Part shown: positions 1 through 64,000 of the stretch, piece by piece | How the letters are laid out: each line of letters begins with the position of its first letter | How positions within the stretch are numbered: position 1 is the stretch's first letter | Position numbers and translations under genes: made by a program | Notes under the pieces: model-generated | What the model saw: the letters and a program-made list of their open reading frames with translations, nothing else | What the model was told of the DNA's origin: nothing | Databases searched by the model: none | Source: an uncultured candidate division Zixibacteria bacterium | GTDB taxonomy: Bacteria; Zixibacteria; MSB-5A5; UBA10806 | Assembly: GCA_963817915.1 (NCBI GenBank) | Contig: CAWFQL010000016.1 | Span: 64,001 to 128,000, forward strand | Reading direction: 5' to 3' | DNA: 64,000 nt

Positions 1-968
1 ATGGCTCCATAAATTTGTAATGATTGTTTTTCATTATCCCAACCTGGGGCGTGGTTTTCATATATGTCCTGGACGGATATCGCACCATTGAGTGCCGCCA
101 GGGCAGCATTTATATAAACTGTGCGTCTCGAATCCTTGCCGATCATGATACAATTTTCTGAAATAAGCCCCAATATATCAGAGCATGAATCTAGTGGTGG
201 AATAGTGGCATTTTGCCTGGCATTATGATAAATTATATTATCCTCAATAATGAGTGTATCCGAGGTTGCGATGGTTAGCTGTCCCGAAAATCCTAATGAT
301 ATAAAGGTAGGATCAGAAATATCCGGGAGACCTCTCGACGCCGAAAGCCAGACTTTACCGTTCACAAAAACGGCTCCGGAATTTGGAATGGGGTAGAGCG
401 GAGCTTCACTAATAGTCGGCGGGACGCATGTAATAACAATCTCGCCGTTCTCCAATGTATCAGGACCGCAACTGCGAACATAGATGTTGGATCCGCTTAA
501 CACAAGTTGGGTCAAGGAATCCGGGTTGAAGGTGCCCAGGGTTGGGAAAATACCGTTGTATTCTCTAATTTCTTCAGCCCGATTTGGGAATATTATAGGC
601 TTGCGAAATCCGCTGCCCTCTTCGAAAACAGAGTAATTATTATGGGGTTCAATATCTCCGGATGTTGTTACTCTTTTCATGAAATAGAGATTTCCAAAAA
701 TGTGTATGTTATCATTCGAATGAACCTTAGCATAAAACGTATCATTGCCTGCGAAACTAATTTGAGCGTGTCTCAACGGATCATACTCGAAACACGATAG
801 ATAGGCGAATTGAGACCAGCTTTCATTTCTGTATTCGGTTTCGGATTGCTGGGCACGGCAAATTCCATTGGCAAATATGATGCCGACTAAGAAAAACAAA
901 ACATTTGCAGGCCCGAATGTAGCATTAAATACTTTTGATAATTTTCTTCCACAATCGATTTTTATCAT
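1..968 (-). CDS. Exported DUF4900-like beta-rich protein, partial (runs off window start); absent from ORF track
   Basis: Hand translation from ATG at 968 (RBS GAGGAG): MIKIDCGRKLSKVFNATFGPANVLFFLVGIIFANGICRAQQ...KVHSNDNIHIFG...GQLTIATSDTLIIEDNIIY...LGLISENCIMI...YINAALAALNG; open to position 1. Family call is from motif recall. Confidence 0.6.
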   Translation of the reverse strand, partial: MIKIDCGRKLSKVFNATFGPANVLFFLVGIIFANGICRAQQSETEYRNESWSQFAYLSCFEYDPLRHAQISFAGNDTFYAKVHSNDNIHIFGNLYFMKRVTTSGDIEPHNNYSVFEEGSGFRKPIIFPNRAEEIREYNGIFPTLGTFNPDSLTQLVLSGSNIYVRSCGPDTLENGEIVITCVPPTISEAPLYPIPNSGAVFVNGKVWLSASRGLPDISDPTFISLGFSGQLTIATSDTLIIEDNIIYHNARQNATIPPLDSCSDILGLISENCIMIGKDSRRTVYINAALAALNGAISVQDIYENHAPGWDNEKQSLQIYGA

Positions 969-1390
969 TTTTATCTCCTCAAGCGGAAGTCGCAAGTTGA
1001 ATTATGATACTATGATACAAAACAAATTTGAAACTGTCAAACAAAATCCAATACAGGTATAAAATGAATCAATCATTTCAATCCCTTTTATTACTGCGCT
1101 GAAAAAATACTTTCGATGATTATCCATCCGGAAATAACCCGGATAGCGCATGTCAATTACATATAATAACATTACAATTTCAAAAATAATTCCATTATTT
1201 ATGGGTAAAATATTTTAGAAAAAAGCGGTTTATATATAAATAATCCTTGCAAGCATTCGGCGAAATACTATATTTATGCAAGAGCAGTTTATTGGCAGTC
1301 GCAGTGAGGGAAGAAGCATACTATCTTTTTACGGTAATCGTGAAAATCTTTAGCATTGGATTTACACGGCGATACATATTATGCAAATAA

Positions 1391-2863
1391 ATGGACAGAA
1401 TAAAGATGGTGGAGTTCAAAATGACTAAGAAAACTGTTGGCTTATTGATTTTAGGCGTGGCAATGCTAGCTGCTTCTGTTGGAGCGCAAGCTCCCGATAC
1501 TTTATGGACGAAAACATTCGGCGGAGCCTACAATGATGAAGCCTGGCAAGTGCAGCCCGCGTCCGACAATGGATTGATCGTAATTGGCGCCGGAATGCCA
1601 CAAAATTTTGGCAACTGGGACCTTCAACTAATCAAAACAGATGTCAATGGAAACGCGATTTGGACGAAAAACTATGGCGGACCCTTTGCCGAACAAGGCC
1701 GTGCGGTGCGCCAAACTCCGGATGGCGGATATATTGCGGTAGGCTGGAAAAGATCATCCGCCATAGGTGGAAAAGAAATATGGCTGCTCAAATTGAATGC
1801 GTCCGGCGATACACTCTGGACAAGAACATACAATGATTATACAGAGCAGGAAGCCCGAACAATCGAATTGACTCCTGATGGCGGATATCTTATGGCCGGT
1901 TGGGCAATTGCCGACTGGGAATCTTACGAGGATGTTTATATTATTAGGGTCGATTCACTGGGGAATGTGATCTGGAGAAAGAATTACGGCGGGGAGAATT
2001 CCCAAAAAGCATGGTCGGCGAAACCCACGTCCGACGGCGGCTATATTGTCGCAGGATGGACAGATAATCATCCGAACATCACTGGGATGTATATTATCAA
2101 GACTGATTCCAACGGCGATACTTTATGGACACGTATTTTTACTACGCAATTTACCTTTGCGGCTTCGTCAATACTGGAGACCGACGATCACCGATTCATT
2201 GTTGGTGGAAGTTTGAATGTCGAATGGAGTAATAATTTTAACGCGATACTTTTGTATTTGGACGATAGCGGCGATATCGATCATATGCGTTTTATGACAT
2301 TTGGCAAAATTTATTCTATCGCCAGGACTCGCGAAGGTGGGTTGATCATTGCTGGTACAATGGTAGATGATTTATCAAGCTCTATAATTGTCAGAACAGA
2401 TATAATGGACGGAGAATCCTGGATAAAGAACATCGGCGAAGCTCTGAATTCCAGGATTTCTGCCCGTTCGGCATTTCAGGCATCCGATGGCGGCTATGTA
2501 TTCACAGGCACTACAAAATCGTATCCTGAAAATATCGTTCTGGTGAAATTGGCTAACGAGACGACCTCTATCAATGGTGATCAAATAGGCACTTTGCCTG
2601 CTAAATTTACCCTCTCCCAAAACTACCCTAACCCGTTCAACGCCCAGACCTCGATCAATTACATCTTGCCGATCGCGAGCAATGTATCTGTCGGCATTTT
2701 CGATATCCTTGGTCGTAAATTGGCGACACTATATGATGGAAATCAGGAAGCAGGAAATCATCAGATTATATGGAATGCTAGCGAGCAATCATCTGGTATC
2801 TATTTCTATAGGATTCAGGTAGGCAATTATGCCGAGACTAAGAAGATGGTACTTCTGAAGTAA
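1391..2863 (+). CDS. Secreted beta-propeller-like protein with T9SS type A/FlgD-like C-terminal sorting domain
   Basis: Signal peptide (true start probably 1421); repeated GDTLWT/DGGYI blades; C-terminus LSQNYPNPFN...SGIYFYRI...TKKMVLLK. Confidence 0.85.
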   Translation: MDRIKMVEFKMTKKTVGLLILGVAMLAASVGAQAPDTLWTKTFGGAYNDEAWQVQPASDNGLIVIGAGMPQNFGNWDLQLIKTDVNGNAIWTKNYGGPFAEQGRAVRQTPDGGYIAVGWKRSSAIGGKEIWLLKLNASGDTLWTRTYNDYTEQEARTIELTPDGGYLMAGWAIADWESYEDVYIIRVDSLGNVIWRKNYGGENSQKAWSAKPTSDGGYIVAGWTDNHPNITGMYIIKTDSNGDTLWTRIFTTQFTFAASSILETDDHRFIVGGSLNVEWSNNFNAILLYLDDSGDIDHMRFMTFGKIYSIARTREGGLIIAGTMVDDLSSSIIVRTDIMDGESWIKNIGEALNSRISARSAFQASDGGYVFTGTTKSYPENIVLVKLANETTSINGDQIGTLPAKFTLSQNYPNPFNAQTSINYILPIASNVSVGIFDILGRKLATLYDGNQEAGNHQIIWNASEQSSGIYFYRIQVGNYAETKKMVLLK

Positions 2864-3016
2864 TTTCGGCCAGACTTCGAGTTGCCGATTTATCGCTTGT
2901 TGAAGATAAAAAGGCTTGCTTAAAAAGAATTATAATATAGATTTATCCATAGACATTTAAAGCAATTGGAATGGGGTGTTCTTGAATGCGCCTGCTTGTG
3001 ATTATTTGATTTTAAT

Positions 3017-4481
3017 ATGGAGGTTTTTATGAATACTCTAAAGATATTATTTTTCGTTTTGGTATTGGCATTATGCTTATCAAATACAGCTTTCGCGCAG
3101 TTTGAAGAAGCGGTCTGGGATACATTGACTGCGGATACGCTTCAGGATGCTCTAACGTCGCAGGCGATTGGTGTCAATGGTTATGAGGAATTCCATCTGA
3201 CCTATGCCAAGGCAAGACCCTCCGGGAGTTGGAATATCTATTATCGCTATTTTAGCCTGTACAATGGCATGGATCAGGAAGTATTAGCCGAATCAAATAT
3301 CCCCTGTAACGTGCCCGTCATCGCTTCTCGATTTGGCGATAACGATTATGATATCGCGATAATATTCGAATCTGGAGAGGATATGTGGGGCTGTATCAAT
3401 CATGGACCGCACGAACCCTGGAGTTTCGTGAATGTGACCCATTCCAGCGATCCGGATTTTACGCCTACTGTGGCATTTAGCGCGAGTTATATGCATGCGG
3501 CCTGGATTACTTATACTAATTCAGAATACAAGATATGCTATCTCAGAATCCGAGAAGAAACCATGCTTCATGACACATTATTCGAATCGCAACTCGGTCC
3601 ATACGGCTCCGGCGCCAAACCGTTCATAATAGCGCCGCTTGATACTCCTCATATCTTCTACCGCGGCGTATCCGGCGACAATTACGGTATTCATCACGCC
3701 TATAAACCAAATCCTGACAGCAGTTGGGTAATTGAATACTTATCCACGCCTAACCTTGATGATTATTCAGCGTCAGCCGATATTGATATTCTTTGCAATA
3801 TCTATGTAGCCATTTCGGGTAATGAAGGCTGGGGGATGCCCGCGCATGTTTATAGCATGAAGCTCGATCACGATACTCATCAATGGTCGACTCCCCAACT
3901 TGTAACCGGACTATATTCAGCCACCAACGCCAGTATAATGACCCTAGCTACAGGAAAATCATTTGTTGCCAGTTGCGGGGTAAGCGGAAATGTCTACAAT
4001 GGAAATGTTTATCTCTCGTGCGATACTATTGGCAGTTTCCAGACTCAACTTCTGGCGTCATATCCATGGGTAACCCAGCCAGCAATAGGGAAAATTAACG
4101 GCGAGCATGCGGTAATCGTATTCGATGCTCCTATCGGCTCTGAAGAAAACCGCAATGTTGAATTAGTTTACTATGGTCCCCAAATGATGACCTCAATCGA
4201 TAGCCAACCTAAACCGGTGATGACCGGATTAAGCTCCTGCTATCCGAATCCATTTAATTCACGCACCAATATTCAATTTGAGATTACCCAGCCCGGCGAA
4301 GTTTCGTTGGAAATTTACGATCTGCTTGGCCGGAAGGTATCGTCACTGCTTAATGAAATTCTTTCAGCCGGCTGCTATAATATTAACTGGAACGCGATAG
4401 ACCGGCCATCCGGTGTCTATTTCTATAGAATCAGCGCGGGCGATAATGGTCGAGACGAAGAAGATGGTGCTCTTGAAGTGA
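3017..4481 (+). CDS. Secreted protein with C-terminal sorting domain; +1 frameshift near 4448
   Basis: Signal peptide; CYPNPFN...SGVYFYRISAGDN. The expected tail VETKKMVLLK* lies in the next frame (4449-4481). Confidence 0.8.
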
Positions 4482-4574
4482 TAATTTGAAGTCTCGAGCC
4501 CTAAACAAATTAAAATTCCCCATTTAGCCAGTCTGTAGTTTAATATCTTTATATATCAACAAATTAACATCTAT

Positions 4575-4683
4575 TAAGTAAGATATTCTTTACTTATTTC
4601 TTTATACTGAATCAATGTAATTGGATATTTATCTTGTCATTATGATTAATTTCCTTGACAAGATGTAAAGAATCATGTATATA
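4575..4683 (+). promoter_or_regulatory. Sigma70 promoter with upstream palindromic operator-like site
   Basis: TTGACA (4655-4660), 17 nt, TATATA (4678-4683); inverted repeat TAAGTAA-N8-TTACTTA at 4575-4596. Confidence 0.65.
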
Positions 4684-4722
4684 AGGCGAAGAAGAAGATA
4701 TAGTTCAAATTCTAGGGAGGAT

Positions 4723-4932
4723 ATGAAGACTAATCTAAGGAGATTCAGATTCGACCGAGGCGAATTGAGTCAGCAACAATTGGCTGATATGGTTTCGGTA
4801 TCCCGTCAAACCATTGTATCTATCGAACGAGGTGATTATGCCCCATCGGTCAAGTTGGCTCTGCTTTTGGCGGAGAAATTAGGAACTACCGTCGAGGGAC
4901 TTTTTAACCTGGAGGACAGTGATCGTGTATAA
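4723..4932 (+). CDS. XRE/Cro-C1 family HTH transcriptional regulator
   Basis: RBS AGGGAGG; LSQQQLADMVSVSRQTIVSIERGDYAPSVKLALLLA. Confidence 0.9.
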   Translation: MKTNLRRFRFDRGELSQQQLADMVSVSRQTIVSIERGDYAPSVKLALLLAEKLGTTVEGLFNLEDSDRV

Positions 4933-5017
4933 GAAAGATCCAATTTTCTGGGTGGCGTCAGCTATTTTTGTGATGTCTTTGGCGATTTTAGCAATTACGC
5001 AATTAGCCGGATTCTGA
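4925..5017 (+). CDS. 30-aa single-TM microprotein MYKKDPIFWVASAIFVMSLAILAITQLAGF
   Basis: GTG start after GGAGGA, overlaps XRE stop; hydrophobic; resembles the N-terminus of the next gene. Confidence 0.55.
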   Translation: MYKKDPIFWVASAIFVMSLAILAITQLAGF

Positions 5018-5043
5018 AATGATAAAATTGTTAGGGGGCGAAA

Positions 5044-6330
5044 ATGTTTAAGAGAGATAAAATATTTTATTCAGCCTGCGGTATTTTTGTGGTTGGAGTG
5101 ATATTAGCCGCTATTGAAAACAACCTGGCTATTTTGTTTCTTGTCGGGGCATACCTGCTGCGGCCAACTTTGCATGCATTCGACCTTGCCGAGGGTTTTG
5201 CCGATGAACGGCAAGTTCAAATACACTCGCGATCCGGCAATATAGCATTTATAGCGGTAATGATTGCCATGATGGGCTTTGCTGTGAGCAGCCTGGCCAA
5301 TGGCGAACAACCCGAGGTGATGTATTCTTTGCTCACAATTGGTATCGGCGCACGCGCAGTAACAGGGCTTCTGATGGGTGGCGAGTACCGAAAAGCGGCA
5401 TCGATAATAATCATTGTAGTGGGTTTGATCATCGCTTTATTCGTATTTATTTCGGAGGGGATCGGCGAAGCGTCACTATTCGTTGGAGGCATTGCGCTCG
5501 TTTTCGCATCCCTTGGGATTATCGCATTCAAATTACCGCGCACGATAGCAGTCATTTTAACCATACTGGCGGTTACATTAGTGTTTTTTCTCCGGCTTTA
5601 TGAATTCCAGGCAAAAAATCTTGCCATGTGGATGGTGGTGACGTGCTTCCTGATTGCCGCTTTATCTCTTTACCGGGGACGTCGAATAGAGATTGATGAA
5701 AAACCAAGCCATTCAAAGCGCAAAAGGGTGATCGGCCTGACGGCGGGAACTGCTGTCATATTGGTATTTTTTATATTTATGGGTACGAAGCAGAAAAAAG
5801 AAATCAGCAACAAACCGGGAGAGTCTTTTTCCGCCAGGCAGACTATTACCGGTGAAGCTGATATCCAGAATGTGGCCTGTACCGGCGCAGTTGAATATTA
5901 CCCTAATGGTGTATTAAAATCATGTTTCCTGGCGCGGGAAGATACTCTTTCCGGGCAATCAATAGACAAAGGGACTTTCGTCGCATTTAATGCCGAAGGC
6001 GCTCTCGATTGGTGCTTTCTTCAAAAGAATACTGAAATACAAGGTATACTTTGCAGCGGGGAAGGTCACAGTTTCATGACATGTTTTTATCCGGATGGCA
6101 AATTGAAATTGGCCTGGCCTGCTAAGGACCAGACAATTAAGGGCATTCCGATAAAGGCATGGAGTTTTTGGTCTGACGCCTTTGGCGGAGGCTCGGGCAC
6201 ATATTTTTGGGAAAATGGAAATATCAAACGCTGCAAATTGGGAAGTGCCGTCACGATCGAGGGGCAAACCTTTAAAAGGGGCGACATAGTTACATTCGAT
6301 GTAGATGGGAAATTAAATATCAAGAAGTAA
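5044..6330 (+). CDS. Multi-pass membrane protein (DUF2178-like DER motif) fused to an extracytoplasmic beta-hairpin repeat domain
   Basis: About 9 hydrophobic segments; ADERQVQIHSRSGNIAF; C-terminal YPNG.LK / FYPDGKLK / FWENGNIK repeats. Confidence 0.65.
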   Translation: MFKRDKIFYSACGIFVVGVILAAIENNLAILFLVGAYLLRPTLHAFDLAEGFADERQVQIHSRSGNIAFIAVMIAMMGFAVSSLANGEQPEVMYSLLTIGIGARAVTGLLMGGEYRKAASIIIIVVGLIIALFVFISEGIGEASLFVGGIALVFASLGIIAFKLPRTIAVILTILAVTLVFFLRLYEFQAKNLAMWMVVTCFLIAALSLYRGRRIEIDEKPSHSKRKRVIGLTAGTAVILVFFIFMGTKQKKEISNKPGESFSARQTITGEADIQNVACTGAVEYYPNGVLKSCFLAREDTLSGQSIDKGTFVAFNAEGALDWCFLQKNTEIQGILCSGEGHSFMTCFYPDGKLKLAWPAKDQTIKGIPIKAWSFWSDAFGGGSGTYFWENGNIKRCKLGSAVTIEGQTFKRGDIVTFDVDGKLNIKK

Positions 6331-6396
6331 ATTGTTAAAAGCGAATTAGCAGCGTTGAATTCACACCAGACAAAAACCATAAAAAGGGGTGTAGTT

Positions 6397-7220
6397 ATGA
6401 AAAGCTTGATTGTCAAAAATGCCTTGGCGTATGCAACAATTATTGTTGCGATTATTTTCTCATCGGTTCTCGCCGAATCGGTGAAAATCGACTCAACAAC
6501 TTCAATTAAAGATCTGAAAACCTTCGCGTCTAAAGGAAATGCCGATGCCATGCTTGAGCTCGGCGAGAGGCTGGTTCAGGGACAAGGAGTCGACACAAAT
6601 GCGACGGAGGGATTGCAGTGGATACAGAAGGCCGCGGATGCCGGTAAAGTAACCGTGCCTGGTATGATTTGGGATTTGTATATTCCAATGGCGTCGGGGT
6701 CAAACCTGACATGACAGAGGCGATTAAGTATTTTAGGACAGGCGCGGAAAAGGGAAACGCTGAATGCCAGGTGGGCCTGGGATTGACTTATCAAGCCGGG
6801 GAAAAAATTCCTGGCGGGGTAACGGCAGATCCAACTGAAGCCGCAAAATGGTATCGAATGGCCGCCGATCAGAATAATACTGAAGCCATTCTTCATCTTG
6901 CGGGTCTATATAAAGCGGGCGAGGGTGTTGAGCAGAGTGACGCTGAAGCGTTCAAATGGTTCAGCAAGGGTGCGGAGTTGGGGAATCCCGAATCGCTATT
7001 GATGCTTAGCGGCTTTTATAAAAAGGGGATCTCAGTTGAAAAGAATAGCGTGATGGCATACGCCCTAATCTCAGCCGCTGTCGAAGCGGCGCAGGATCCC
7101 GAACAGAAAAATTGGATGGCAGAAACGCGGGACAAGATCGGATTAGAATTAAATCCCGAGCAGATGAAGCAGGCTCAGATATTGGCCCAGGAATGGATTG
7201 CGAAAAGGAAAAAGCAATAA
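6397..7220 (+). CDS. Exported Sel1-like repeat protein; frameshift near 6650
   Basis: Signal peptide; Sel1 repeats (AMLELG...GQGV..N..EGLQW.QKAADAG; AWYDLGFVYSNGVGV...EA.KYF) continue across ORFs 6355-6714 and 6669-7220. Confidence 0.85.
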
Positions 7221-7402
7221 ATTTCGAATGGAAAATGCTCCCCGGAGCCGGTGATTCCCGAGCTTTGACTACTGAAAAAGCATTATTGTTGTGAGAGTAA
7301 ATTGCTCTCGCAGTATATAATTAATTAAAGATATGTTGAAATAATTCAATCAATCATATACAATTTCATCGAATGGTGTAATTTGGAATTATAAACTCTT
7401 AA

Positions 7403-7906
7403 TTGGAGGTTAGTTTGAAAAAGGTAATCTTAACATCGATGACGCTCGCGCTGGTTGCTCTCATTTTAATTCCGACGACTATCATGGCTCAAAGCAAACC
7501 AGTTCAGCTTGCGCTTTTCGCGCCTGTTCAGTTGTTTCCAGAGAATACTGCCATTTCCGGCATACGACTCAGCCTGATTTATGGTAAAAATACTTCAGTC
7601 ACCGGTTTGGATTGGGGTCTAATAAATCGCAACACATCAGGAATGTCGATGGGCGTACAATGGGGATTTGTAAATCTAAATGATGCCAGTTTCATGGGCT
7701 GGCAAGATGGCTTTGTGAATATCACCAGCAAAGACTTCCAGGGCCTTCAATGGGGATTTGTAAATTCCGCGAATAATGCTAAAGGATTGCAGCTCGGTTT
7801 TGTCAATTACACAAGAACACTTAAAGGCTTGCAGATCGGATTTATTAATATTATCAAGCAAGGCGGCCAATTCCCGGTCTTCCCTATTGTTAATTGGTCC
7901 TTTTGA
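7403..7906 (+). CDS. LA_2272-family surface repeat protein
   Basis: Signal peptide; tandem G(L/V)Q(W/L/I)GF(V/I)N repeats; C-terminal FPIVNWSF. Confidence 0.75.
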   Translation: MEVSLKKVILTSMTLALVALILIPTTIMAQSKPVQLALFAPVQLFPENTAISGIRLSLIYGKNTSVTGLDWGLINRNTSGMSMGVQWGFVNLNDASFMGWQDGFVNITSKDFQGLQWGFVNSANNAKGLQLGFVNYTRTLKGLQIGFINIIKQGGQFPVFPIVNWSF

Positions 7907-7956
7907 TTCTGCCGTTATTTTGGAATTGATATAAATAGCATTTAAGGAGGCATCCT

Positions 7957-9282
7957 ATGAGTATGAGATCATTCAAATGGATTGGCCTATTGGGCTTAAC
8001 TATTTCGGCGATACTCGGCATTTCCGAGACTTCGAACGCGGTTCCCAGTTTTGCCCGACAGACCAATATGCCCTGCGCATCATGTCATTCGATTTTCCCT
8101 GAGCTAAATTCCTTTGGGAGAAATTTCAAGCTCAACGGATATACTCTTAATGCCGGTGAAGTTGTAGAATCGGCCGACAAGGATGGAAAAACGCTAATGC
8201 AATTTCCTAAATCCCCGGCGGTCTCCGCAATGATGATGGCCTCCCTCAGTCGAGTAAGTAAAGATATCCCTCAGACGCAAAACAACAATATCGATTTCCC
8301 ACAGCAATTTAGCATTTTTCTGGCCTCGCAATTGACACCGGAAATGGGCGCATTCATTCAGGCCACATACGATGATCAGGGCGCGGCCTTTTCAATGGAT
8401 ATGCTTGATCTTCGCTACGCCCATGAAACAACGCTCGGCGACAAGAGTCTTCTAATCGGCCTATCGTTGAACAACAATCCGGGCGCGCAGGATATATGGA
8501 ATACTGTGCCCGCCTGGAGTTTTCCATTTGGTTCATCGCCGGTGGCTCCAACGCCATCGGCCGCCGCGTTGATTGAAGGCGGCCTTGCTTCTGATGTTGC
8601 CGGGCTGGGACCGTATTTTGTCTGGAATAAGCGAATTTATGCCGAATTATCATTTTATCGATCTGCTCCGCAAGGCGGTTCGCATCCGCCGGATCAAAAT
8701 TCCCAGATGACAGTCAAGGGTTTGGCTCCATATTGGCGGTTGGCATATCAGCGGCTAAGCATGAACGATTATTTTGAAATAGGCACTTATGGCTTGAGCG
8801 CCAAATTATTCCCGAATGGAATCACCGGCGCGACGGATAAATACACGGATATCGCATTCGACGCGCAATATGAGCGCAAATTCGAAAAATCATCGCTGTC
8901 GGCTCATGCATTCTGGATTTTGGAAAACCAAAATCTCGCGGCAACATTCGGCGCGGGCGGCTCCGACTATGAAACCAATAAGCTGAATACATTGAAGATA
9001 AATGGCAATTATTATCTGGGACAGCATCTCGGTTTTACTTTGGGATACTTTGCCATAATTGGCGATAAGGATGGCATTTTATACGGCGACAACCAGACCG
9101 GGAAACCGGACAGCAACGGCCTTATCGGAGAGGTCGATTGGCTGCCCTGGCTGAACACGAAGTTTTCTATCCAGTATACCTTGTACCAAAAATTCAACGG
9201 CTCAGGAAATAATTATGACGGTTCGGGAAGAAACGCTTCGGACAATAATACTTTATATCTTTTGGCCTGGCTGGCGATCTAA
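7957..9282 (+). CDS. cyc2: Cyc2-like fused monoheme cytochrome c / outer-membrane porin
   Basis: Signal peptide then AVPSFARQTNMPCASCH..FPELNSFGRNFKLNGY (Cyc2 N-terminal signature); remainder amphipathic beta-strands ending YLLAWLAI. Confidence 0.8.
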   Translation: MSMRSFKWIGLLGLTISAILGISETSNAVPSFARQTNMPCASCHSIFPELNSFGRNFKLNGYTLNAGEVVESADKDGKTLMQFPKSPAVSAMMMASLSRVSKDIPQTQNNNIDFPQQFSIFLASQLTPEMGAFIQATYDDQGAAFSMDMLDLRYAHETTLGDKSLLIGLSLNNNPGAQDIWNTVPAWSFPFGSSPVAPTPSAAALIEGGLASDVAGLGPYFVWNKRIYAELSFYRSAPQGGSHPPDQNSQMTVKGLAPYWRLAYQRLSMNDYFEIGTYGLSAKLFPNGITGATDKYTDIAFDAQYERKFEKSSLSAHAFWILENQNLAATFGAGGSDYETNKLNTLKINGNYYLGQHLGFTLGYFAIIGDKDGILYGDNQTGKPDSNGLIGEVDWLPWLNTKFSIQYTLYQKFNGSGNNYDGSGRNASDNNTLYLLAWLAI

Positions 9283-9356
9283 AATTTGACCGTTTTTCAT
9301 TATTTTGGTCGAGATGAAACCTTTTGAACCTGTATAAGGTAGAAGTATGGTGATTT

Positions 9357-9905
9357 ATGAAGACGATGGCAGATTCATTAGGCGACATAAAGGAAAAGAG
9401 GATGCCGATGCGTGTTTTTGTAATGACAGTAATTGTATTTGGGTTGATCGGTGTGGCATCGGCCCAGAGTCAGGATAAAAGTAAATCCGATCCGCCGGCA
9501 AAAGCCGATACGACCAAAACAAAATCAGGCGTTTCAAAAGCAAAATCAACCCTTATCTCCGATGATAAAGGCATTGGGCCAATCAAAGAGATAAAACTCG
9601 GCGCCATAGATACCGCACTAGTGAGCAAGGGCGCGGAGCTCTTCAAATCAAAATGCGTAACGTGCCATCTGCTCGATAAGAAGAAATTGGCTCCGCCGTT
9701 GAGAGATATAGTCAAGCAGAGAACTCCCGAATTCATCATGAATATGATTATAAATACAGAGGAAATGCAGAAAAAAGACGCGGAAGTCAAAAAGCTGATC
9801 GATGAGTACCAGACATATATGACTATTCTCGATTTGAACAAAGACCAGGCTCGCAGCTTGCTGGAATTTCTCAGGGAATCGTCAGAACATCCACCGGGAA
9901 ACTGA
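9357..9905 (+). CDS. Periplasmic monoheme cytochrome c (start probably 9402 or 9408)
   Basis: Signal peptide; KGAELFKSKCVTCH...PEFIMNMI...YM distal Met. Confidence 0.88.
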   Translation: MKTMADSLGDIKEKRMPMRVFVMTVIVFGLIGVASAQSQDKSKSDPPAKADTTKTKSGVSKAKSTLISDDKGIGPIKEIKLGAIDTALVSKGAELFKSKCVTCHLLDKKKLAPPLRDIVKQRTPEFIMNMIINTEEMQKKDAEVKKLIDEYQTYMTILDLNKDQARSLLEFLRESSEHPPGN

Positions 9906-10217
9906 TTTTGGCAGGCACCGGCCATGCCAAAAAATTAACATTTATTGATACTCGAAAAATTCCTAAATAAATAGCTTGATTTATCAATAATAACTGCTAT
10001 TATTATACGGCCGATAAAGGTATTCGTAGATATTAGGATACCTCGCTATTTCTTTTAAAACATAATATTAAACTATTTTTTAAATTTGTTTTTAGTAATG
10101 CTATTTTTATTAAAAATGGCATTCCATTGCTAATCATACGCTTAATAAGGAGGTCAAGGAAAATCAGAGAAATCGACCAACGCTCCTGATATTATTACAT
10201 CAAAATAGAATATTAAC

Positions 10218-10646
10218 ATGGAGAATACCATGGAAGAAATCGATCAGAAAGACGAATGGGCCGAAAAAGGGGCTCGAGTTACGGCGCGGATATTGGTGTT
10301 GTTGTGGGCGTTAGGATGGATGTTTTTTGGCTTTATTACGGGTGTCGGAGAAGGTCTTGGAATAAAAGAAATCATTAGCCACGTCTCGATGCCGGGCTTA
10401 ATATTTATGTTAACAGCGTTAATCGCTTATAAATGGGAATTCATGGGTGGTGTTATGCTTCTGCTTGAAGGCGCAGCGGCAATGGTATATTTCATATCGC
10501 AAATTAGCAGGATATCATTTGTAGGATTTTATTTTGTTTTATATTCCGGTACGCTACCGGCAATTTTTATGGGATTTCTTTTCCTTTATAGCTGGAGAAA
10601 AAGCAGAGAATATCAGACAGGTCAAACAGGCCAAATTACGGCCTGA
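10218..10646 (+). CDS. 4-TM membrane protein of unknown function
   Basis: Four hydrophobic segments. Confidence 0.7.
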   Translation: MENTMEEIDQKDEWAEKGARVTARILVLLWALGWMFFGFITGVGEGLGIKEIISHVSMPGLIFMLTALIAYKWEFMGGVMLLLEGAAAMVYFISQISRISFVGFYFVLYSGTLPAIFMGFLFLYSWRKSREYQTGQTGQITA

Positions 10647-10676
10647 AAATCGATCAACTCCGGCACGAAATAAAAG

Positions 10677-10702
10677 GACGCAACCTGATATCAGATTGCG
10701 TC
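10677..10702. terminator. Hairpin between convergent genes
   Basis: GACGCAACCTGA-TA-TCAGATTGCGTC. Confidence 0.5.
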
Positions 10703-10728
10703 AGCAGTATATCATATTTTTTTTAGTA

Positions 10729-11931
10729 TCAGGCTGGCGTTGTCGACTTTGATTCGGCCCAGGGTGGAAATAGTTTAGTCAATACGAATAGTATTGCGAA
10801 GGGCAGCAACAGCAATACGCAGACCATAAGTATACCTTCAAGACCGAACAATTCTGTTTTATAGACAGTCAATCCCCGCAGGCTCTTTGAAAATAGCTGG
10901 CCGCCGAGTACGACATTCCATCGAGTGCTGAATATTCCCACCTGCACAAGCAAAGCGGCCATGAAATAAACCATTCTTCTCATCTCATCGGGTACTTTCC
11001 CGAAACGAGCCCAGACCAATGACAGCATTGGAAGAATGCTTCCGAGAATAATCTGAGTGATTATAAGACTTATAAACAGGCGATTAGAAATCATCGATGA
11101 AAGTATATTAATGGATTCTTCGGATTCATAAAGCCTTTGAATAAAATCGAGAAATTCCAAAGAGAAATCGACTATCATTGCGTAAAGGAGAAGCTCAGCA
11201 AGCTTGTTAAGACATTGCATGCTGATCTCTTTCCATCGAAACATGGAAGTGACCACATAAATAATAAGTATCAGAGCTATACCCGAAACAATAGCGGAAA
11301 ATAAGAACACTATAGGCATTAGAACGCTGCTCCACCAGGGATTGGCCTTAATGGAACCGAAGATAAATCCGACATATCCATGAAGCAGAAATGCCGAGGG
11401 TATACCTATAATAGTTATAGCCTTGCCTACCTTATCATCCCACTTAATCGCTTTATCGGATACGTCAGTAGCGCCGAGGGTAAGAATCTTATATACAAAT
11501 TTGGTAAAACCGGTTTTGGTTTTCGACCAGCCTACTATATCCTTGCGATAGTCCAACCAGATTTCCAAAAGCAGCACGACCATCAGGTACCACGCATATA
11601 CAAACCCGAACATGGCCATAGCTGATTGGGTATGCGGGGTCAGAAACATTTCAAATGATCTTTCAGGGTGTCCGAGATGGGCCAGAAGCGGCATCGGGGC
11701 CACAAACAAAAACGCCAGCGCGGATAGCAATGACAAACGATAAACCGGCTTAAGGGCCTTAACATTGAAAACTCGTTCCAGCGAGGCCAATATGAATGCG
11801 CCGGCGACAAGTCCAGTAAGATAGGGGTATAGTACTATGAGAAGACCCCAATGCAATTCGAATTCATTGGGATAAATATATCCGACTATATCTTGAAAAT
11901 TCGGAGTTAGATTAGCGATAAGAGGCAGCAT
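10729..11931 (-). CDS. nrfD: NrfD/PsrC-family quinone-interacting membrane subunit
   Basis: WGLLIVLYPYLTGLVAGAF, HLGHPER, HGYVGFIF...PWW; about 10 TMs. Confidence 0.9.
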   Translation of the reverse strand: MLPLIANLTPNFQDIVGYIYPNEFELHWGLLIVLYPYLTGLVAGAFILASLERVFNVKALKPVYRLSLLSALAFLFVAPMPLLAHLGHPERSFEMFLTPHTQSAMAMFGFVYAWYLMVVLLLEIWLDYRKDIVGWSKTKTGFTKFVYKILTLGATDVSDKAIKWDDKVGKAITIIGIPSAFLLHGYVGFIFGSIKANPWWSSVLMPIVFLFSAIVSGIALILIIYVVTSMFRWKEISMQCLNKLAELLLYAMIVDFSLEFLDFIQRLYESEESINILSSMISNRLFISLIITQIILGSILPMLSLVWARFGKVPDEMRRMVYFMAALLVQVGIFSTRWNVVLGGQLFSKSLRGLTVYKTELFGLEGILMVCVLLLLPFAILFVLTKLFPPWAESKSTTPA

Positions 11932-11934
11932 ATT

Positions 11935-12714
11935 TTACCTAACCTCCCCGTCAGTACCGGCATAGTATACCTTTGGCTTCGTATTCAAGGATGGCTTAAG
12001 CTCCGCAACGTCATTGAATCTTAGGAATCGTCTTAATGGGCTCGAACGGAGCCCAATCTCTCCGAATATTCTCGCTTGTGTCGGACAGACCTCTACACAG
12101 GCCGGCAATAAGCCCTTCGTGATTCTGTGATAGCAGAATGTACATTTATCGGCAACTTTCTTTGTTGGATGCAAGAAGCGCGCGCCATAAGGGCAGGCTT
12201 GAATACAGTAACGGCATCCGACGCAGTATTTTTCATCGACAAGAACTACCCCGTCGCGAGTGGCGAAGGTCGCTCCAACCGGGCAAACCTGCACGCATGG
12301 CGGATTAGCGCAATGATTACATAATTTTGGTACAAAGAATGTTCTCAGAATATCGACATCGCTTTTGATATCAGGATATCCATCGATTCCACCGTTGGGA
12401 CTGTCGACGACCGTATCGCCGGTGGTCGGTATTATATATCGTTCAACCCATGTGCGGAAATAGTATGGGTCGAGAGGTACATTGTTTTCTTTTTTGCACG
12501 CTACGGCGCATCTGGCGCATCCTATACATTTATGAATATCGATGCCCATCGCGTAATTATGCTGTGTGGGGTCGTAAGTATCAGACTCCTGTGCCTTAAG
12601 AATTTCGCCCGCGCTCATGGGGAAAAAGAAAAAACCGGCGGCCAAAGGCAGTGCCTTTGAACAGGAGATCAGGAATTTTCGTCGATCCGTATCTTTTATA
12701 TCATCGTCTTTCAT
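11935..12714 (-). CDS. Tat-exported 4x[4Fe-4S] NrfC/PsrB-like subunit
   Basis: ATG at 12714 overlaps upstream TAA; DRRKFL twin-arginine motif; CIGCARCAVAC, CNHCANPPCVQVCP, CVGCRYCIQACP, CTFC...PACVEVCP. Confidence 0.92.
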   Translation of the reverse strand: MKDDDIKDTDRRKFLISCSKALPLAAGFFFFPMSAGEILKAQESDTYDPTQHNYAMGIDIHKCIGCARCAVACKKENNVPLDPYYFRTWVERYIIPTTGDTVVDSPNGGIDGYPDIKSDVDILRTFFVPKLCNHCANPPCVQVCPVGATFATRDGVVLVDEKYCVGCRYCIQACPYGARFLHPTKKVADKCTFCYHRITKGLLPACVEVCPTQARIFGEIGLRSSPLRRFLRFNDVAELKPSLNTKPKVYYAGTDGEVR

Positions 12715-13454
12715 TAAGCCTCCGGTGAATGCGGGTAATGACAATCCCAGCATTTATAGCGTTCCCAGTGAGTCACGAGATCTATTCGAGGAATTTCTCG
12801 AGGGCTATTGGCATCTTTGGAATGACATTGCCCGCAGAATTCGCGATTTTCAGGTTTCCCGGGCAATGATTCTTTTGGATTTTTCAGATGCTCATCGGAA
12901 ACAGTATGACATTTTGTACATGCCAGCGATACGTGGGGCGATACATTTTTTTCATTGGATATTTCGCGATGGCAAGCGCTGCAATCTTGCGGAGTGCGAG
13001 GAAGCATAGGATTATGCGGATTATGGCAGCTCATACAGGGTTTACCCGGATTATGTACGGCAGGCAGTATCTGAGGAAAACCTGTCGGCCTTGATGGATT
13101 GTACCCGTGGCAAACAGGACAAAATTCTCGTTCTCTGGGCGCGCTTGGAGTGAATTCATCCGGCGCCTCCGCATGCTTGGCGGCGGCATTATGGCAGACT
13201 TCGCAGGACAGGGCGCTATGATTCGATTTGGATTTGAGATCATTTACATCTGAATGGCATTCGATGCAGGTTTTTGATCCGGCATATTGAATAGGAAGCG
13301 ACGCGATTTCGTTGACGGCATCAGCGCGGTAATACCCATATTTGCCAAATGATTTTGGAACTAGAATAGACCTCGCAACAATTAGGGCTGTTAAAAATAA
13401 GGCAAAAAGAATGATTAAGCTAATAAGTTGCTGGGGTATCTTTGGGGTCTTCAA
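12714..13454 (-). CDS. Membrane-anchored octaheme cytochrome c
   Basis: N-terminal TM; 8 CxxCH (CIECH, CEVCH, CPVCH, CMSCH, CSACH, CTKCH, CGQCH, CWDCH). Confidence 0.92.
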   Translation of the reverse strand: MKTPKIPQQLISLIILFALFLTALIVARSILVPKSFGKYGYYRADAVNEIASLPIQYAGSKTCIECHSDVNDLKSKSNHSALSCEVCHNAAAKHAEAPDEFTPSAPREREFCPVCHGYNPSRPTGFPQILPAVHNPGKPCMSCHNPHNPMLPRTPQDCSACHREISNEKNVSPHVSLACTKCHTVSDEHLKNPKESLPGKPENREFCGQCHSKDANSPREIPRIDLVTHWERYKCWDCHYPHSPEA

Positions 13455-13504
13455 TCAATTGTCTCCATTACTCTCCATTAGAAGTAATAATTACTGTTAG
13501 CGAA

Positions 13505-13538
13505 TTAATTCACTAAGCGTCATTATGTCAAGTGAATT
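13505..13538 (-). promoter_or_regulatory. Sigma70-like promoter of the cytochrome operon, bracketed by an inverted repeat
   Basis: Minus-strand TTGACA-17nt-TTAATT; AATTCACT-N16-AGTGAATT at 13507-13538. Confidence 0.5.
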
Positions 13539-13922
13539 TTTTCGCAATTTGCATAGTTGATAGGTTTTTTTTTCATTGTATGTACTCTATTAACTCAATC
13601 AGGCCCGGATTTCGATGCTAATGTATTTTGGCTCATCATCAGGACGCATTCTATCGTCTTTTAGAAAATTGGTCAATACCTTTATTGAATAAAAATAAGA
13701 TATTGAACTAAGCATTTTCTGTTAATTTAGCCAAATACTTAGTATGTTAGCTCCATAATTTTAGATAACCGATTCTACTTAATTGGCTTTATGACAATGG
13801 AGAAAAGAATCTGAACCAACTTAAATCATCAATTCAGAACCGTAACATGTTTTTTCTATGGGGCAGAATGCAAATAGATATTTTCATGGCGGAATTTCAT
13901 CCTTAACCAGGAGACATATTTT

Positions 13923-14723
13923 ATGCATAGGATATTAACAATATTAGCATTCGCTTCGGCAGCATTTATCACATTGCAGGACATAAACGCCTTTGAAAAT
14001 CGTTTTACTATTTCTGTCGAACCATTCAATATTTATACAAATTATAAATTTCTCGGAATAACTCCTTCCTCAGTCCCTCAACCCGATCAAGTTGGCTGGG
14101 ATAAGCGGCAACCAAATAACACCTATCCGGGGGATTATTTCCGGTCGCCAAAAGGGGCTTCAAAAATAATTCTACAAATTGATGAATTAAATGAAATATC
14201 GAATACAGCAAAAACATTTATCGATACGGCATACTTTAATGATTTCGTATTCGAAAATTTACGCGGATTTGCTTACACTTTGTACGAGCATACTGATGTA
14301 AGGGGAAAGGATAGCGTTGGCAAAAATACATTTCGAATTGTCGTGGACACCTTTTCTCGAAAGGAATATCATGTCCGCTACGCGGCTGGAGATACGATAT
14401 TCGTGATTTCCGGCTGGCTGGGAAAATTTCTGTCATTCTACCGGGCAATCCCCGGCGATTTTAAATATGCAATCGATCAATTTCAAAATGAAGTCAAAAA
14501 GCTATCTCCGGTATATGTCTTTACCGACAAAGGCAATTTTCGGGATGAATCATCCAATGGCGGCTATTTCTATGAATATATCGATAGAAAAAACATGATC
14601 AGGATAAGAAATTATTTCGTCACCGACTATATGATATTCGATGAGAAGACCAAAAAACTATACAATAAACAATACAATCTCATGGAAATAACCAAATTCA
14701 TCGATAAGGAAGTGATTCCATGA
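13923..14723 (+). CDS. Exported hypothetical protein
   Basis: RBS CAGGAGA; signal peptide; no family recognised. Confidence 0.7.
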   Translation: MHRILTILAFASAAFITLQDINAFENRFTISVEPFNIYTNYKFLGITPSSVPQPDQVGWDKRQPNNTYPGDYFRSPKGASKIILQIDELNEISNTAKTFIDTAYFNDFVFENLRGFAYTLYEHTDVRGKDSVGKNTFRIVVDTFSRKEYHVRYAAGDTIFVISGWLGKFLSFYRAIPGDFKYAIDQFQNEVKKLSPVYVFTDKGNFRDESSNGGYFYEYIDRKNMIRIRNYFVTDYMIFDEKTKKLYNKQYNLMEITKFIDKEVIP

Positions 14724-15489
14724 AAAATAAAGCACTTATAATAGGGCTAATTCTGGTATTGAATTCGACCTGTCTGGCAGACAGGTTTGAATATATAAGG
14801 AATGTCAACCGCCAGAACCGGATGACGATTCCACGGGGGTACGAGATACTATTTTCGTTTCCGAGCATATCCAGATCCAGGATATTAATTTCTATGTCGG
14901 AGTCGGGGTTCCTGAATCTCCCTCGGCGGAAGACGCGTTAATTGATGTTTTTTTCCCTGCAAGGCAAAGGGTTAGACTAAATGACTGGGAAGGCCCCAGA
15001 ATTCCTTGGTACGATGTCTGGTACGATACCCAACGGCAAGTAGACGGGCCCGGCAGTCTGCAGGATTACAATGGAGGCGATTCTTATGGCCCATGGGAGA
15101 TGTTTTGCTTCGACCCCTTCTGGGATGATTCGTTATTTTGGTATTCATGGAGAATAGAGATTTACGGCGATCTCATAACGGGAATCTCTGAGCCAAAATC
15201 GAATATGCCATCGGACTATACGTTTAGTCAGATTTATCCCAACCCATTTAATAATTCAATCATGATAGAATTTGGATCGCCGGAAAACGGCGAAATCAAT
15301 ATCGACGTCTTCGATATCCTTGGAAGACAAGTTAGAACGATATTAAATTCTACTGTAAGCACCGGTTATCATAGTATCGTATGGTATGGGGTCGATTCGT
15401 CCGATAGACCCGTATCATCCGGAGTCTATCTAATCAGGTTGACCGCCCGCGACAAAAATATTGTCCAAAAGGCGACCCTGCTCAAGTAA
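14720..15489 (+). CDS. Signal peptide + proprotein-convertase P-domain-like fold + C-terminal sorting domain; frameshift near 14808
   Basis: The frame of ORF 15100 extends upstream as PEPDDDSTGVRDTIFVSEHIQIQDINFYV...GPGSLQDYNGGDSYGPWEMFCFD; signal peptide is in ORF 14720; tail IYPNPFN...SSGVYLIRL...KATLLK. Confidence 0.7.
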
Positions 15490-15686
15490 TAGCCTGCGTC
15501 CCATGTCCGCTTGGAATAATCAAGATTAATAATTCAAGATACTCTTAGTTTCTAATCCTAAGGGTATATCGGAGTTATTGTTAAATCACAATTATTTGGT
15601 GGCAGCCTTTTTCTTTTACAATTTTGGCATCCATAGAAACCCTATTAACAATTATATTGTTCTAATTTCATGGACTAATATAGTCC

Positions 15687-16646
15687 ATGAAAAATGGTCT
15701 AGCAATGGAGATTCAAATGAAGAAAATATGGGTCATTATCATCATTGAGGCGCTAATAATTGGAATATTTGCCATTAATACCCAAGCCTGTTCCGTATGT
15801 CGTTGCGGAGATAATGCTTTTCTATTTTCGGAAAAGGGCTATGCACTGCCAGGCCAATCGCCTGACAGGCATTTTCTTTTCAGCCTCGCAAATATTTACT
15901 CCACGAAATCAAATGCTCTGGCACCCGACGAAGGATCTGGAATTGAACGTCAGAGGGAGACGCGTCCGTCCTTAAGACTCACTTATAATCTTTCCGAACG
16001 ATTATCATTTTCATTCGAGACGCCAATTCAATTCAGGAGAATTGAGACTTCAATGCCTTCAGGAACAAATCGAGAAAACTCTTTTGGCCTTGGTGACGCC
16101 GATTTATCCGCAATTTGGATGACTAATTTGGCAGGCGGAGATGGAACATTCATAAATGGCGGTCTGTCGTTTGATCTGAAAGTCCCTACGGGCCGAAATA
16201 ATTTATCGAGAGATAGCGAACGTCTGGATGAACATCTACAGGCCGGAACCGGCAGTATCGATTGGCAGGCGGGCGTGGCGGTAGCCAAATCGACCTGTTC
16301 AAATCAGATTTTTTCAAGCATATATTATCGTCATAATGGCGAAAATAAATTCGATTATCATTATGGCAACGCAATCATTTTTAATTTGGGGTCGCAATGG
16401 CCATTTACAACCTGGTTCAGCGGCTCAATTCAGGCTAATAACCGCTATGCGAAACGGGACATTGAGAATAGAACGATCGTCGAAAATACCGGTGGCTGGG
16501 TATCTTATTTGACCCCGGGATTGAGATTCAATTTAAATGAAAGCGCCGGGCTTTATGCGGCACTTCAAATTCCTGTTATTCAGAAGCTTTATGGAAGTCA
16601 GACCGAGAAGGCCGTCTTTGCCAGCGGTGTAAGTGTCGGATTTTAG
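15687..16646 (+). CDS. Outer-membrane beta-barrel (MetA-pathway/transporter family) with N-terminal CxxCxC
   Basis: Signal peptide then ACSVCRCG; GLGDADL, LKVPTG, LQAGTGSID; C-terminal Phe. Confidence 0.75.
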   Translation: MKNGLAMEIQMKKIWVIIIIEALIIGIFAINTQACSVCRCGDNAFLFSEKGYALPGQSPDRHFLFSLANIYSTKSNALAPDEGSGIERQRETRPSLRLTYNLSERLSFSFETPIQFRRIETSMPSGTNRENSFGLGDADLSAIWMTNLAGGDGTFINGGLSFDLKVPTGRNNLSRDSERLDEHLQAGTGSIDWQAGVAVAKSTCSNQIFSSIYYRHNGENKFDYHYGNAIIFNLGSQWPFTTWFSGSIQANNRYAKRDIENRTIVENTGGWVSYLTPGLRFNLNESAGLYAALQIPVIQKLYGSQTEKAVFASGVSVGF

Positions 16647-16932
16647 CATCCTTTTTTCTTAAAACACTGAAATCTCGTTTTTCTCCTAAAACCACTTCAT
16701 CTTATTAGGAATTAATCTTAATAACAGACTGAACAAACGATTTTCGCTTTCAATGTGGAACGTTTTTTGGGGTTGTCGTTTCACTCCAGTATCATAAGTA
16801 CCCAAACTTCAGCGGCTTACGAAAACCCAAAACGAACGTGTTGCTGCTTGTCCGTTATTGCATCATTAATATGATATTTCGCATACCGATAGAATTAAGG
16901 ACAATAAATATAATAAGAAGGAGAAAATAGTC

Positions 16933-18960
16933 ATGAATAAGCTATCATTGAAACTCAAGCTGACTCTAATCTTTTTGCTAAGTTTGACAGTTGTTTTCTC
17001 GCTTATGGTCACCATGAATTATTCCAATCAGAGCAAAGACATCTCGGGAATGTACAACGAAAATTCCAAAAATCTGGAATGGCTATTTGATAATCAAATC
17101 AAGCTGATGATGAAGACCGGAAATAACGACCAGCTGCAGACGCTTTTTGATGAAGTAAAAGGCTTGGGCATGGTCAGCGATATATCCATATTGAACGATA
17201 AAAGAATTGTCGCGCGTTCAACCGATAAGGCGGCAATAGGAATGCCAGCGACGGACCCACTATGGGACAAGGTTTATCAAACCGAAAAAAGCCTTTCAGT
17301 CGAATCGAATATTGATGGAAAAGAGATCGTCTCCGAATATCAATTATTAATGAGTGAAAAAGCCTGTACCGATTGCCACGGAGAAAACGAAAAAATTCTC
17401 GGCGGATTGAAAATAGTGACTTCGAAAGAAAAACTGCAATCGGCACTGAAAAGCAATCTGTTTTCCAATATCCTGGTAGCCATATTAGGCGGCCTTATTC
17501 TGGCATCGATAATTTATTATATCTGGGGATCAAAAGTATTCAAGCCGCTTGATGATGTCAGACGCAAACTCGATAAAGCCGTAAAAGGCGATATAAATCA
17601 GAATATCAAACCAAAATCAAAGGATGAAATTGGCCGACTGTTAATCTCGATTCGCGACCTGATAGAATATGTCCGAGGTAAGGCCAAAGCGGCATCGGAA
17701 ATGGCCCGCGGCAATGTTGATGTTGAGATTGAAATAGCTTCCGAAGATGATTCATTAGGCAAGGCCATGAATACAATGAGGAGTTCTATTCAAGGTCTGG
17801 TTCATGAAGGAACTCTGCTCTCGAATGCCGCCGTAAACGGAGATCTAACTGTACGAGGAAAGGTCGATGGTTTCGAAGGCGGGTATCTTGAAATCATAAA
17901 AGGCATGAATCAAACATTTGATAATATGGGGCGACCAATCAATGAGGTTATCCAATGTCTGGCTGAAATGAAAAGCGGAAATCTTACCGCGTATGTCAGC
18001 GGCGATTATAAGGGCGATTTTGCTGAGATTAAAAATGCTCTCAATAGCACGCTGGATTCATTAAATGATATTCTTGGCCAGGTGGCGGCAGCCGCCGATC
18101 AGGTGGCAACCGGATCGCGACAAGTATCTGATGCCAGCCAGTCATTATCACAAGGCGCGACCGAACAAGCCAGTTCGCTTGAAGAAATTACGGCTTCATT
18201 GACGGAGATGACCGAGCAAACCAGGAAGAATGCCAACAATGCCTCCAACGCTAAGAATCTGGCATCATCGGCAAAAGATAACGCCGGTAAGGGCAATCAG
18301 CAGATGCAGGAAATGCTGGCCGCGACCAAAGAGATTAGCGAATCGTCCGCAAAGATTTCCAAAATTATTAAGGTCATCGATGAGATTGCATTCCAAACAA
18401 ACCTTCTTGCCCTTAACGCCGCAGTTGAGGCAGCAAGAGCCGGAGTTCATGGCAAGGGTTTCGCGGTTGTGGCAGATGAAGTAAGGAATCTCGCTCAAAG
18501 AAGCGCCAAGGCTGCCAAGGAAACGACCGAGCTTATTGAAGGTTCGTTGAAGAAGGTGGACAATGGCTCTCGAATTGCCGACGACACTGCCAAGGCATTA
18601 GGAGAAATCGTCGAAGGCGTCACAAGAGCCGCCGAGCTTGTAGCTGAAATCGCCAATGCTTCCAATGAACAGGCCCAGGGTATCGAACAGGTAAGCCAGG
18701 GTATCGGACAGATCGATCAGGTTACTCAATCGAATACCGCGAGCGCGGAAGAAAGCGCATCGGCATCCGAAGAATTATCGGGACAAGCAACCTATTTGAA
18801 AGAGCTTATTGCGAAATTTAAGCTTGCAACCCAAGACAATAACCAGAAAAATACCGAGGAATTTCTTGATAATTTCTCAAAAAACTTAAACCAAAAAAAT
18901 CCTAAAACAAAGGCAGTCCAGGCATTCGCCATGGATAGGAATAGCTTCGACAAATCTTAG
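16933..18960 (+). CDS. Methyl-accepting chemotaxis protein with heme-c periplasmic sensor
   Basis: 2 TMs; CTDCH in periplasmic domain; HAMP domains; [20 protein letters not shown]. Confidence 0.93.
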
Positions 18961-18996
18961 TTAATGACTCTGGGTCGATAAAAGAACGCTCAAAAG

Positions 18997-19032
18997 AAAA
19001 CGAGGCTCCGTAAGCATGCGGAGTCTCGTTTT
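18997..19032. terminator. Bidirectional rho-independent terminator
   Basis: AAAACGAGGCTCCGTA-AGCA-TGCGGAGTCTCGTTTT between convergent genes. Confidence 0.8.
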
Positions 19033-19070
19033 GATTTTAGGCAATTCGCGATATTAAATTAGATCAAAGC

Positions 19071-20783
19071 CTAGAACTTATGCGAATAATTTATGTTAGC
19101 GGTATTTTCATTGAATTTACCGCCCGCAGAGCTTTTATCCTTAAATGAAGAATACTTGACGCTGAGTTTGATCGAATCTGAAGTCCTGATCGCATAGGCA
19201 GATTGGGCGGTAATTGAAAAGATACTGGATTGTTTTGAACTTGAAACATCCGAACTCAGAGAGCTGTTCAGCTTCCCCTTCTTCATCCTGTTGTTTATTC
19301 TCATCGAGATAGAATTGTTCGAGTTTTTGGGCTGACCGCTGGTTTCGGTGCTGTTGGTTGCGAAACCCGGCGAAACAGACCATGATGGGTTTATAGTCGT
19401 AGTCAACGCCACTGAAATATTCTGCGATTTGACATCGCTGCCCGCGTTCGCCGCTCGAACAATATTGTTATCCTTGGAGCTTTGAGCGGCGTAATTCAAC
19501 GATAACGCATTAGCAAAATTAAATAGCGAGAATTGGAAGATCGCGCCCGCAGAATATCCCGAATTAAGATTGTCTATTTTTGACGAATCACTGGCGGCGT
19601 CATTTTTCATAGTATTTTGCATGTAATTAAAATTGAATCCGGCAAATTGGACAGGGCGGATATTCAATGTCCCGCCGTAGGTGTAGCGGGTGGTTGTAAA
19701 TAATTTCTGCTTGATCACGTTATCGTTTTGGGTCTGGAAATTACCCTGAATTGAGATTTTGCTCTGGAATAATCGCAAACCGGCCCCTGCTTCGATTAAT
19801 CGTTTGTCATTGATCGTGGAGCTAATCCCAAGAGAAGTGAAACCCGGGCCGACATATGTATAAGCTCCTTTAATATCAAAAATCCTATGATTGAATACAA
19901 GCTCAGAAGTATATGCAACATCAACGTTGGAGGAAATTCGAGGGGTGAAATATTTCTTCAATGACGATGGATACCCTTTGATATCCTGAGGCGTACTGGA
20001 AATATCCCTGGTGTAAGCGGTCGCGGCGGCCTCACCCTTGAATGTTAGCATTTTTCTGAATAAGCGGACTTCCGTATTGGCTCCGGCCACTATGTTTTCC
20101 TTTGCGGTTACTCCGTATTGGCCGGAAGTCGCTGTATCCGCACTGGTGCTATCGCGTTGGAAAATATCTTTGGGCAATGATTTGGCACTGTCTTTTGTTT
20201 GGACGAGATTGATATCAAAAAAGGATGAGCCCGTCTTGCCGATCCCTAATTTGACTCCACCCATATAGCGAGCGTACGCCGAGCCATATGGGCCGGCTTT
20301 TATCGCCCGTTGAGTCTGTCCTCCCACAGCTTGAAATCTGAGAATTCCCGGATTAAGAGTCAATCCCGCGCCGCGAATAGAAATTCCGTTGAGTGTATAT
20401 CGCGAGAAATCCTGGCTGAAATCGCCGAGATTGGCCGAACCCCATCCCCATGATGGATTAAGCGCAAACTGATTGATTTGCTGGCGCGCGGAGCTTCCCT
20501 CGGTAGAAAGGGTGATATCGAATGACATCCCGAATTTACCAAAGAGCGTAATGGTCGGCCTAAAAAACAGCCTTCCTGTCGAACTTGGACGCCGGGCTGG
20601 CCGTCCAGAAATTGAGTAAAGCTCACCGAATGTGCCAATTTCGCCAGACAATCTGAAGATAGGATTTCTCCTCTTGGGAGTTATAGGAGCATTTTCGGAG
20701 GATTGAGCCCAAAGCATGGCATTGGGTAATCCCAAACCCGCTATAAATAGCAGGCACACTGCAAATCTTGATAGTCTTTTCAA
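19071..20783 (-). CDS. Large outer-membrane beta-barrel protein
   Basis: Signal peptide; continuous amphipathic strands; C-terminal NINYSHKF; TTGA overlap with upstream gene. Confidence 0.8.
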   Translation of the reverse strand: MKRLSRFAVCLLFIAGLGLPNAMLWAQSSENAPITPKRRNPIFRLSGEIGTFGELYSISGRPARRPSSTGRLFFRPTITLFGKFGMSFDITLSTEGSSARQQINQFALNPSWGWGSANLGDFSQDFSRYTLNGISIRGAGLTLNPGILRFQAVGGQTQRAIKAGPYGSAYARYMGGVKLGIGKTGSSFFDINLVQTKDSAKSLPKDIFQRDSTSADTATSGQYGVTAKENIVAGANTEVRLFRKMLTFKGEAAATAYTRDISSTPQDIKGYPSSLKKYFTPRISSNVDVAYTSELVFNHRIFDIKGAYTYVGPGFTSLGISSTINDKRLIEAGAGLRLFQSKISIQGNFQTQNDNVIKQKLFTTTRYTYGGTLNIRPVQFAGFNFNYMQNTMKNDAASDSSKIDNLNSGYSAGAIFQFSLFNFANALSLNYAAQSSKDNNIVRAANAGSDVKSQNISVALTTTINPSWSVSPGFATNSTETSGQPKNSNNSISMRINNRMKKGKLNSSLSSDVSSSKQSSIFSITAQSAYAIRTSDSIKLSVKYSSFKDKSSAGGKFNENTANINYSHKF

Positions 20784-22828
20784 GGGTTTCTCGCTTGATT
20801 ATTTGATTCGATGATTTTTTTCGCTTCTTCCATCTGACCTGTTTTATGTAGAACCTCTATCAGTCTCTGCTGAAGAGTCTTGTTTTCCGGTTGCGCCTGA
20901 TAAAGGATCTTCCACTCCGCGCAGAGTTCATCCAATTTCCCCTGCTTTTGAGAAATCCTGATTATGCCATCGTATCCGTTTTCATTTTCAGGATTCAACG
21001 ATACGAGACGTTGATAACTCGAAATAGCCTCAGGGTAATTTCCTATATTTTCATAGATGTGCGCCATGTTCTCGTGGGCTTGAGCTGTATTTGGATTTAT
21101 AAAGATGATTTTTTTATAGAGCTCCAACGCCTGGTCATATTTTTTCACAAATTCGTAAGATTCTGCCTGATATAATAAAAGGAAAATGCTGGTCGGGTAT
21201 TCATTGATATACTCATCGAGCAGCTTGCTGAAATTTTCGTTCGTATTTTTTCTTTTGAGATAATTTAGACTATTACTTATAAGGTCCTGAAGATCTTTTA
21301 AATTGTCCTGCTCTCCCTTGAGTCGATCCACTTCATTCAGTCTGATATTCCCCTGTGGGTCCGTAATCGCGGCCTGAAGCCGATTCTGGAGAATTCCAAG
21401 TCTGCTTATGCCGAGGTCAAGAGCGTGCCGATATTGTTCCTCAGCCTTGGACACATCGCCCTTACTGCTGGAGATCGACGCCAGCTCTCCCCAGGGAAGC
21501 GGATCGACCGCGGATAACTTCGTGGCGAGATTGAAAAATATTCTGGCTGAATCCATATTCCCTGTGCGCATAAATGCGAGTCCGAGATTATAGGCCGGGT
21601 AAAACATCGTGTCGTTCGCCGCCTGGAATTTTCTGCATAACTGCAGCGAATTCGCATACGACTTCTGTTTTGAGTAAATGCTATTAAGTCTTTTAAAGGC
21701 ATTAAAATTATTGCCATTAATTTGCAAACAGGATTCGAGTTCACTGATGGCCAGCGAATCATTGGATTCACTTAGATAAGTATCCGCAATAGCCAGCCGG
21801 GCATCGAGATTAAGAGAATCCCGTTCGAGTGATTCGCCATAGGTTTTTCGTGCCTCAGCCCAATTATTTTCTTTTTCGTAAGTTTTGGCAATTTCGAATG
21901 TGATGCTATCGTCATAGGGAAACACAAGCGCAAGACGCTGGTAAGCTTCTCTAATTTTATCCTGACGATTAAACAAACTCCAATAATCGATAAGGGCGTC
22001 GTAGACCGGCCGTTCCGAAGGATACTGAGTAATCAATGTGTCATATAACGCCAGGGCTTCGGGAATTCGGTTATAGTATCTATAAAGAAGGGCTATTTGC
22101 AGTGCCAGCTCGATATTACCCGGATCGGATTTACGAGTTTTTTCTAAAATCGGCAGCGCTTTCGCGTAATCCTTCAATCCAAATAACGCTTGTAAATAAC
22201 CTTTTTCTATATCTTTATTTGACGGAAACAATTTTTTGCCGGTTTCGGCCAGGTCTCGGGCTTTTTCGAATTTCTGCAGTTCGATTAGCGATCCAATCGC
22301 GCTTAGGTACGCCGCCTCATTGGAGGAATCCGCCGATATAGCCATATTGAAATTCTCCCAAGCCTCTTTGTAGCGGGAGTCTTTGGCGAATTCAACTCCA
22401 ATATTGAAATATATTCTCGAGAGCAATTTTGAAATATCCTTTTGATTCGGCGCAAGCTTCTCGCATTGTTCTAATACGACCCTGGCTTTGGAATATCTCT
22501 TCTGGTTTCCGTAAAGCTGGCCCAATAGAAACAATATCTGCACGGAATTGGGAATCTGAGTATTGGCTTGTTCCAAAACAACGATTGCCCTGGCATCATC
22601 ATCGATCGCGACATACGATTTCGCGAGATATTCATAGGCCGATGAAGTAGTTGGTGTGGAAGCTATGCAATCTTCCAGTGTCGAAATTGCTTCCTTGTAG
22701 TCTCCTGAATTATATAGCGAAATACCATCGTCAAGGCAGGCCTGAGCGAACGACACTCCGGCCTGAACCATAATTGAAAAAAATAATGAAAATAGAAATA
22801 ATCTATTTCGCACGAATGGCATCTCCAC
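20780..22828 (-). CDS. Exported TPR-repeat protein
   Basis: Signal peptide; many TPRs (AYEYLAKSY, LFLLGQLY, AHENMAHIY...EAISSYQR). Confidence 0.9.
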   Translation of the reverse strand: MEMPFVRNRLFLFSLFFSIMVQAGVSFAQACLDDGISLYNSGDYKEAISTLEDCIASTPTTSSAYEYLAKSYVAIDDDARAIVVLEQANTQIPNSVQILFLLGQLYGNQKRYSKARVVLEQCEKLAPNQKDISKLLSRIYFNIGVEFAKDSRYKEAWENFNMAISADSSNEAAYLSAIGSLIELQKFEKARDLAETGKKLFPSNKDIEKGYLQALFGLKDYAKALPILEKTRKSDPGNIELALQIALLYRYYNRIPEALALYDTLITQYPSERPVYDALIDYWSLFNRQDKIREAYQRLALVFPYDDSITFEIAKTYEKENNWAEARKTYGESLERDSLNLDARLAIADTYLSESNDSLAISELESCLQINGNNFNAFKRLNSIYSKQKSYANSLQLCRKFQAANDTMFYPAYNLGLAFMRTGNMDSARIFFNLATKLSAVDPLPWGELASISSSKGDVSKAEEQYRHALDLGISRLGILQNRLQAAITDPQGNIRLNEVDRLKGEQDNLKDLQDLISNSLNYLKRKNTNENFSKLLDEYINEYPTSIFLLLYQAESYEFVKKYDQALELYKKIIFINPNTAQAHENMAHIYENIGNYPEAISSYQRLVSLNPENENGYDGIIRISQKQGKLDELCAEWKILYQAQPENKTLQQRLIEVLHKTGQMEEAKKIIESNNQARNP

Positions 22829-24776
22829 GGGTACTCTCGTTTCCGGATGTATCTACAGCGCGTACGCGATAGTAAATTTCTTTGGATCCTTTAGCGTCGA
22901 CAAATTTCAAATCCTTCAGAGGCGCGGAATTCAATTTCGTATAGGTGCCGGAAGGCGTCTTGGCGCTATAAATATTATAACCAGCCAGATCGAAATCAAT
23001 CACCCGTTCCCATGACAATTCAATGCCATTAGTTGTAAACGACGCAGAAGCGTTTCTGGGAGAAGGAGGCGGGCTGTAATCCCGAACCAAGACCGTGTCA
23101 ATTTTTGACGGGCCGCTCTTGTTGCCTGCCGAATCATAGGCAACGGCGTAATATATTTGAGATTTTCCCTTAGTAATCAAAGTATCTTCAAAATCGAATG
23201 GCGCCTTTGAAAAAGTCGCCAATTCCAGCTTTTCGCTTTCGCCGGTTTGTTTGATCAATTTGTATGATACCGCGTCGATTGAGGGGCTTCCGGCACAGGA
23301 TATTTCTACATATCTTCCATCTTTATTCTTGGCAATAAATCCCCTCGGGGGCAATGGCGGATCGTCATCCGGTACGACTATCGTAAGCATTACCTTCTCG
23401 CTTTCATTGCGCGCGCCGTCAACCGCGGTAACGCCAACTATAAAAGTCTTGCCGGGTGTCATTCCAGAACCTTGATAGCCACTATCGACAAAAGCTGTTC
23501 CCTTGAATGGGTCGGGAGTTAGCCTCGGCTGATCCTTTTGGGATTCGCCACGATATATATGATATCCAACTACATCTTTGGCCTTTGCGGGAATCCAGGA
23601 AAGATGCAGGACTCTCTTTTCGATTTTATAAGCGACATTTGTCGGTGGATCAGGCGGAGTCTTATCGATTGGAACGCCGGATTTAGAATTGCATTTTTCG
23701 CTTTCGTTGCCGGATTTATCGAGCGCGGAAATCTTATAAAAATACTGTAGGCCGTTCGTGATGGTCGAATCGAAATATATGGGGGTGCTGGCGGGCACTA
23801 ATGTCCTATTAATCTTGGAATATTCCTTATCAAGCCCCAGAGAACGATAAACATCGTAACCATTGACATCGAGTTCCGGGCTCATATCCCACGATATAGC
23901 CATGAAGCCATCCCCAGGATTTACAGCGAGATTTTTCGGGACGCCTGGAGCTGTTGTATCTTTTGGAGCGATTTTTACAGTATCGGATGGTTCGCTGATT
24001 CGACCGATAGGATCGACCGCCGCCACATAGTAAGAGTAGCTCTGGCCATTCGTCAGCCACAGGTCGACAAATTGACGGGGCGTAGCGTCGTCACGCAAAA
24101 TAGTCTTATCGTTTACTCTTTTGAATTCGCCGGTTCCCTCGTTTCTAAATATGTAAAACTGAATTGCCAGATCATCAAAAGTACCGTTCCATTTTTGATA
24201 ATCCCAGGTAACCGTCGCCTTTGTATCTCCGATCTTGACTTTGACATTTTTAGGGCGATTGGGATTGGTTTCCGATATAGTCACTTGTTTGCTAAGACTA
24301 TCCTTGCCGTTGCCACGGGCATCGACATAAACAATTTTGTATTGATACTCTTTGCCGTTCCGAACCGAACCATCAACGAACCATCGACCGGTAACTGTCG
24401 CCACTTTTGGACTTAATAGCGACATCACCCCGCTGATAAATTCGCTGCCTCTCAATTTTCGCAATACCTCGAATGGATCATCCGATTCGACGGCTTTGGC
24501 GATTGTTTTCCATTCATCGCCAAGTATGGATTTGGCAAGTTCCGGATCGACAACCGGCATAATCGGCGCTTCTTTGGTGAGCTTGACGAAATCATCGTTG
24601 GTCGGAAGCGGCCCCTTACGATAAACATCGAATCCTTGATTGGACGGCGGAGGCACGGTCAGGAATATCGCCAGGGTATCGCCTTTTGCCATTGGAATAA
24701 AATCGCGCTTTTGCTCCGCGCGGGAGATCCCATAAGTCGACAAAGAAATCAGTAAAAATGTAATTATTTTTTTCAT
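22803..24776 (-). CDS. Exported fibronectin type III repeat protein (about 6 FN3)
   Basis: Start MKKIITFLL at 24776 with RBS AGGGAGG; repeated DxxPPxPP...W...GY.IYR...Y.V.AVD..GNES. Confidence 0.88.
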   Translation of the reverse strand: MKKIITFLLISLSTYGISRAEQKRDFIPMAKGDTLAIFLTVPPPSNQGFDVYRKGPLPTNDDFVKLTKEAPIMPVVDPELAKSILGDEWKTIAKAVESDDPFEVLRKLRGSEFISGVMSLLSPKVATVTGRWFVDGSVRNGKEYQYKIVYVDARGNGKDSLSKQVTISETNPNRPKNVKVKIGDTKATVTWDYQKWNGTFDDLAIQFYIFRNEGTGEFKRVNDKTILRDDATPRQFVDLWLTNGQSYSYYVAAVDPIGRISEPSDTVKIAPKDTTAPGVPKNLAVNPGDGFMAISWDMSPELDVNGYDVYRSLGLDKEYSKINRTLVPASTPIYFDSTITNGLQYFYKISALDKSGNESEKCNSKSGVPIDKTPPDPPTNVAYKIEKRVLHLSWIPAKAKDVVGYHIYRGESQKDQPRLTPDPFKGTAFVDSGYQGSGMTPGKTFIVGVTAVDGARNESEKVMLTIVVPDDDPPLPPRGFIAKNKDGRYVEISCAGSPSIDAVSYKLIKQTGESEKLELATFSKAPFDFEDTLITKGKSQIYYAVAYDSAGNKSGPSKIDTVLVRDYSPPPSPRNASASFTTNGIELSWERVIDFDLAGYNIYSAKTPSGTYTKLNSAPLKDLKFVDAKGSKEIYYRVRAVDTSGNESTRGDAIRAK

Positions 24777-24786
24777 GGCCCCTCCC

Positions 24787-27700
24787 TTATCGCGCCAGAA
24801 TGCTGGTTGAGAACAAATTAGAATACATTCCAACCAGATTTCGAGTTCTAACATTGATGTAATAAGTGTTTTCGGGAAGCATCCCGATTGTATTCTCAAT
24901 AATTTCCCATTGGTCGACAACGCCGACATTTGTCCAATCAAGTATATCGCGAGTCCGAGTCCTGGTGCCAATAGATACTTCGATCCGAGTAACGCCCGAT
25001 TCCGGATCAGATATATTTTCGAACATCAATCTCAGAACATTGCCGCCTCTTCTTAGAATTATTGATGGTGATGCTTGCGGAGTTAAGGGTCGCGTATGAT
25101 CTACAATAAATGGTCCGGTGACAGTCGGACAGCTGATCATGTTTTGATTATTTACGCCACGCACGCTTATATAATATGTGCCATCGGCAAGGTTGTAGTT
25201 AGGCAACAGCCATGAATTTACCGGCCCGATATCGTTAGCTCCTGTGAAGTCTACATCCGAAGGCCAACCTCTCGCCTCTGCTCCACCAATGCTGGTTCCG
25301 ATTGCGACTTGATATCCCTTAAGCCCGGTTTCGGGATCATATGACGGCTGCGTAAACAGCAAATAGGTCGTCCCTGCAGGAAGACCGTAGCAGAATGACG
25401 CTGTGGGACTGGCAGGGCCGGTCGGATCTATTGGCTTGTAAAGCCCCAGTCTCAGGGGATTACTTGCCCGACCCGCGTAATTGAGGCCGATTACCTTTAC
25501 AAAGAATGAATCTGTATATGACAGCGGCGCGCCTGTGATGGCCGCAGTCAAATTTAAGGAAGTGGAAACCCAATCAGGTGAAATAATGGAGCTATCCGTA
25601 GCCGAAGCCACCCTATATTGATATTCCAATATTCCAGATTCCGGGTCGTTTGAAACATCCCAATATGCGCTGATTGACGGCGGCTGCGGCGGCGGCAAAT
25701 TTAATCTGAAGGTGAAACTGCCCAATGTATAGGGATAACCATTAGCGGGATCTAATTGAGGGGGTAAAGGTACGGGCGAAACTAAAGGCGGCTGCCAACA
25801 ATAATAAAACTGCGGGAACCAGACCGTGAATGCATTCCCTGGAACTGCGGGAGGAGTGGTATCGATCACGAGGCCGCTCGATGAAGTAACGGGACTCCAT
25901 ATAAATTGGCCATTTTTGGCGCGGACATTTACGTAGTACGTTTGGCCGTTCTGCAGATTGAGCCCATTTATTGATACCTCTGTCCGGCCGCCTGCCGATG
26001 TCCAATTGAGAACGGAAGAATCGGCATAATCGGTGCCGACACAATATTGATATTCGAGTATGCCTGATTCAGGATCGCTGCCTATCCAATTGGCATCGAT
26101 CTGATTGATATTGTAGGAATAATAAATATCAATGGGAATATACAGCCACCTTCTTCCAATATAAACGCTTCTAAAAGTCGAGACATGTTGATAATTCGGG
26201 AATCCAACATACCCTACCGACGGCGGCGTGACATCCCCGGACATTCCACCATACGAGTAAGATCCATTACCTCCGCCGGCCGCATAGAAATTAAGTGTGA
26301 AGTTGACCATTCTGGCATTGGTATATCCAGCTCCGCCGCGAGCTCGGACAAATAATGTTTTTGGAAATGCGTCCTGCTGTCCGCCGTATGGCCTCAGGAA
26401 ATATTGAGTCATACTAGTCGAGAGCCCGACATTCTGGAACCCCGAGCTGGGGATTGAAGTCCAGGTACCGTCTTCAAGCCGAATAGAATAATCAGTTATT
26501 CCTCTTGGATGTGAAGCATTCCAATTGAAAATTCCGGTGTTATAGAATCCCCTGTTGGTATTAATAGAAGATAAATTGTATAGTCTTGGCACTTGAAGAT
26601 CCTGCGCCAGTTGAGCCTTTCTATTGTTGATGTCCGTAAGCGACATCGGTCGATTTTTAATGCTGTCAGGCTGGCCTTGTTTCCAATATGCATATCGATC
26701 CAGGATATCGTAGAGGTTCTCTGTTAGTCTACTCTTGGTATCATAGATGGCATCGATTGAATTGGTGAATACGGCCTGAGCGTTCGTGACATTTAATACC
26801 TGATCGGCCAATAATCCGGGATCATTGGCGGCTATGGGTCCAACAGCCGAAGTAATGCGCTGGAGTCCGGTATCGCTCATTGTATACCACAAATCCATAC
26901 CGGTCTGATTGCATATCGCGATTCTCTGATCGGGTGTCGCGATATTCCAGTTGCTTTCAAATCCCTGGCGTCGTGATACGCTGTCCGGTGCATTGCCGAG
27001 TCTCAAAATCCAAGTGAATCGCCAGAGGGCAACATTATGGCGGAGGGCCTCAGATAGACGGGTAGTCTTATTCGAGATTACCGTATTCATCGTGCCCTGA
27101 CGGGATTCAAGTTCAGTTCTCTTTTGATAAGCCCAATCATTCATATCACGTTGATATTGCAGATGGTTTTTATAGAAGTATTCGAGTTGGGTCAGCAGGC
27201 CAAGGAAATGGGAGCCAACCGCATTATAGCTCATCTGCCCGCCGCTGCCTTGAAGAGCAGTCTGGATTGTCGTGAGACCGGCTTCCAACGCCGCAACTCT
27301 ATCTCTGATCGCATTTTCATTAGTATTAAAATCATTCTGGGCCTGCAAAAGAGTGGCGTTATTTTGATCTGAAATGCCTTGATTGAATGTGAAATCCGGA
27401 CCGCTGGTGATTCGCTTGCGGGTCATTCCAACACTGTCAATGTATTCGCTTGTTACCGGCGGCTCGAAATTATCATTGGAGATGGGGTTTCCGCCAACCG
27501 AGTAATCATTTGAAGGCAGCGGCGTTAATTGGGAATTAATTTGACTGAGTCTCGCGGCAACCTGTGTCCTATAGCCATTTGCGGCGCTAAGCATGATGTC
27601 AGCGCTGTTTCGCTGAGAGTTCAAGGAGTCGCGCTGTGCCGCTGTAGGAGCTCCATTTGCTCCGCCGAAGACGTTGCCAATTACCCATGAAAATTGATTA

Positions 27701-30700
27701 TCTTCGTCTTGAGTCGCCGGGCTGCCATAACTCTCTTCGGTTAATCTTGTACCTTCGAGTATTAATGCAGCCAGAATGAATGCCCAGGGATCATCGGACT
27801 GCAGAAGTTCGCTGCATAAAAATAAAGTCCTGAATGCGGCCGCAAGCTCCTGACCGGTTAGGGTCATGGCCGCCATATTGGCCTGAGGAATTTGCTGTTG
27901 CGCCTCGGCACTTGCATTTTCAACTTCCTGGCTTGTGCCCAGAGCATCATTTATTAATCGCTCCATTTCGGGGTCTTTACCAAATCCGGCAGTCACTTGT
28001 CCGCCCTTAAATTTGGCCCAGACGCTGCCATCCCAGCTGAATGTAAGCGCGTGAACACTAAGACCAGCGATTCCATATACGTAGAAATCCGGCTGACCTA
28101 ACAATGCGCCGGCAAGCCATCCTTCCGCGCTGACTACGCCGCCAAGAACCGATGCCGAAATCCAAGCCTTCATATACGCGCCCCAACTGACATTGCGCAC
28201 ATACCAGATTCTGCCTTCGATACCGGTGTTTATGGAGATAACCCAGATATTAAACGGTCTGGTGATACTCAAAGACATATTGAAACCGGGATTGCCGATA
28301 AACAAGCTTCCGGTAGCTTCAAACTGTGTCAGGATGTTTGCATTAAGCGCGCCGCGTATGCCCCAGGCATCCGCGCTATAAACATAAAATTCGAGTGACG
28401 CCGTACCAGTTACCACAGTTGACACTTGCAGGTTGATATTTATCGATCCTTCGGCGTATGCGTCCGTAAGCCCGATGAGAAGGTAGAATGTGCCTCGCAG
28501 GAAATTGCCCTGGCCGAGAACAGTCACTTCTCCATCGAATCTTATGTACGCCGCTGCTATCGTAAGAAGAATTCTGCCCTGGATCAGCGATCCAGTCGGA
28601 TCGACGATTGTGGCGCTGGCATATAATAGCACCGCGAAGCTGCCGGGGTCGGCGTTAATCCTATTGCCGGTGGCGTTATCGAGATTGGCCATCTGACGAA
28701 CTAACTGCAGATCGCTGGGCTCAGGATTGAGGAAAAATCCTCCACCGAGACCAGTGAGAATTACAGCAGGAGGAATCGGGATTGTCACGGACGATGCCAC
28801 AAAGAAGCCGAGACTGGTTTCGCCGTTCATGACGGCGACCTTGCCGACGACTATAATTTGATAGGCATCTACGAGTGTGCCCCTACCTCCTACCAGCAAT
28901 GAGAATCCGGCCTGTGATTGCTCATATCGCAGATCTGCTCTGAATTCCACTACTCCGCTAACACTGAAATTGGCATTGCGGATTACTAAATGTGAGCCGC
29001 CATCTGCAGTTTTATAAGCGAGGAATTCCTCGATGCCGCCGCTGCCGATATCGGCTATATTGATAGTACCGCCAAATCGGATATAGCTCGTAACAGCTAC
29101 TCTGAGAGTATCGCTGGATCCTGGCGAGCCCGGCCCTGATGGCGGATTACCACCAACGATGCTTATAGTTGTCGGCGTATCGCTGAATCCTATATTATTG
29201 ATTGTGACAGTTACTACATCAACGATTGTAATATCGCCGCCCGTGATAGATTCCGCCAGCCGTTCAACCCGGCCGCTTGCTCGAATTCGTAAATCAGTGA
29301 AATTTAATCCTCCGCCCGAGCCGGAAACATTGATTGCCAATCGGCCTGACAACGATAGCCCGAAATCACTATGCTCATCGATTGTTTGAATATTCGAGAA
29401 TGTCAGACGCAATGCTTCCCAGTTAATATCAACAAGGTTAGGGGCGAACTGGATATTCCCCCAGGTGACAACGCCATCGAATCTGACCTCCAGCCCGGGG
29501 TTAATAACACCTCCGGACTTAGTCCCGAAATGAATCCATTTATTTTGATCCTGCGAGAAATAAACATCGGCGATCACTTTTATAGAGCTCTGCCTCATAT
29601 CCGCGAAATTTAATGATATGCCTAAATAGGTCGGGTCGAAAGTTGCAATCCAGAACGAGAACTCAGTCTGATCGCCGTTACCCAAACCCGGAGTCTCATT
29701 CAGAACCGTGATATCGGCGCCGCCGGTCACAACGCCTTCTTTGGTCACCTGGAAATTAAATAATTGCCTGGTTGTATCCGCGGGCGCGGGCAGTTTGACG
29801 AATCCCTCGACCTTTAAGATTTCCAGATAGATATTGCTACTCTAGATAATGCGAAATAATCAGGCACAATATAGACTGGACTGCTTAGGAATTCCGCTCC
29901 CTCAAGCGTTACAGAACCATCAGAACCGATTCGGAAATTTCGGAACTGGCTGGTATTGTTCATGAAGGTTATCTCACCGCTCAAGCCCAGATAAAACACG
30001 CGATTCTGATAAGCGAACGATAGCGCCTTGGCGGGCGGACTGGTCAAATCCTTGATCGCGAAATTCGCTCCGAAGAGATCGAAATGCTGTATATCCTCTG
30101 GAAGCGTAATACTTATTTCAGGAACCGTTACGCTGTCTTTGGATATCCTCAGCCCGGCGAATGAGACCGCGAATCCATCTCCGAATCCCTGAGCCGTTAA
30201 AGTACCGCTCAGGGTAAGGGCTAAATCATTTTGGGAGAAGCTCAGATCTATTGCCGGGCTACTGCCAATCTGCTCAGGCTTGAATGTCGCAATCAGCAGG
30301 GGCAAACTGAAACTTGGATCATTAACTACATCGAAGCCGAAATTAAATCTATTCGATGCCCATTGAGCCACATAATGGATGGCTGCGGTGTCTGTTGATG
30401 TTCGGAATAGATCGCTTGTGATATCTCCAGACATCCTGATCGCAGGCGGGCCAGAACCAAATGACGCCTCGACACCCTGGACTTTTATTGCGGCCATTGT
30501 ACCCAATGGGACGTTGGCTATGTATTGTTCAGTAGCCTGATGATTAACATTAAAATTACCTACATTGACATTACCCGAAATCCCATTCGCCGAGATGGTT
30601 AGGGAATCGAGATTCACTACCACATTGTTCAATGCGTCGGGTAATTTAATTTTCGCACCGGCCCTCAACGCATAGATATTATTTATTTTTTGGAATCCGA

Positions 30701-33700
30701 GTTGAGTAATCGTTACCGGGATTCCTTGCGGAAGCAGTGACAGCAAGGTATCGCTTCCAGACGGCGGGGATACAACTATCGAGCCTTCGACAAATTCGAA
30801 TGTCGCCGGATTGATGGTCGCGCTGAAGCTGACTCCGAATTGCGGAGGAGCGCTGGCGCTATATTTTAAAGCGGGTATAACGAGCTGAACCTGCTGACCC
30901 GGCTTGGTTGATATCCTAATTCCATTAGAAACTGTCTCGGTCTTTACTAGAACTGTATCGCCGGATTTGACCCTTAAATAAGCAATTGAGGTGTCTGGCA
31001 ATGGAATTCGTTCCGGCATTGGAATTACGCCGAAGAAGTCTCCCGGGTGGAATCCGGCGTTATCAAGGAATGCTACTAATGTCGTATCCTTATAGAAACT
31101 TGCCTTACCCGTGGCTATTCGGAATGGCGATAACGCTATATTAAATGAATCGGTGAATAAGCATCTGATAGCGTCAAAATTGGTATTGTTGACTCGAACG
31201 AGAATGCTGGATTCGCCCGAAACCCCGATACCATTCGCCCCCAAAGTCAGAGTTTGGGGCAATGTCAACCTGACGGCCGTCTCTTCGGTAAGTGGAGCGT
31301 TTCGATCCACGGCAGACCATTGTAGTTGGCCGAGCGCGACAACAAATTTCAGCGCGAATTGGCTGGAGAATGATACAGTTCCAGATACGAGACTGAAATT
31401 TCTGACATTTAGCAGCAGATCGTTGAAATTTACACCGATACTGGCACCTTCGGCAAGATCGAGACTGCCCGCTCCATTTAGAAGCAATCCATTCCGGTCC
31501 AAAACCGCGTGGTTAACTACAAAATGAAGAATAGAATTCTCAGACGGCACCGACCATCGGAACGGATCCGTTACTGCGATCTGGCCGCTCAATATTTGGC
31601 CATGAATCAAATCGAAACTCAGATTTCCGGCCGCGGTGATGGAATCGCCGTTATTTATGCCAGGCAATCTAAGAGCTCCCGCAAGATCAATGACTGCGGA
31701 TTGCTCGCTGCCGGAAATACTGAAATTAACAGACGAATTGGTAATTCGTATCCGTCCGAATCCCAGATCCAGCGGGCAGGTCGGTATGAATCCCGAAAGA
31801 GTACCGCTGAGATGGCCGCCGCTGTCGATAGTAAATTCTGTCGCCATGGTATTGGCCAACCCGCTGTCGGGCCCGCATCTCATGAAATCCGGCATCTGAA
31901 TATCGCCGCGGAAATGAATACTGAAATTTTGGGCGCCGTTGGTATCGGATAACGCGCCCGATATCTCACGCACGAAGTAGTTTAGATCGCCGCCCAATGG
32001 TAATTGCAGACCCGGCTGATCGAAACTCTTCGTCTCAAGACTTCCCGTTATACGACCATTGCGGTAACCGGCGTTGAGTATGGTAACTCGCGGATTTTTC
32101 AGAGCAGGCGGCACATCGCCGGGGAATTCGGGAAAGCTAAGCTCAAAATCAAAACCAAAGCCCCAATCTCCCAATGGTTGACCGTTATAATCAAACCAAT
32201 TGAAATCAAGAGCGGACATTCTGAACGCCAATGGTTTCAATCCAAATCCCATGAAGGTATGAGTCGAATCACTCATTTCGGGAATCGAAATATCGGGCAG
32301 ATGGATGCCGGTCTTTCGGATTCTTATACCTGATATCTTCGGCAAATGCAGGTCGAGGTCCGTGAACTTAAATTCCATTCCCAATTCAATTTCAAAATCC
32401 CAGCCATTGGTTTGATCAAATGACAGCGATGGCAATGTATAATCCGAAAGGATTAGCTTTAATGCACCTAAATCGATCGATGGCAAAAGCGAATCGCCCG
32501 ATGGAGGTGTATCAACATTGAAATTACGGATCTGGATTCCGGTCTGGGTTACGCCAAACTCTGCCGAAGCTCCGTAATCCTTGCCCTCTCCAAGATGAAG
32601 CCTGATTCCCCCAGTGAGACCGAAATCAAAAGCAAGATTGGGCGGAGTCGTCTGGACATCGAATGAGCCATTAACTCTTGTTATATGGAGATTGAGCTTG
32701 TCGCTATTGGGAACTATCGGGATGGTTTGATCTATGGGGAAATCGATATTACCCATCAACCGGCCATCGGGCATCAATGTTAGCTGTATATCCTGCGCGC
32801 CAACATCGGTATTGAAAAATTTCATCTGGCCGACAAGCTGGAACGCATTTACGCCACCAACGGGGCCGTAAGTGAAGCTCTTAATCGCAAATGGTATCCC
32901 CAGACCGCTCAAATCGAAACTGGGCAATGACTGAGGCGGGATTGTGGCGTTGATATTGCCCCTGATTAAATCCTTGGTCAATGGATCGACTGTAAAATCG
33001 AATGTAATGTCTAACTCAGGTGATTGCGGGTTTGATAGCTTGAGCGCTGGAAAAACTAATTTAGCGGGCTGGCCTGGACGAGTCCATAGGCGGAGGCCAG
33101 TGCTATCGATATTATAATTTATTAAAAGCGAGTCACCCTGCTTCAACTGCAGATAAGCAATCGATTCGGTTGGCAGCGGCAGTCGTTCAGGCAGAAACGC
33201 TATTCCGAAATAGCTAAGGTCGGGCAGGAATCCCTGCGGAGTAAGTATGGCAATCCTATTTGCGCCGGAATAGAATTCGAGGCGGCCCTGTGTCACCCTG
33301 AACGGGCTAAACGAAAACGCGAAGTCCTGAGAAAATTCTCCGCGCAATCCGGGCAGGTCGAATCCTTGCAGTTTCAGATGCAACTGGCTGGTGCCATGCA
33401 TGGCCAGGCCGCGATTATCGATTGTAATAGAATCGGGGAGATTAATAAGGATACCGATAGAATCGGTAATAGGTGTATCTCTTGGCACAGCCTGGAAATT
33501 GAGATCGGTACCGTTAAATGATGCCATGAGAGCAAAAGGTGTATCGAAGATGACATTGCCCGAGGCTATCGAAAAATCGCTCCATCTAACACCGAGATTG
33601 TTGAATGTCACTCCCAGCGTAGTCCCTCCACCAAGTCGAAGGCTTTGTCTGCCGTCGATTACGATAGTCGAATCAGTAATAGTGGCGCGATTTATATTGA

Positions 33701-36372
33701 ATGATAACGCCGGATTCGATGGCGGAATATTCCAGACAAATGGCGAATTGATATTGCCATTAAGAGTGACGAATCTATTCTGAATAAATTCATATCCGAG
33801 GTTGACATTGGCGGTGATTGGCGGGCCGGATGGATTATTGAAAACCAGCGCGCCCGTTCCTTCGAGAAGAATTGATTGGGAGCTTTGATTTACGCTGAAT
33901 GTTAAATTCGAATTAGTAATTATGGCAGACAATATGCCCACATGAAGCGAGCAGGCAGGCACAATATTCTGGACAGTCCCTGATAGTCCGCCCCTGCCCG
34001 ACAGTGCGATAGTAGTATTAAAGAGATCCAGGCTTTGGCTATCGGGAGAACAATTGAAAGCCGAGGGAAGATCCAGCTTTCCTTTGATTCTAACGTCGGG
34101 AGAGATATTGAAATTCCCGCCGCTGAAACTTGCGCCCAACGCTCCCGATATTTCGGTGATCTTCATGCCAAAATCCGGCGTAATTGGAAGACGCAATCCG
34201 GGAGAAGTGAATGTTATTGGAGTTAGTGTCGCGCTAAAAGCGCCATCGGTAAACGAAGCATTTTGAATGCTTATATTCGGATTTCGAAGTTCTATCGGAC
34301 AGCCAGACGGTAGATTTGGCAGATTCATATTGAAATCGAACGCAAAATTCAGATTGCTTGGCGATCCGGGTTGCCAGGTCAGCCAATCAAATGATGAAGC
34401 CGGCATTCTGAATCCGGTCAGGCCAAGAGAAAAATCGCCAAATTGTATCGGCGGCAGATTGATAGATGAAAGATTAATATCAGGCAGATGAAAGCCATCG
34501 GGGCCGAATGTGACGCCGTCTATTGTCGGCAATTCCAGGCTGTCAAGTTCCGGGAACTCAAACGCGAGACTTAATCCAAGAGCGAAATTCCAATTATTGT
34601 TGGCGTACGACAGCGAAGAAAGCGACAAATTGCTGATTGCTAATTTTACCCAGCCCAGATCAATCGGAGAAAGCTGTATGTCACCGCGCGGCGTGAACGA
34701 TTGGACACTTATACCGCTTTGCTGTAAACGTAGGACAATATCCGCCCCGATATTGGTGGAATCATCGGGATGAAAATCAAGACCACCGGTTGCAAGTATA
34801 TCAAAGGTCACGTTGTTGTTCAGGAAGCTGGCGGAAAAATCGCCTGTCAATCCATTGAGATTGAGCATGAATCGATTGGAATTTGGGACCAACGGAATCG
34901 ATGATGTCCCAGTACAGGTCACATGGCTCGAAATTGAGCCGTCATCGGCGAGAGTGAAATTCGAAAGCTCACATTGTGTCGGTGTTCCGAAGAGTTCAAG
35001 CACACCGTCAAATTGAACAACCGGATTCGAAAAATGCACTGTTGCGCGCGTAATTCTCAGTCGATTTGGGGCTTCTCCTAATGTGACAATTGGAGAGGAC
35101 GGCGATCCGCTGATTGTAGCGTCGCCTGACAATCCGGTTCGCAATAAACGAATCTGCCCCTCCAATTGAAATGGACCGGCGCCATTCGGTAATGTCAAGT
35201 CTCCACTTACGTTGACATTGCCGGGCGGCGTGAAATTAATCTCATGTGGATGAAAATACTGGCCGGTCAGAGACGGCGGGATATCGCTTGCCGAAACAGA
35301 GGCACTGATATTGCCTGAAATAAATGTCGGAGGAGCGTAATTACCCTTTTGCACCTGCAGATCGGTTACGCTGGCGGTTACAGTAACTTGAGAACCATCG
35401 GGCAGATGAAGCAACAATGAAGCAGTACCATTTAATGTATAATAGCCGCCATCATCCTGGGCGGTGAGCGAAGCGACATTAATTAAGAATACCGAATTTT
35501 GCTCGAGTTCGAGCATTTCGAATGGCAGTCCGCCGTCCTGGCCTCCCCCACCAGTTCCATAGAAAAATGACCATATTTCACTTTGGCCATTATTGGATGT
35601 GGGCGCAGCGCCGGATGTGTCAGTAGCAGTAATTTGCCAGACATATTCTTTGCCATTTTCGAACGCCAGCCCATCCTGTGGATAGGTGTAGACGCTCATC
35701 GGACCGACAATATCGGCTTCATGATGGGGATAGTTTGATTCTATGGCCCGGTTCAATGTTTGCCCGGGCAAACGCTCAACAATCTTCAGATGATAATTTA
35801 TGGGGTATTGAGGTGGGACAATAACCGGAGTCCATTGAAATGTAGGATATTGAATATTGACATTAGAGCCGTTCATGGGGAAAATCAGTTGGGGCGGATC
35901 AGGATAAATCACGTTCATCGTATTGCAGGCCTCGGCCAATTGCGAACCCGCGGCGCTCATTACTCTGATACAAAATTGATATTCACCCTCCGGTAATCGT
36001 CCAGTTCTTATCGCCAAATCCCGCAAGGCCTGATTATAGGAGATATTCTCCCAAGCCATAAATTGAGAGCCGGAGAAATATCTGGGTATGCGGTCCGGCA
36101 GGAAAGTCTACAGTGATGCTCTGAGATGAAAATGCATCCGGATAACGGGAGGAGCTGACATTGACCATAAAATAAATCTGGGCCGGCGTAGAGCCGTTGT
36201 ATGTCAAAGTCAGAGAAGCCAGATTCGGATCACGCTCGATATCATTAAAATACGGACTGGGAAATGGCGTAATAAAAAGCGTCGCATTCCAGTTGGCATC
36301 CTGAGCGTATACTGATAGCGGCAGGACTAATAGTACAAAGGCAAATAGCAATAACCTTTTGAAATCTTTCAT
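24787..36372 (-). CDS. Giant exported protein (~3,860 aa): TANFOR-like N-terminus, duplicated beta-rich region, helical segment, FN3-like C-terminus; split by indels near 36075 and 29820
   Basis: Signal peptide MKDFKRLLLFAFVLLVLPLSVYAQ; ORFs 36034-36387, 29814-36059 and 24787-29748 join through open alternative frames (IFSGSQFMAW; LKVEGFVKLPAPADTTRQLFNFQVTK); downstream pieces have no signal peptide. Confidence 0.8.
30670..35020 (-). repeat. Intragenic tandem duplication, period 2175 nt (725 aa)
   Basis: IPLVPNS (34898) vs IPIVPNS (32723) and LPERLPLP..SIAYL (33194) vs MPERIPLP..SIAYL (31019) are both exactly 2175 nt apart; boundaries approximate. Confidence 0.85.
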
Positions 36373-36970
36373 GGCGCTGACCCTCACGTATTTATTTCAA
36401 CCTTGGGATATTTATCGATGTAATTCTATATGAATAAAAAGCGAAATCTTCCGCGCATAAGAGTGTTTGCATTTTGTTTATTGGTGTCGACATAATTCGA
36501 GCGACAATATCAAAGAATTTGAGAGATAATAAATTCTCCAAGTAATGATAATTATTATCAATGACATAATTGACAAAACCATTCAAGCTCTTGCGGCGGC
36601 AGGTGTTTGTCTTATCTTTAATGTTGTTATTATTTAAATATTTGAAAAATAATATACAGAAATTTATAATGCTCTCCCCTTTTTCCCAATGAACGTGCCT
36701 TATGATGACAGAGATCGAACTCAAATAGCCAATATTTATTCAACTTGTGATCGCTAATAAACAAATGCAATCAGCGTAGTTAGTATAATCTGTAATATAT
36801 TCTTGTCAATAGAATAATATGGAACCATATGGCTTTTAATGCAAAATAGTATCCTATTTCCAGAATGAGTTTAACACGAAGCAATATGGACTATGGAGTC
36901 GTTCCACGATAAACACTATCTCGCCAAATAGTTATGGTAAGTAGCATGCTTTCATCGTAAAAGAGGTTCA

Positions 36971-37069
36971 ATGATAACAATTTATGGGGGGCTATTTGCG
37001 CTTATCTGCTCGCTGGTCATCGTAATTGTCGTGGAATCAATATACGCCAGGTCGGGCAATATTAAATAG
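36971..37069 (+). CDS. Putative 32-aa single-TM small protein
   Basis: AAGAGG RBS; MITIYGGLFALICSLVIVIVVESIYARSGNIK*. Confidence 0.4.
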   Translation: MITIYGGLFALICSLVIVIVVESIYARSGNIK

Positions 37070-37209
37070 ATAAGCCTTTAATCGAAACACAACTTTGGCT
37101 TTTTTACCTTCCTGCAGGAACATATTGGGGAATTATACCAGTTTCGAATTCATATGCTGATGATGACAATGAGTATAGTTCAATAATCTTAACAACTGGA
37201 GAAAATAGA

Positions 37210-37890
37210 ATGAAATCCAAAGCCCTAGTCATGATCTTAATGTCGGCCCTTCTGCTTATGGGAGCATGCGCCAAGAAAAAGCAGGAGACCACATCGAAAA
37301 CAAGTTCAATAGAAGAATCCAAGCCTATCGAAAATCAGGAGACACCTCCCCCACCGCCTGCCGAAATTGCCATCCTGACTATCCCGGAATCAACTCCACT
37401 ATTGGTTACTCTATCAGATACTCTTCAAACCAACGAAAATAAAGTCGGCGATCATGTCGCCGCGAATCTGGCCAATTCAATTGCAGTCTCCGGAAAAACA
37501 GTATTTCTCCAAGGAGCTTCGGTTGATTTGGTAATTACAAAGCTGGTTAAGGGCGGGACATTGAAGACTCCTCCTGAAATCGCATTTACAATCAAGGATA
37601 TCACTCTTCCCGATGGCAATAGAATCCCGATTTCCGCGAGCGAAATATATCAAAAGGGACGTAGCCATACCAAACGAGAAGTGGGTATGATCGGCGGCGG
37701 CGCGGCGGCAGGCGCAATTGTTGGGGGCTTATTGGGCAAAGGCAAAGGCGCGGCGATTGGCGCCGTCGCGGGTGCGGCGGCAGGTACGGGCGCGGCCGCA
37801 GCCACCGGACGGCAAAATTTGATTTATCTTCCTGGGGAATCAATGAAATTCACTCTCACGCAACCCGTGACAATAACAGAGTCACGTTAG
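37210..37890 (+). CDS. Lipoprotein with glycine-zipper motif
   Basis: Lipobox LLMGAC; Pro-rich linker; IGGGAAAGAIVGGLLGKGKGAAIGAVAGAAAG. Confidence 0.8.
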   Translation: MKSKALVMILMSALLLMGACAKKKQETTSKTSSIEESKPIENQETPPPPPAEIAILTIPESTPLLVTLSDTLQTNENKVGDHVAANLANSIAVSGKTVFLQGASVDLVITKLVKGGTLKTPPEIAFTIKDITLPDGNRIPISASEIYQKGRSHTKREVGMIGGGAAAGAIVGGLLGKGKGAAIGAVAGAAAGTGAAAATGRQNLIYLPGESMKFTLTQPVTITESR

Positions 37891-37918
37891 CGATTTTTAG
37901 GCAAATAGGCAGAAATCG

Positions 37919-37944
37919 TCAGCCAGAGGTCAACTTCTGGCTGA
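37919..37944 (+). terminator. Hairpin after lipoprotein gene
   Basis: TCAGCCAGAGGT-CA-ACTTCTGGCTGA. Confidence 0.5.
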
Positions 37945-37953
37945 ATATATCGC

Positions 37954-38022
37954 CATTAAACATTAAAATACATCAGAAAACATAAGAAAATACTTGCATT
38001 TCGCCTTATACACTATTATATT
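37954..38022 (+). promoter_or_regulatory. Sigma70 promoter preceded by 10-bp-phased direct repeats
   Basis: CATTAAAATA/CATCAGAAAA/CATAAGAAAA at 37961, 37971, 37981; TTGCAT (37994)-17nt-TATATT (38017). Confidence 0.6.
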
Positions 38023-38056
38023 ATCCCGGTAGCATAAAACTATTCGGGAGGTATCA

Positions 38057-38851
38057 ATGGGATTAGGCAGGCTGTTTTCATCGGAAAATTTTCCTTCGCT
38101 TGTGAATTCCGAGGAATTTTATGAAAAGATAATTTCTGCGAAGGACACCGGGAATAGGATCTTCAGCCAGATTTTGCTGATGAGTTTGTTTTTATTTTTG
38201 TATGGCCTGGTAATGGGAGCTTATCAAGGGCTCGCTCAAGCTGTCACGTCGGGCATAAAGGTCGCATTATTGTATTCGCTGGCACTGCTGATCTGTTTCC
38301 CGGCATTTTTTATTATCCAGTATATTTTGGGCTCGAAACTCAAGCTCCATCAGATGGTTTCGATATTACTTTCTGGATTTGTTCTGATGGCGTCGATCAT
38401 GCTGTCTTTCGTGCCGATTGTAATCATCTTTCTTTTGACAGGAAGCAACTATTACTTTCTGCATCTTTTGCACGTAGCGATATTTTTATTCGCAGGCATT
38501 TTCGGAATGAATACGATTGTACAGGCGTTGAAATATTCATGCGAAAAGAAAAATGTGTATCCTAAAACCGGAGTCGTGGTTTTCCGTTTCTGGGTAATCA
38601 TATTGGCGTTTGTGGGGATTCAGCTGGCCTGGAATTTCAGACCGTTCTTGGGAGTAAAGGGCGAACCGTTTATGCTCTTTGGACAACGAGAGGGAAATTT
38701 CTACGCGGCGATGATTAATTCCATCAATCAATTAGTACACCCTAATAGCCAGACCCCCGAAACCAAGCAGGATGAAAATTCGAAGGAATACCCGCCATTG
38801 GACACGCTTAAGATGAGACAGCTATTTGGAGACAGCCTTCATGGAAACTGA
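38057..38851 (+). CDS. 5-TM membrane protein (Yip1-like topology, conserved VG.QL.W..RPF.G...EGNFY)
   Basis: Hydrophobic segments; motif recalled from a conserved hypothetical family. Confidence 0.7.
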   Translation: MGLGRLFSSENFPSLVNSEEFYEKIISAKDTGNRIFSQILLMSLFLFLYGLVMGAYQGLAQAVTSGIKVALLYSLALLICFPAFFIIQYILGSKLKLHQMVSILLSGFVLMASIMLSFVPIVIIFLLTGSNYYFLHLLHVAIFLFAGIFGMNTIVQALKYSCEKKNVYPKTGVVVFRFWVIILAFVGIQLAWNFRPFLGVKGEPFMLFGQREGNFYAAMINSINQLVHPNSQTPETKQDENSKEYPPLDTLKMRQLFGDSLHGN

Positions 38852-39071
38852 TATCATGACATTGGAAGAAGTTGCGGCATACCTCAAGGTCACGCCACAG
38901 ACAATCTATACCTGGGCGCAGGAAAAACGAATCCCTGCCGCCAAGCTTGGCAAGGAATGGCGATTCAAAAAATCGATAATCGATAAATGGTTTTCGGGCC
39001 ATTTTGATTTGAAATTCAAAGATATAGTTGACCAGGTAGAAAACAATAAAACCACAGGCAACGAAAATTAA
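38841..39071 (+). CDS. Excisionase/BldC-like HTH_17 DNA-binding protein
   Basis: MTLEEVAAYLKVTPQTIYTWAQEKRIPAAKLGKEWRF. Confidence 0.9.
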   Translation: METDIMTLEEVAAYLKVTPQTIYTWAQEKRIPAAKLGKEWRFKKSIIDKWFSGHFDLKFKDIVDQVENNKTTGNEN

Positions 39072-39089
39072 ATTACCTGTCAATTCTTT

Positions 39090-40280
39090 CTACTTTGCCG
39101 ATTTATTTTTATTCTTCAGCTTGTTCAATAATCGTTCTAATTCCGCAGTATAGCTTTCATTAGTGGAGTCTTGCTCGGATGCCAACTCCATAGTTTTGGT
39201 GGCATCGTTCAGATTTCCTTGGGCCTCGTAGATACCGGATAAGGTATTCAGTACAGTCGCTCTCAGTTTTCCCGCGGAGGCTCGATCCACAGCCTGACGA
39301 GCATAATTTTCGGCTTCAATTAAATTAATATTTCTTTCCAGACACCATTTGGAGAATCCAAAATATTTTTCGGGATTCTTCTGCCATTCAGGGCCAAGAC
39401 TTGTCTTACGCAGATTTATGGCCTTTGTCGTATCTTTTTCGATATATAAAGCTTGATCGGCGAGATAGATCGCATGGCGTTCCTTGGACATATTATCTGA
39501 AGCCGCATTAGTGATATCTATCCCGGCCTGCAAGTACCTGGCTATATCCGCGGTTCGACCGACTTTCCGCGCGACCATAGTCATAGTGCGGGCAACATTG
39601 GTGATAGCATTGGCATCTTTGCTTTTCGTTTTCAATACTTTGTCGGCGGCACTTATCAACTGACTGAACTTCATTGTGCCTTTCCAGACGGCGTCGCCGG
39701 TGTTCTGGAAAATTTCGTAGCTGTAACCAACAGATTTATTCGTCTGCAGAGTCTGCGCCTGATTATAAAACTCCACTGCTTTGGCATTCTCGCCGATTTC
39801 ATAATTATATCCGGCGAGGAAGAGAGCATTGTCAAGAGAGGGCAAATTTGCCAGCCTATCGTAGCGCTGATTGATAGTTTCGAGATTTGACAGTGATTTT
39901 TTTAATGATTGAATGAACGGTCTGGCGCCAGTGTATCCTGTCCAGCGATTAATTACGCCGCCGCTGCTGTCTGTCAATACAAAGACCGGAAATGTATTGC
40001 CTATATGGTAAGGCGTGATAAGCCGTTCCCCTTCGGTCGTTTTAACGTCAATCATGCAAAAAACAGTGGATATAATAAGTGCCTTTATCGAATCGTTGGC
40101 GGCCACGTCCTTTGCGGCAGTCTGACAATAGGGGCAATCAACGCGATAGAATTCGATCAATATCGGCTTATTTTGTCGAGCCGATATCGCCTTCGCCTGA
40201 TCCAGGCTTTCGGGGCTTTGCGCGGAAAGCATTGACGACCAGGCTGTCAGTATTATCATGATTGAGAGAAATCTTTTCAT
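39090..40280 (-). CDS. Exported thioredoxin-fold protein with TPR-like C-terminus
   Basis: Signal peptide; KPILIEFY..DCPYC; TFP cis-Pro loop; helical repeats. Confidence 0.8.
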   Translation of the reverse strand: MKRFLSIMIILTAWSSMLSAQSPESLDQAKAISARQNKPILIEFYRVDCPYCQTAAKDVAANDSIKALIISTVFCMIDVKTTEGERLITPYHIGNTFPVFVLTDSSGGVINRWTGYTGARPFIQSLKKSLSNLETINQRYDRLANLPSLDNALFLAGYNYEIGENAKAVEFYNQAQTLQTNKSVGYSYEIFQNTGDAVWKGTMKFSQLISAADKVLKTKSKDANAITNVARTMTMVARKVGRTADIARYLQAGIDITNAASDNMSKERHAIYLADQALYIEKDTTKAINLRKTSLGPEWQKNPEKYFGFSKWCLERNINLIEAENYARQAVDRASAGKLRATVLNTLSGIYEAQGNLNDATKTMELASEQDSTNESYTAELERLLNKLKNKNKSAK

Positions 40281-40571
40281 TCGTACCCTTTGAAATTGAC
40301 CCTTATTTTTGACATTTGGTTCTGAGAACTGGCAAATACACCACTTTCGAAAAGAAAATGTCGCTAACGACTTAAGTCAATATGTTTAATCCATCGTATA
40401 ATGTCGATTTCTACAGATGAAAAAATGTTGTTTTTCTATTGACATTCCTTTAGAAAATCCGATAATATAATGTACGGTTGAGGAATCAACTTAGGGTAAC
40501 ATTCGAAAGGAGGCGCAAATTTATGACTAAGATAATTGAAAGAGTAATTGTATATTTGCGCTCGCGGAGGA

Positions 40572-40708
40572 GCTGTATTTAGGCATTCTGTCTGAAATAG
40601 TCTAAACAGCCTTCTCATCTGGAAGGCTTTTTATTTTTAGCCGCGGGCGTTAATAAGTCCGCGGTATTATTTTTTGATTTTCGCGGGGAAGCATTAAACG
40701 CGAAAATC
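40572..40708 (+). promoter_or_regulatory. Structured leader / attenuator upstream of rsgA
   Basis: Hairpin GCTGTATTTAGGC...GTCTAAACAGC overlapping terminator AGCCTTC-N7-GAAGGCTTTTTATTTTT, then two more hairpins (40641-40664, 40676-40708). Confidence 0.55.
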
Positions 40709-40834
40709 GCAATCTGAAATAGGAGGAAAAAATGTCGGTTATTGAAACATATTATCCAACCATTCAGGAAATTGCCAGCCGGCGTTATTTGCGCGCGGGC
40801 ACAAATGGAAATTCAAAAATGAGAGAAAATATCA

Positions 40835-41899
40835 ATGCAATTAATAGACTTGGGATGGGATTCGTTTTTCGAAGAGAATTTCGAACCATCTAAAAAGCTG
40901 AATCTTATACCGGCGAGAATTTCAAAAGAAAACAAACTCAACTACCTCGCATGGTGTGAACAAGGTGAGCTTCTTTGCGAAATTTCCGGCAAGTTTCGCC
41001 ACGAGGCCGCAAGCAAAAGTGATTTTCCGACCGTAGGTGATTGGGTGGCCATATCGGCGCGTGCCGATGAAGGCAGGGCCACGATTCACTCACTATTGCC
41101 GCGCAATAGCGCGTTTCTTCGTAAGACCGCTGGGATTGAGACTGAAGGACAGGTTGTAGCAGCTAATATCAATACTGTATTTATCGTCTGCGGCCTTGAC
41201 AATAACTTCAATCTTCGCCGGATCGAACGGTATCTGACATTAGCCTGGGAAAGCGGGGCGATACCGGTTATTCTGTTAAATAAATCCGATCTTTGCCCTT
41301 CATCGTCCGAGCGCCTCGCACTGGTGGAATCGATTGCCATGGGCGTCGATATTCATATTCTCAGCGCGACCGAAAAAACGGGATTGGAAGCGCTCGATAA
41401 ATATCTCAAACGCGGCATGACCGCGGCCTTCCTTGGCTCATCGGGTGTCGGCAAATCAACAATCATCAATTCGCTATTGGGAAATAACCGTCTCAAAGTA
41501 GGCGAGGTCCAGGATGAAGACAGCCGCGGAAGACATACAACTTCATCTCGTGAAATGATAATGCTCCCTGATAACGGTATTGTAATCGATACTCCGGGAA
41601 TGCGCGAGCTTCAATTGTGGGGCGATAGCGATGGTTTAAAACAATCGTTCGAGGATATCGAAACATTGGCAGCTAATTGTCGTTTCAGGGATTGCCACCA
41701 TCAAAAAGAACCTGGCTGCGCTGTCAGAATCGCCCTCGACGAAGGCACCCTTGATAACGGACGTTACCAAAGCTATCTAAAGCTAAAACGAGAGCTTGAG
41801 TATCTGGCGTTCAAGGAGAAGCTAAAAGCAAATTCCATAGAAAAGCTTCGTTGGAAAAAGATCAGCATGCTCATCAAGAACCTGAAAAAGGAAAGTTAG
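40835..41899 (+). CDS. rsgA: Ribosome small subunit-dependent GTPase A
   Basis: PTVGDWV, NKSD, GSSGVGKST, GRHTT, DTPG, CRFRDCHH..EPGC zinc finger. Confidence 0.95.
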   Translation: MQLIDLGWDSFFEENFEPSKKLNLIPARISKENKLNYLAWCEQGELLCEISGKFRHEAASKSDFPTVGDWVAISARADEGRATIHSLLPRNSAFLRKTAGIETEGQVVAANINTVFIVCGLDNNFNLRRIERYLTLAWESGAIPVILLNKSDLCPSSSERLALVESIAMGVDIHILSATEKTGLEALDKYLKRGMTAAFLGSSGVGKSTIINSLLGNNRLKVGEVQDEDSRGRHTTSSREMIMLPDNGIVIDTPGMRELQLWGDSDGLKQSFEDIETLAANCRFRDCHHQKEPGCAVRIALDEGTLDNGRYQSYLKLKRELEYLAFKEKLKANSIEKLRWKKISMLIKNLKKES

Positions 41900-41915
41900 A
41901 CCCACCATGCAATGA

Positions 41916-41952
41916 AGGCCGGGTATATACTACTGATACCACGGCCTTTTTT
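41916..41952 (+). terminator. Rho-independent terminator
   Basis: AAGGCCGGGTAT...ATACCACGGCCTT followed by T-run. Confidence 0.6.
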
Positions 41953-42035
41953 ATTCACGAAACGTGTTCTTACCCAACCATTTTAGACTTGCGGAGTTAT
42001 CGATTTAGTATTAAGTATTTGCGGAGGTATTACAT

Positions 42036-43031
42036 TTGCCCGCAAATCTGCCACCGCAATATTACGAGCTGGAACGAGAGTTCAATAAAGAGACCGATCT
42101 CAATGAAAAGCTGAGACTGGCCAAGGAGCTTTTGGTGATGATGCCCAAACATAAGGGCACTGATAAGCTCCAGGCCGAGATGAAATCGAAAATATCGAAG
42201 CTCAAGGCTCAGATCGAAGGCGGTGTCAAAAAAACAGCGGCCCACCATGTCGATCCATTCTCTCATATAGATAAAGAGGGAGCGGCTCAGATAATATTAA
42301 TCGGCCCGCCGAATTCCGGAAAATCTAGTATAGTTGCCAGCTGTACCCATGCCAAACCATTGATTGCCGACTATCCCTATTCAACTCTGGAACCGTTGAC
42401 CGGCATGATGGAATACGAGACTACCCAGATTCAATTGATCGATACACCGCCAATATCCGATATTCAGATGGCGACCTATCTTCCGAATCTTATCCGCCAG
42501 GCCGATATAGTGATATTGGTTTATGATCTGACTGATACGGAATGTGAAAATGGCGTGAAGACAATCACTCGGCTATTACAGGAAAAAAATATCGCCCTCT
42601 CCCCTGAATCATCTTCCGATTCGAATGATGCCCGTTACCTGTACAAGAAAACTATTATCGCCGCAACCAAATATGAGGATCCTAAGGATGAGATCGCGCT
42701 CGAGAATTTAAAGAAGTCCTATTCCGGATTTGATATTATCGCATTATCTATTTTGGATGATGAGCTTCTGGCGAATTTCAAGAAGGAAGTCTTTAAGACC
42801 TTAAATATCATTCGTGTTTTTACCAAACGAATAGGCCATGAAGCCGATTTTTCTGACCCGATTGTGTTGCCTATTGGAAGCACTGTCGGCGACGCGGCCT
42901 TTCATCTCCACAAGGATTTCGCCCATAAGCTTCAATTTGCCAAGATATGGGGCAAGGGGAAGTTCGAGGGGCAACATGTCAAAGGCAGCTTTGTCTTATC
43001 AGATGGCGATATAGTGGAATTTCATATTTGA
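42036..43031 (+). CDS. DRG/OBG-family GTPase with TGS domain
   Basis: MPANLPPQY, PKHKGTDKL, GPPNSGKSS, YPYST, DTPP, TKYE; C-terminal HKDF...AKIWG...LSDGDIVEFH. Confidence 0.9.
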   Translation: MPANLPPQYYELEREFNKETDLNEKLRLAKELLVMMPKHKGTDKLQAEMKSKISKLKAQIEGGVKKTAAHHVDPFSHIDKEGAAQIILIGPPNSGKSSIVASCTHAKPLIADYPYSTLEPLTGMMEYETTQIQLIDTPPISDIQMATYLPNLIRQADIVILVYDLTDTECENGVKTITRLLQEKNIALSPESSSDSNDARYLYKKTIIAATKYEDPKDEIALENLKKSYSGFDIIALSILDDELLANFKKEVFKTLNIIRVFTKRIGHEADFSDPIVLPIGSTVGDAAFHLHKDFAHKLQFAKIWGKGKFEGQHVKGSFVLSDGDIVEFHI

Positions 43032-43058
43032 AATTGCCCTGCTAAATACCGGATTGAA

Positions 43059-43730
43059 TCAGTTAGATATCACACAAAAGATACTCGAATCATCCACTTC
43101 GCGAATTTCATATTTTAAATTTAGACTCGATGCCAAAGCCTCGAAATTCTCCGGCCCGAAGGTTGTCGCCCGAAAACCATCCTCGCAGACTATAATTCCA
43201 TTTCCGGTTTCATTCCAATCGATTTCGCCAATAAGGCCATGATCGGCCTGTATTCGAAACCATTCCAGACGATCCTCCCAGAATTTTTCAGAATAGCTCG
43301 AAAAAAGTATTGTCCCGCCCGGCTTTGCAATTCTGATGCTCTCGCGAAACAACTCTGACGGGTCAACGTGAAATGCCGAAATGCCATTTTGGATACATAC
43401 TACGCGATCGAATGATTTGTCTTTAAATCCAAGTTGAATGGCATCCATCTGAGCCAGCGAAATAGTGGGCGATGTTTTCAGATCCTTTGAGGCTGTCCCG
43501 AGGCTTGCGAGCGAGGAATCAATTCCAATAACCTGATTTGCCTTGGATGCCAGCTTATCCAAAATTCTGCCATAACCGCAACCAAGCTCTAAGACGGTGT
43601 CGCTTGATCCAACATGATCAATAACAAATGCTATTTCAGCATTAAGGTATTGCACTACTCGCGGAGTCGCCAAATCGTAAGCCATTCGGAGACGTTCGGA
43701 TGCGAGGTTCTCTGAATAATATCCTGACAT
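43059..43730 (-). CDS. Class I SAM-dependent methyltransferase
   Basis: VLELGCGYG, GIDSS, FDRVV, KPGG. Confidence 0.9.
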   Translation of the reverse strand: MSGYYSENLASERLRMAYDLATPRVVQYLNAEIAFVIDHVGSSDTVLELGCGYGRILDKLASKANQVIGIDSSLASLGTASKDLKTSPTISLAQMDAIQLGFKDKSFDRVVCIQNGISAFHVDPSELFRESIRIAKPGGTILFSSYSEKFWEDRLEWFRIQADHGLIGEIDWNETGNGIIVCEDGFRATTFGPENFEALASSLNLKYEIREVDDSSIFCVISN

Positions 43731-43993
43731 TAGGCCTAATTATGGCAAAATCCTACATTTTTACAATATAAATACCAATAATTAGCTGGAATAAGCGTTT
43801 AGGGCGTATAATAATTTCAGCAAGAAATGACTTTAACTTATAGACTTGCTATGCGAGGGAATTATTTTATCACAAACTATTAAATATCTTAACCTTTTGG
43901 GCACGGTTTGGGTCAAATAATAAAGGAAAAAGGCCAACATAATTATTTGCGTGATTGGCTCAGGGCCTGATTTGGGTGAAACGAGGTAAGCTT

Positions 43994-45228
43994 ATGAAAA
44001 AAATAATAATCATCGCGGCCATTCTGATAATTGCAGTTGCCGCATATTTTATATTCTTCGCGGGCGGAAAACAGGTCAGCGCCAAATTCATGACCGCCGA
44101 AATACAAAAAGGGGATATTTCTATTATTGTCACGGCCACGGGATCATTGGAGGCTGTTACTACGGTTCAAGTTGGCAGTCAGATTTCGGGGACTATCGCG
44201 GCGCTTCATGCCGATTTCAATGACAAGGTGAAAAAAGGACAAGTTCTGGCACAATTGGATCCGGCATTGCTGAACGCACAGGTTATTCAGGCACAGGCAG
44301 ATTTGGAAAAGGCGATCGCTTCGACTCATCTGGCAAAAAGCGATTATGAGAGATCGTTATCGCTTTTCGAGAGAAATATGATTTCCGCTTCGGATAGAGA
44401 TGTCGCGGAATCCAATTACGATCAAGCGAAGGCTGAACAATTATCAGTTAAGGCGAATGTGGACAGACTTAAAACCAATCTTTCCTATGCTACAATTAGC
44501 TCGCCAATCGATGGTGTGGTTATTTCCCGAAATGTCGATGTCGGCCAGACAGTCGCTGCCAGCCTTTCGGCGCCGACCATTTTCACGATTGCCCAGGACT
44601 TATCCAAAATGCAGGTTAATACGAGTATTGATGAAGCGGATATTGGTAGAATCAAGGTCGGCCAGACAGCGTTATTTACTGTCGACGCCTATCCCGACCA
44701 TTCATTTTCTGGCTTAGTTAAGCAAGTCAGGCTCAATCCGGAAATTGTTCAGAATGTGGTTACATACGAAGTGATTTTGGAGGTTGCCAATCCTGATTTC
44801 CTGCTTATGCCCGGCATGACGGCTAATGTCACGATCCTGATTGACAAAAAAGAGGATGTTTTGAAAGTGCCGTCGGCTGCTCTTAAATACAGGCCGGTAT
44901 TCGCCCAGAAAAAATCAACCGCGCAAGGCGATAGCTCAAAGGTATTTGCGGGGAAAGGCGACCGGAAATGACCCTGTCAATCAGAAACCGGCAAACCCGG
45001 ATTCAATCAGAGCTGCCAGAACAAGAGTCTGGACACTCAGACCCGGCCGGAAAACTCAAGCCGATTCCGGTCCAGGTAGGAATTTCCGATGGAGCCTCTA
45101 CTCAGATTATTTCCGATATTCTCAAAGAAGGGGATAAAATCGTTATTGGGCAGGAAGGTATTGCGGTGAGTACCAACAACCAGGAAGTTAATCCGTTCTT
45201 GCCCAGGATGGGCGGCGGGAGGCGATAG
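43994..45228 (+). CDS. MacA-like periplasmic adaptor; two +1 frameshifts near 44950 and 45039
   Basis: VQVGSQISG, SPIDGVVI..NVDVGQTVAAS, IDEADIG; tail reads ...ARTRVWTL / DPAGKLKPIPVQVGISDG across three frames. Confidence 0.88.
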
Positions 45229-45230
45229 AC

Positions 45231-45968
45231 TTGGATCAGGTAATAACTACAAACGACCTGGTTAAGACCTATATACTGGGTGATTTCGAGCTTCACGCGC
45301 TTAAAGGAGTAAACCTGTCTATAAATAAGGGCGAATTCGTGGCAATTATGGGACCATCGGGCTCGGGAAAATCGACATTGATGAATATTCTGGGTTGTCT
45401 CGCCCGCCCGACAAGCGGAAAGTATTATCTCGATGGCATCGATGTCTCATCACTGAATGCGGACAGCCTGGCTACTATCAGAAACAAGAAAATCGGATTC
45501 GTGTTTCAATCATTTAATCTGCTTTCGCGAACTTCGGCGATGGAGAATGTCGAGTTGCCGTTGCTCTATAATGGCAATTCTGCCAGGGAGAATATCGAAA
45601 AGGCCAAGAAGGTTTTAGGCATGGTGGGCTTAGAGGGCAGAGAAAATTCGTTTCCAAATCAGCTTTCGGGCGGACAACAGCAGCGGGTGGCGATTGCCAG
45701 AGCGCTAATCAACGATCCGGCGATAATATTAGCCGATGAGCCAACAGGCAATCTTGATACGAGAACTTCGATCGAGGTCATGGAGATATTTCAATCGCTC
45801 AATGAAAAGGGAATCACAATTATCGTAATTACCCACGAATCCGATATCGCCCTATACACTAAGAGAAATATCACGGTTAGAGACGGCAAGATGGTAAAAG
45901 ATGAATTGGTCGGCAGTCGAAAAATTGCCAGCAAAGAGCTTCTTACTATTCCACAAAGCGACGAGTAA
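45231..45968 (+). CDS. MacB-type ABC transporter ATP-binding protein
   Basis: [33 protein letters not shown]. Confidence 0.95.
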
Positions 45969-45994
45969 ATGGCGCTGATTGGAGATATAATTAG

Positions 45995-47212
45995 ATGAGA
46001 TTCCTCCAAATATTAAGAATAGCATACCGCGCATTGGGCAAAAACAAGATGCGTTCCGGGCTGACAATGCTTGGCATAATCATAGGAGTGGCAGCCGTAA
46101 TTGCGATGGTCGGAATCGGGCAGGGCGCTCAGAAGATGGTGAATGCGCAAATTGCATCCTTAGGCGATAACCTTCTAAATATTTTTCCGGGCAGCCAAAA
46201 CGCCGGAGGTTTTAGATCTGGAGCGGGTACAAGAACCACATTAACCGAGGATGACGCGAAAGCAATAAAAAATGATTGCCCCGCAATTTTAGCGGTTTCT
46301 CCCGTAGTACGGTCGTCGGGGCAGATTGTCGCGGGCAACCTAAATTGGGGAACATCGATTGAGGGACATTCCACGGATTTTGTAACCATACGTTCATGGC
46401 CAATGTCATCGGGCACATTTTTCACGGATCAGGATATCAAAGGCGCAACGAAGGTTTGTATTATCGGCCAAACAGTGGTCGACAATCTTTTCCCAGGACA
46501 GGATGCAGTGGGCGAGATAATCAGAATAAAGAAATTGCCATTTAGAGTGTTGGGCGTACTTTCTCCGAAAGGGCAGAATGCATTCGGCCGGGATCAGGAT
46601 GATATTATTATCGCACCATATACGACTGTTCAGCGAAAGCTCGCCGGTATTACATACATTAATTACATTATCGCATCTGCCAAAGACAGAACCGAAATTG
46701 ATATGGCAACCACGCAAATAACCGATCTTCTTCGCCAGAGACATAGAATTATGCCGGGCCAGGAAGATGATTTTACGGTCAGGAGCCAGATGGATATTGC
46801 TAGCGCAGCAGGCTCGACATCGACTATTATGAGCATACTTTTAGGCGCCATAGCGTCGGTCTCGCTGATGGTTGGCGGTATCGGTATTATGAATATCATG
46901 TTAGTCTCGGTTACCGAGAGAACACGGGAGATCGGCATCAGAATGGCAGTCGGCGCAAAAAGCCGCGACATCATGGTGCAATTTTTATCGGAATCGATCG
47001 TGCTCAGCCTGATCGGGGGTATTATTGGTATAATATTCGGTGTATTGAGCGCCAAATTAATATCAGCGATCTTGCACTGGCCGATTTACACTTCTTTGCC
47101 TGCAATTGGGCTATCATTCTTTTTCGCCGGTTTTGTCGGTGTGTTTTTTGGATTTTATCCTGCAAGAAAAGCGTCGCATCTCGACCCAATAGAAGCTTTA
47201 AGGTACGAATAA
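45995..47212 (+). CDS. MacB-type ABC transporter permease
   Basis: RSGLTMLGIIIG, GGIGIMNIMLVSVTERTREIGIR, PARKAS.LDPIEALRYE. Confidence 0.95.
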   Translation: MRFLQILRIAYRALGKNKMRSGLTMLGIIIGVAAVIAMVGIGQGAQKMVNAQIASLGDNLLNIFPGSQNAGGFRSGAGTRTTLTEDDAKAIKNDCPAILAVSPVVRSSGQIVAGNLNWGTSIEGHSTDFVTIRSWPMSSGTFFTDQDIKGATKVCIIGQTVVDNLFPGQDAVGEIIRIKKLPFRVLGVLSPKGQNAFGRDQDDIIIAPYTTVQRKLAGITYINYIIASAKDRTEIDMATTQITDLLRQRHRIMPGQEDDFTVRSQMDIASAAGSTSTIMSILLGAIASVSLMVGGIGIMNIMLVSVTERTREIGIRMAVGAKSRDIMVQFLSESIVLSLIGGIIGIIFGVLSAKLISAILHWPIYTSLPAIGLSFFFAGFVGVFFGFYPARKASHLDPIEALRYE

Positions 47213-47336
47213 CGAAATATCCGCCAGGCCAATCTAAAGTATTTATCTTTAAAGCGCTCCTATCCAATACTATTTGCCTCTCCAACATTTTTATCTTATA
47301 GTATGCCGATATTATGGGACCTATTAGCGCAGGAGC

Positions 47337-49451
47337 GTGCCAATGACCAATCCAGAATTTAAGCCGTTTATCTCGCCATTTGTAAATCAGAAGGAATTCA
47401 CTGTCCGGGCCTTGCTTATAGGGGCGGTGCTCGGAATAATCTTCGCCGCGTCATCGGTCTATCTGGCGTTAAAGGTCGGCATGACGGTCAGCGCCTCTAT
47501 TCCCATAGCGGTCCTTTCGATTACGCTTTTCCGAGTTCTGGGTAAAGCGACAATTCTCGAGAATAACATCGTCCAGACTACTGGTTCGGCTGGTGAATCG
47601 ATCGCATTCGGCGTGGCGACGACAATGCCTGTATTTCTGCTTCTCGGGCAGGATATGGAGTTGATGGCAATTCTTTGGATGTCATTACTCGGCGGAATCC
47701 TTGGCGTTTTGATGATGATACCATTAAGGCAAGGGCTTATAGTAAAGGAGCATGGCAAGCTCACCTATCCCGAAGGCACAGCTTGCGCCGATGTTCTCAT
47801 AGTCGGCGAGCAGGGTGGCACGAATGCCAAGACAGTCTTTCTCGGATTCGGAATCGGCGCAATCTATAAATTTCTCAATGCGGGCCTAAGATTATGGCAG
47901 GATGTACCTAATCGGATGCTGACATTCTTTAAGGGTGCATCAATATCCGCCGAAGTAACTCCGGAGCTCTTGGGTGTCGGGTATATAATAGGGCCGAAAG
48001 TTTCGGCCAATATGATGGCGGGCGGCATGTTGTCATACTTGATCTTAATACCTGCGATAAAAATCTTTGGCGAGAATGTCGGCACGGCCATGTTCCCGGC
48101 TACAACATTGATCAAGGATATGGATCCCAGCATGGTGCGTAACGCTTATGTACTTTATATTGGCGCTGGAGCGGTTGCGACCGGAGGGATTATCAGTCTT
48201 ATCAAATCATTCCCGACAATTATTTCGGCCTTTAGAAGGGGCTTTAAGACATTTATAGATTCAAGAAAAGGGACAATCGACAAGAAGGCAATCGTCAGAA
48301 CAGATCAAGATTTGCCGATGTCGGTAGTTGTATTCGGTTCGCTCGGTTTGATGGTAGCGATATGGCTGGCTCCGATCCTGCATATCAACGCCATTTCAGC
48401 GGTGCTAATTGTCTTATTCGGATTTTTCTTTGTTACCGTATCAAGCCGTATCACAGGTGAGATTGGATCGTCATCGAACCCGATTTCGGGCATGACGGTG
48501 GCGACATTGCTGATCACCTGTCTCCTTTTCCTGGCTGTCGGATGGACAGGAGTCTCGTTCAGGGCGATGGCATTATCAACTGCGGCGATAGTCTGTATTG
48601 CGGCATCCAATGGCGGCACAATCAGTCAGGATTTAAAAACAGGCTTTCTTGTGGGTGCGACCCCCAAATATCAGCAGCTTGGAATCATGATAGGAGTGAT
48701 TTCGAGCGCATTGGTGATCGGGCTGATTGTAATCGGGCTCAATAACGCTTATACGACAGTCACCCCGATCAGCTACCCAGAGTATACGGCTTCACTCACC
48801 GCTGAAAAGGATACGCAAAAGGGTCCCGACGGCAATATGTACCATATCGTTCATGTCAGCGAGCAAACCGGAAATGTATTAGTTGGAAAATATCTCGCCG
48901 ATGATTCCGGCCAGATCAAATACTTGATTGATCCAGGCATCGCAGGTACCGTATCGCAAGTCGACGGCAAACCGGTAACCAAGCTTGATTCACCTAAAGC
49001 GCGACTTTTCAGCCTTATTATAGATGGTATTCTCACTCAAAAGCTCCCCTGGGGTCTAGTGTTGATCGGAATCTTCCTGGCGCTGGTTATGGAATTGGTC
49101 GGTGTTTCATCGTTGCCATTCGCGGTCGGTCTTTACCTGCCGATATCAAGTTCAGCGCCCATTATGGCGGGAGGTGTTGTCAGGGCATTGGTAGATAGGA
49201 AACGAAAAGGCACCGCATCGGAGGCAGAATTCTCTCCCGGCGTATTGATGTCATCCGGTTTTATCGCCGGAGCGGCTATCATGGGTGTGGTTCTGGCATT
49301 GATGACCGGCCTCGGATACGATCAGAAGATAGATTTCTCCAGCTATATGGGAATATTCGGTTCGGCTGATTGGTTCGCGTTGCTTCCATTCTTTGCCATT
49401 AGCTTTATACTTTACAGAATCGGCGTGGCCAAAAGCGGAAACAATAAATAG
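47337..49451 (+). CDS. OPT-family oligopeptide transporter
   Basis: YLALKVGMTVSASIP, ENNIVQT, YPEGTACA, NPISG, QDLKTG. Confidence 0.93.
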   Translation: MPMTNPEFKPFISPFVNQKEFTVRALLIGAVLGIIFAASSVYLALKVGMTVSASIPIAVLSITLFRVLGKATILENNIVQTTGSAGESIAFGVATTMPVFLLLGQDMELMAILWMSLLGGILGVLMMIPLRQGLIVKEHGKLTYPEGTACADVLIVGEQGGTNAKTVFLGFGIGAIYKFLNAGLRLWQDVPNRMLTFFKGASISAEVTPELLGVGYIIGPKVSANMMAGGMLSYLILIPAIKIFGENVGTAMFPATTLIKDMDPSMVRNAYVLYIGAGAVATGGIISLIKSFPTIISAFRRGFKTFIDSRKGTIDKKAIVRTDQDLPMSVVVFGSLGLMVAIWLAPILHINAISAVLIVLFGFFFVTVSSRITGEIGSSSNPISGMTVATLLITCLLFLAVGWTGVSFRAMALSTAAIVCIAASNGGTISQDLKTGFLVGATPKYQQLGIMIGVISSALVIGLIVIGLNNAYTTVTPISYPEYTASLTAEKDTQKGPDGNMYHIVHVSEQTGNVLVGKYLADDSGQIKYLIDPGIAGTVSQVDGKPVTKLDSPKARLFSLIIDGILTQKLPWGLVLIGIFLALVMELVGVSSLPFAVGLYLPISSSAPIMAGGVVRALVDRKRKGTASEAEFSPGVLMSSGFIAGAAIMGVVLALMTGLGYDQKIDFSSYMGIFGSADWFALLPFFAISFILYRIGVAKSGNNK

Positions 49452-49486
49452 AGTACGGTTTAAAGATATTTTAAGATAGGCTTTTA

Positions 49487-50248
49487 ATGTCGAATTTGAT
49501 CTGTATTACTGCGGATAAGCAATATGAGCTTGTTCGCGAAGCTCATAGAAATTCCCTCGGGACATTTCCCGATTTCATGTACCATAATCAGGTTATCAAC
49601 TCATATTGGGAAGAGCTGTACAATTTATTCGCCCGTTATCAGTATGTTTTATGCGACCCTGATGACAATTCGGTTTTGGCACTCGGAAACAGCTTCCCTC
49701 TATTATGGGAGGAGCCATTCACCAAGCTCCCCGATGGTGGTATCGAATGGGCTCTAAAGACGGCTGTCGAGCAAGCTCAGGCAGATTTGAAGCCGAATGT
49801 ACTTTGCGCCTTTCAGGTCATAGTCGATGAAGAATCGAGAGGTCAGGGATTTAGTTATAAAGCTATTGAGGCGATGATCGATATCGCCGACAGGAGTCTA
49901 TTTCGATCGTTGATCGCGCCTGTCCGTCCAATAGATAAAGTCGAATTCCCGATGATGACAATGGAAGATTATATTGATTTAAAACGAGAAGATGGCTCAA
50001 TTTTCGATGATTGGCTTCGAGTCCATCTGAAAATTGGCGGTCAGATATCGCGAATTTGCCACAGATCATTTTCAGTGGAAGCGTCGATAGAGGAATGGGA
50101 AGAATGGACTGAAATGACATTCCCTGAATCAGGGCAGAATGTTATTCCGGGGGGAATCGCGCCGCTTTACATTGACAGGCCCGCAGGTCGCGGCTTATAC
50201 ATTGAACCGAATATCTGGATTCATCATAAGATAAAACCGAATCATTAG
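49487..50248 (+). CDS. GNAT-family N-acetyltransferase-like protein
   Basis: RGQGFS acetyl-CoA loop; LIAPVRP..K; DDWLRVHLKIGG. Confidence 0.75.
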   Translation: MSNLICITADKQYELVREAHRNSLGTFPDFMYHNQVINSYWEELYNLFARYQYVLCDPDDNSVLALGNSFPLLWEEPFTKLPDGGIEWALKTAVEQAQADLKPNVLCAFQVIVDEESRGQGFSYKAIEAMIDIADRSLFRSLIAPVRPIDKVEFPMMTMEDYIDLKREDGSIFDDWLRVHLKIGGQISRICHRSFSVEASIEEWEEWTEMTFPESGQNVIPGGIAPLYIDRPAGRGLYIEPNIWIHHKIKPNH

Positions 50249-50265
50249 AATTATTGATAAAAACT

Positions 50266-50301
50266 AAAAAAGGCGGGACAATTTTTATGTTCCGCCTTTT
50301 T
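50266..50301. terminator. Bidirectional terminator
   Basis: AAAAAAGGCGGGACA...TGTTCCGCCTTTTT between convergent genes. Confidence 0.8.
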
Positions 50302-50324
50302 ATTTTTGAATCTGTTGGCAAGAC

Positions 50325-52012
50325 TCAATCGTAACTGACAAACCAATCCGGGGCCAGTCTTCGAGTGATCTTGACTATTTCACGATCGACACTCTTAAGC
50401 GCGCCGCGTTCGATGAGGGTCTCGATCGCTTTACTTAATAGCACCATCTTATCTCGGATCGGAATTAACGCGGGATAGTATTCATTGTTGAACATAAGCC
50501 TAAATCTTTTTCTGATGGATTCGTCAGCAAGCATCGTACCAATTGTTTTTTCGAGTTCCAGTCCCTCTAAATCGCTTAACGTATCCTTGGGAGAGAGCAT
50601 CTTCTTTCGAGTATTATCTATTCCCTTTTCGCAATGAAACTTGAATTGCCAGCAATCCATGAGGCCAAGCGAGTCGATAGCCAAAACGTTAACACTGATT
50701 ATATTCTTAATCGTATCGATCTTGACACCTTCCATCAGCGGCAGGAAATAATTATCGGTAATTGCACCGAAGGCACTTATGCCACCCTTGAATGGGTCTT
50801 CTAAGAATATCCCGTGATCGTGAAGAACGGCTTATTTTCAAAACGAGCGTCCTGAATAAGCATAAACTCTTCTTCTGTGTAATGGAACCGTTCTTTCCAA
50901 AGCTGCTCGGCGGTGTAATGATCATTGGTCAATGATGACTGGCTGGTAAGCATTCCGATAGCCTGTCCACCTCTCCATACCAGCGGCAGTACACCGACAG
51001 CCCATTCAGCCGAGCCGCCGATTTCGCCGATCATCGACATCAGGCCTCGTTCATCGGGGAATTCGAGATCGTCCATGCCCAATAACAGGCTGGGGAAAAG
51101 ATCGCCGTCTTTATCGAATGGGGTCGTGACTCCGGCCTTATTCAAAATATCCATGGCCGGGTAATGTCTCTTGCGATCGAGAAAATATGAACTTAACTTG
51201 GATAGATCCGAAAGCCCATAGGATTTTGCGATAATCTCGGCAGCATCGGTGAGATTGGCTTCGCGCGGATTGAATTCGTCAAAGTAAGCTCCCCCCATCC
51301 ATCGTTGTACATATATATCAGGCAGATGCCTCTTGACCCCCGATTCAGTCAGGAATAATGCTGTCAAGCTGGAATGATCGCCCATGATGGATTTGGTAGT
51401 ACCATCGATGACATCATTTCCCATGGAGAGCAAGGTAATGTCTTTATCCATTCGGAGACCATAACGGGCTCTATGGTTATCTTTGCCGAAAAGGGCTCCA
51501 ACCGCGATAGTGGGATTACCGCCCGCTTCTTTGCCCGGTTTGACCCTGACACCTTCGGTGATAGTCGAGGCTATAAGTACCTCTTCTCCTTTAGGAAGCG
51601 CTTCGGTTGTATTTTGAAGGACTTCGGCCATGACATGGGCGGATGTGCGATCATTGGCTCTTTTGCAATCTTCTTTTATCTGACTGGTAAGTTTTTCCTT
51701 GGGTATTAGCTTGGCGGCTCCGCAGCCATTAAGGACTACAGCCACCGCCGATAACGCGGCGGATACGATCACCGCCTCCCTGATCTGGCAATTTCGAAAT
51801 GCCCCTAAATTGGATTGATCATTCGGCTTATCAGCGAGGCTTATGATATCGGCTTGATAAAGGGTTAGATCGTATGCGGATAACGCCTCCCAATGCCTGT
51901 GATTAAATCCGGCGATGCGGCTGGGATTGAACGAATTAGCCTTTTGCATTCCGACATACTTGAGTCGTTTATCTGCTATGTTGAATCGCATTTCATTTTC
52001 CATATCGCTCAC
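50325..52012 (-). CDS. Divergent class II fructose-1,6-bisphosphatase (GlpX-like) with N- and C-terminal extensions; frameshift near 50805
   Basis: ITEG, DVIDGT, PDIYV, LDRKRH, DGDL, IGGSAE; continuation LEDPFKGGISAFGAITDN..LMEGV in the frame of ORF 50325-50735. Confidence 0.7.
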
Positions 52013-52258
52013 CTCATTAAATCACCAAAACGCCTGCCGAATTTCGAAACCATTAAAAGCATTAAACTGAAATTAATAGAAAGCGGCTCTCATTTCAAGC
52101 TCTTAATAGCACATTTTGGATTTAATGTTTTAATCATAACATGGACAAATCCCGAAAAATTGGCATAAATTATATGGAATTATCAGATTGAATAATCTAT
52201 TTTTTGATATTGTGAATAGATTAAATCAAAATATTTGTGATATCGAAAGGCAACCCAA

Positions 52259-53833
52259 ATGATAAAACGAATAGCTTTCTGTTTTTTGGCATGTGCGTTA
52301 ATTACTCCGCTATTTTTCTGTGCCTCAAACAAAAATTCGGCTTTGCCTCCCGAGGTGAGCGCGTCTCTGGATTCGGCCGGAGTCAATCGTGTTGAACTCG
52401 AAAAAGTTATCGATCATTATAAGACCACCGGCGATACCCTGAAATTGCGGGCGGCCTATTTTCTAATCGCCAATATGGATGGTCATTCGTATGTCACCTA
52501 TGTCCTTAAAGACACTCTCGATAAGGAAATCCAATTCGACGCGTTGTCATATCCGACATACGACAGCCTGACGGCATCATTCGGCAGGATGGAAAAGCAA
52601 TATGGCGTACTTGATTTTAAGAAGAAGGATGTTGTCGATGACCTGAAGGCTATCAAGGCCGATTTTCTAATAAATCAGATCGATTACGCCTTCAGGGCAT
52701 GGCGCGAAAAGCCCTGGGCGGCATATTTGAACTTCGATCAATTTTGCGAATTTATTCTACCCTATCGCGGAAGCAATGAAACCTTGGAAAACTGGCGGCA
52801 AACATTCTGGGACAAATACATAAATATCGAATTGCAGATGGCAAATAAATCCGACCCGGTGGAGGCGGCCAAGATTATCAATAAAGATATCATAACGTGG
52901 TTCAAATTCGATCCGATTTATTATTATCATCCGACCGACCAGGGACTTGATGATATGATTACCCACGGCAAGGGCCGTTGCGAGGACATGACCAATATCA
53001 CTATCTATGCTATGCGCGCTAACGGGCTTGCGGTCACCAGCGATTATACACCGTTCTGGGCCAATTCAGGCAATAATCACGCCTGGAACGCAATTGTTGA
53101 TTCCCAGAATAAGGTTATCCCATTCATGGGGGCAGAATGCAATCCCGGTGATTATCGTCTGGCCAATAAATTAGCCAAGGTGTACAGAAAAACTTATTCG
53201 AAACAACCCAACAACCTTGTTTATCAGACTCGCAAACAAAAATCTGTACCGGGTTGGCTTGGCGGGAAGAGCTATGCCGATGTTACCAAAGATTATGTCA
53301 ATACCTGTAATGTCACTATTCGATTCGAAAAACCGATACCGGATTCGGTCGATATCGCCTACATCTGTGTTTTCAATTCAGGCGAATGGCAGGCGATTCA
53401 ATGGGGCAGAATCGTCAATGATTCGGCAACATTCCCAGATATGGGATTGGATATCGCCTATCTTCCCGCGTTGTATTTGAATGGAAAAATCGAGCCCTGG
53501 GGCGATCCTATAATAGTTGGGAATGACTGCAAAATTACTGCTCTTCGCCCTGATAGCTCAAATGGTACCGCGCTCAGCCTTATCTCCACTACCCAACGAA
53601 AGCAGGAAATATCAACTGATGGGATAACCAAGACATTCCTGACGCCCGGCACAGAGTATGAATTGAATTACTGGAACGACGGCTGGAATTCATTCAGCAA
53701 AATCATAGCGAAAGATAAACCTATAGTTTTCAAAAATGTCCCGAGCGGAGCGCTATATTGGCTGACCGCAAAAGACTCGGATAAAGAGGAGCGTATCTTT
53801 ACAATAGAAAATGGCCAGCAGGTATGGTGGTAG
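52259..53833 (+). CDS. Exported transglutaminase-like protein (possible lipoprotein)
   Basis: Hydrophobic N-terminus ending FFC; ILPYR; GRCEDM and NHAWN catalytic-type Cys/His. Confidence 0.75.
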   Translation: MIKRIAFCFLACALITPLFFCASNKNSALPPEVSASLDSAGVNRVELEKVIDHYKTTGDTLKLRAAYFLIANMDGHSYVTYVLKDTLDKEIQFDALSYPTYDSLTASFGRMEKQYGVLDFKKKDVVDDLKAIKADFLINQIDYAFRAWREKPWAAYLNFDQFCEFILPYRGSNETLENWRQTFWDKYINIELQMANKSDPVEAAKIINKDIITWFKFDPIYYYHPTDQGLDDMITHGKGRCEDMTNITIYAMRANGLAVTSDYTPFWANSGNNHAWNAIVDSQNKVIPFMGAECNPGDYRLANKLAKVYRKTYSKQPNNLVYQTRKQKSVPGWLGGKSYADVTKDYVNTCNVTIRFEKPIPDSVDIAYICVFNSGEWQAIQWGRIVNDSATFPDMGLDIAYLPALYLNGKIEPWGDPIIVGNDCKITALRPDSSNGTALSLISTTQRKQEISTDGITKTFLTPGTEYELNYWNDGWNSFSKIIAKDKPIVFKNVPSGALYWLTAKDSDKEERIFTIENGQQVWW

Positions 53834-53942
53834 ATGTAATTATAGCGGCGTTTAGGCCGATATTTATGGTGATCCAATGTAAGTGATAAAATTATCGATT
53901 TTGCATTGATGGTGTTTAAACAAGTTGGGTTGGGAGTGGAAT

Positions 53943-55409
53943 ATGGCGTTAAGGACTTATAACGAGTATATCGCCTCATTAAAAAAGATGAGGCCGAATA
54001 TCTTTAAATTCGATGAGCTGATCGATGATGTCACAGCTCATCCGGCTACACGAAATACGGTTGAAGGACATAGCAAGTCATACAGACTTTATGATGATCC
54101 CAAAGAACGGGATATTCTAACCACTACCTCCCATCTCACCGGTGAGCCCATCAGCCGATATCTATCGATTATCAGAAGCCCTGAAGATATGTACGCTAAT
54201 AGCCATATGAAAAGACGTTTGTTCCAGCTTACCGGAACATGCACCGGCGGACGATGTGTCGGCTGGACTGCCCTCAATTCTCTTTTTGCCACAACATTCG
54301 AGATAGATGAAAAACTCGGCACAGATTATCATAAACGTTTGCTGGCATGGCTGAAGGACGCGCAGGCACGGGATATTACAATCGCGGGAGCTCTCACCGA
54401 TGCCAAGGGCGACCGCACCAAGACGCCATCACATCAAGATGATCCCGATTTGTCGCTTCATATTGTCGAATATCGAAAAGAGGGCATAGTAGTCCGAGGC
54501 GCTAAGGTCATGATATGCGGAGTTGCGGCCGCTAATGAGATATTTATACTTCCAGGATCAGGATACAAAGAGCAAGACAAAGATTATGCCGTATCATTTG
54601 TAATTCCTCGCGATATAGAGAATTTGACTATTGTTGAAACTCGCAGGCCGAGCGATACCAGGGAATACGAAGAAGGATTCGATATCCCGAACAAAGAAGG
54701 CGGAATCACTCAGGCGTACTTGTTTTTCGAAGATGTCTTTATTCCCAATGAGCGGGTATTCATGGCGGGCGAATATCAGTTCGCATTGACTACCGTAATG
54801 TATTTTATTGGAGCTTACCGCGCGGCTATAGGTGGATGTGTCGCCGGACAAGGCGATGTCAAAATCGGAGCCGCAATCCTGACCGCACGCACCAATGGCC
54901 TGCAATCCAAAATCTTCAATGACAAAATCACCCAGATGCATGTCAACAATGAAACCACCTATGGCGTGGGTATCGCGGCAGCCGCGCTGGGAAAGAAGCA
55001 TCCATCCGGTTTTTGGCTGTGCGACCAGCTTCTATCCAATGTCAACAAAGTGCATGTAGCGACATTGCCCTATGAGACATCGCGCCTGGCTCAGGAAATA
55101 TCTGGTGGAATTGCCGAGACCGGTTGTATGCCGTCATACAAGGATTTCAAATCGATGAAATACGGTCATCTGATTCAAAAATATATGAAGGCAAAATCAT
55201 CGGCCGAATCTCGTGCTCGCGCCGCGCGGCTGGTGGAATGGTGCACTATAGGCGCTGGGGTTCCGGGATGCATGCACGGCGGAGGCTCACCCGATGGCGC
55301 CAAGCTTGTTATCAGGGCATCGACCAATCTTGAAGAGAAAGTCGAATTTGCCCGCAAACTCGCCGGGATTAAAGAAAATATCCCTGAGCCAGAGATTCAA
55401 AAAAAATAA
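53943..55409 (+). CDS. 4-hydroxybutyryl-CoA dehydratase / HpaB-family flavoprotein, divergent
   Basis: TGTCTGGRCVG, GALTDAKGDR, VVRGAK, FEDVFIPNERVF, MHGGGSP. Confidence 0.85.
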   Translation: MALRTYNEYIASLKKMRPNIFKFDELIDDVTAHPATRNTVEGHSKSYRLYDDPKERDILTTTSHLTGEPISRYLSIIRSPEDMYANSHMKRRLFQLTGTCTGGRCVGWTALNSLFATTFEIDEKLGTDYHKRLLAWLKDAQARDITIAGALTDAKGDRTKTPSHQDDPDLSLHIVEYRKEGIVVRGAKVMICGVAAANEIFILPGSGYKEQDKDYAVSFVIPRDIENLTIVETRRPSDTREYEEGFDIPNKEGGITQAYLFFEDVFIPNERVFMAGEYQFALTTVMYFIGAYRAAIGGCVAGQGDVKIGAAILTARTNGLQSKIFNDKITQMHVNNETTYGVGIAAAALGKKHPSGFWLCDQLLSNVNKVHVATLPYETSRLAQEISGGIAETGCMPSYKDFKSMKYGHLIQKYMKAKSSAESRARAARLVEWCTIGAGVPGCMHGGGSPDGAKLVIRASTNLEEKVEFARKLAGIKENIPEPEIQKK

Positions 55410-55421
55410 AGTATTTGGATT

Positions 55422-56780
55422 TCAAGCAATCCAAATTGTCTTGATATTTACAAATTCCTTGATTCCGTAATGCGATAGCTCCCGACCGTAACCCGATCGC
55501 TTGATACCCCCGAATGGCAATCGCGGGTCCGACTTGGTCATGCCATTGACAAAAACCGCGCCTGATTGAATCCTTCTCGCCACAGCCTCACCCTTTTTAA
55601 TATCCTTAGTCCAAACCGACCCCCCGAGCCCGAACAATGAATCATTGGCTACTGCGATCGCATCTTCAGTATCTTTTACAGGGATAATTGCTGTTACCGG
55701 TCCGAAGGTTTCCTGATCATAAGCAGGCATCACTTTTTTGACATTAGTCAGGACGGTTGGCAGATAAAATGATCCTTTACCATCTAATCTTTTCCCGCCA
55801 CAAAGCAGTTTCGCGCCCATGGCGATTGATCTTTTAACTTGTATATCGAGCTCATCCAGCAAATCCGGTCGAGCTAATGGCCCGACCTGAGTTTGCTCAT
55901 CCAACGGATCGCCAAGCTTAAGGCCGCTCATTATTTTTGTATTTCGCTCTTCGAATTCCTTGAGTACTTTTTCGACTACGATAAACCGTTTGGCGGAAAT
56001 ACAGCTCTGGCCGTTATTGATCATACGGGCTTTAACTGCAGTTTCGATACATTTGGATAAATCGGCGTCATCGAGAACGATGTATGGGTCGGAGCCTCCA
56101 AGCTCCAACAGAGTTTTCTTCAACTCATGACCTGCAATCGAGGCCACTTGCATTCCGGCTGGCTCGCTGCCCGTTAGTGTTACCGCTTTTATATAGGGAT
56201 TTCTAATTACCTTTTCTACCTGAGCAGATGAAATCATTATTGTCCGAAATAGATTTTCAGGAAATCCAGCTTGATGGAAAATATCTTCTATCGCCAAAGC
56301 GCATCCGGGGACATTCGAGGCATGCTTGAGAATCCCGGCATTGCCTGCCATCAGTGCGGGCGCCGCGAAACGAAATACCTGCCAGAACGGAAAATTCCAG
56401 GGCATGACAGCCAATACTATACCCAATGGTTCAAATGTCACGAAGCTTTTGCTGGCATCGGTCTGAATAATTTCATCGGCCAAAAATCGTTCGGCGTTGT
56501 CGGCGTAGTATTCGCATACCCAGGCGCATTTTTCGATCTCGGCTCGCGATTCGGAGATGATTTTCCCCATTTCCAATGTCATAGTTCTCGAATATTGCTC
56601 GCTATTTGCTCGAAGGATTTTGGCGGCGTTGCGCATCAATTTGCTTCGTTCGACAAATGACACCTGACTCCATTTTGAAAATTCAGCGTTAACAGAGTAT
56701 ATAATTTGCGCCGCTTCAGAATCCGAATGATCTTTATATTCACTGATTAATTGATTAGTCGCCGGATTTATGGATTTCAT
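55422..56780 (-). CDS. NAD(P)-dependent succinate-semialdehyde dehydrogenase
   Basis: MPWNFPFWQVFRFAAP, LTGSE, LELGGSDP, GQSC, ETFGP, PFGGIKRSGYGREL; RBS GGAGG. Confidence 0.92.
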   Translation of the reverse strand: MKSINPATNQLISEYKDHSDSEAAQIIYSVNAEFSKWSQVSFVERSKLMRNAAKILRANSEQYSRTMTLEMGKIISESRAEIEKCAWVCEYYADNAERFLADEIIQTDASKSFVTFEPLGIVLAVMPWNFPFWQVFRFAAPALMAGNAGILKHASNVPGCALAIEDIFHQAGFPENLFRTIMISSAQVEKVIRNPYIKAVTLTGSEPAGMQVASIAGHELKKTLLELGGSDPYIVLDDADLSKCIETAVKARMINNGQSCISAKRFIVVEKVLKEFEERNTKIMSGLKLGDPLDEQTQVGPLARPDLLDELDIQVKRSIAMGAKLLCGGKRLDGKGSFYLPTVLTNVKKVMPAYDQETFGPVTAIIPVKDTEDAIAVANDSLFGLGGSVWTKDIKKGEAVARRIQSGAVFVNGMTKSDPRLPFGGIKRSGYGRELSHYGIKEFVNIKTIWIA

Positions 56781-56883
56781 AATTTCCTCCAATATTCGTC
56801 ACGCCATCTACACATAAATATAATATACAGACAAAATCCCACAAACCATCTATAAATATAATAGTTAGAATTCGGAATTTTAA

Positions 56884-57063
56884 CCCGGTCGTAGTCCCGA
56901 CATGAAATGTCGGGGCGTGAACCGCTCCGGCAGAATAATTACCCCGATGTAATATGATGCAGAAGTATTTATACTAAATTGATACCCATTTCTGTGGTGC
57001 AGCGCGGTTCACGCCCGTCAAAGGCCAAATTGAAAATCTGGCCTTTGACGGACTACGACCGGG
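56884..57063. repeat. REPIN-like inverted doublet of GTAG-type REP units (four-way junction)
   Basis: 14-bp terminal inverted repeat CCCGGTCGTAGTCC/GGACTACGACCGGG; internal hairpins 56896-56914 and 57015-57051; GGGCGTGAACCGC pairs with GCGGTTCACGCCC. Confidence 0.7.
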
Positions 57064-57192
57064 CAAAACAACAAACATCTCGAATAAAATTTGCATCCAA
57101 ACAAAGCCCTTGCCCGTATCAATACTATGACTTAATTTGCCTTACTATGATTTATTTAGCTTGCATTGAACGCATACAGAAAAGGAAATTAT

Positions 57193-60100
57193 ATGAACAA
57201 ACATTTTGTGCTGGTTGGCCAAACACTGTTTTTTATCGCCTTTGCTTTTGCGGTTGTTATGGCCAATACATATTTTGAAAAATTGCAGCCCGGCCAGAAA
57301 ATCAGCGGATTTTCTGTAATGAATCTCTATGTCAATAGCGCCGACAAAGCGACCGGCGCTCGTTTTATTTCTGATAAGTACGGTTTTATAGTCGATCTCA
57401 TGCAGATACAGTCTGTTCCGCAGGGATTTTTCTGGATCAAGACATTACCGACTTCCGACAAAGGCGAGGCTCATACTTGCGAGCATCTGCTCTTAGGCAA
57501 GGGCAATCGTGGAAGGTATGTGGCCGCGCTCGAAGATATGGCGCTAGGCAATAGCACCGCATATACCGCTCAAGTAAAGACCTGCTACAGTTTCAATACT
57601 ATCGCCGGTGGAGAAACATTCTATAAAATCCTGCAGGCCAAGCTCGAGGCTTTCCTGCATCCCGATTTCACCGATGAGGAGATTCGTCGCGAGGTCTGTC
57701 ATATCGGGGTTAATAAGGATCAGGAAACCGGCAAATTATCACTCGAAGAAAAAGGAACTGTCTATACGGAGATGGTAAGCTCTTTCGAGAAGCCCTGGTA
57801 TTATTATTATGATGCCATGTCGCGCATGCTCTATGGAGACAATCATCCGCTGGTAAATAATTCCGGCGGAAAACCGGAAGCTCTGCGAACATTAACACCG
57901 CAAGACCTATGGAAATTCCATTCTGATTATTATCGATTATCGAATATGGGAATTATCGTCTCGATCCCCGATGATATCACAGTAGAGTCCTTCCTCGAAA
58001 AAATGGCGAAGATTCTCGATGACAGCAAAGATAAACCTGAGTCCAATAAATATGTCGGAATGAGCGAATATCCGCTTCCCGAACCGAAGTCAGCGCCATT
58101 CGGGACAGTGAATTTAGTCAAATACCCCAGCGATAACAAAGAAGACCCGGGTGAGATGCATTTCTGCTGGCCGCCGGATTTGGATCCGAGTAATCAGCAA
58201 AGCATGATGATCGACCTTTTTCTTTCGGCTTTCAGCGATGGCACTACATCGAACCTCTATGATATTTTCATAAATTCCAAAACCCGCAAGATCAATCTCG
58301 GCGGCAATAGTGTTTCCAGTTGGAATCCGAACTACCAGGGACACCCGATTTGGATAACACTTGATGGGCTCGATAATTCCAATGTTACCCAGCCGATGAT
58401 CGATACGGTCAGGACAATGATTGTCGATGAGCTCAAACGGATCTACAGCTTCGGCGACAATTCTCCTGAGCTAAAAGAATTCAATGACAGAGTAAGAAGC
58501 AGACTTATCCAGCAACGCAAGCAGATGGAGGATTATCTCAATTCACCGCCGATGTTTGGATTTCGCGGCGGCTCCGGCGGCGGATGGGCATCGAATTTAG
58601 AGACCCTGGAAAAGGATTCCAATTTCCGAAAATCATTGGTACTAAAAAATGATTTCGCATACGCGGAATCGCTTCTCGCGACAAATGCCAATATCTGGAA
58701 GAATCTGATCGACTACTGCTATTTCCTCAAAATCATTCCGTATGCAGTCGGTTCGACTCCCGACCCCGCAATGGTCACCCAGATGAAAGATTCGAAAGAG
58801 ACTCGTCTGGCGGGCTATATGAATGATTTTGAAAAGAAATATGGAACCACTGACGGCCAGAAGGCTATTGAAAAATATAAAGAGGAATTCGACAAGAAGA
58901 CAGCTGAGTTGGATAAGATTGCCGCGGGACAAAAGCTGCCAGGCTTTATAGACAATCCTCCTATGACGCTCGATGATCAAATTAAGTACGAGACGATCAA
59001 GCTCAACAACAATGTGCCGCTGGTGGCCTCGTCATTTGAAAATATGAATTCAGCGACTATTGGGATCGAACTTCGCCTTGATGTTGTCCCTGAATCGCTA
59101 CTTGTCTATTTGCCTCTACTGCCAGATATACTCACATCGATCGGGGTAGTTGAAGATGGCAAAATTATACCGTATGAAGAGATGAGGAAACGGCTCCAAA
59201 ACGAAGTGCTTAGATTGGATTCTGATTTCGATTTTGGCTATCAGACGGGGAGAATTGAACTGACTCTCTCCGGCTCCGGGAGCAATCTCGATGAATTAAA
59301 AAACGCTATTCACTGGATGAAACTCTCGCTCTATTCCCCTTATTTAAACGCTGACAATCTTCCACGGATTACTGACATAATTGATCAAACATTAATCTCA
59401 ATGCGCAATACGATGAAAGCTCCGGAAGAATACTGGGTTAATTACGCCGCCTTGGCATATAGATTCCAGTCGAATCCCTTATTCCTTTCGACCAATACAT
59501 TTTTTACAAAGGTTCATCATCTACAAAGGCTTCGTTTCATGCTGACCGATCCGGGGACGTCCGACCAGCAAAGAGAGATTTCCGCATTTATCGATTCCTT
59601 GAACTCATTTGGGAAAAATAAAAGCAGAGAAGAGCTTGCCAGTCTGCTTGATAGCATCGAAGCAAATTCGGCGGCTTCCCCGTTCAAGCCGCAAATATCG
59701 GGCTTGACGCCGGTATCACAGGACAACGCGAAATTGATTATCAAGACATTGAAATCGGACCTGGCCGACATCCCTGACGCTAATCTCAAAAGCGATTGGA
59801 TCTTATTTATGCGGAGAAATCAAGAATGATCTAATGGTCAAACCTGATATGGCATTGAATGAAATTAAGGCCGTGCTTACCATGCTTTGCAAATCCGATA
59901 ATGCCCGCATGTATATGATATCCAATTCGGATGACCGCAAGGCGTCACTAAATCTCATCAACGATTTCGCCGGCATACTTGATTCCAAGACAACCTCCGT
60001 AAAACAAAAGTATCACGACTCGAATCAAATCAAGCGCGGGCTCAAGAGCCGTGAGCCAAACGCAGACAATCCCGTGTATGTCGGTCTTATAAACGAAGGA

Positions 60101-60751
60101 ACACGCAATGGCGTCCTGATGAATTCGGCAAGCTATGCGGGAGAATATGACACCACGACCAATAGCGTATTGAATTGCCTTGCGGGAAAGCTTTTCAGTG
60201 GCGGCGGCCCGCATGGCTTATTTATGAGAACATGGGGAGCGGGGCTGGCCTATAGCAACGGAGTTTCCGTAAATGAAACTAACGGCCGTGTAGCTTATTA
60301 TGCCGAACGGTGTCCTGATGTTTCCGAGACGATGCGATTTGTTGTAAACGAATTAAAAAATGCGAAGGATGATCCTTCATTGACCGATTATACGATCGCC
60401 CTGATATTCGACCGTTCACGCGCAGCCTCTCGTTACGAAGATCGGGGACAATCAATCGCCTCAGATTTAGCCGATGGTTATACACCCGAACGAGTGTCTG
60501 CCTTCAGGACTAAGGTTCTCTCGGTTCGACACGATATGGACTTATATCAGGAATTGAAGAAACGAATGATTGATATCTATGGCAGAGTCCTGCCGGGATA
60601 TGGCAAACCATTATCGCAAAGCCCGGAAGGATGCTTCTTCTTAGTAGGCCCTGAAACTCAATTTCAATCGTATGAGAAATATATCGAGTCAGTCGAAGGG
60701 AAGCAGACAATTTACAGACTTTATCCGCGCGATTTTTGGATCACAATGTAA
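57193..60751 (+). CDS. Exported M16C/PreP-like zinc metallopeptidase; +1 frameshift near 59800
   Basis: Signal-like N-terminus; inverted zinc motif HTCEH; GTVYTEM; C-terminal WGAGLAYS; alternative frame SYLCGEIKNDLMV joins ORF 59834. Confidence 0.8.
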
Positions 60752-60772
60752 AACCGCAGAAATTAAAATACG

Positions 60773-60810
60773 AAACGGCGATCTGATAATTCAGATCGCC
60801 GTTTTCTTTT
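60773..60810. terminator. Bidirectional terminator
   Basis: AAACGGCGATCTGA-TAAT-TCAGATCGCCGTTTTCTTTT. Confidence 0.85.
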
Positions 60811-60820
60811 CAAATGAATG

Positions 60821-62933
60821 TTAGAATTTCCCGAATTCTGTGTCATCGAGCGCGATTGTCGCTGCTGCCTGAGTCTTGGCTGACGAACGAGTTTTGTTTT
60901 GCAATCCCCAATTCGCGGGTGCGCCGGTCATGGAATTGGTTTTGGACCGTGGGTCTTCCGATGGCCGATTTTTAGATTGGTTCGTTGACGAATTCACATT
61001 CTTAAGTGCGAATTTCGAAAGCATCTGCTTTGAGCTGGGCCGCCTGCCCCGACAACTCCTCGGCCGCAGAGGCGCTTTCTTCCGCGCTGGCTGTGTTGGA
61101 TTGAGTTACCTGATCGATCTGGCCTAACCCGGTATTCACCTGCTCTATACCTTGGGCTTGCTCATTGGATGCGCTGGCTATCTCGCCCACCAGGTCCGTC
61201 ACCTTGGTCACTCCGCCTACTATTTCTTCCAACGCCTTGGCAGTGGCGTTGGCGATATCGGTGCCGTTCTCGACTTTCTTTACAGAACCCTCGATTAATT
61301 CGGTGGTCTCTTTAGCTGCTTTCGCTGAACGTTGAGCCAGATTCCTGACTTCTTCCGCCACCACCGCGAATCCCTTACCATGTACTCCCGCACGGGCCGC
61401 TTCAACTGCCGCGTTCAGGGCCAGCAGATTGGTCTGGAATGCTATCTCATCAATAACCTTGATAATCTTCGATATTTGACCTGAAGACTCGTTGATCTCC
61501 TTCATTGCCGATAACATCTCTCTCATCCGCTCATTACCCTTGCCGGCATTGTCTCGTGCCGATGATGCCAATTGATTCGCCTGAGTAGCATTCTCTGCGT
61601 TCTGTTTGGTTTGCGATGTCATCTCGGTCATCGATGATGTTACTTCCTCTATTGAGCTAGCCTGCTCGGTCGCTCCTTGCGATAGCGCCTGGCTCGAATC
61701 CGATACTTGTTCTGAGCCGGAAGCTATCTGGTCCACTGACTGCGCGATTTGACCTAGCGTATCATTTAAAGATGCCAATGTGCTATTGATAGCATTTTTC
61801 ATGATTGCATGATTGCCCTTATATTCGCCGGTCATACCTCCCGAAAGATCACCCTTCGACATTTCCTCAAGGACCGCGACTGCTTCGTTCACCGGCATTA
61901 TTACAGCATCAAGAGTCTCATTTACTCCGCTGATTATTTCAGCGTAACTGCCCTTAAACTTACCGGCATCGCCGCGAGTCTGTAGCTTGCCCTCAACGGC
62001 TGCACGGGAAAGCATCCCGGATTCGGACACTAATCCGCGCAATGAATCGGTCATTTCAATGAAGGCGGGTCCCATTTGATCCCGTGCATCGGCTACTCTG
62101 TCCATTGTGTTTGCCAAAATTCCGATTTCATCCTGTCTTGAAAGATTTAATCTATTATTAGAATCGCGATGGATGGCATCGGAATTTATCGATAGATCGC
62201 CGTGTGCTATCTTGGTCATAGTTGAAGTCATATTTGTTTGTAAATCCTCTGCTAATTCATGCATTTTGTCCACGACTTTTGATAATGGCATTGTAATTGA
62301 TTTCGTAAGCCAGATTCCAAGTCCGAGCGCAACCAAAACTCCAATACCGATGACGATTAATGAAATATAGGTAGCTCGTGCCGCACCGGCTTTATTGCTG
62401 GAAGCTGTCGCGCTTGCCTCATTGATTTTCAATTCCACCATCTTATCAATCGCGTCATTGCAAATTACTGTGGTCGCCTGAGAAGCCCCATCCAATAACG
62501 CCCAGGCCTCGGCGTCTCTGTTCTGCAATTTTAGATTTTTCAATGTAATTAGCTGACCGTCAAATTCCTTCTTCGCCGCTGCAAATACATCATACGCCTT
62601 TTTCAAATCCTCACTGTTTATTCTTTTTTCAAAATCCGCAATCGCCTTCAGCGCGGGGCAGTTCAGCCATTCGATTCTCGCGGCCTTCTTCTTGACGACC
62701 TCCGGATCGTTGGCTCGAAGAATATCGCGGATATTGACTCGAACTCGATTGAACCATGTGCCTATTTCAACCAGGTCTGATATCGGTACGGTCACATCGT
62801 CATACATCTTCGTATCATTGGCCGCTATCTTATTCATTTCCCCGATTCCCAAAGCACCTATGGTTACGACTATAAGCGCAACTAATATAAAGCCGCCAAT
62901 AAGCTTTGGGCCCAGTTTGAGTCTATTTAACAT
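60821..62933 (-). CDS. Methyl-accepting chemotaxis protein (four-helix-bundle sensor); +1 frameshift near 61030
   Basis: 2 TMs, HAMPs, signalling hairpin; true tail LKQMLSKF...[11 protein letters not shown] lies in ORF 60821-61024. Confidence 0.92.
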
Positions 62934-63480
62934 TGCTTCCTCCAGGGATTGATGTGATGTTTATTAGAAAAGACTATCCAAATGCTCGCACGTTAGTAAA
63001 AGGCAAGTCCCTCCAATATTCCTCGAATGCAAATCAGCCCCCCGGCCATAAAAGAGGATTACCTGAGAAAGTCTCGATCAATATTATCTGGCTCTTTTCG
63101 CACCTCTCATTTGTATTGTTTTTCAAATTTACTTAGAATCAAACTGCTTTATGATAATAATTTCTGTTAGCGTTATTGTGATATTATTCACAATCTGCTA
63201 TTTTTCAATCCAGTCATAGAATCGACAGATTATAGTCAATAATAATTTTCTTATAATAGCATTAGCTAAAAGCGCTATAAAGTGAAACAGCCTTAAAAAT
63301 TATTGGCGCATAATTAAGGAGAAAAGACAAACAGAGATTACCTACGTGCTAATTCACGCGAAATTCCCCCAATTTCACCTGTTTTATTTATTTTAAAAAA
63401 TATCTCGCACAATTTAATTCAAATTCCAGCAAACCTTCCGATAAAAAGAATAAAGGCGGTACTGTCTTTAAAACAAAACT

Positions 63481-64000
63481 ATGGCTAAGATAGATCAGCT
63501 CCTAAAAATCGTTAAGGATGCCAGCGCTTCCGATTTGCATCTAATGGTCGGCAGTGTTCCTGTAATCAGGAAAAATGGCGAATTGGAAAAAACCCATACC
63601 AAAACACTCACAAGCGATTCTATCAAGCAGCTTATATACGAAATCCTTTCAGATAATCAGATACGCAATTTTGAGAGATGCGGCGATCTGGATTTCGCTT
63701 ACGGGATCGATGCTTTAGCGCGATTCAGGGTCAATATATACCAGACATATTCTGGAATTGGGGCCGCCATTCGTTTGATTCCAGATCAGCTTTATGACCT
63801 ATCCACGCTTGGATTCAGCGAGGCAGTTACTAAACTGGCTGAATATAAATCCGGTATCGTACTAATCACCGGACCTACCAATTCAGGCAAAACCACCACC
63901 CTTGCTTCAATGGTCGATCATATCAATACTAAATTCTCGAAACATATTATTACATTGGAAGACCCTATCGAATATGTGCATGTAAACAAAAATTCTCTTA
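63481..64000 (+). CDS. pilT: Type IV pilus retraction ATPase PilT/PilU, partial; absent from ORF track
   Basis: MAKIDQLL...ASDLHL...RFRVNIY...GPTNSGKTTTLASMVDHIN...HIITLEDPIEYVH; open to window end. Confidence 0.9.
   Translation, partial: MAKIDQLLKIVKDASASDLHLMVGSVPVIRKNGELEKTHTKTLTSDSIKQLIYEILSDNQIRNFERCGDLDFAYGIDALARFRVNIYQTYSGIGAAIRLIPDQLYDLSTLGFSEAVTKLAEYKSGIVLITGPTNSGKTTTLASMVDHINTKFSKHIITLEDPIEYVHVNKNSL

Follow-up and report, generated by a model that had tools for sequence, protein, structure and literature searches.

The 64,000-nt stretch of DNA analysed here (the window) carries genes for a Cyc2-like protein and a cytochrome c that converge with genes for an octahaem cytochrome, an FeS protein and an NrfD-type subunit (Table 1), and it raises the question of whether these genes encode one electron path between the cell surface and the quinone pool. 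An earlier note on this DNA postulated such a path, cautioning that distant Cyc2 homologues are unproven and that the genes belong to two separate transcription units. Both caveats proved apt, and all six genes were found where the note had placed them.

Table 1. Features of the locus and the evidence for each, in window coordinates.
Feature	Position	Strand	Basis
LA_2272/VC2662-family repeat protein with signal peptide	7403..7906	+	NCBIfam VC2662_fam 89.3 bits (cut-off 140), LA_2272_repeat 51.6 bits (cut-off 25)
Cyc2-family fused monohaem cytochrome-porin (predicted)	7957..9282	+	441 aa; motifs, AlphaFold2 fold, Foldseek
Periplasmic class-I monohaem cytochrome c	9357..9905	+	182-aa ORF; PF00034 31.7 bits (cut-off 21.3); one CXXCH
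DUF7670 small polytopic membrane protein	10218..10646	+	PF24709 48.8 bits; hydrophobic segments
Terminator-like hairpin (11-bp stem, 6 G-C pairs, then T-run) just past the NrfD stop	10677..10702	-	Consensus scan
NrfD-family integral membrane subunit, 10-helix ActC type, 400 aa	10729..11931	-	PF03916 127.9 bits
Tat-exported 4x[4Fe-4S] ferredoxin-like subunit of the NrfC/PsrB/DsrO/QrcC kind	11935..12753	-	Fer4_11 98.7 bits
Octahaem c3/c7-type cytochrome, 246 aa, membrane-anchored (or Sec-exported)	12714..13454	-	Eight CXXCH; PF14522 49.6 bits, PF09699 36.9 bits

By published criteria and predicted fold, the 441-aa protein belongs to the Cyc2 family of fused cytochrome-porins, with haem loading and localisation likewise predicted. 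It shows all the features by which Cyc2 is defined in PMC8406198: the motif AXPXFAR[Q/K][T/Y], a CXXCH, PXL at +4, a porin and no fewer than 365 aa. A signal peptide ending in SNA is followed by the haem region, AVPSFARQT-x3-CASCH-x3-PEL, and then by the outer-membrane beta-barrel; the signature reads A28-V-P-S-F-A-R-Q-T36, C40ASCH44, P48-E-L50 and F53GRNFKLNGY62, and the protein contains one CXXCH and two Cys in total. When 97 diverse relatives (32-53% identical) were aligned, Q35, C40, C43, H44, L50, G54 and F57 were invariant and A28, P30, R34, T36, P48, R55, K58 and Y62 were at least 90% conserved; consequently, the signature is a family feature rather than the product of chance. The protein has no match in Pfam, NCBIfam or the PDB sequences. 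In the AlphaFold2 model (mean pLDDT 94.8, pTM 0.89), 18 DSSP strand elements make the barrel, and the top Foldseek matches in the PDB (E 6e-9 to 1e-6, probability 1.00) are all outer-membrane porins: Omp-Pst2, OmpU, AlgE, OprP 2o4v and OprO 4rjx. The earlier claim of a Cyc2 signature on a beta-barrel, for which a barrel prediction had been proposed as a check, is thus borne out. The C-terminal residue is Ile; in seven of seven relatives' sequences inspected, it is aromatic or Met.

The same set of features (signal peptide, motif, single CXXCH, PXL at +4, about 440 aa and an OprO/OprP-like barrel) is shared with the Cyc2 proteins of A. ferrooxidans, Leptospirillum (Cyt572) and Mariprofundus ferrooxydans PV-1 (PMC8406198). 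However, the closest relatives of the window protein (at most 59% identity) are found in Ignavibacteria, Bacteroidota and Calditrichota; these, like Gemmatimonadota, where near relatives also occur, are not known iron oxidisers, and neither an oxidase nor a rusticyanin gene lies beside the window gene. MtrCAB, MtoAB and Geobacter Pcc also carry electrons across the outer membrane, but there a decahaem or similar cytochrome threads a barrel that is large and separate, whereas here a single haem would be fused to a barrel of 16-18 strands. Such a fused single-haem barrel, as Keffer et al. argue (PMC8406198), is suited to Fe2+ in solution rather than to solid substrates.

The cytochrome c gene begins 74 nt downstream, much as cyc2 is followed directly by the small cytochrome c gene cyc1 in the rus operon (as given in PMC13741234). 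Its product, which the earlier note rightly took for a periplasmic monohaem cytochrome, consists of a signal-peptide-like hydrophobic stretch, a linker rich in Lys, Ser, Thr and Pro, and a haem domain with CVTCH at residue 100; the true start is probably Met16 or Met18. The neighbourhood was compared with 79 related Cyc2-like loci, each at most 55% identical to the window protein and all from outside the window's own lineage. In 48 of these, a short ORF with a single CXXCH is found no more than 800 bp from the Cyc2-like gene and on its strand, and tblastn found homologues of the window cytochrome c (35-57% identity) in 35. By the ORF criterion, then, the gene for the monohaem cytochrome c is conserved as a partner of the Cyc2-like gene. 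On the other side, the LA_2272/VC2662-family gene, which has no homologue in the 79 loci, ends 50 nt 5' of the Cyc2-like gene and may be co-transcribed with it; a promoter-like site lies nearby at 7336-7364, such sites being no more frequent than in shuffles.

Sequence and model comparisons support the view that the three minus-strand genes, which form an operon, encode a cytochrome-FeS-NrfD module that faces the periplasm and is of a type that interacts with quinones. The octahaem cytochrome has a hydrophobic N-terminus (an anchor, residues 5-37) and about 30 residues per haem, and near its gene, at 13676-13648, is a second promoter-like site of the same shuffle-level frequency. It has 518 homologues at E<=1e-3; its top non-self matches are 56-73% identical, nearly all about 247 aa long and mostly from sources named Zixibacteria, as are most of the non-self NrfD matches listed (75-86% identical). 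The FeS protein carries the twin-arginine motif DRRKFL, and its 17 Cys fall into four ferredoxin-type groups; its most likely start is the ATG at 12714, since this overlaps the octahaem stop (TAATG) and is preceded by GGAGG. Its top PDB sequence match is PsrB (2vpw_B, 173.5 bits). None of the NCBIfam equivalogs reached cut-off for any of the three proteins: the FeS protein scored 215 bits for TtrB (cut-off 416), 186.4 for DsrO (200), 158 for NrfC (378) and 96.5 for QrcC (400), and the module also gave 56 bits for DsrP (350) and 47 for NrfD (348).

For the NrfD subunit, the AlphaFold2 model (pLDDT 77.4, pTM 0.81) is best matched by ActC of ACIII (8k9e_C and 6btm_C; TMq 0.68), PsrC (2vpw_C) reaching a TMq of just 0.35, and the PDB matches of the family profile are ActC chains only (E 4.5e-31 to 6e-26). 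In our residue mapping of the profile alignment, for which the quinol-site residues listed in PMC8076601 were used, H85, S103, R65 and R337 pair with ActC His139, Ser164, Arg119 and Arg395, and the gating Arg and the His and Ser of the quinol site would therefore be retained. In contrast, Ile190 stands opposite ActC Asp253, and most N-side channel residues of ActC are not conserved. A quinone/quinol site in this subunit is presumed.

Several known complexes resemble this module in part. Like ACIII (ActABCDEF), it joins a multihaem cytochrome c to an FeS module with four clusters and to an NrfD-like subunit of 10 helices, the last with ActC-type fold, profile and key residues; however, the molybdopterin-like ActB1 domain, ActD, ActE and ActF are missing, and the cytochrome is octahaem rather than pentahaem. 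QrcABCD, the menaquinone reductase of sulphate reducers, and the Nhc, Hmc and Ohc complexes (Nhc and Ohc by description) likewise bring together an FeS subunit, a multihaem cytochrome in the periplasm and an NrfD-like subunit with 10 helices, and they work, as outlined in PMC8076601, between periplasmic cytochromes and menaquinone; unlike QrcABCD, the window has no QrcB-like subunit, and its QrcC score falls under the cut-off. Periplasmic and membrane subunits of these three kinds also make up the DsrJOP part of DsrMKJOP, for which the DsrO score is a near-miss, and the NrfBCD part of NrfABCD, but neither DsrMK, NrfA nor any other catalytic partner is present in the operon or the window.

In the model proposed here, which is given a probability of roughly 0.45, the pair and the octahaem-NrfCD module would form one surface-to-quinone path; we infer each electron-transfer step in it, as well as the coupling. 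The Cyc2-like protein would hold its one c-type haem within the porin barrel of the outer membrane and, with the soluble monohaem cytochrome c, would make up a two-gene unit by which electrons pass one at a time between periplasm and cell surface. A stripped-down ACIII/Qrc/Nhc-like cytochrome c:menaquinone oxidoreductase would be encoded by the three genes converging on this unit: the octahaem would be a "wire" facing the periplasm, the FeS protein, with its four clusters, would be exported by Tat, and the ActC-type NrfD, with its 10 helices, would hold the quinone site. With the small cytochrome c as the shared carrier, electrons would pass in either direction along surface, Cyc2-like haem, cytochrome c, octahaem, FeS and (mena)quinone.

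Inward flow is slightly favoured, outward flow being nearly as likely. If inward, Fe(II) would be oxidised at the surface, and the NrfD module would be a quinone-level branch, like bc1 or ACIII in the iron-oxidiser model. In the established form of that model, Cyc2 passes electrons to a periplasmic cytochrome c and thence to an oxidase, or to complex III/ACIII working in reverse, and the two schemes thus share a haem in the outer membrane, a carrier in the periplasm and a membrane complex at the quinone level (as described in PMC7029218 and PMC13741234). However, the complex in the window is neither bc1 nor a full ACIII, the corresponding genes are generally not adjacent in the model organisms, and the hosts of the related loci belong mostly to lineages seen as heterotrophs, where reverse electron flow to NAD+ would be without obvious purpose. 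Small multihaem cytochromes of the c3/c7 type are usually low-potential. The sole neutrophilic Cyc2 with a measured potential lies at +208 mV (PMC8406198). With these two values in view, neither direction of flow offers an obvious, simple downhill chain.

A link between the pair and the quinone pool is suggested by the related loci. In 16 of the 79, the pair adjoins another quinone-pool complex, most often on the same strand. Rieske and cytochrome b/dihaem c genes account for 12 of these cases (10 downstream on the same strand, in L009 behind a second Cyc2-like copy; one upstream on the opposite strand in L075; and one convergent, in L034, as in the window), and in the other four a QrcABCD-like cluster (pentahaem, molybdopterin-like, FeS and NrfD) directly follows the pair on the same strand. 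Unbiased clustering of 888 neighbour ORFs placed the bc-type and Qrc-like families as the commonest after the Cyc2-like protein and cytochrome c themselves, and of the Rieske ORFs, 13 are at most 3 kb from the index gene, in 439 kb of sequence, compared with one in the 810 kb farther out. That lone distant ORF comes after a second Cyc2-like copy. All 16 linked loci fall in a 43-row clade of the Cyc2-like tree that includes the window protein, and within this clade the bc label needs at least eight changes, which argues that the link is not one inherited accident. As the pair is recurrently found beside complex-III-type modules, the octahaem-NrfCD variant would be the module of this kind here.

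Evidence against one path comes from the same survey and from the locus itself. The octahaem has no homologue in any of the 79 loci, where four QrcA-like proteins are the only other cytochromes with at least five haems within 6 kb of the Cyc2-like gene; weak FeS/NrfD matches occur in just three loci (L055, L069 and L077), as members of the Qrc-like cluster. Thus, the synteny in relatives that the earlier note had proposed as a check was found in these loci for the pair but not for its linkage to the octahaem. The module does lie within about 1 kb on the other strand, as claimed, the NrfD and cytochrome c stops being 823 nt apart. Between these convergent, separate transcription units are the DUF7670 gene, which has no homologue in the 79 loci and whose product is probably outside the electron-transfer system, and the hairpin; the scan that gave the latter found 10 terminator-like sites versus 6.5 +/- 3.0 in shuffles. 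Furthermore, the module is conserved on its own. In best-120 match lists, the octahaem and NrfD share 25 contig-length fingerprints beyond the window's, some from contigs of only 3.5-4.4 kb, while by this heuristic no contig but the window's own is common to the Cyc2-like list and the octahaem/NrfD lists; megabase contigs are present in both, yet none is shared. With its nearest relatives in Ignavibacteria, Bacteroidota and Calditrichota, against mostly Zixibacteria names for the module, the Cyc2-like protein has a different apparent history from the module. For the path postulated earlier, the outcome is therefore mixed: the pair's place beside other quinone-pool complexes speaks for it, and the octahaem's absence from relatives, the convergent units and the lack of shared best-120 contigs speak against it.

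These last observations would also be expected of two independent neighbouring systems, a lesser but real possibility, in which the pair feeds Fe(II) electrons to an oxidase or bc complex encoded elsewhere, and octahaem-FeS-NrfD is the lineage's general quinol:periplasmic-cytochrome oxidoreductase (or the reverse), with other partners. The units are never linked in the relatives, an unrelated gene and a terminator-like hairpin separate them, and the module is kept on many contigs without a top-ranking Cyc2-like gene. In addition, the Cyc2 operons of model organisms are tied to cytochrome oxidase genes and not to NrfD modules, the A. ferrooxidans rus operon being given as cyc2-cyc1-cup-coxBACD-rus (PMC13741234). 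However, chance adjacency to a quinone-pool complex is unlikely because the same pair adjoins such complexes in relatives, confined to about 3 kb. A Pfam scan of 42 window ORFs yielded neither an oxidase nor a Rieske or cytochrome b gene, and CXXCH occurs elsewhere in the window only in a chemoreceptor and in a 77-aa frame. Were the path instead a respiratory outlet of a heterotroph and not an iron oxidase, the NrfD module would oxidise menaquinol and electrons would leave through the octahaem, cytochrome c and Cyc2-like haem to an acceptor dissolved outside the cell, for instance chelated Fe(III). bc complexes normally run from quinol to cytochrome c. The co-orientation of the pair with bc-type complexes in relatives is consistent with such an outlet, but it is considered the less likely reading: the biochemically tested Cyc2 homologues in PMC7029218 and PMC8406198 (A. 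ferrooxidans Cyc2, Leptospirillum Cyt572 and M. ferrooxydans PV-1 Cyc2) all oxidise Fe(II), one buried haem at about +200 mV would be a poor reductant of most Fe(III) minerals, and Qrc, the nearest analogue of the four Qrc-like clusters, acts as a quinone reductase (PMC13059093).

It is very improbable that the protein is a non-respiratory haem porin, active at the outer membrane in, for instance, iron uptake, sensing or detoxification, with the cytochrome c merely poising its haem. With 3348 representatives of 50%-identity clusters at E<=1e-3, the family is indeed very large, and it occurs in organisms not known as iron oxidisers (PMC7029218), and in L002 a gene for an Nramp divalent-metal transporter comes after the pair. 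Nevertheless, the repeated operon-like linkage with cytochromes c and with complexes of the bc and Qrc-like types indicates a role in respiratory electron transfer, and iron oxidase activity has biochemical precedent in all three Cyc2 clusters as set out in PMC8406198 and PMC7029218.

Cyc2 homologues have already been reported in the lineages concerned; consequently, the interest of the locus is moderate. If the single surface-to-quinone path is correct, the octahaem-NrfCD module would replace the Rieske/cytochrome b or Qrc-like complex that adjoins the same pair in relatives.

The 441-aa Cyc2-like protein falls into no family of Pfam or NCBIfam and has no sequence match in the PDB even at E ≤ 10; the ESM Atlas offers just clusters labelled 'cytochrome c family' and one weak pointer to Porin_O_P (20% of members). 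Given the lack of a Pfam, NCBIfam or PDB sequence match, the published criteria for Cyc2 were applied to it. The accessible sections of Keffer et al. (PMC8406198) define Cyc2 by AXPXFAR[Q/K][T/Y], called unique to Cyc2, upstream of a single CXXCH, by PXL four residues past the CXXCH, and by a length of at least 365 aa (the minimum in the FeGenie paper is 375 aa); the porin is predicted there to have 16 strands and to resemble OprO/OprP. In the window protein the string reads AVPSFARQT-NMP-CASCH-SIF-PEL. The first motif is present as A28-V-P-S-F-A-R-Q-T36, and C40ASCH44 is the sole CXXCH, with two Cys in the whole protein; the T36-to-C40 spacing is three residues, the accessible wording of PMC8406198 being '5 amino acids upstream'. 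H44 is followed by S-I-F and then P48-E-L50, and an N-terminal hydrophobic leader, a putative signal peptide, ends in SNA. Across an alignment of 97 relatives that are merely 32-53% identical to the protein, the motif residues (AXPXFAR..CXXCH..PXL) are invariant or nearly so: Q35 and L50 are invariant, and A28, P30, R34, T36 and P48 are at least 90% conserved.

AlphaFold2, supplied with the same alignment, predicts a barrel (mean pLDDT 94.8, pTM 0.89) with 18 DSSP strand elements (elements, rather than strands counted on the coordinates), and the top Foldseek matches in the PDB are all outer-membrane porins, including OprP (2o4v_A, TMq 0.50) and OprO (4rjx, TMq 0.47). The earlier note had staked its reading on such a barrel, which the prediction and the porin matches bear out, and its description fits the haem motifs and cysteines counted here (one CXXCH in each plus-strand cytochrome, eight in the 246-aa octahaem protein, 17 Cys in the FeS protein). 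As judged from sequence and predicted fold, then, every testable feature of Cyc2 is present in the 441-aa protein, and the gene is a new member of a known, very large family (3348 representatives of 50%-identity clusters at E ≤ 1e-3; 408 at E ≤ 1e-30). Because the available text of a report of FeGenie surveys (PMC8478452) already lists Cyc2 genes in Ignavibacteriales and iron-oxidation genes in Zixibacteria, the presence of the gene here is not new in itself.

Coordinates of the two converging gene groups and of other features in the window
Feature	Position	Strand	Remarks
490-aa protein	1391-2863	+	type IX secretion C-terminal sorting domain
490-aa protein, adjacent	3017-4489	+	type IX secretion C-terminal sorting domain
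LA_2272/VC2662-family repeat protein	7403-7906	+	ends 50 nt before Cyc2-like gene
Cyc2-like protein, 441 aa	7957-9282	+	AAGGAGG upstream of start
Monohaem cytochrome c, 182 aa	9357-9905	+	starts 74 nt downstream of Cyc2-like gene
DUF7670 membrane protein	10218-10646	+	312-nt gap after cytochrome c gene
Terminator-like hairpin	10702-10677	-	directly after NrfD; a lead only
NrfD	11931-10729	-	
FeS protein	12753-11935 (annotated)	-	17 Cys; DRRKFL twin-arginine motif
Octahaem cytochrome, 246 aa	13454-12714	-	eight CXXCH
129-aa ORF	15100-15489	+	type IX secretion C-terminal sorting domain
319-aa protein	15687-16646	+	signal peptide; N-terminal CSVCRCGD; C-terminal ...SVGF
Methyl-accepting chemotaxis protein	16933-18960	+	MCPsignal, HAMP and Mcp40H-20_sensor domains; 3.5 kb from octahaem operon
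Large genes	19071-36059	-	570 aa, 682-aa TPR, 722-aa fn3-domain, 1653 aa, 2081 aa

On the plus strand, the surface-repeat gene of the LA_2272/VC2662 family may have a promoter in common with the Cyc2-like gene. On the minus strand, the longest ORF of the FeS protein overlaps the octahaem gene by 40 nt; its true start is most likely the ATG at 12714, which overlaps the octahaem stop as TAATG (12712-12716, minus strand), is preceded by GGAGG and places the twin-arginine motif 9 residues from the start. From the sequence at this junction, the octahaem and FeS genes are probably translationally coupled. A promoter and terminator scan was no richer than shuffles (15 vs 17.4 promoter-like and 10 vs 6.5 terminator-like elements), and the G+C of the genes, 0.42-0.48 against 0.448 for the window, shows no sign of recent transfer in composition.

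The other frames with a CXXCH in the 64-kb window are just a 77-aa frame and the chemoreceptor, whose single motif (CTDCH, at about residues 144-148) lies in the periplasmic sensor region between two hydrophobic segments; this receptor is a candidate haem-c redox sensor. The 319-aa protein encoded ahead of it matches nothing in Pfam or NCBIfam, and its nearest Atlas clusters are outer-membrane transporters of the 'MetA-pathway of phenol degradation' type (PF13557 in 13-85% of members), so that it is probably a small outer-membrane barrel. The type IX sorting domains fit an organism of the Fibrobacteres-Chlorobi-Bacteroidetes group. Of the large minus-strand genes, those for the 1653-aa and 2081-aa proteins have almost no recognisable domains, and the whole run may be a cell-surface or secretion-related cluster.

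The minus-strand module contains a compact cytochrome of the c3/c7 type (PF14522, PF09699) with an N-terminal hydrophobic anchor, an FeS protein of the NrfC/PsrB/DsrO/QrcC kind, and an NrfD subunit. For the FeS protein, the best NCBIfam models are TtrB (215) and DsrO (186), both below cut-off, and its highest-scoring PDB sequence is Thermus PsrB (2vpw_B, 173.5 bits). The NrfD subunit scores 127.9 bits with PF03916 (cut-off 25.8), and its AlphaFold2 model (pLDDT 77.4, pTM 0.81) has 9-10 long helices. Both the NrfD signature and the arrangement of the ActC type, which has two four-helix bundles and two extra helices (10 TMH), are found. The best fold matches are to ActC of alternative complex III (ACIII; TMq 0.68), the match to the 8-helix PsrC being partial (TMq 0.35). 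As a single query the protein finds nothing in the PDB, and the family profile alone succeeds, returning ActC chains only, almost full length, at E 4.5e-31 to 6e-26.

The available part of Calisto and Pereira (PMC8076601, Table 2) gives His139, Ser164, Asp169 and Asp253 as quinol-site and ion-path residues of ActC and Arg395 as the proposed gate. With the profile alignment mapped by eye onto these residues, ActC His139, Ser164, Arg119 and Arg395 correspond to H85, S103, R65 and R337 of the NrfD protein, which are invariant or nearly so in its family. In the same by-eye mapping, Asp253 aligns with Ile190, Asp169 falls inside an ActC insert, and one of the seven ActC N-side residues in the stretch is kept, namely Arg119 as R65.

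By its sequence, the module resembles a cytochrome c:quinone oxidoreductase that lacks a catalytic or molybdopterin-like subunit, and its composition is closest to the ACIII core, to the menaquinone reductase Qrc without QrcB, to DsrJOP and, by description only, to the Nhc type. None of its proteins reaches the cut-off of a curated NCBIfam equivalog model. ACIII comprises ActB with a molybdopterin-like domain, a second NrfD-like protein (ActF) and ActD/ActE; in contrast, this is a three-gene operon, and no molybdopterin domain or second NrfD occurs in the window ORFs scanned. Relative to QrcABCD, a QrcB-like gene is absent, QrcC scores 96.5 against a cut-off of 400, and there are no QrcA or QrcD matches. 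Relative to DsrMKJOP, DsrO reaches 186.4 of 200 and DsrP 56.1 of 350, with no DsrMK-like gene in the window; relative to NrfABCD, NrfC reaches 158 of 377.6 and NrfD 46.8 of 347.6, with no NrfA-like gene in the window. The likeness to Hmc is a weak, partial HmcA match (30.7 bits, cut-off 400). Given the missing subunits and the scores under cut-off, the idea that the module is a complete ACIII, Qrc, DsrMKJOP or Nrf system was rejected.

The module has close homologues elsewhere. Among the non-self matches listed, those of NrfD are 75-86% identical and those of the octahaem cytochrome 56-73% identical and nearly all about 247 aa long; the few source names among the matches listed are mostly Zixibacteria. 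By a heuristic comparison with figures copied by hand, the top-120 octahaem and NrfD lists have 25 apparent contigs in common besides the window's own, and since some of these span only 3.5-4.4 kb, the octahaem and NrfD genes are adjacent elsewhere too.

Whether the two gene groups travel together is a separate matter. A scan of species-representative genomes, using a closer alignment of 29 rows, gave 593 confirmed relatives of the Cyc2-like protein, and the best 80 (79 loci) were kept; these share 43-55% identity with it and belong to Ignavibacteria, Bacteroidota, Gemmatimonadota, Calditrichaceae, Binatia and a few other groups. In tblastn searches, the window's cytochrome c has homologues in 35 of the 79 loci and the FeS and NrfD proteins have weak ones (32-33% and 22-23% identity, respectively) in three; homologues of the octahaem cytochrome, of DUF7670 and of the LA_2272-like protein occur in none of the 79 loci of the best 80 of 593 relatives. 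The synteny that had been proposed as a check on a common path was thus not seen, the window's Cyc2-octahaem-NrfD neighbourhood being conserved in 0/79 related loci by tblastn. The DUF7670 and LA_2272-like genes were ruled out as members of the system on the same count. This test says little about the window's own lineage, of which those loci include no close relative. Furthermore, when the top-120 matches of the Cyc2-like protein are set against those of the octahaem and NrfD proteins, the sole contig in common is the window's own, of 454,093 nt (a heuristic comparison); both sets include megabase contigs. The closest named homologues of the module are Zixibacteria (56-86% identity across the octahaem and NrfD lists, among the matches listed), and those of the Cyc2-like protein are at most 59% identical, the named ones being Ignavibacteria and Bacteroidota. 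Such sequence relationships hint that the Cyc2-like/cytochrome c pair has a history different from that of its neighbours.

An indirect test looks at what adjoins the Cyc2-like gene in its relatives. ORFs were called in all 79 loci (best 80 of 593 relatives), and the neighbours of the index gene, the Cyc2-like gene of each locus, were examined. A small ORF with one CXXCH lies within 800 bp on the same strand in 48/79 loci (40 downstream, 8 upstream), and tblastn adds a further one, L002. In 12 of the 79, the pair adjoins a Rieske protein and a cytochrome b fused to a dihaem cytochrome c (bc-type). This complex is downstream on the same strand in ten loci (L001, L003, L007, L008, L015, L024, L040, L047, L051 and L009, in the last of which it comes after a second Cyc2-like copy), convergent with the pair in L034, as in the window, and upstream on the opposite strand in L075. 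In another four (L055, L069, L077 and L074, which is truncated at the end of its contig), the genes after the pair, in the same orientation, encode a pentahaem cytochrome, a molybdopterin-like protein, an FeS protein and NrfD; the best NCBIfam models for these Qrc-like clusters are QrcA, QrcB, QrcC and DsrP/QrcD, all under cut-off.

Label-free clustering of 888 ORFs, all within 6 kb, gave Cyc2-like (75 loci), cytochrome c (34), cytochrome b-dihaem c (14, some of them joined via the cytochrome c domain alone) and Rieske (12) as the commonest families, the next being an M13 peptidase (8). An internal control compared sequence near the index gene with sequence farther away: the 439 kb within 3 kb of it contain 13 Rieske ORFs, two of them in L048, which is without cytochrome b, and the 810 kb beyond contain one, located after the second Cyc2-like copy in L009. 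A maximum-likelihood tree was built from 73 locus proteins and the window's (six loci were dropped by an ORF filter); on it, all 16 linked loci fall within a 43-row clade of Ignavibacteria, Bacteroidota and Calditrichota, in which the window protein also sits, at the end of a long branch. At least eight changes of the bc label are needed on this tree, and the four Qrc-like loci form one clade; in the Gemmatimonadota/Binatia clade, 0/31 rows are linked to a quinone-pool complex. Complexes of more than one kind, all exchanging electrons between the quinone pool and periplasmic cytochrome c, recur next to the pair. By analogy, the window would add a third kind of module to this pattern, which raises the odds that the adjacency there is functional.

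The surroundings of the pair vary in other ways. An additional Cyc2-like gene, sharing 46-51% identity with the window's, is present in L008 (5233-6546), L009 (11624-12964) and L013 (2217-3458), and in L008 and L009 the Cyc2-like/cytochrome c unit is tandem-duplicated, since each copy has its own small cytochrome c. Near the pair, five loci (L008, L009, L032, L040 and L045) also encode another monohaem cytochrome c together with a dihaem protein of 380-416 aa (e.g. L009 8051-9890), a set that lies after the pair in four and ahead of the index gene in L008; the dihaem protein carries a reaction-centre-cytochrome domain (PufC-like, 'c_type_nonphoto'), making a longer periplasmic cytochrome set. 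In L002, the Calditrichaceae locus whose protein is closest to the window's on the tree, the gene after the pair encodes an Nramp divalent-metal transporter (12034-13341, plus strand; PF01566, E 1e-126), which ties the pair to iron/manganese handling, not respiration.

In the accepted model of iron oxidisers, as given in the accessible parts of PMC7029218 and PMC13741234, Cyc2 passes electrons to a periplasmic cytochrome c and on to a terminal oxidase, or uphill via bc1 or ACIII to the quinone pool. The window arrangement would be this scheme with a different quinone-level module. Our main reading is that the pair and the module form a coupled chain, running in either direction, and we tentatively put its probability at roughly 0.45. 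Of the surface-to-quinone path through both gene groups proposed in the earlier note, the general part has gained ground, the pair adjoining quinone-pool complexes in 16/79 relatives; its specific partner, the octahaem module, is found at none of the 79. The latter result favours the view that the two units are mere neighbours, uncoupled, and the former speaks against it; this is a real possibility, if not one toward which we lean.

If the chain is coupled, electrons from Fe(II) flowing inward would climb to menaquinone by analogy with known iron oxidisers. A proton-motive-force-assisted step is conceivable, because it is with the 10-helix type of NrfD that ion translocation is linked in the available text of PMC8076601; a limit is that the ActC pathway is conserved in part only in the window's NrfD. 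Outward flow, with menaquinol oxidised and the Cyc2-like haem reducing a soluble acceptor, would be about equally plausible. It matches the normal direction of bc complexes and suits the heterotrophic lifestyle ascribed to Ignavibacteriales in the accessible part of PMC8478452, but is contrary to every biochemical result on Cyc2 so far. A broader, joint reading would go beyond the coupled chain. In Ignavibacteria, Bacteroidota and this Zixibacteria organism, Cyc2-type monohaem porins would not be primarily iron oxidases but the outer-membrane end of a modular chain from a quinol-oxidising complex (bc, Qrc-like or octahaem-FeS-ActC-like), a minimal single-haem route by which ordinary heterotrophs trade respiratory electrons with redox compounds dissolved outside the cell; the octahaem-NrfCD operon would then be an undescribed, widespread 'mini-ACIII', the lineage's complex III. 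We consider this unlikely.

A literature search, which was not exhaustive and reached some sources in part, found nothing on Cyc2 genes adjoining bc, Qrc-like or NrfD modules in phyla of the Ignavibacteria/Bacteroidota type, and the available portions of PMC12442345 and PMC10654088 yielded nothing on Ignavibacteria, Bacteroidota or NrfD. An equally non-exhaustive search found no work joining Zixibacteria, NrfD and multihaem proteins. The route from Cyc2 through cytochrome c to a quinone-level complex is a textbook model and not new. What may be new is that, in Ignavibacteria and Bacteroidota, the pairs are linked in an operon-like manner to bc and Qrc-like complexes, and that the octahaem-FeS-ActC-like genes make up a conserved three-gene unit without a match in any curated family.

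No marker of microbial iron oxidation is used more widely in metagenomes than Cyc2. To our knowledge, most of its homologues belong to organisms never shown to oxidise iron, and the missing piece for these homologues is knowledge of the protein's redox partners within the cell. The octahaem-FeS-NrfD operon, conserved and without a curated equivalog, may encode a simple and tractable energy-coupling complex of the NrfD type. If the pair is regularly coupled to swappable quinone-pool complexes (bc, Qrc-like or octahaem-NrfCD) in abundant heterotrophs of sediment and the subsurface, surveys that equate cyc2 with an iron oxidiser need a second look; the Cyc2 picture would be extended by such findings, not overturned. 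If true, electrons may pass from dissolved iron to such lineages or the other way.

Follow-up and report, generated by a model that had tools for sequence, protein, structure and literature searches.

A candidate outer-membrane barrel system for leader-bearing giant proteins in an operon of candidate division Zixibacteria

The window analyzed here, a stretch of 64,000 nucleotides from an uncultured candidate division Zixibacteria bacterium, contains a four-gene operon that we tentatively read as a dedicated outer-membrane barrel system exporting and anchoring giant proteins that carry a common N-terminal leader. This is our leading but by no means secure reading. It draws on the conserved neighbourhood of barrel and leader, on the match of their trees and on a co-fold model. 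Coordinates are those of the window, and all features described lie on the minus strand.

Organization of the operon and integrity of the giant gene

The ORFs of the operon follow each other from 5' to 3' as giant, FN3 protein, TPR protein and barrel, with 10 nt between the giant and FN3 genes, an overlap of the FN3 and TPR genes, and a 4-nt overlap of the TPR and barrel genes. A terminator-like hairpin lies 3' of the barrel gene (19006..19023; one found, 0.2 expected). Coordinates and hairpin thus confirm the sequence-only reading that preceded this work, which had described four co-oriented genes with 10-nt or overlapping junctions ending at a terminator. An 11/12 match to a sigma-70-like promoter (36782..36809) is weak evidence, with six sites found and 4.6 expected. 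All four products start with basic residues and continue with a hydrophobic segment whose highest hydropathy over 10 residues is 2.5-3.5, and this hydropathy prediction agrees with the Sec-type signal peptides assigned to them before.

The giant gene extends from an ATG at 36372 to a stop at 24787 (24787..36372; 11,586 nt, ~3,860 codons) and is read through three frames, as judged from the ORFs and the orthologue comparison, with breaks near 36100-36060 and 29832-29817. Its predicted Sec-type signal peptide occupies 36301..36372 (inspection by eye and hydropathy). Both frame breaks are probably assembly errors. Since relatives with the same gene order encode intact giants of 3,878 and 3,901 aa, and since the assembly is frameshift-rich, the three pieces are regarded as one gene, which supports the earlier view of a single ~3,860-aa giant after repair of two indels; conserved synteny, named there as a check, is likewise found in these relatives. 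It is very improbable that the giant gene of this strain has only recently become a pseudogene, or that it consists of three real genes: neither of the two breaks lies inside a long homopolymer, which speaks for such a reading, but 17 frameshift-like sites occur in ~157 tested 1.5-kb bins genome-wide, the pieces are colinear with the intact orthologues at 35-55% identity (intact neighbours 40-55%), and pieces 2 and 3 have no signal peptides.

The FN3-array partner (22803..24776; 657 aa, signal peptide) is near-constant in the cassette, being present at 52 of the 60 barrel loci. The TPR gene (about 20780..22828; ~680 aa, signal peptide) is an accessory to this giant subtype, found in 24 of the 26 loci with it and at none of the 34 others. 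From the TPR/FN3 partnership proposed earlier, the FN3 protein therefore stands as a general component, whereas the TPR protein is confined to one subtype. Elsewhere, TPR-barrel fusions occur.

The leader and its relation to the TANFOR domain

The leader (35559..36297), a TANFOR-like Ig plus FN3 domain of ~245 aa, is according to profile matches and the co-fold a predicted barrel-plugging module. It is what the giants have in common, while their bodies differ: the leader is shared by all 92 of 92 matches and any body region by at most 17. In 301 Bacteroidota genomes leader-bearing proteins span 273 to 6,423 aa. The TANFOR model TIGR02542 scores 13.6 bits on the giant's N-terminus (cut-off 67), where the domain is split by a frame break; it does not match the two intact orthologues at E<=0.1, and its cut-off is reached in none of the 301 Bacteroidota genomes. 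The only two matches at E<=1 in the organism's own genome are both giant N-termini, and the leader homologues P0331 and P0329 align to most of the model's length, at 40.6 and 32.8 bits. Judged from these profile scores, the giant's N-terminus is homologous to the TANFOR domain, remotely and transitively and below the curated cut-off. The TANFOR-type N-terminus recognized before holds in this remote sense, through P0331 and P0329, but not as full membership.

The barrel and its pairing with the leader

The barrel (19071..20783; 570 aa) is predicted to be 26-stranded (pLDDT 88), has no plug of its own and ends in Phe. It belongs to no named family in Pfam, NCBIfam, solved-sequence or Atlas searches; among named Atlas clusters DUF6029 comes closest, at 0.93, and is a lead only. 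Neither a POTRA nor another recognizable export domain was found on it, and there is no Omp85/POTRA match in 51 members of the barrel family or among solved sequences. Its top fold match is MtrB (VIA Z 21.6, rmsd 4.9, 457 aligned; next Z 17.0; Foldseek TM 0.54), with LptD far lower (Z 12.2, rmsd 8.4). MtrA fills the lumen of MtrB. The MtrB of MtrAB(C) (PDB 6r2q) is likewise a 26-strand barrel without its own plug, and such filling by a partner protein is predicted here for the leader. However, identity to MtrB is 9-11%, there is no Pfam match, and the partner is the Ig/FN3 leader of a giant instead of a cytochrome. The dedicated barrel proposed earlier is supported. A porin-cytochrome role was ruled out, as no cassette protein has a CxxCH haem motif. 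The barrel family comprises 3,730 representatives at E<=0.001, with strong copies in 51 of the 301 sampled Bacteroidota genomes, harmless cultured species included; carriers of this kind are, for example, Emticicia oligotrophica, a Spirosoma and a laboratory Flavobacterium. Barrel relatives are absent from the viral collection searched.

The leader lies within 10 kb at 27 of the 60 barrel loci, and of the 69 barrels in the 301 Bacteroidota genomes 64 are accompanied by a leader at a distance of up to 20 kb. Conversely, no barrel lies that close to 16 of the 77 strong leaders, although for 13 of these 16 there is one elsewhere in the genome. Barrel and leader occur together in 48 of these genomes, only one of them in 3 and 3, and neither in 247, and their trees match (Mantel r 0.92 over 58 loci, against at most 0.2 in 999 permutations), but co-occurrence and tree match are both overstated since kin share genes, and their thresholds were set after the scores were seen, with profiles that included sequences from five sampled genomes.

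Co-folding of barrel and leader, a check suggested earlier, was done with the intact orthologues from G015 in place of the window copy and scored 0.87 against 0.00 for the best of three controls. The pass mark of this test is reached by 116 of 157 solved pairs and 2 of 215 mismatched pairs, but also by some neighbouring genes (7 of 44 blind neighbours). At least 85% of the contacts recur between runs, and the partner pLDDT is 83 or higher. In the model the leader sits in the outward-facing half of the barrel lumen. Its contacts there are with polar residues on 19 of the 26 strands, and it also touches the outer loops but none of the periplasmic turns; the model does not tell which way the body points. 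In the window barrel, the predicted interface loops comprise residues 282-288, 312-327 and 354-364. From this model the giant's N-terminus and the barrel are predicted to be physically linked.

The variable body of the giant

Behind the leader follow two copies of a beta-rich ~725-aa module (32835..35018 and 30642..32831), whose copy number differs among the giant orthologues (3,463 to 6,423 aa), a long, strongly amphipathic antiparallel beta-meander of ~375 aa (27979..29100, structure model), a probably helical stalk segment (26710..27948; from composition, its start modelled as helices) and C-terminal Ig/FN3-like repeats (24799..26244). The next gene is the FN3 array and no small gene lies behind the giant, just as an FN3-like C-terminus without a following immunity-like gene had been described. 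No toxin family was found on the window giant or its orthologues in Pfam/NCBIfam, and related bodies contain adhesin-type Ig repeats.

The meander, modelled at pTM 0.41 within a longer giant segment, has one face with strand hydropathies of +1.7 to +3.1 and another mostly below -1. No close solved fold was found for it, the best matches being barrels at rmsd 7-18 Å. For residues 1700-2860 of the G015 giant, Foldseek gave ApoB100 on top (TM 0.12) and VIA gave barrels at high rmsd, with TamB and Vps13 absent among the matches listed. A first profile found the meander in 3 of 92 giants and four iterations extended this to 62, several of them scoring little above or about the 12.7 bits of a reversed-sequence control; it was not detected in the other 30 or in flavobacterial toxin-type giants. 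The suggested DUF6603 (PF20248) scored 13.2 bits in one orthologue, below its cut-off of 27, and is not borne out.

Export, anchoring and alternative explanations

In the preferred reading all four proteins would cross the inner membrane by Sec. The two-domain leader is predicted to fill the outer half of the lumen of the plug-less barrel, clamped by conserved outer loops, and the variable body would pass out through the barrel or be threaded during barrel assembly. The body would then be shown on the cell surface with the leader as tether, and the FN3 array and the accessory TPR protein may act as periplasmic scaffold or chaperone, which is the weakest step. The cargo here would be a non-toxin, adhesin-like rod, and the same leader would carry toxins in Bacteroidota. 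We count in favour of an outward-facing body the 273-6,423-aa range of leader proteins, the adhesin-type Ig repeats, and a nuclease toxin with its immunity gene behind a barrel.

It is a lesser but real possibility that the barrel is a surface anchor only, and that the T9SS or another machine exports the tail-less giant, perhaps together with a T9SS substrate, so that the leader docks from outside. This would fit leader contacts confined to the outer half and outer loops. The T9SS could do the transport, because the organism's own genome encodes SprA and has 150 T9SS tail matches, SprA is present in 7 of 9 cassette-carrying Gemmatimonadota, and toxin-type loci include adjoining SprB/T9SS-tail genes; the T9SS independence assumed before is therefore not borne out. 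T9SS export was also proposed for TANFOR toxins in the available part of Jana, Salomon and Bosis (2020; PMC7073777). Against it, the TIGR04183 tail is found on three other proteins of the window but on no product of the operon, as already noted for the giant, 15 giants showed neither a type A tail nor another T9SS tail family in Pfam and NCBIfam scans, the operon contains no T9SS substrate, and SprA was not seen in two of the nine Gemmatimonadota, which is weak since these genomes are incomplete.

Rather unlikely is a trans-envelope conduit, in which the leader plugs the barrel, the body extends into the periplasm and the meander forms a groove for lipid or substrate like that of Lpt or Tam bridges. 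The two-faced meander and its spread by profile iteration, partly near noise, speak for it, as does a sister barrel family that, together with a short leader-like protein, is found beside FecR and a CHASE2 cyclase, a context that points to trans-envelope action. However, the bodies differ in length by a factor of more than twenty and by entire 725-aa modules, toxin cargos have to exit the cell, and the meander was not detected in the flavobacterial toxin-type giants or in 30 of the 92 giants. Still less probable is that barrel and giant are co-transcribed without binding, the barrel being a solute channel or serving the FN3 protein: the co-fold score is a model confidence that neighbours sometimes pass, and conservation on the leader side of the interface hardly exceeds the average (0.55 vs 0.52), but the interface is lumen-wide and its score clear of the controls, the barrel interface is conserved above the rest (0.45 vs 0.37), and the barrel tree fits the FN3-partner trees far less well (r about 0.41) than the leader tree.

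Relation to known systems

Two-partner secretion (type Vb: FhaC/FHA, CdiB/CdiA) combines a dedicated 16-strand Omp85 barrel with POTRA domains and a giant cargo whose N-terminal module is conserved and whose body is variable, with toxin and immunity on some cargos and orphan cargos elsewhere in the genome. The cassette resembles it in the pairing of a dedicated barrel with such cargos. It differs in the barrel type, here 26 strands with no Omp85/POTRA match, and in the extra FN3 partner; no TPS/haemagglutinin domain was found in family scans of the window giant and other giants. In LptD/E and TamA/B, too, a large barrel is plugged by another protein and a partner contains an amphipathic beta-sheet, features also predicted here, but there is no family match, and none of the matches listed for the meander is a closely similar solved bridge. 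With TANFOR polymorphic toxins the operon shares the signal peptide, the remote TANFOR-like domain with FN3, a giant of variable body and an FN3 neighbour; unlike them, it stays below the TIGR02542 cut-off, has no toxin/immunity gene and lies outside Bacteroidota. In Bacteroidota, the same barrel family precedes a leader-bearing WHH-nuclease toxin with an immunity gene, and the system is therefore not limited to non-toxins, so that the earlier non-toxin label holds for the window giant but not for the system. The barrel beside these relatives is thus a candidate route of such giants to the cell surface. How TANFOR toxins exit the cell was left open in 2020, and the available part of that paper (PMC7073777) mentions no barrel for them; in all 30 rows covered of its table that name COG3401, the upstream gene encodes an unannotated 528-581-aa protein, a likeness to the barrel in length alone. 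No published description of a barrel-leader system was found in a search of freely accessible papers.

Seen more broadly, and with still less confidence than for the system as such, the cassette could represent a secretion and display system of the FCB group that is new and works without the T9SS. In it, a 26-strand barrel would export any protein with a TANFOR-FN3 leader, keep the leader as plug and so bring giant adhesins or contact-dependent toxins to the surface, and an ancient sister branch would be a sensor with the same barrel-leader pair, coupled to FecR and the CHASE2 cyclase. For TANFOR toxin export, whose route the available part of PMC7073777 left open, a candidate machine, docking signal and interface residues are now named, and a portable 245-aa leader anchoring cargos of up to 6,400 aa would double as a display tool.

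Operon structure and conservation

The operon consists of four genes on the minus strand (36372 to 19071), starting with the gene of a giant protein (36372-24787; 11,586 nt spread over three frames), which is followed by an FN3 array of 657 aa, a TPR protein of ~680 aa and, as last protein, a barrel of 570 aa with Phe as C-terminal residue. As proposed by the sequence-only reading, the co-oriented genes are joined by 10-nt or overlapping junctions and a terminator-like hairpin lies 3' of the operon. By hydropathy, each of the four proteins has a signal-peptide-like N-terminus, and the T9SS sorting tail (TIGR04183) is indeed absent from all of them but carried by three other window proteins. 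The genomes G015 and G023, which belong to the same taxonomic order and have the same arrangement of giant, FN3, TPR and barrel genes, contain intact giants of 3,878 and 3,901 aa, with which the three pieces of the window's giant align from end to end. Since 17 frameshift-like sites are present in ~157 tested 1.5-kb bins of the assembly (compared with proteins from other loci), two breaks within 11.6 kb are unremarkable, and caution is therefore required over other split genes in this assembly. Judged from these alignments, the three ORFs most likely represent one repaired giant gene of ~3,860 aa, as claimed before, and that the giant is a broken gene is hardly credible.

Among 60 loci found with the barrel, the FN3 partner is present at 52 and the giant's leader, looked for inside a 10-kb flank, at 27, so that together with G015 and G023 the predicted synteny was borne out. 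By the profiles used, the barrel stands alone at five loci, three of them on contigs <9 kb. The window's giant subtype occurs at 26/60 loci, 24 of which have a TPR match (8 weak) vs none of the 34 others; fusions of TPR with barrel exist. The barrel is present in 6/41 related genomes, and its distribution is thus patchy. The same genome contains a second cassette (C12:278904-287874) with FN3 partner and barrel, without TPR, whose leader giant of 1,709 aa has carboxypeptidase-regulatory-like repeats.

Elsewhere in the window, a porin-like protein and a small cytochrome c are encoded opposite a multihaem cytochrome, an Fe-S protein and an NrfD-like membrane protein (7957-13454; multihaem assigned from Pfam, all others by eye). 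Two methyl-accepting chemotaxis proteins are located at 15687-18960 and 61002-62933, the first with CxxCH in its sensor and preceded by a small barrel-like gene. Three ORFs of 524, 887 and 305 aa (52259-53833, 57166-60751) have no Pfam match at E<=1e-8.

The leader and its linkage to the barrel

The leader, ~245 aa at the N-terminus of the giant, consists of an FN3 domain preceded by a domain remotely homologous to TANFOR; the TANFOR-type N-terminus suggested earlier thus holds as remote homology, but its score is below the curated cut-off. The cargo behind it is modular: a search with a paralogue N-terminus found 92 proteins, all sharing the leader region, whereas any later part is common to at most 17. 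In 301 Bacteroidota genomes (barrels >=200 bits, leaders >=100 bits, thresholds chosen after the scores were known and weaker rows left out), a leader lies <=20 kb from 64/69 barrels and a barrel <=20 kb from 61/77 leaders. Both are found in 48 genomes, only one of them in 3 and 3, and neither in 247, with the search profiles containing sequences from five of these genomes and kin not being independent. Barrel and leader distances correlate with r 0.92 (58 loci, six duplicates excluded), those of barrel and FN3 partner with r ~0.4 (38 loci). Orphan leader giants of up to 6,423 aa, with the barrel distant elsewhere in the genome (G046:C7, G061:C60, G287:C17 and others), suggest barrel service in trans.

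The barrel and its predicted complex with the leader

The AlphaFold2 model of the barrel (pLDDT 88) predicts 26 membrane strands without a plug domain, by our count on the model strand list. The barrel profile detects 3,730 representatives at E<=0.001, the nearest named relatives being from Zixibacteria and Ignavibacteria. A match to a characterised, unrelated transporter, considered beforehand, did not emerge: the barrel has none in Pfam, NCBIfam or solved-structure sequences, and MtrB is its top match by fold only (Z 21.6, rmsd 4.9, 457 aligned, 11% identity; runner-up Z 17.0). No haem motif is present in any cassette protein.

Co-folding of barrel and leader, suggested earlier for the giant's termini and performed with the G015 orthologues, each with its own alignment, scored 0.87 vs 0.00 for the best control, with contact agreement of at least 85% between runs and partner pLDDT of at least 83. 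The mark was reached by 116/157 solved vs 2/215 mismatched pairs and is only roughly applicable to this pair. This supports barrel-leader binding, and that the two do not bind is very improbable. On the window barrel model, Asn, Ser, Arg and Thr make up most of the predicted contact residues, which map to 19/26 strands, always in the half nearer the long loops, and to these loops, with none in the short turns. Given this and the usual barrel topology, which we assume here, the leader is predicted to occupy the half of the lumen on the extracellular side.

Possible export routes

The claimed independence from the T9SS was not supported, as the genome contains SprA and 150 T9SS-tail matches, and SprA is present in 7/9 Gemmatimonadota with the cassette barrel (154/201 overall, including the unpublished genome G498, which enters no other result). 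We tentatively favor that the barrel both exports and anchors the giant, which would pass through it and be displayed on the cell surface, with the remaining operon proteins as putative helpers. That the barrel, with the leader in its lumen, is only an anchor is rather unlikely. Behind the leader, the giant has two ~725-aa beta modules, a 375-aa antiparallel beta meander, a segment that is probably helical, and Ig/FN3 repeats (orthologues 3,463-6,423 aa). The meander exceeds even the barrel in amphipathic character, has no close match among solved structures and keeps alive the reading of the giant as a periplasmic conduit, though an improbable one. Export plus anchoring would work similarly to two-partner secretion (type Vb) or plug-and-barrel pairs (MtrAB, LptDE, Tam), but the operon belongs to neither. 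Our literature searches found no description of a barrel-leader system, and passages of bioRxiv 2021.10.19.465003 and PMC12419801 do not deal with this barrel.

A sister operon (L100:6262-13187, L101:5555-12051) encodes a short leader-like protein (356-396 aa), a FecR protein, a barrel larger than the window's (812-918 aa) and a CHASE2 adenylate/guanylate cyclase, and looks like an undescribed envelope-sensing system. Weak barrel matches like those of this operon occur in many of 145/301 genomes.

Relatives linked to toxins

Of 72,556 plasmid records, three contain a barrel relative, and each of these also has a match to a leader-bearing giant. On Emticicia pEMTOL03 (L088:16651-34328), an SprB-repeat protein is followed by the barrel (266 bits), a leader protein of 2,719 aa with WHH nuclease and an SMI1/KNR4 gene, with no FN3 partner seen in this stretch. 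A heavily fragmented Bergeyella plasmid locus (L090) contains multiple leader genes together with genes for deaminases, FN3 partner, SprB, PKD and barrel. Four flavobacterial-type loci have the order large protein, barrel, leader giant and small ORF; the large protein has a T9SS tail in the one examined. No named toxin domain is present in these giants. In the parts of Jana et al., 2020 (PMC7073777) covered, 30/30 COG3401-naming rows have an unannotated upstream gene of 528-581 aa, comparable to the barrel in length, in the toxin rows this upstream position is taken by PKD or SprB genes, and no barrel is named in the text. In Persicobacter the cassette is followed by a leader protein with PT-HINT. 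The barrel/leader module is linked to toxins. In the toxin-type loci L102-L106 the barrels carry ~250 additional residues, placed at the C-terminus in four and at the N-terminus in L105, and the C-termini of their giants, which belong to no Pfam family, may be new toxin domains.
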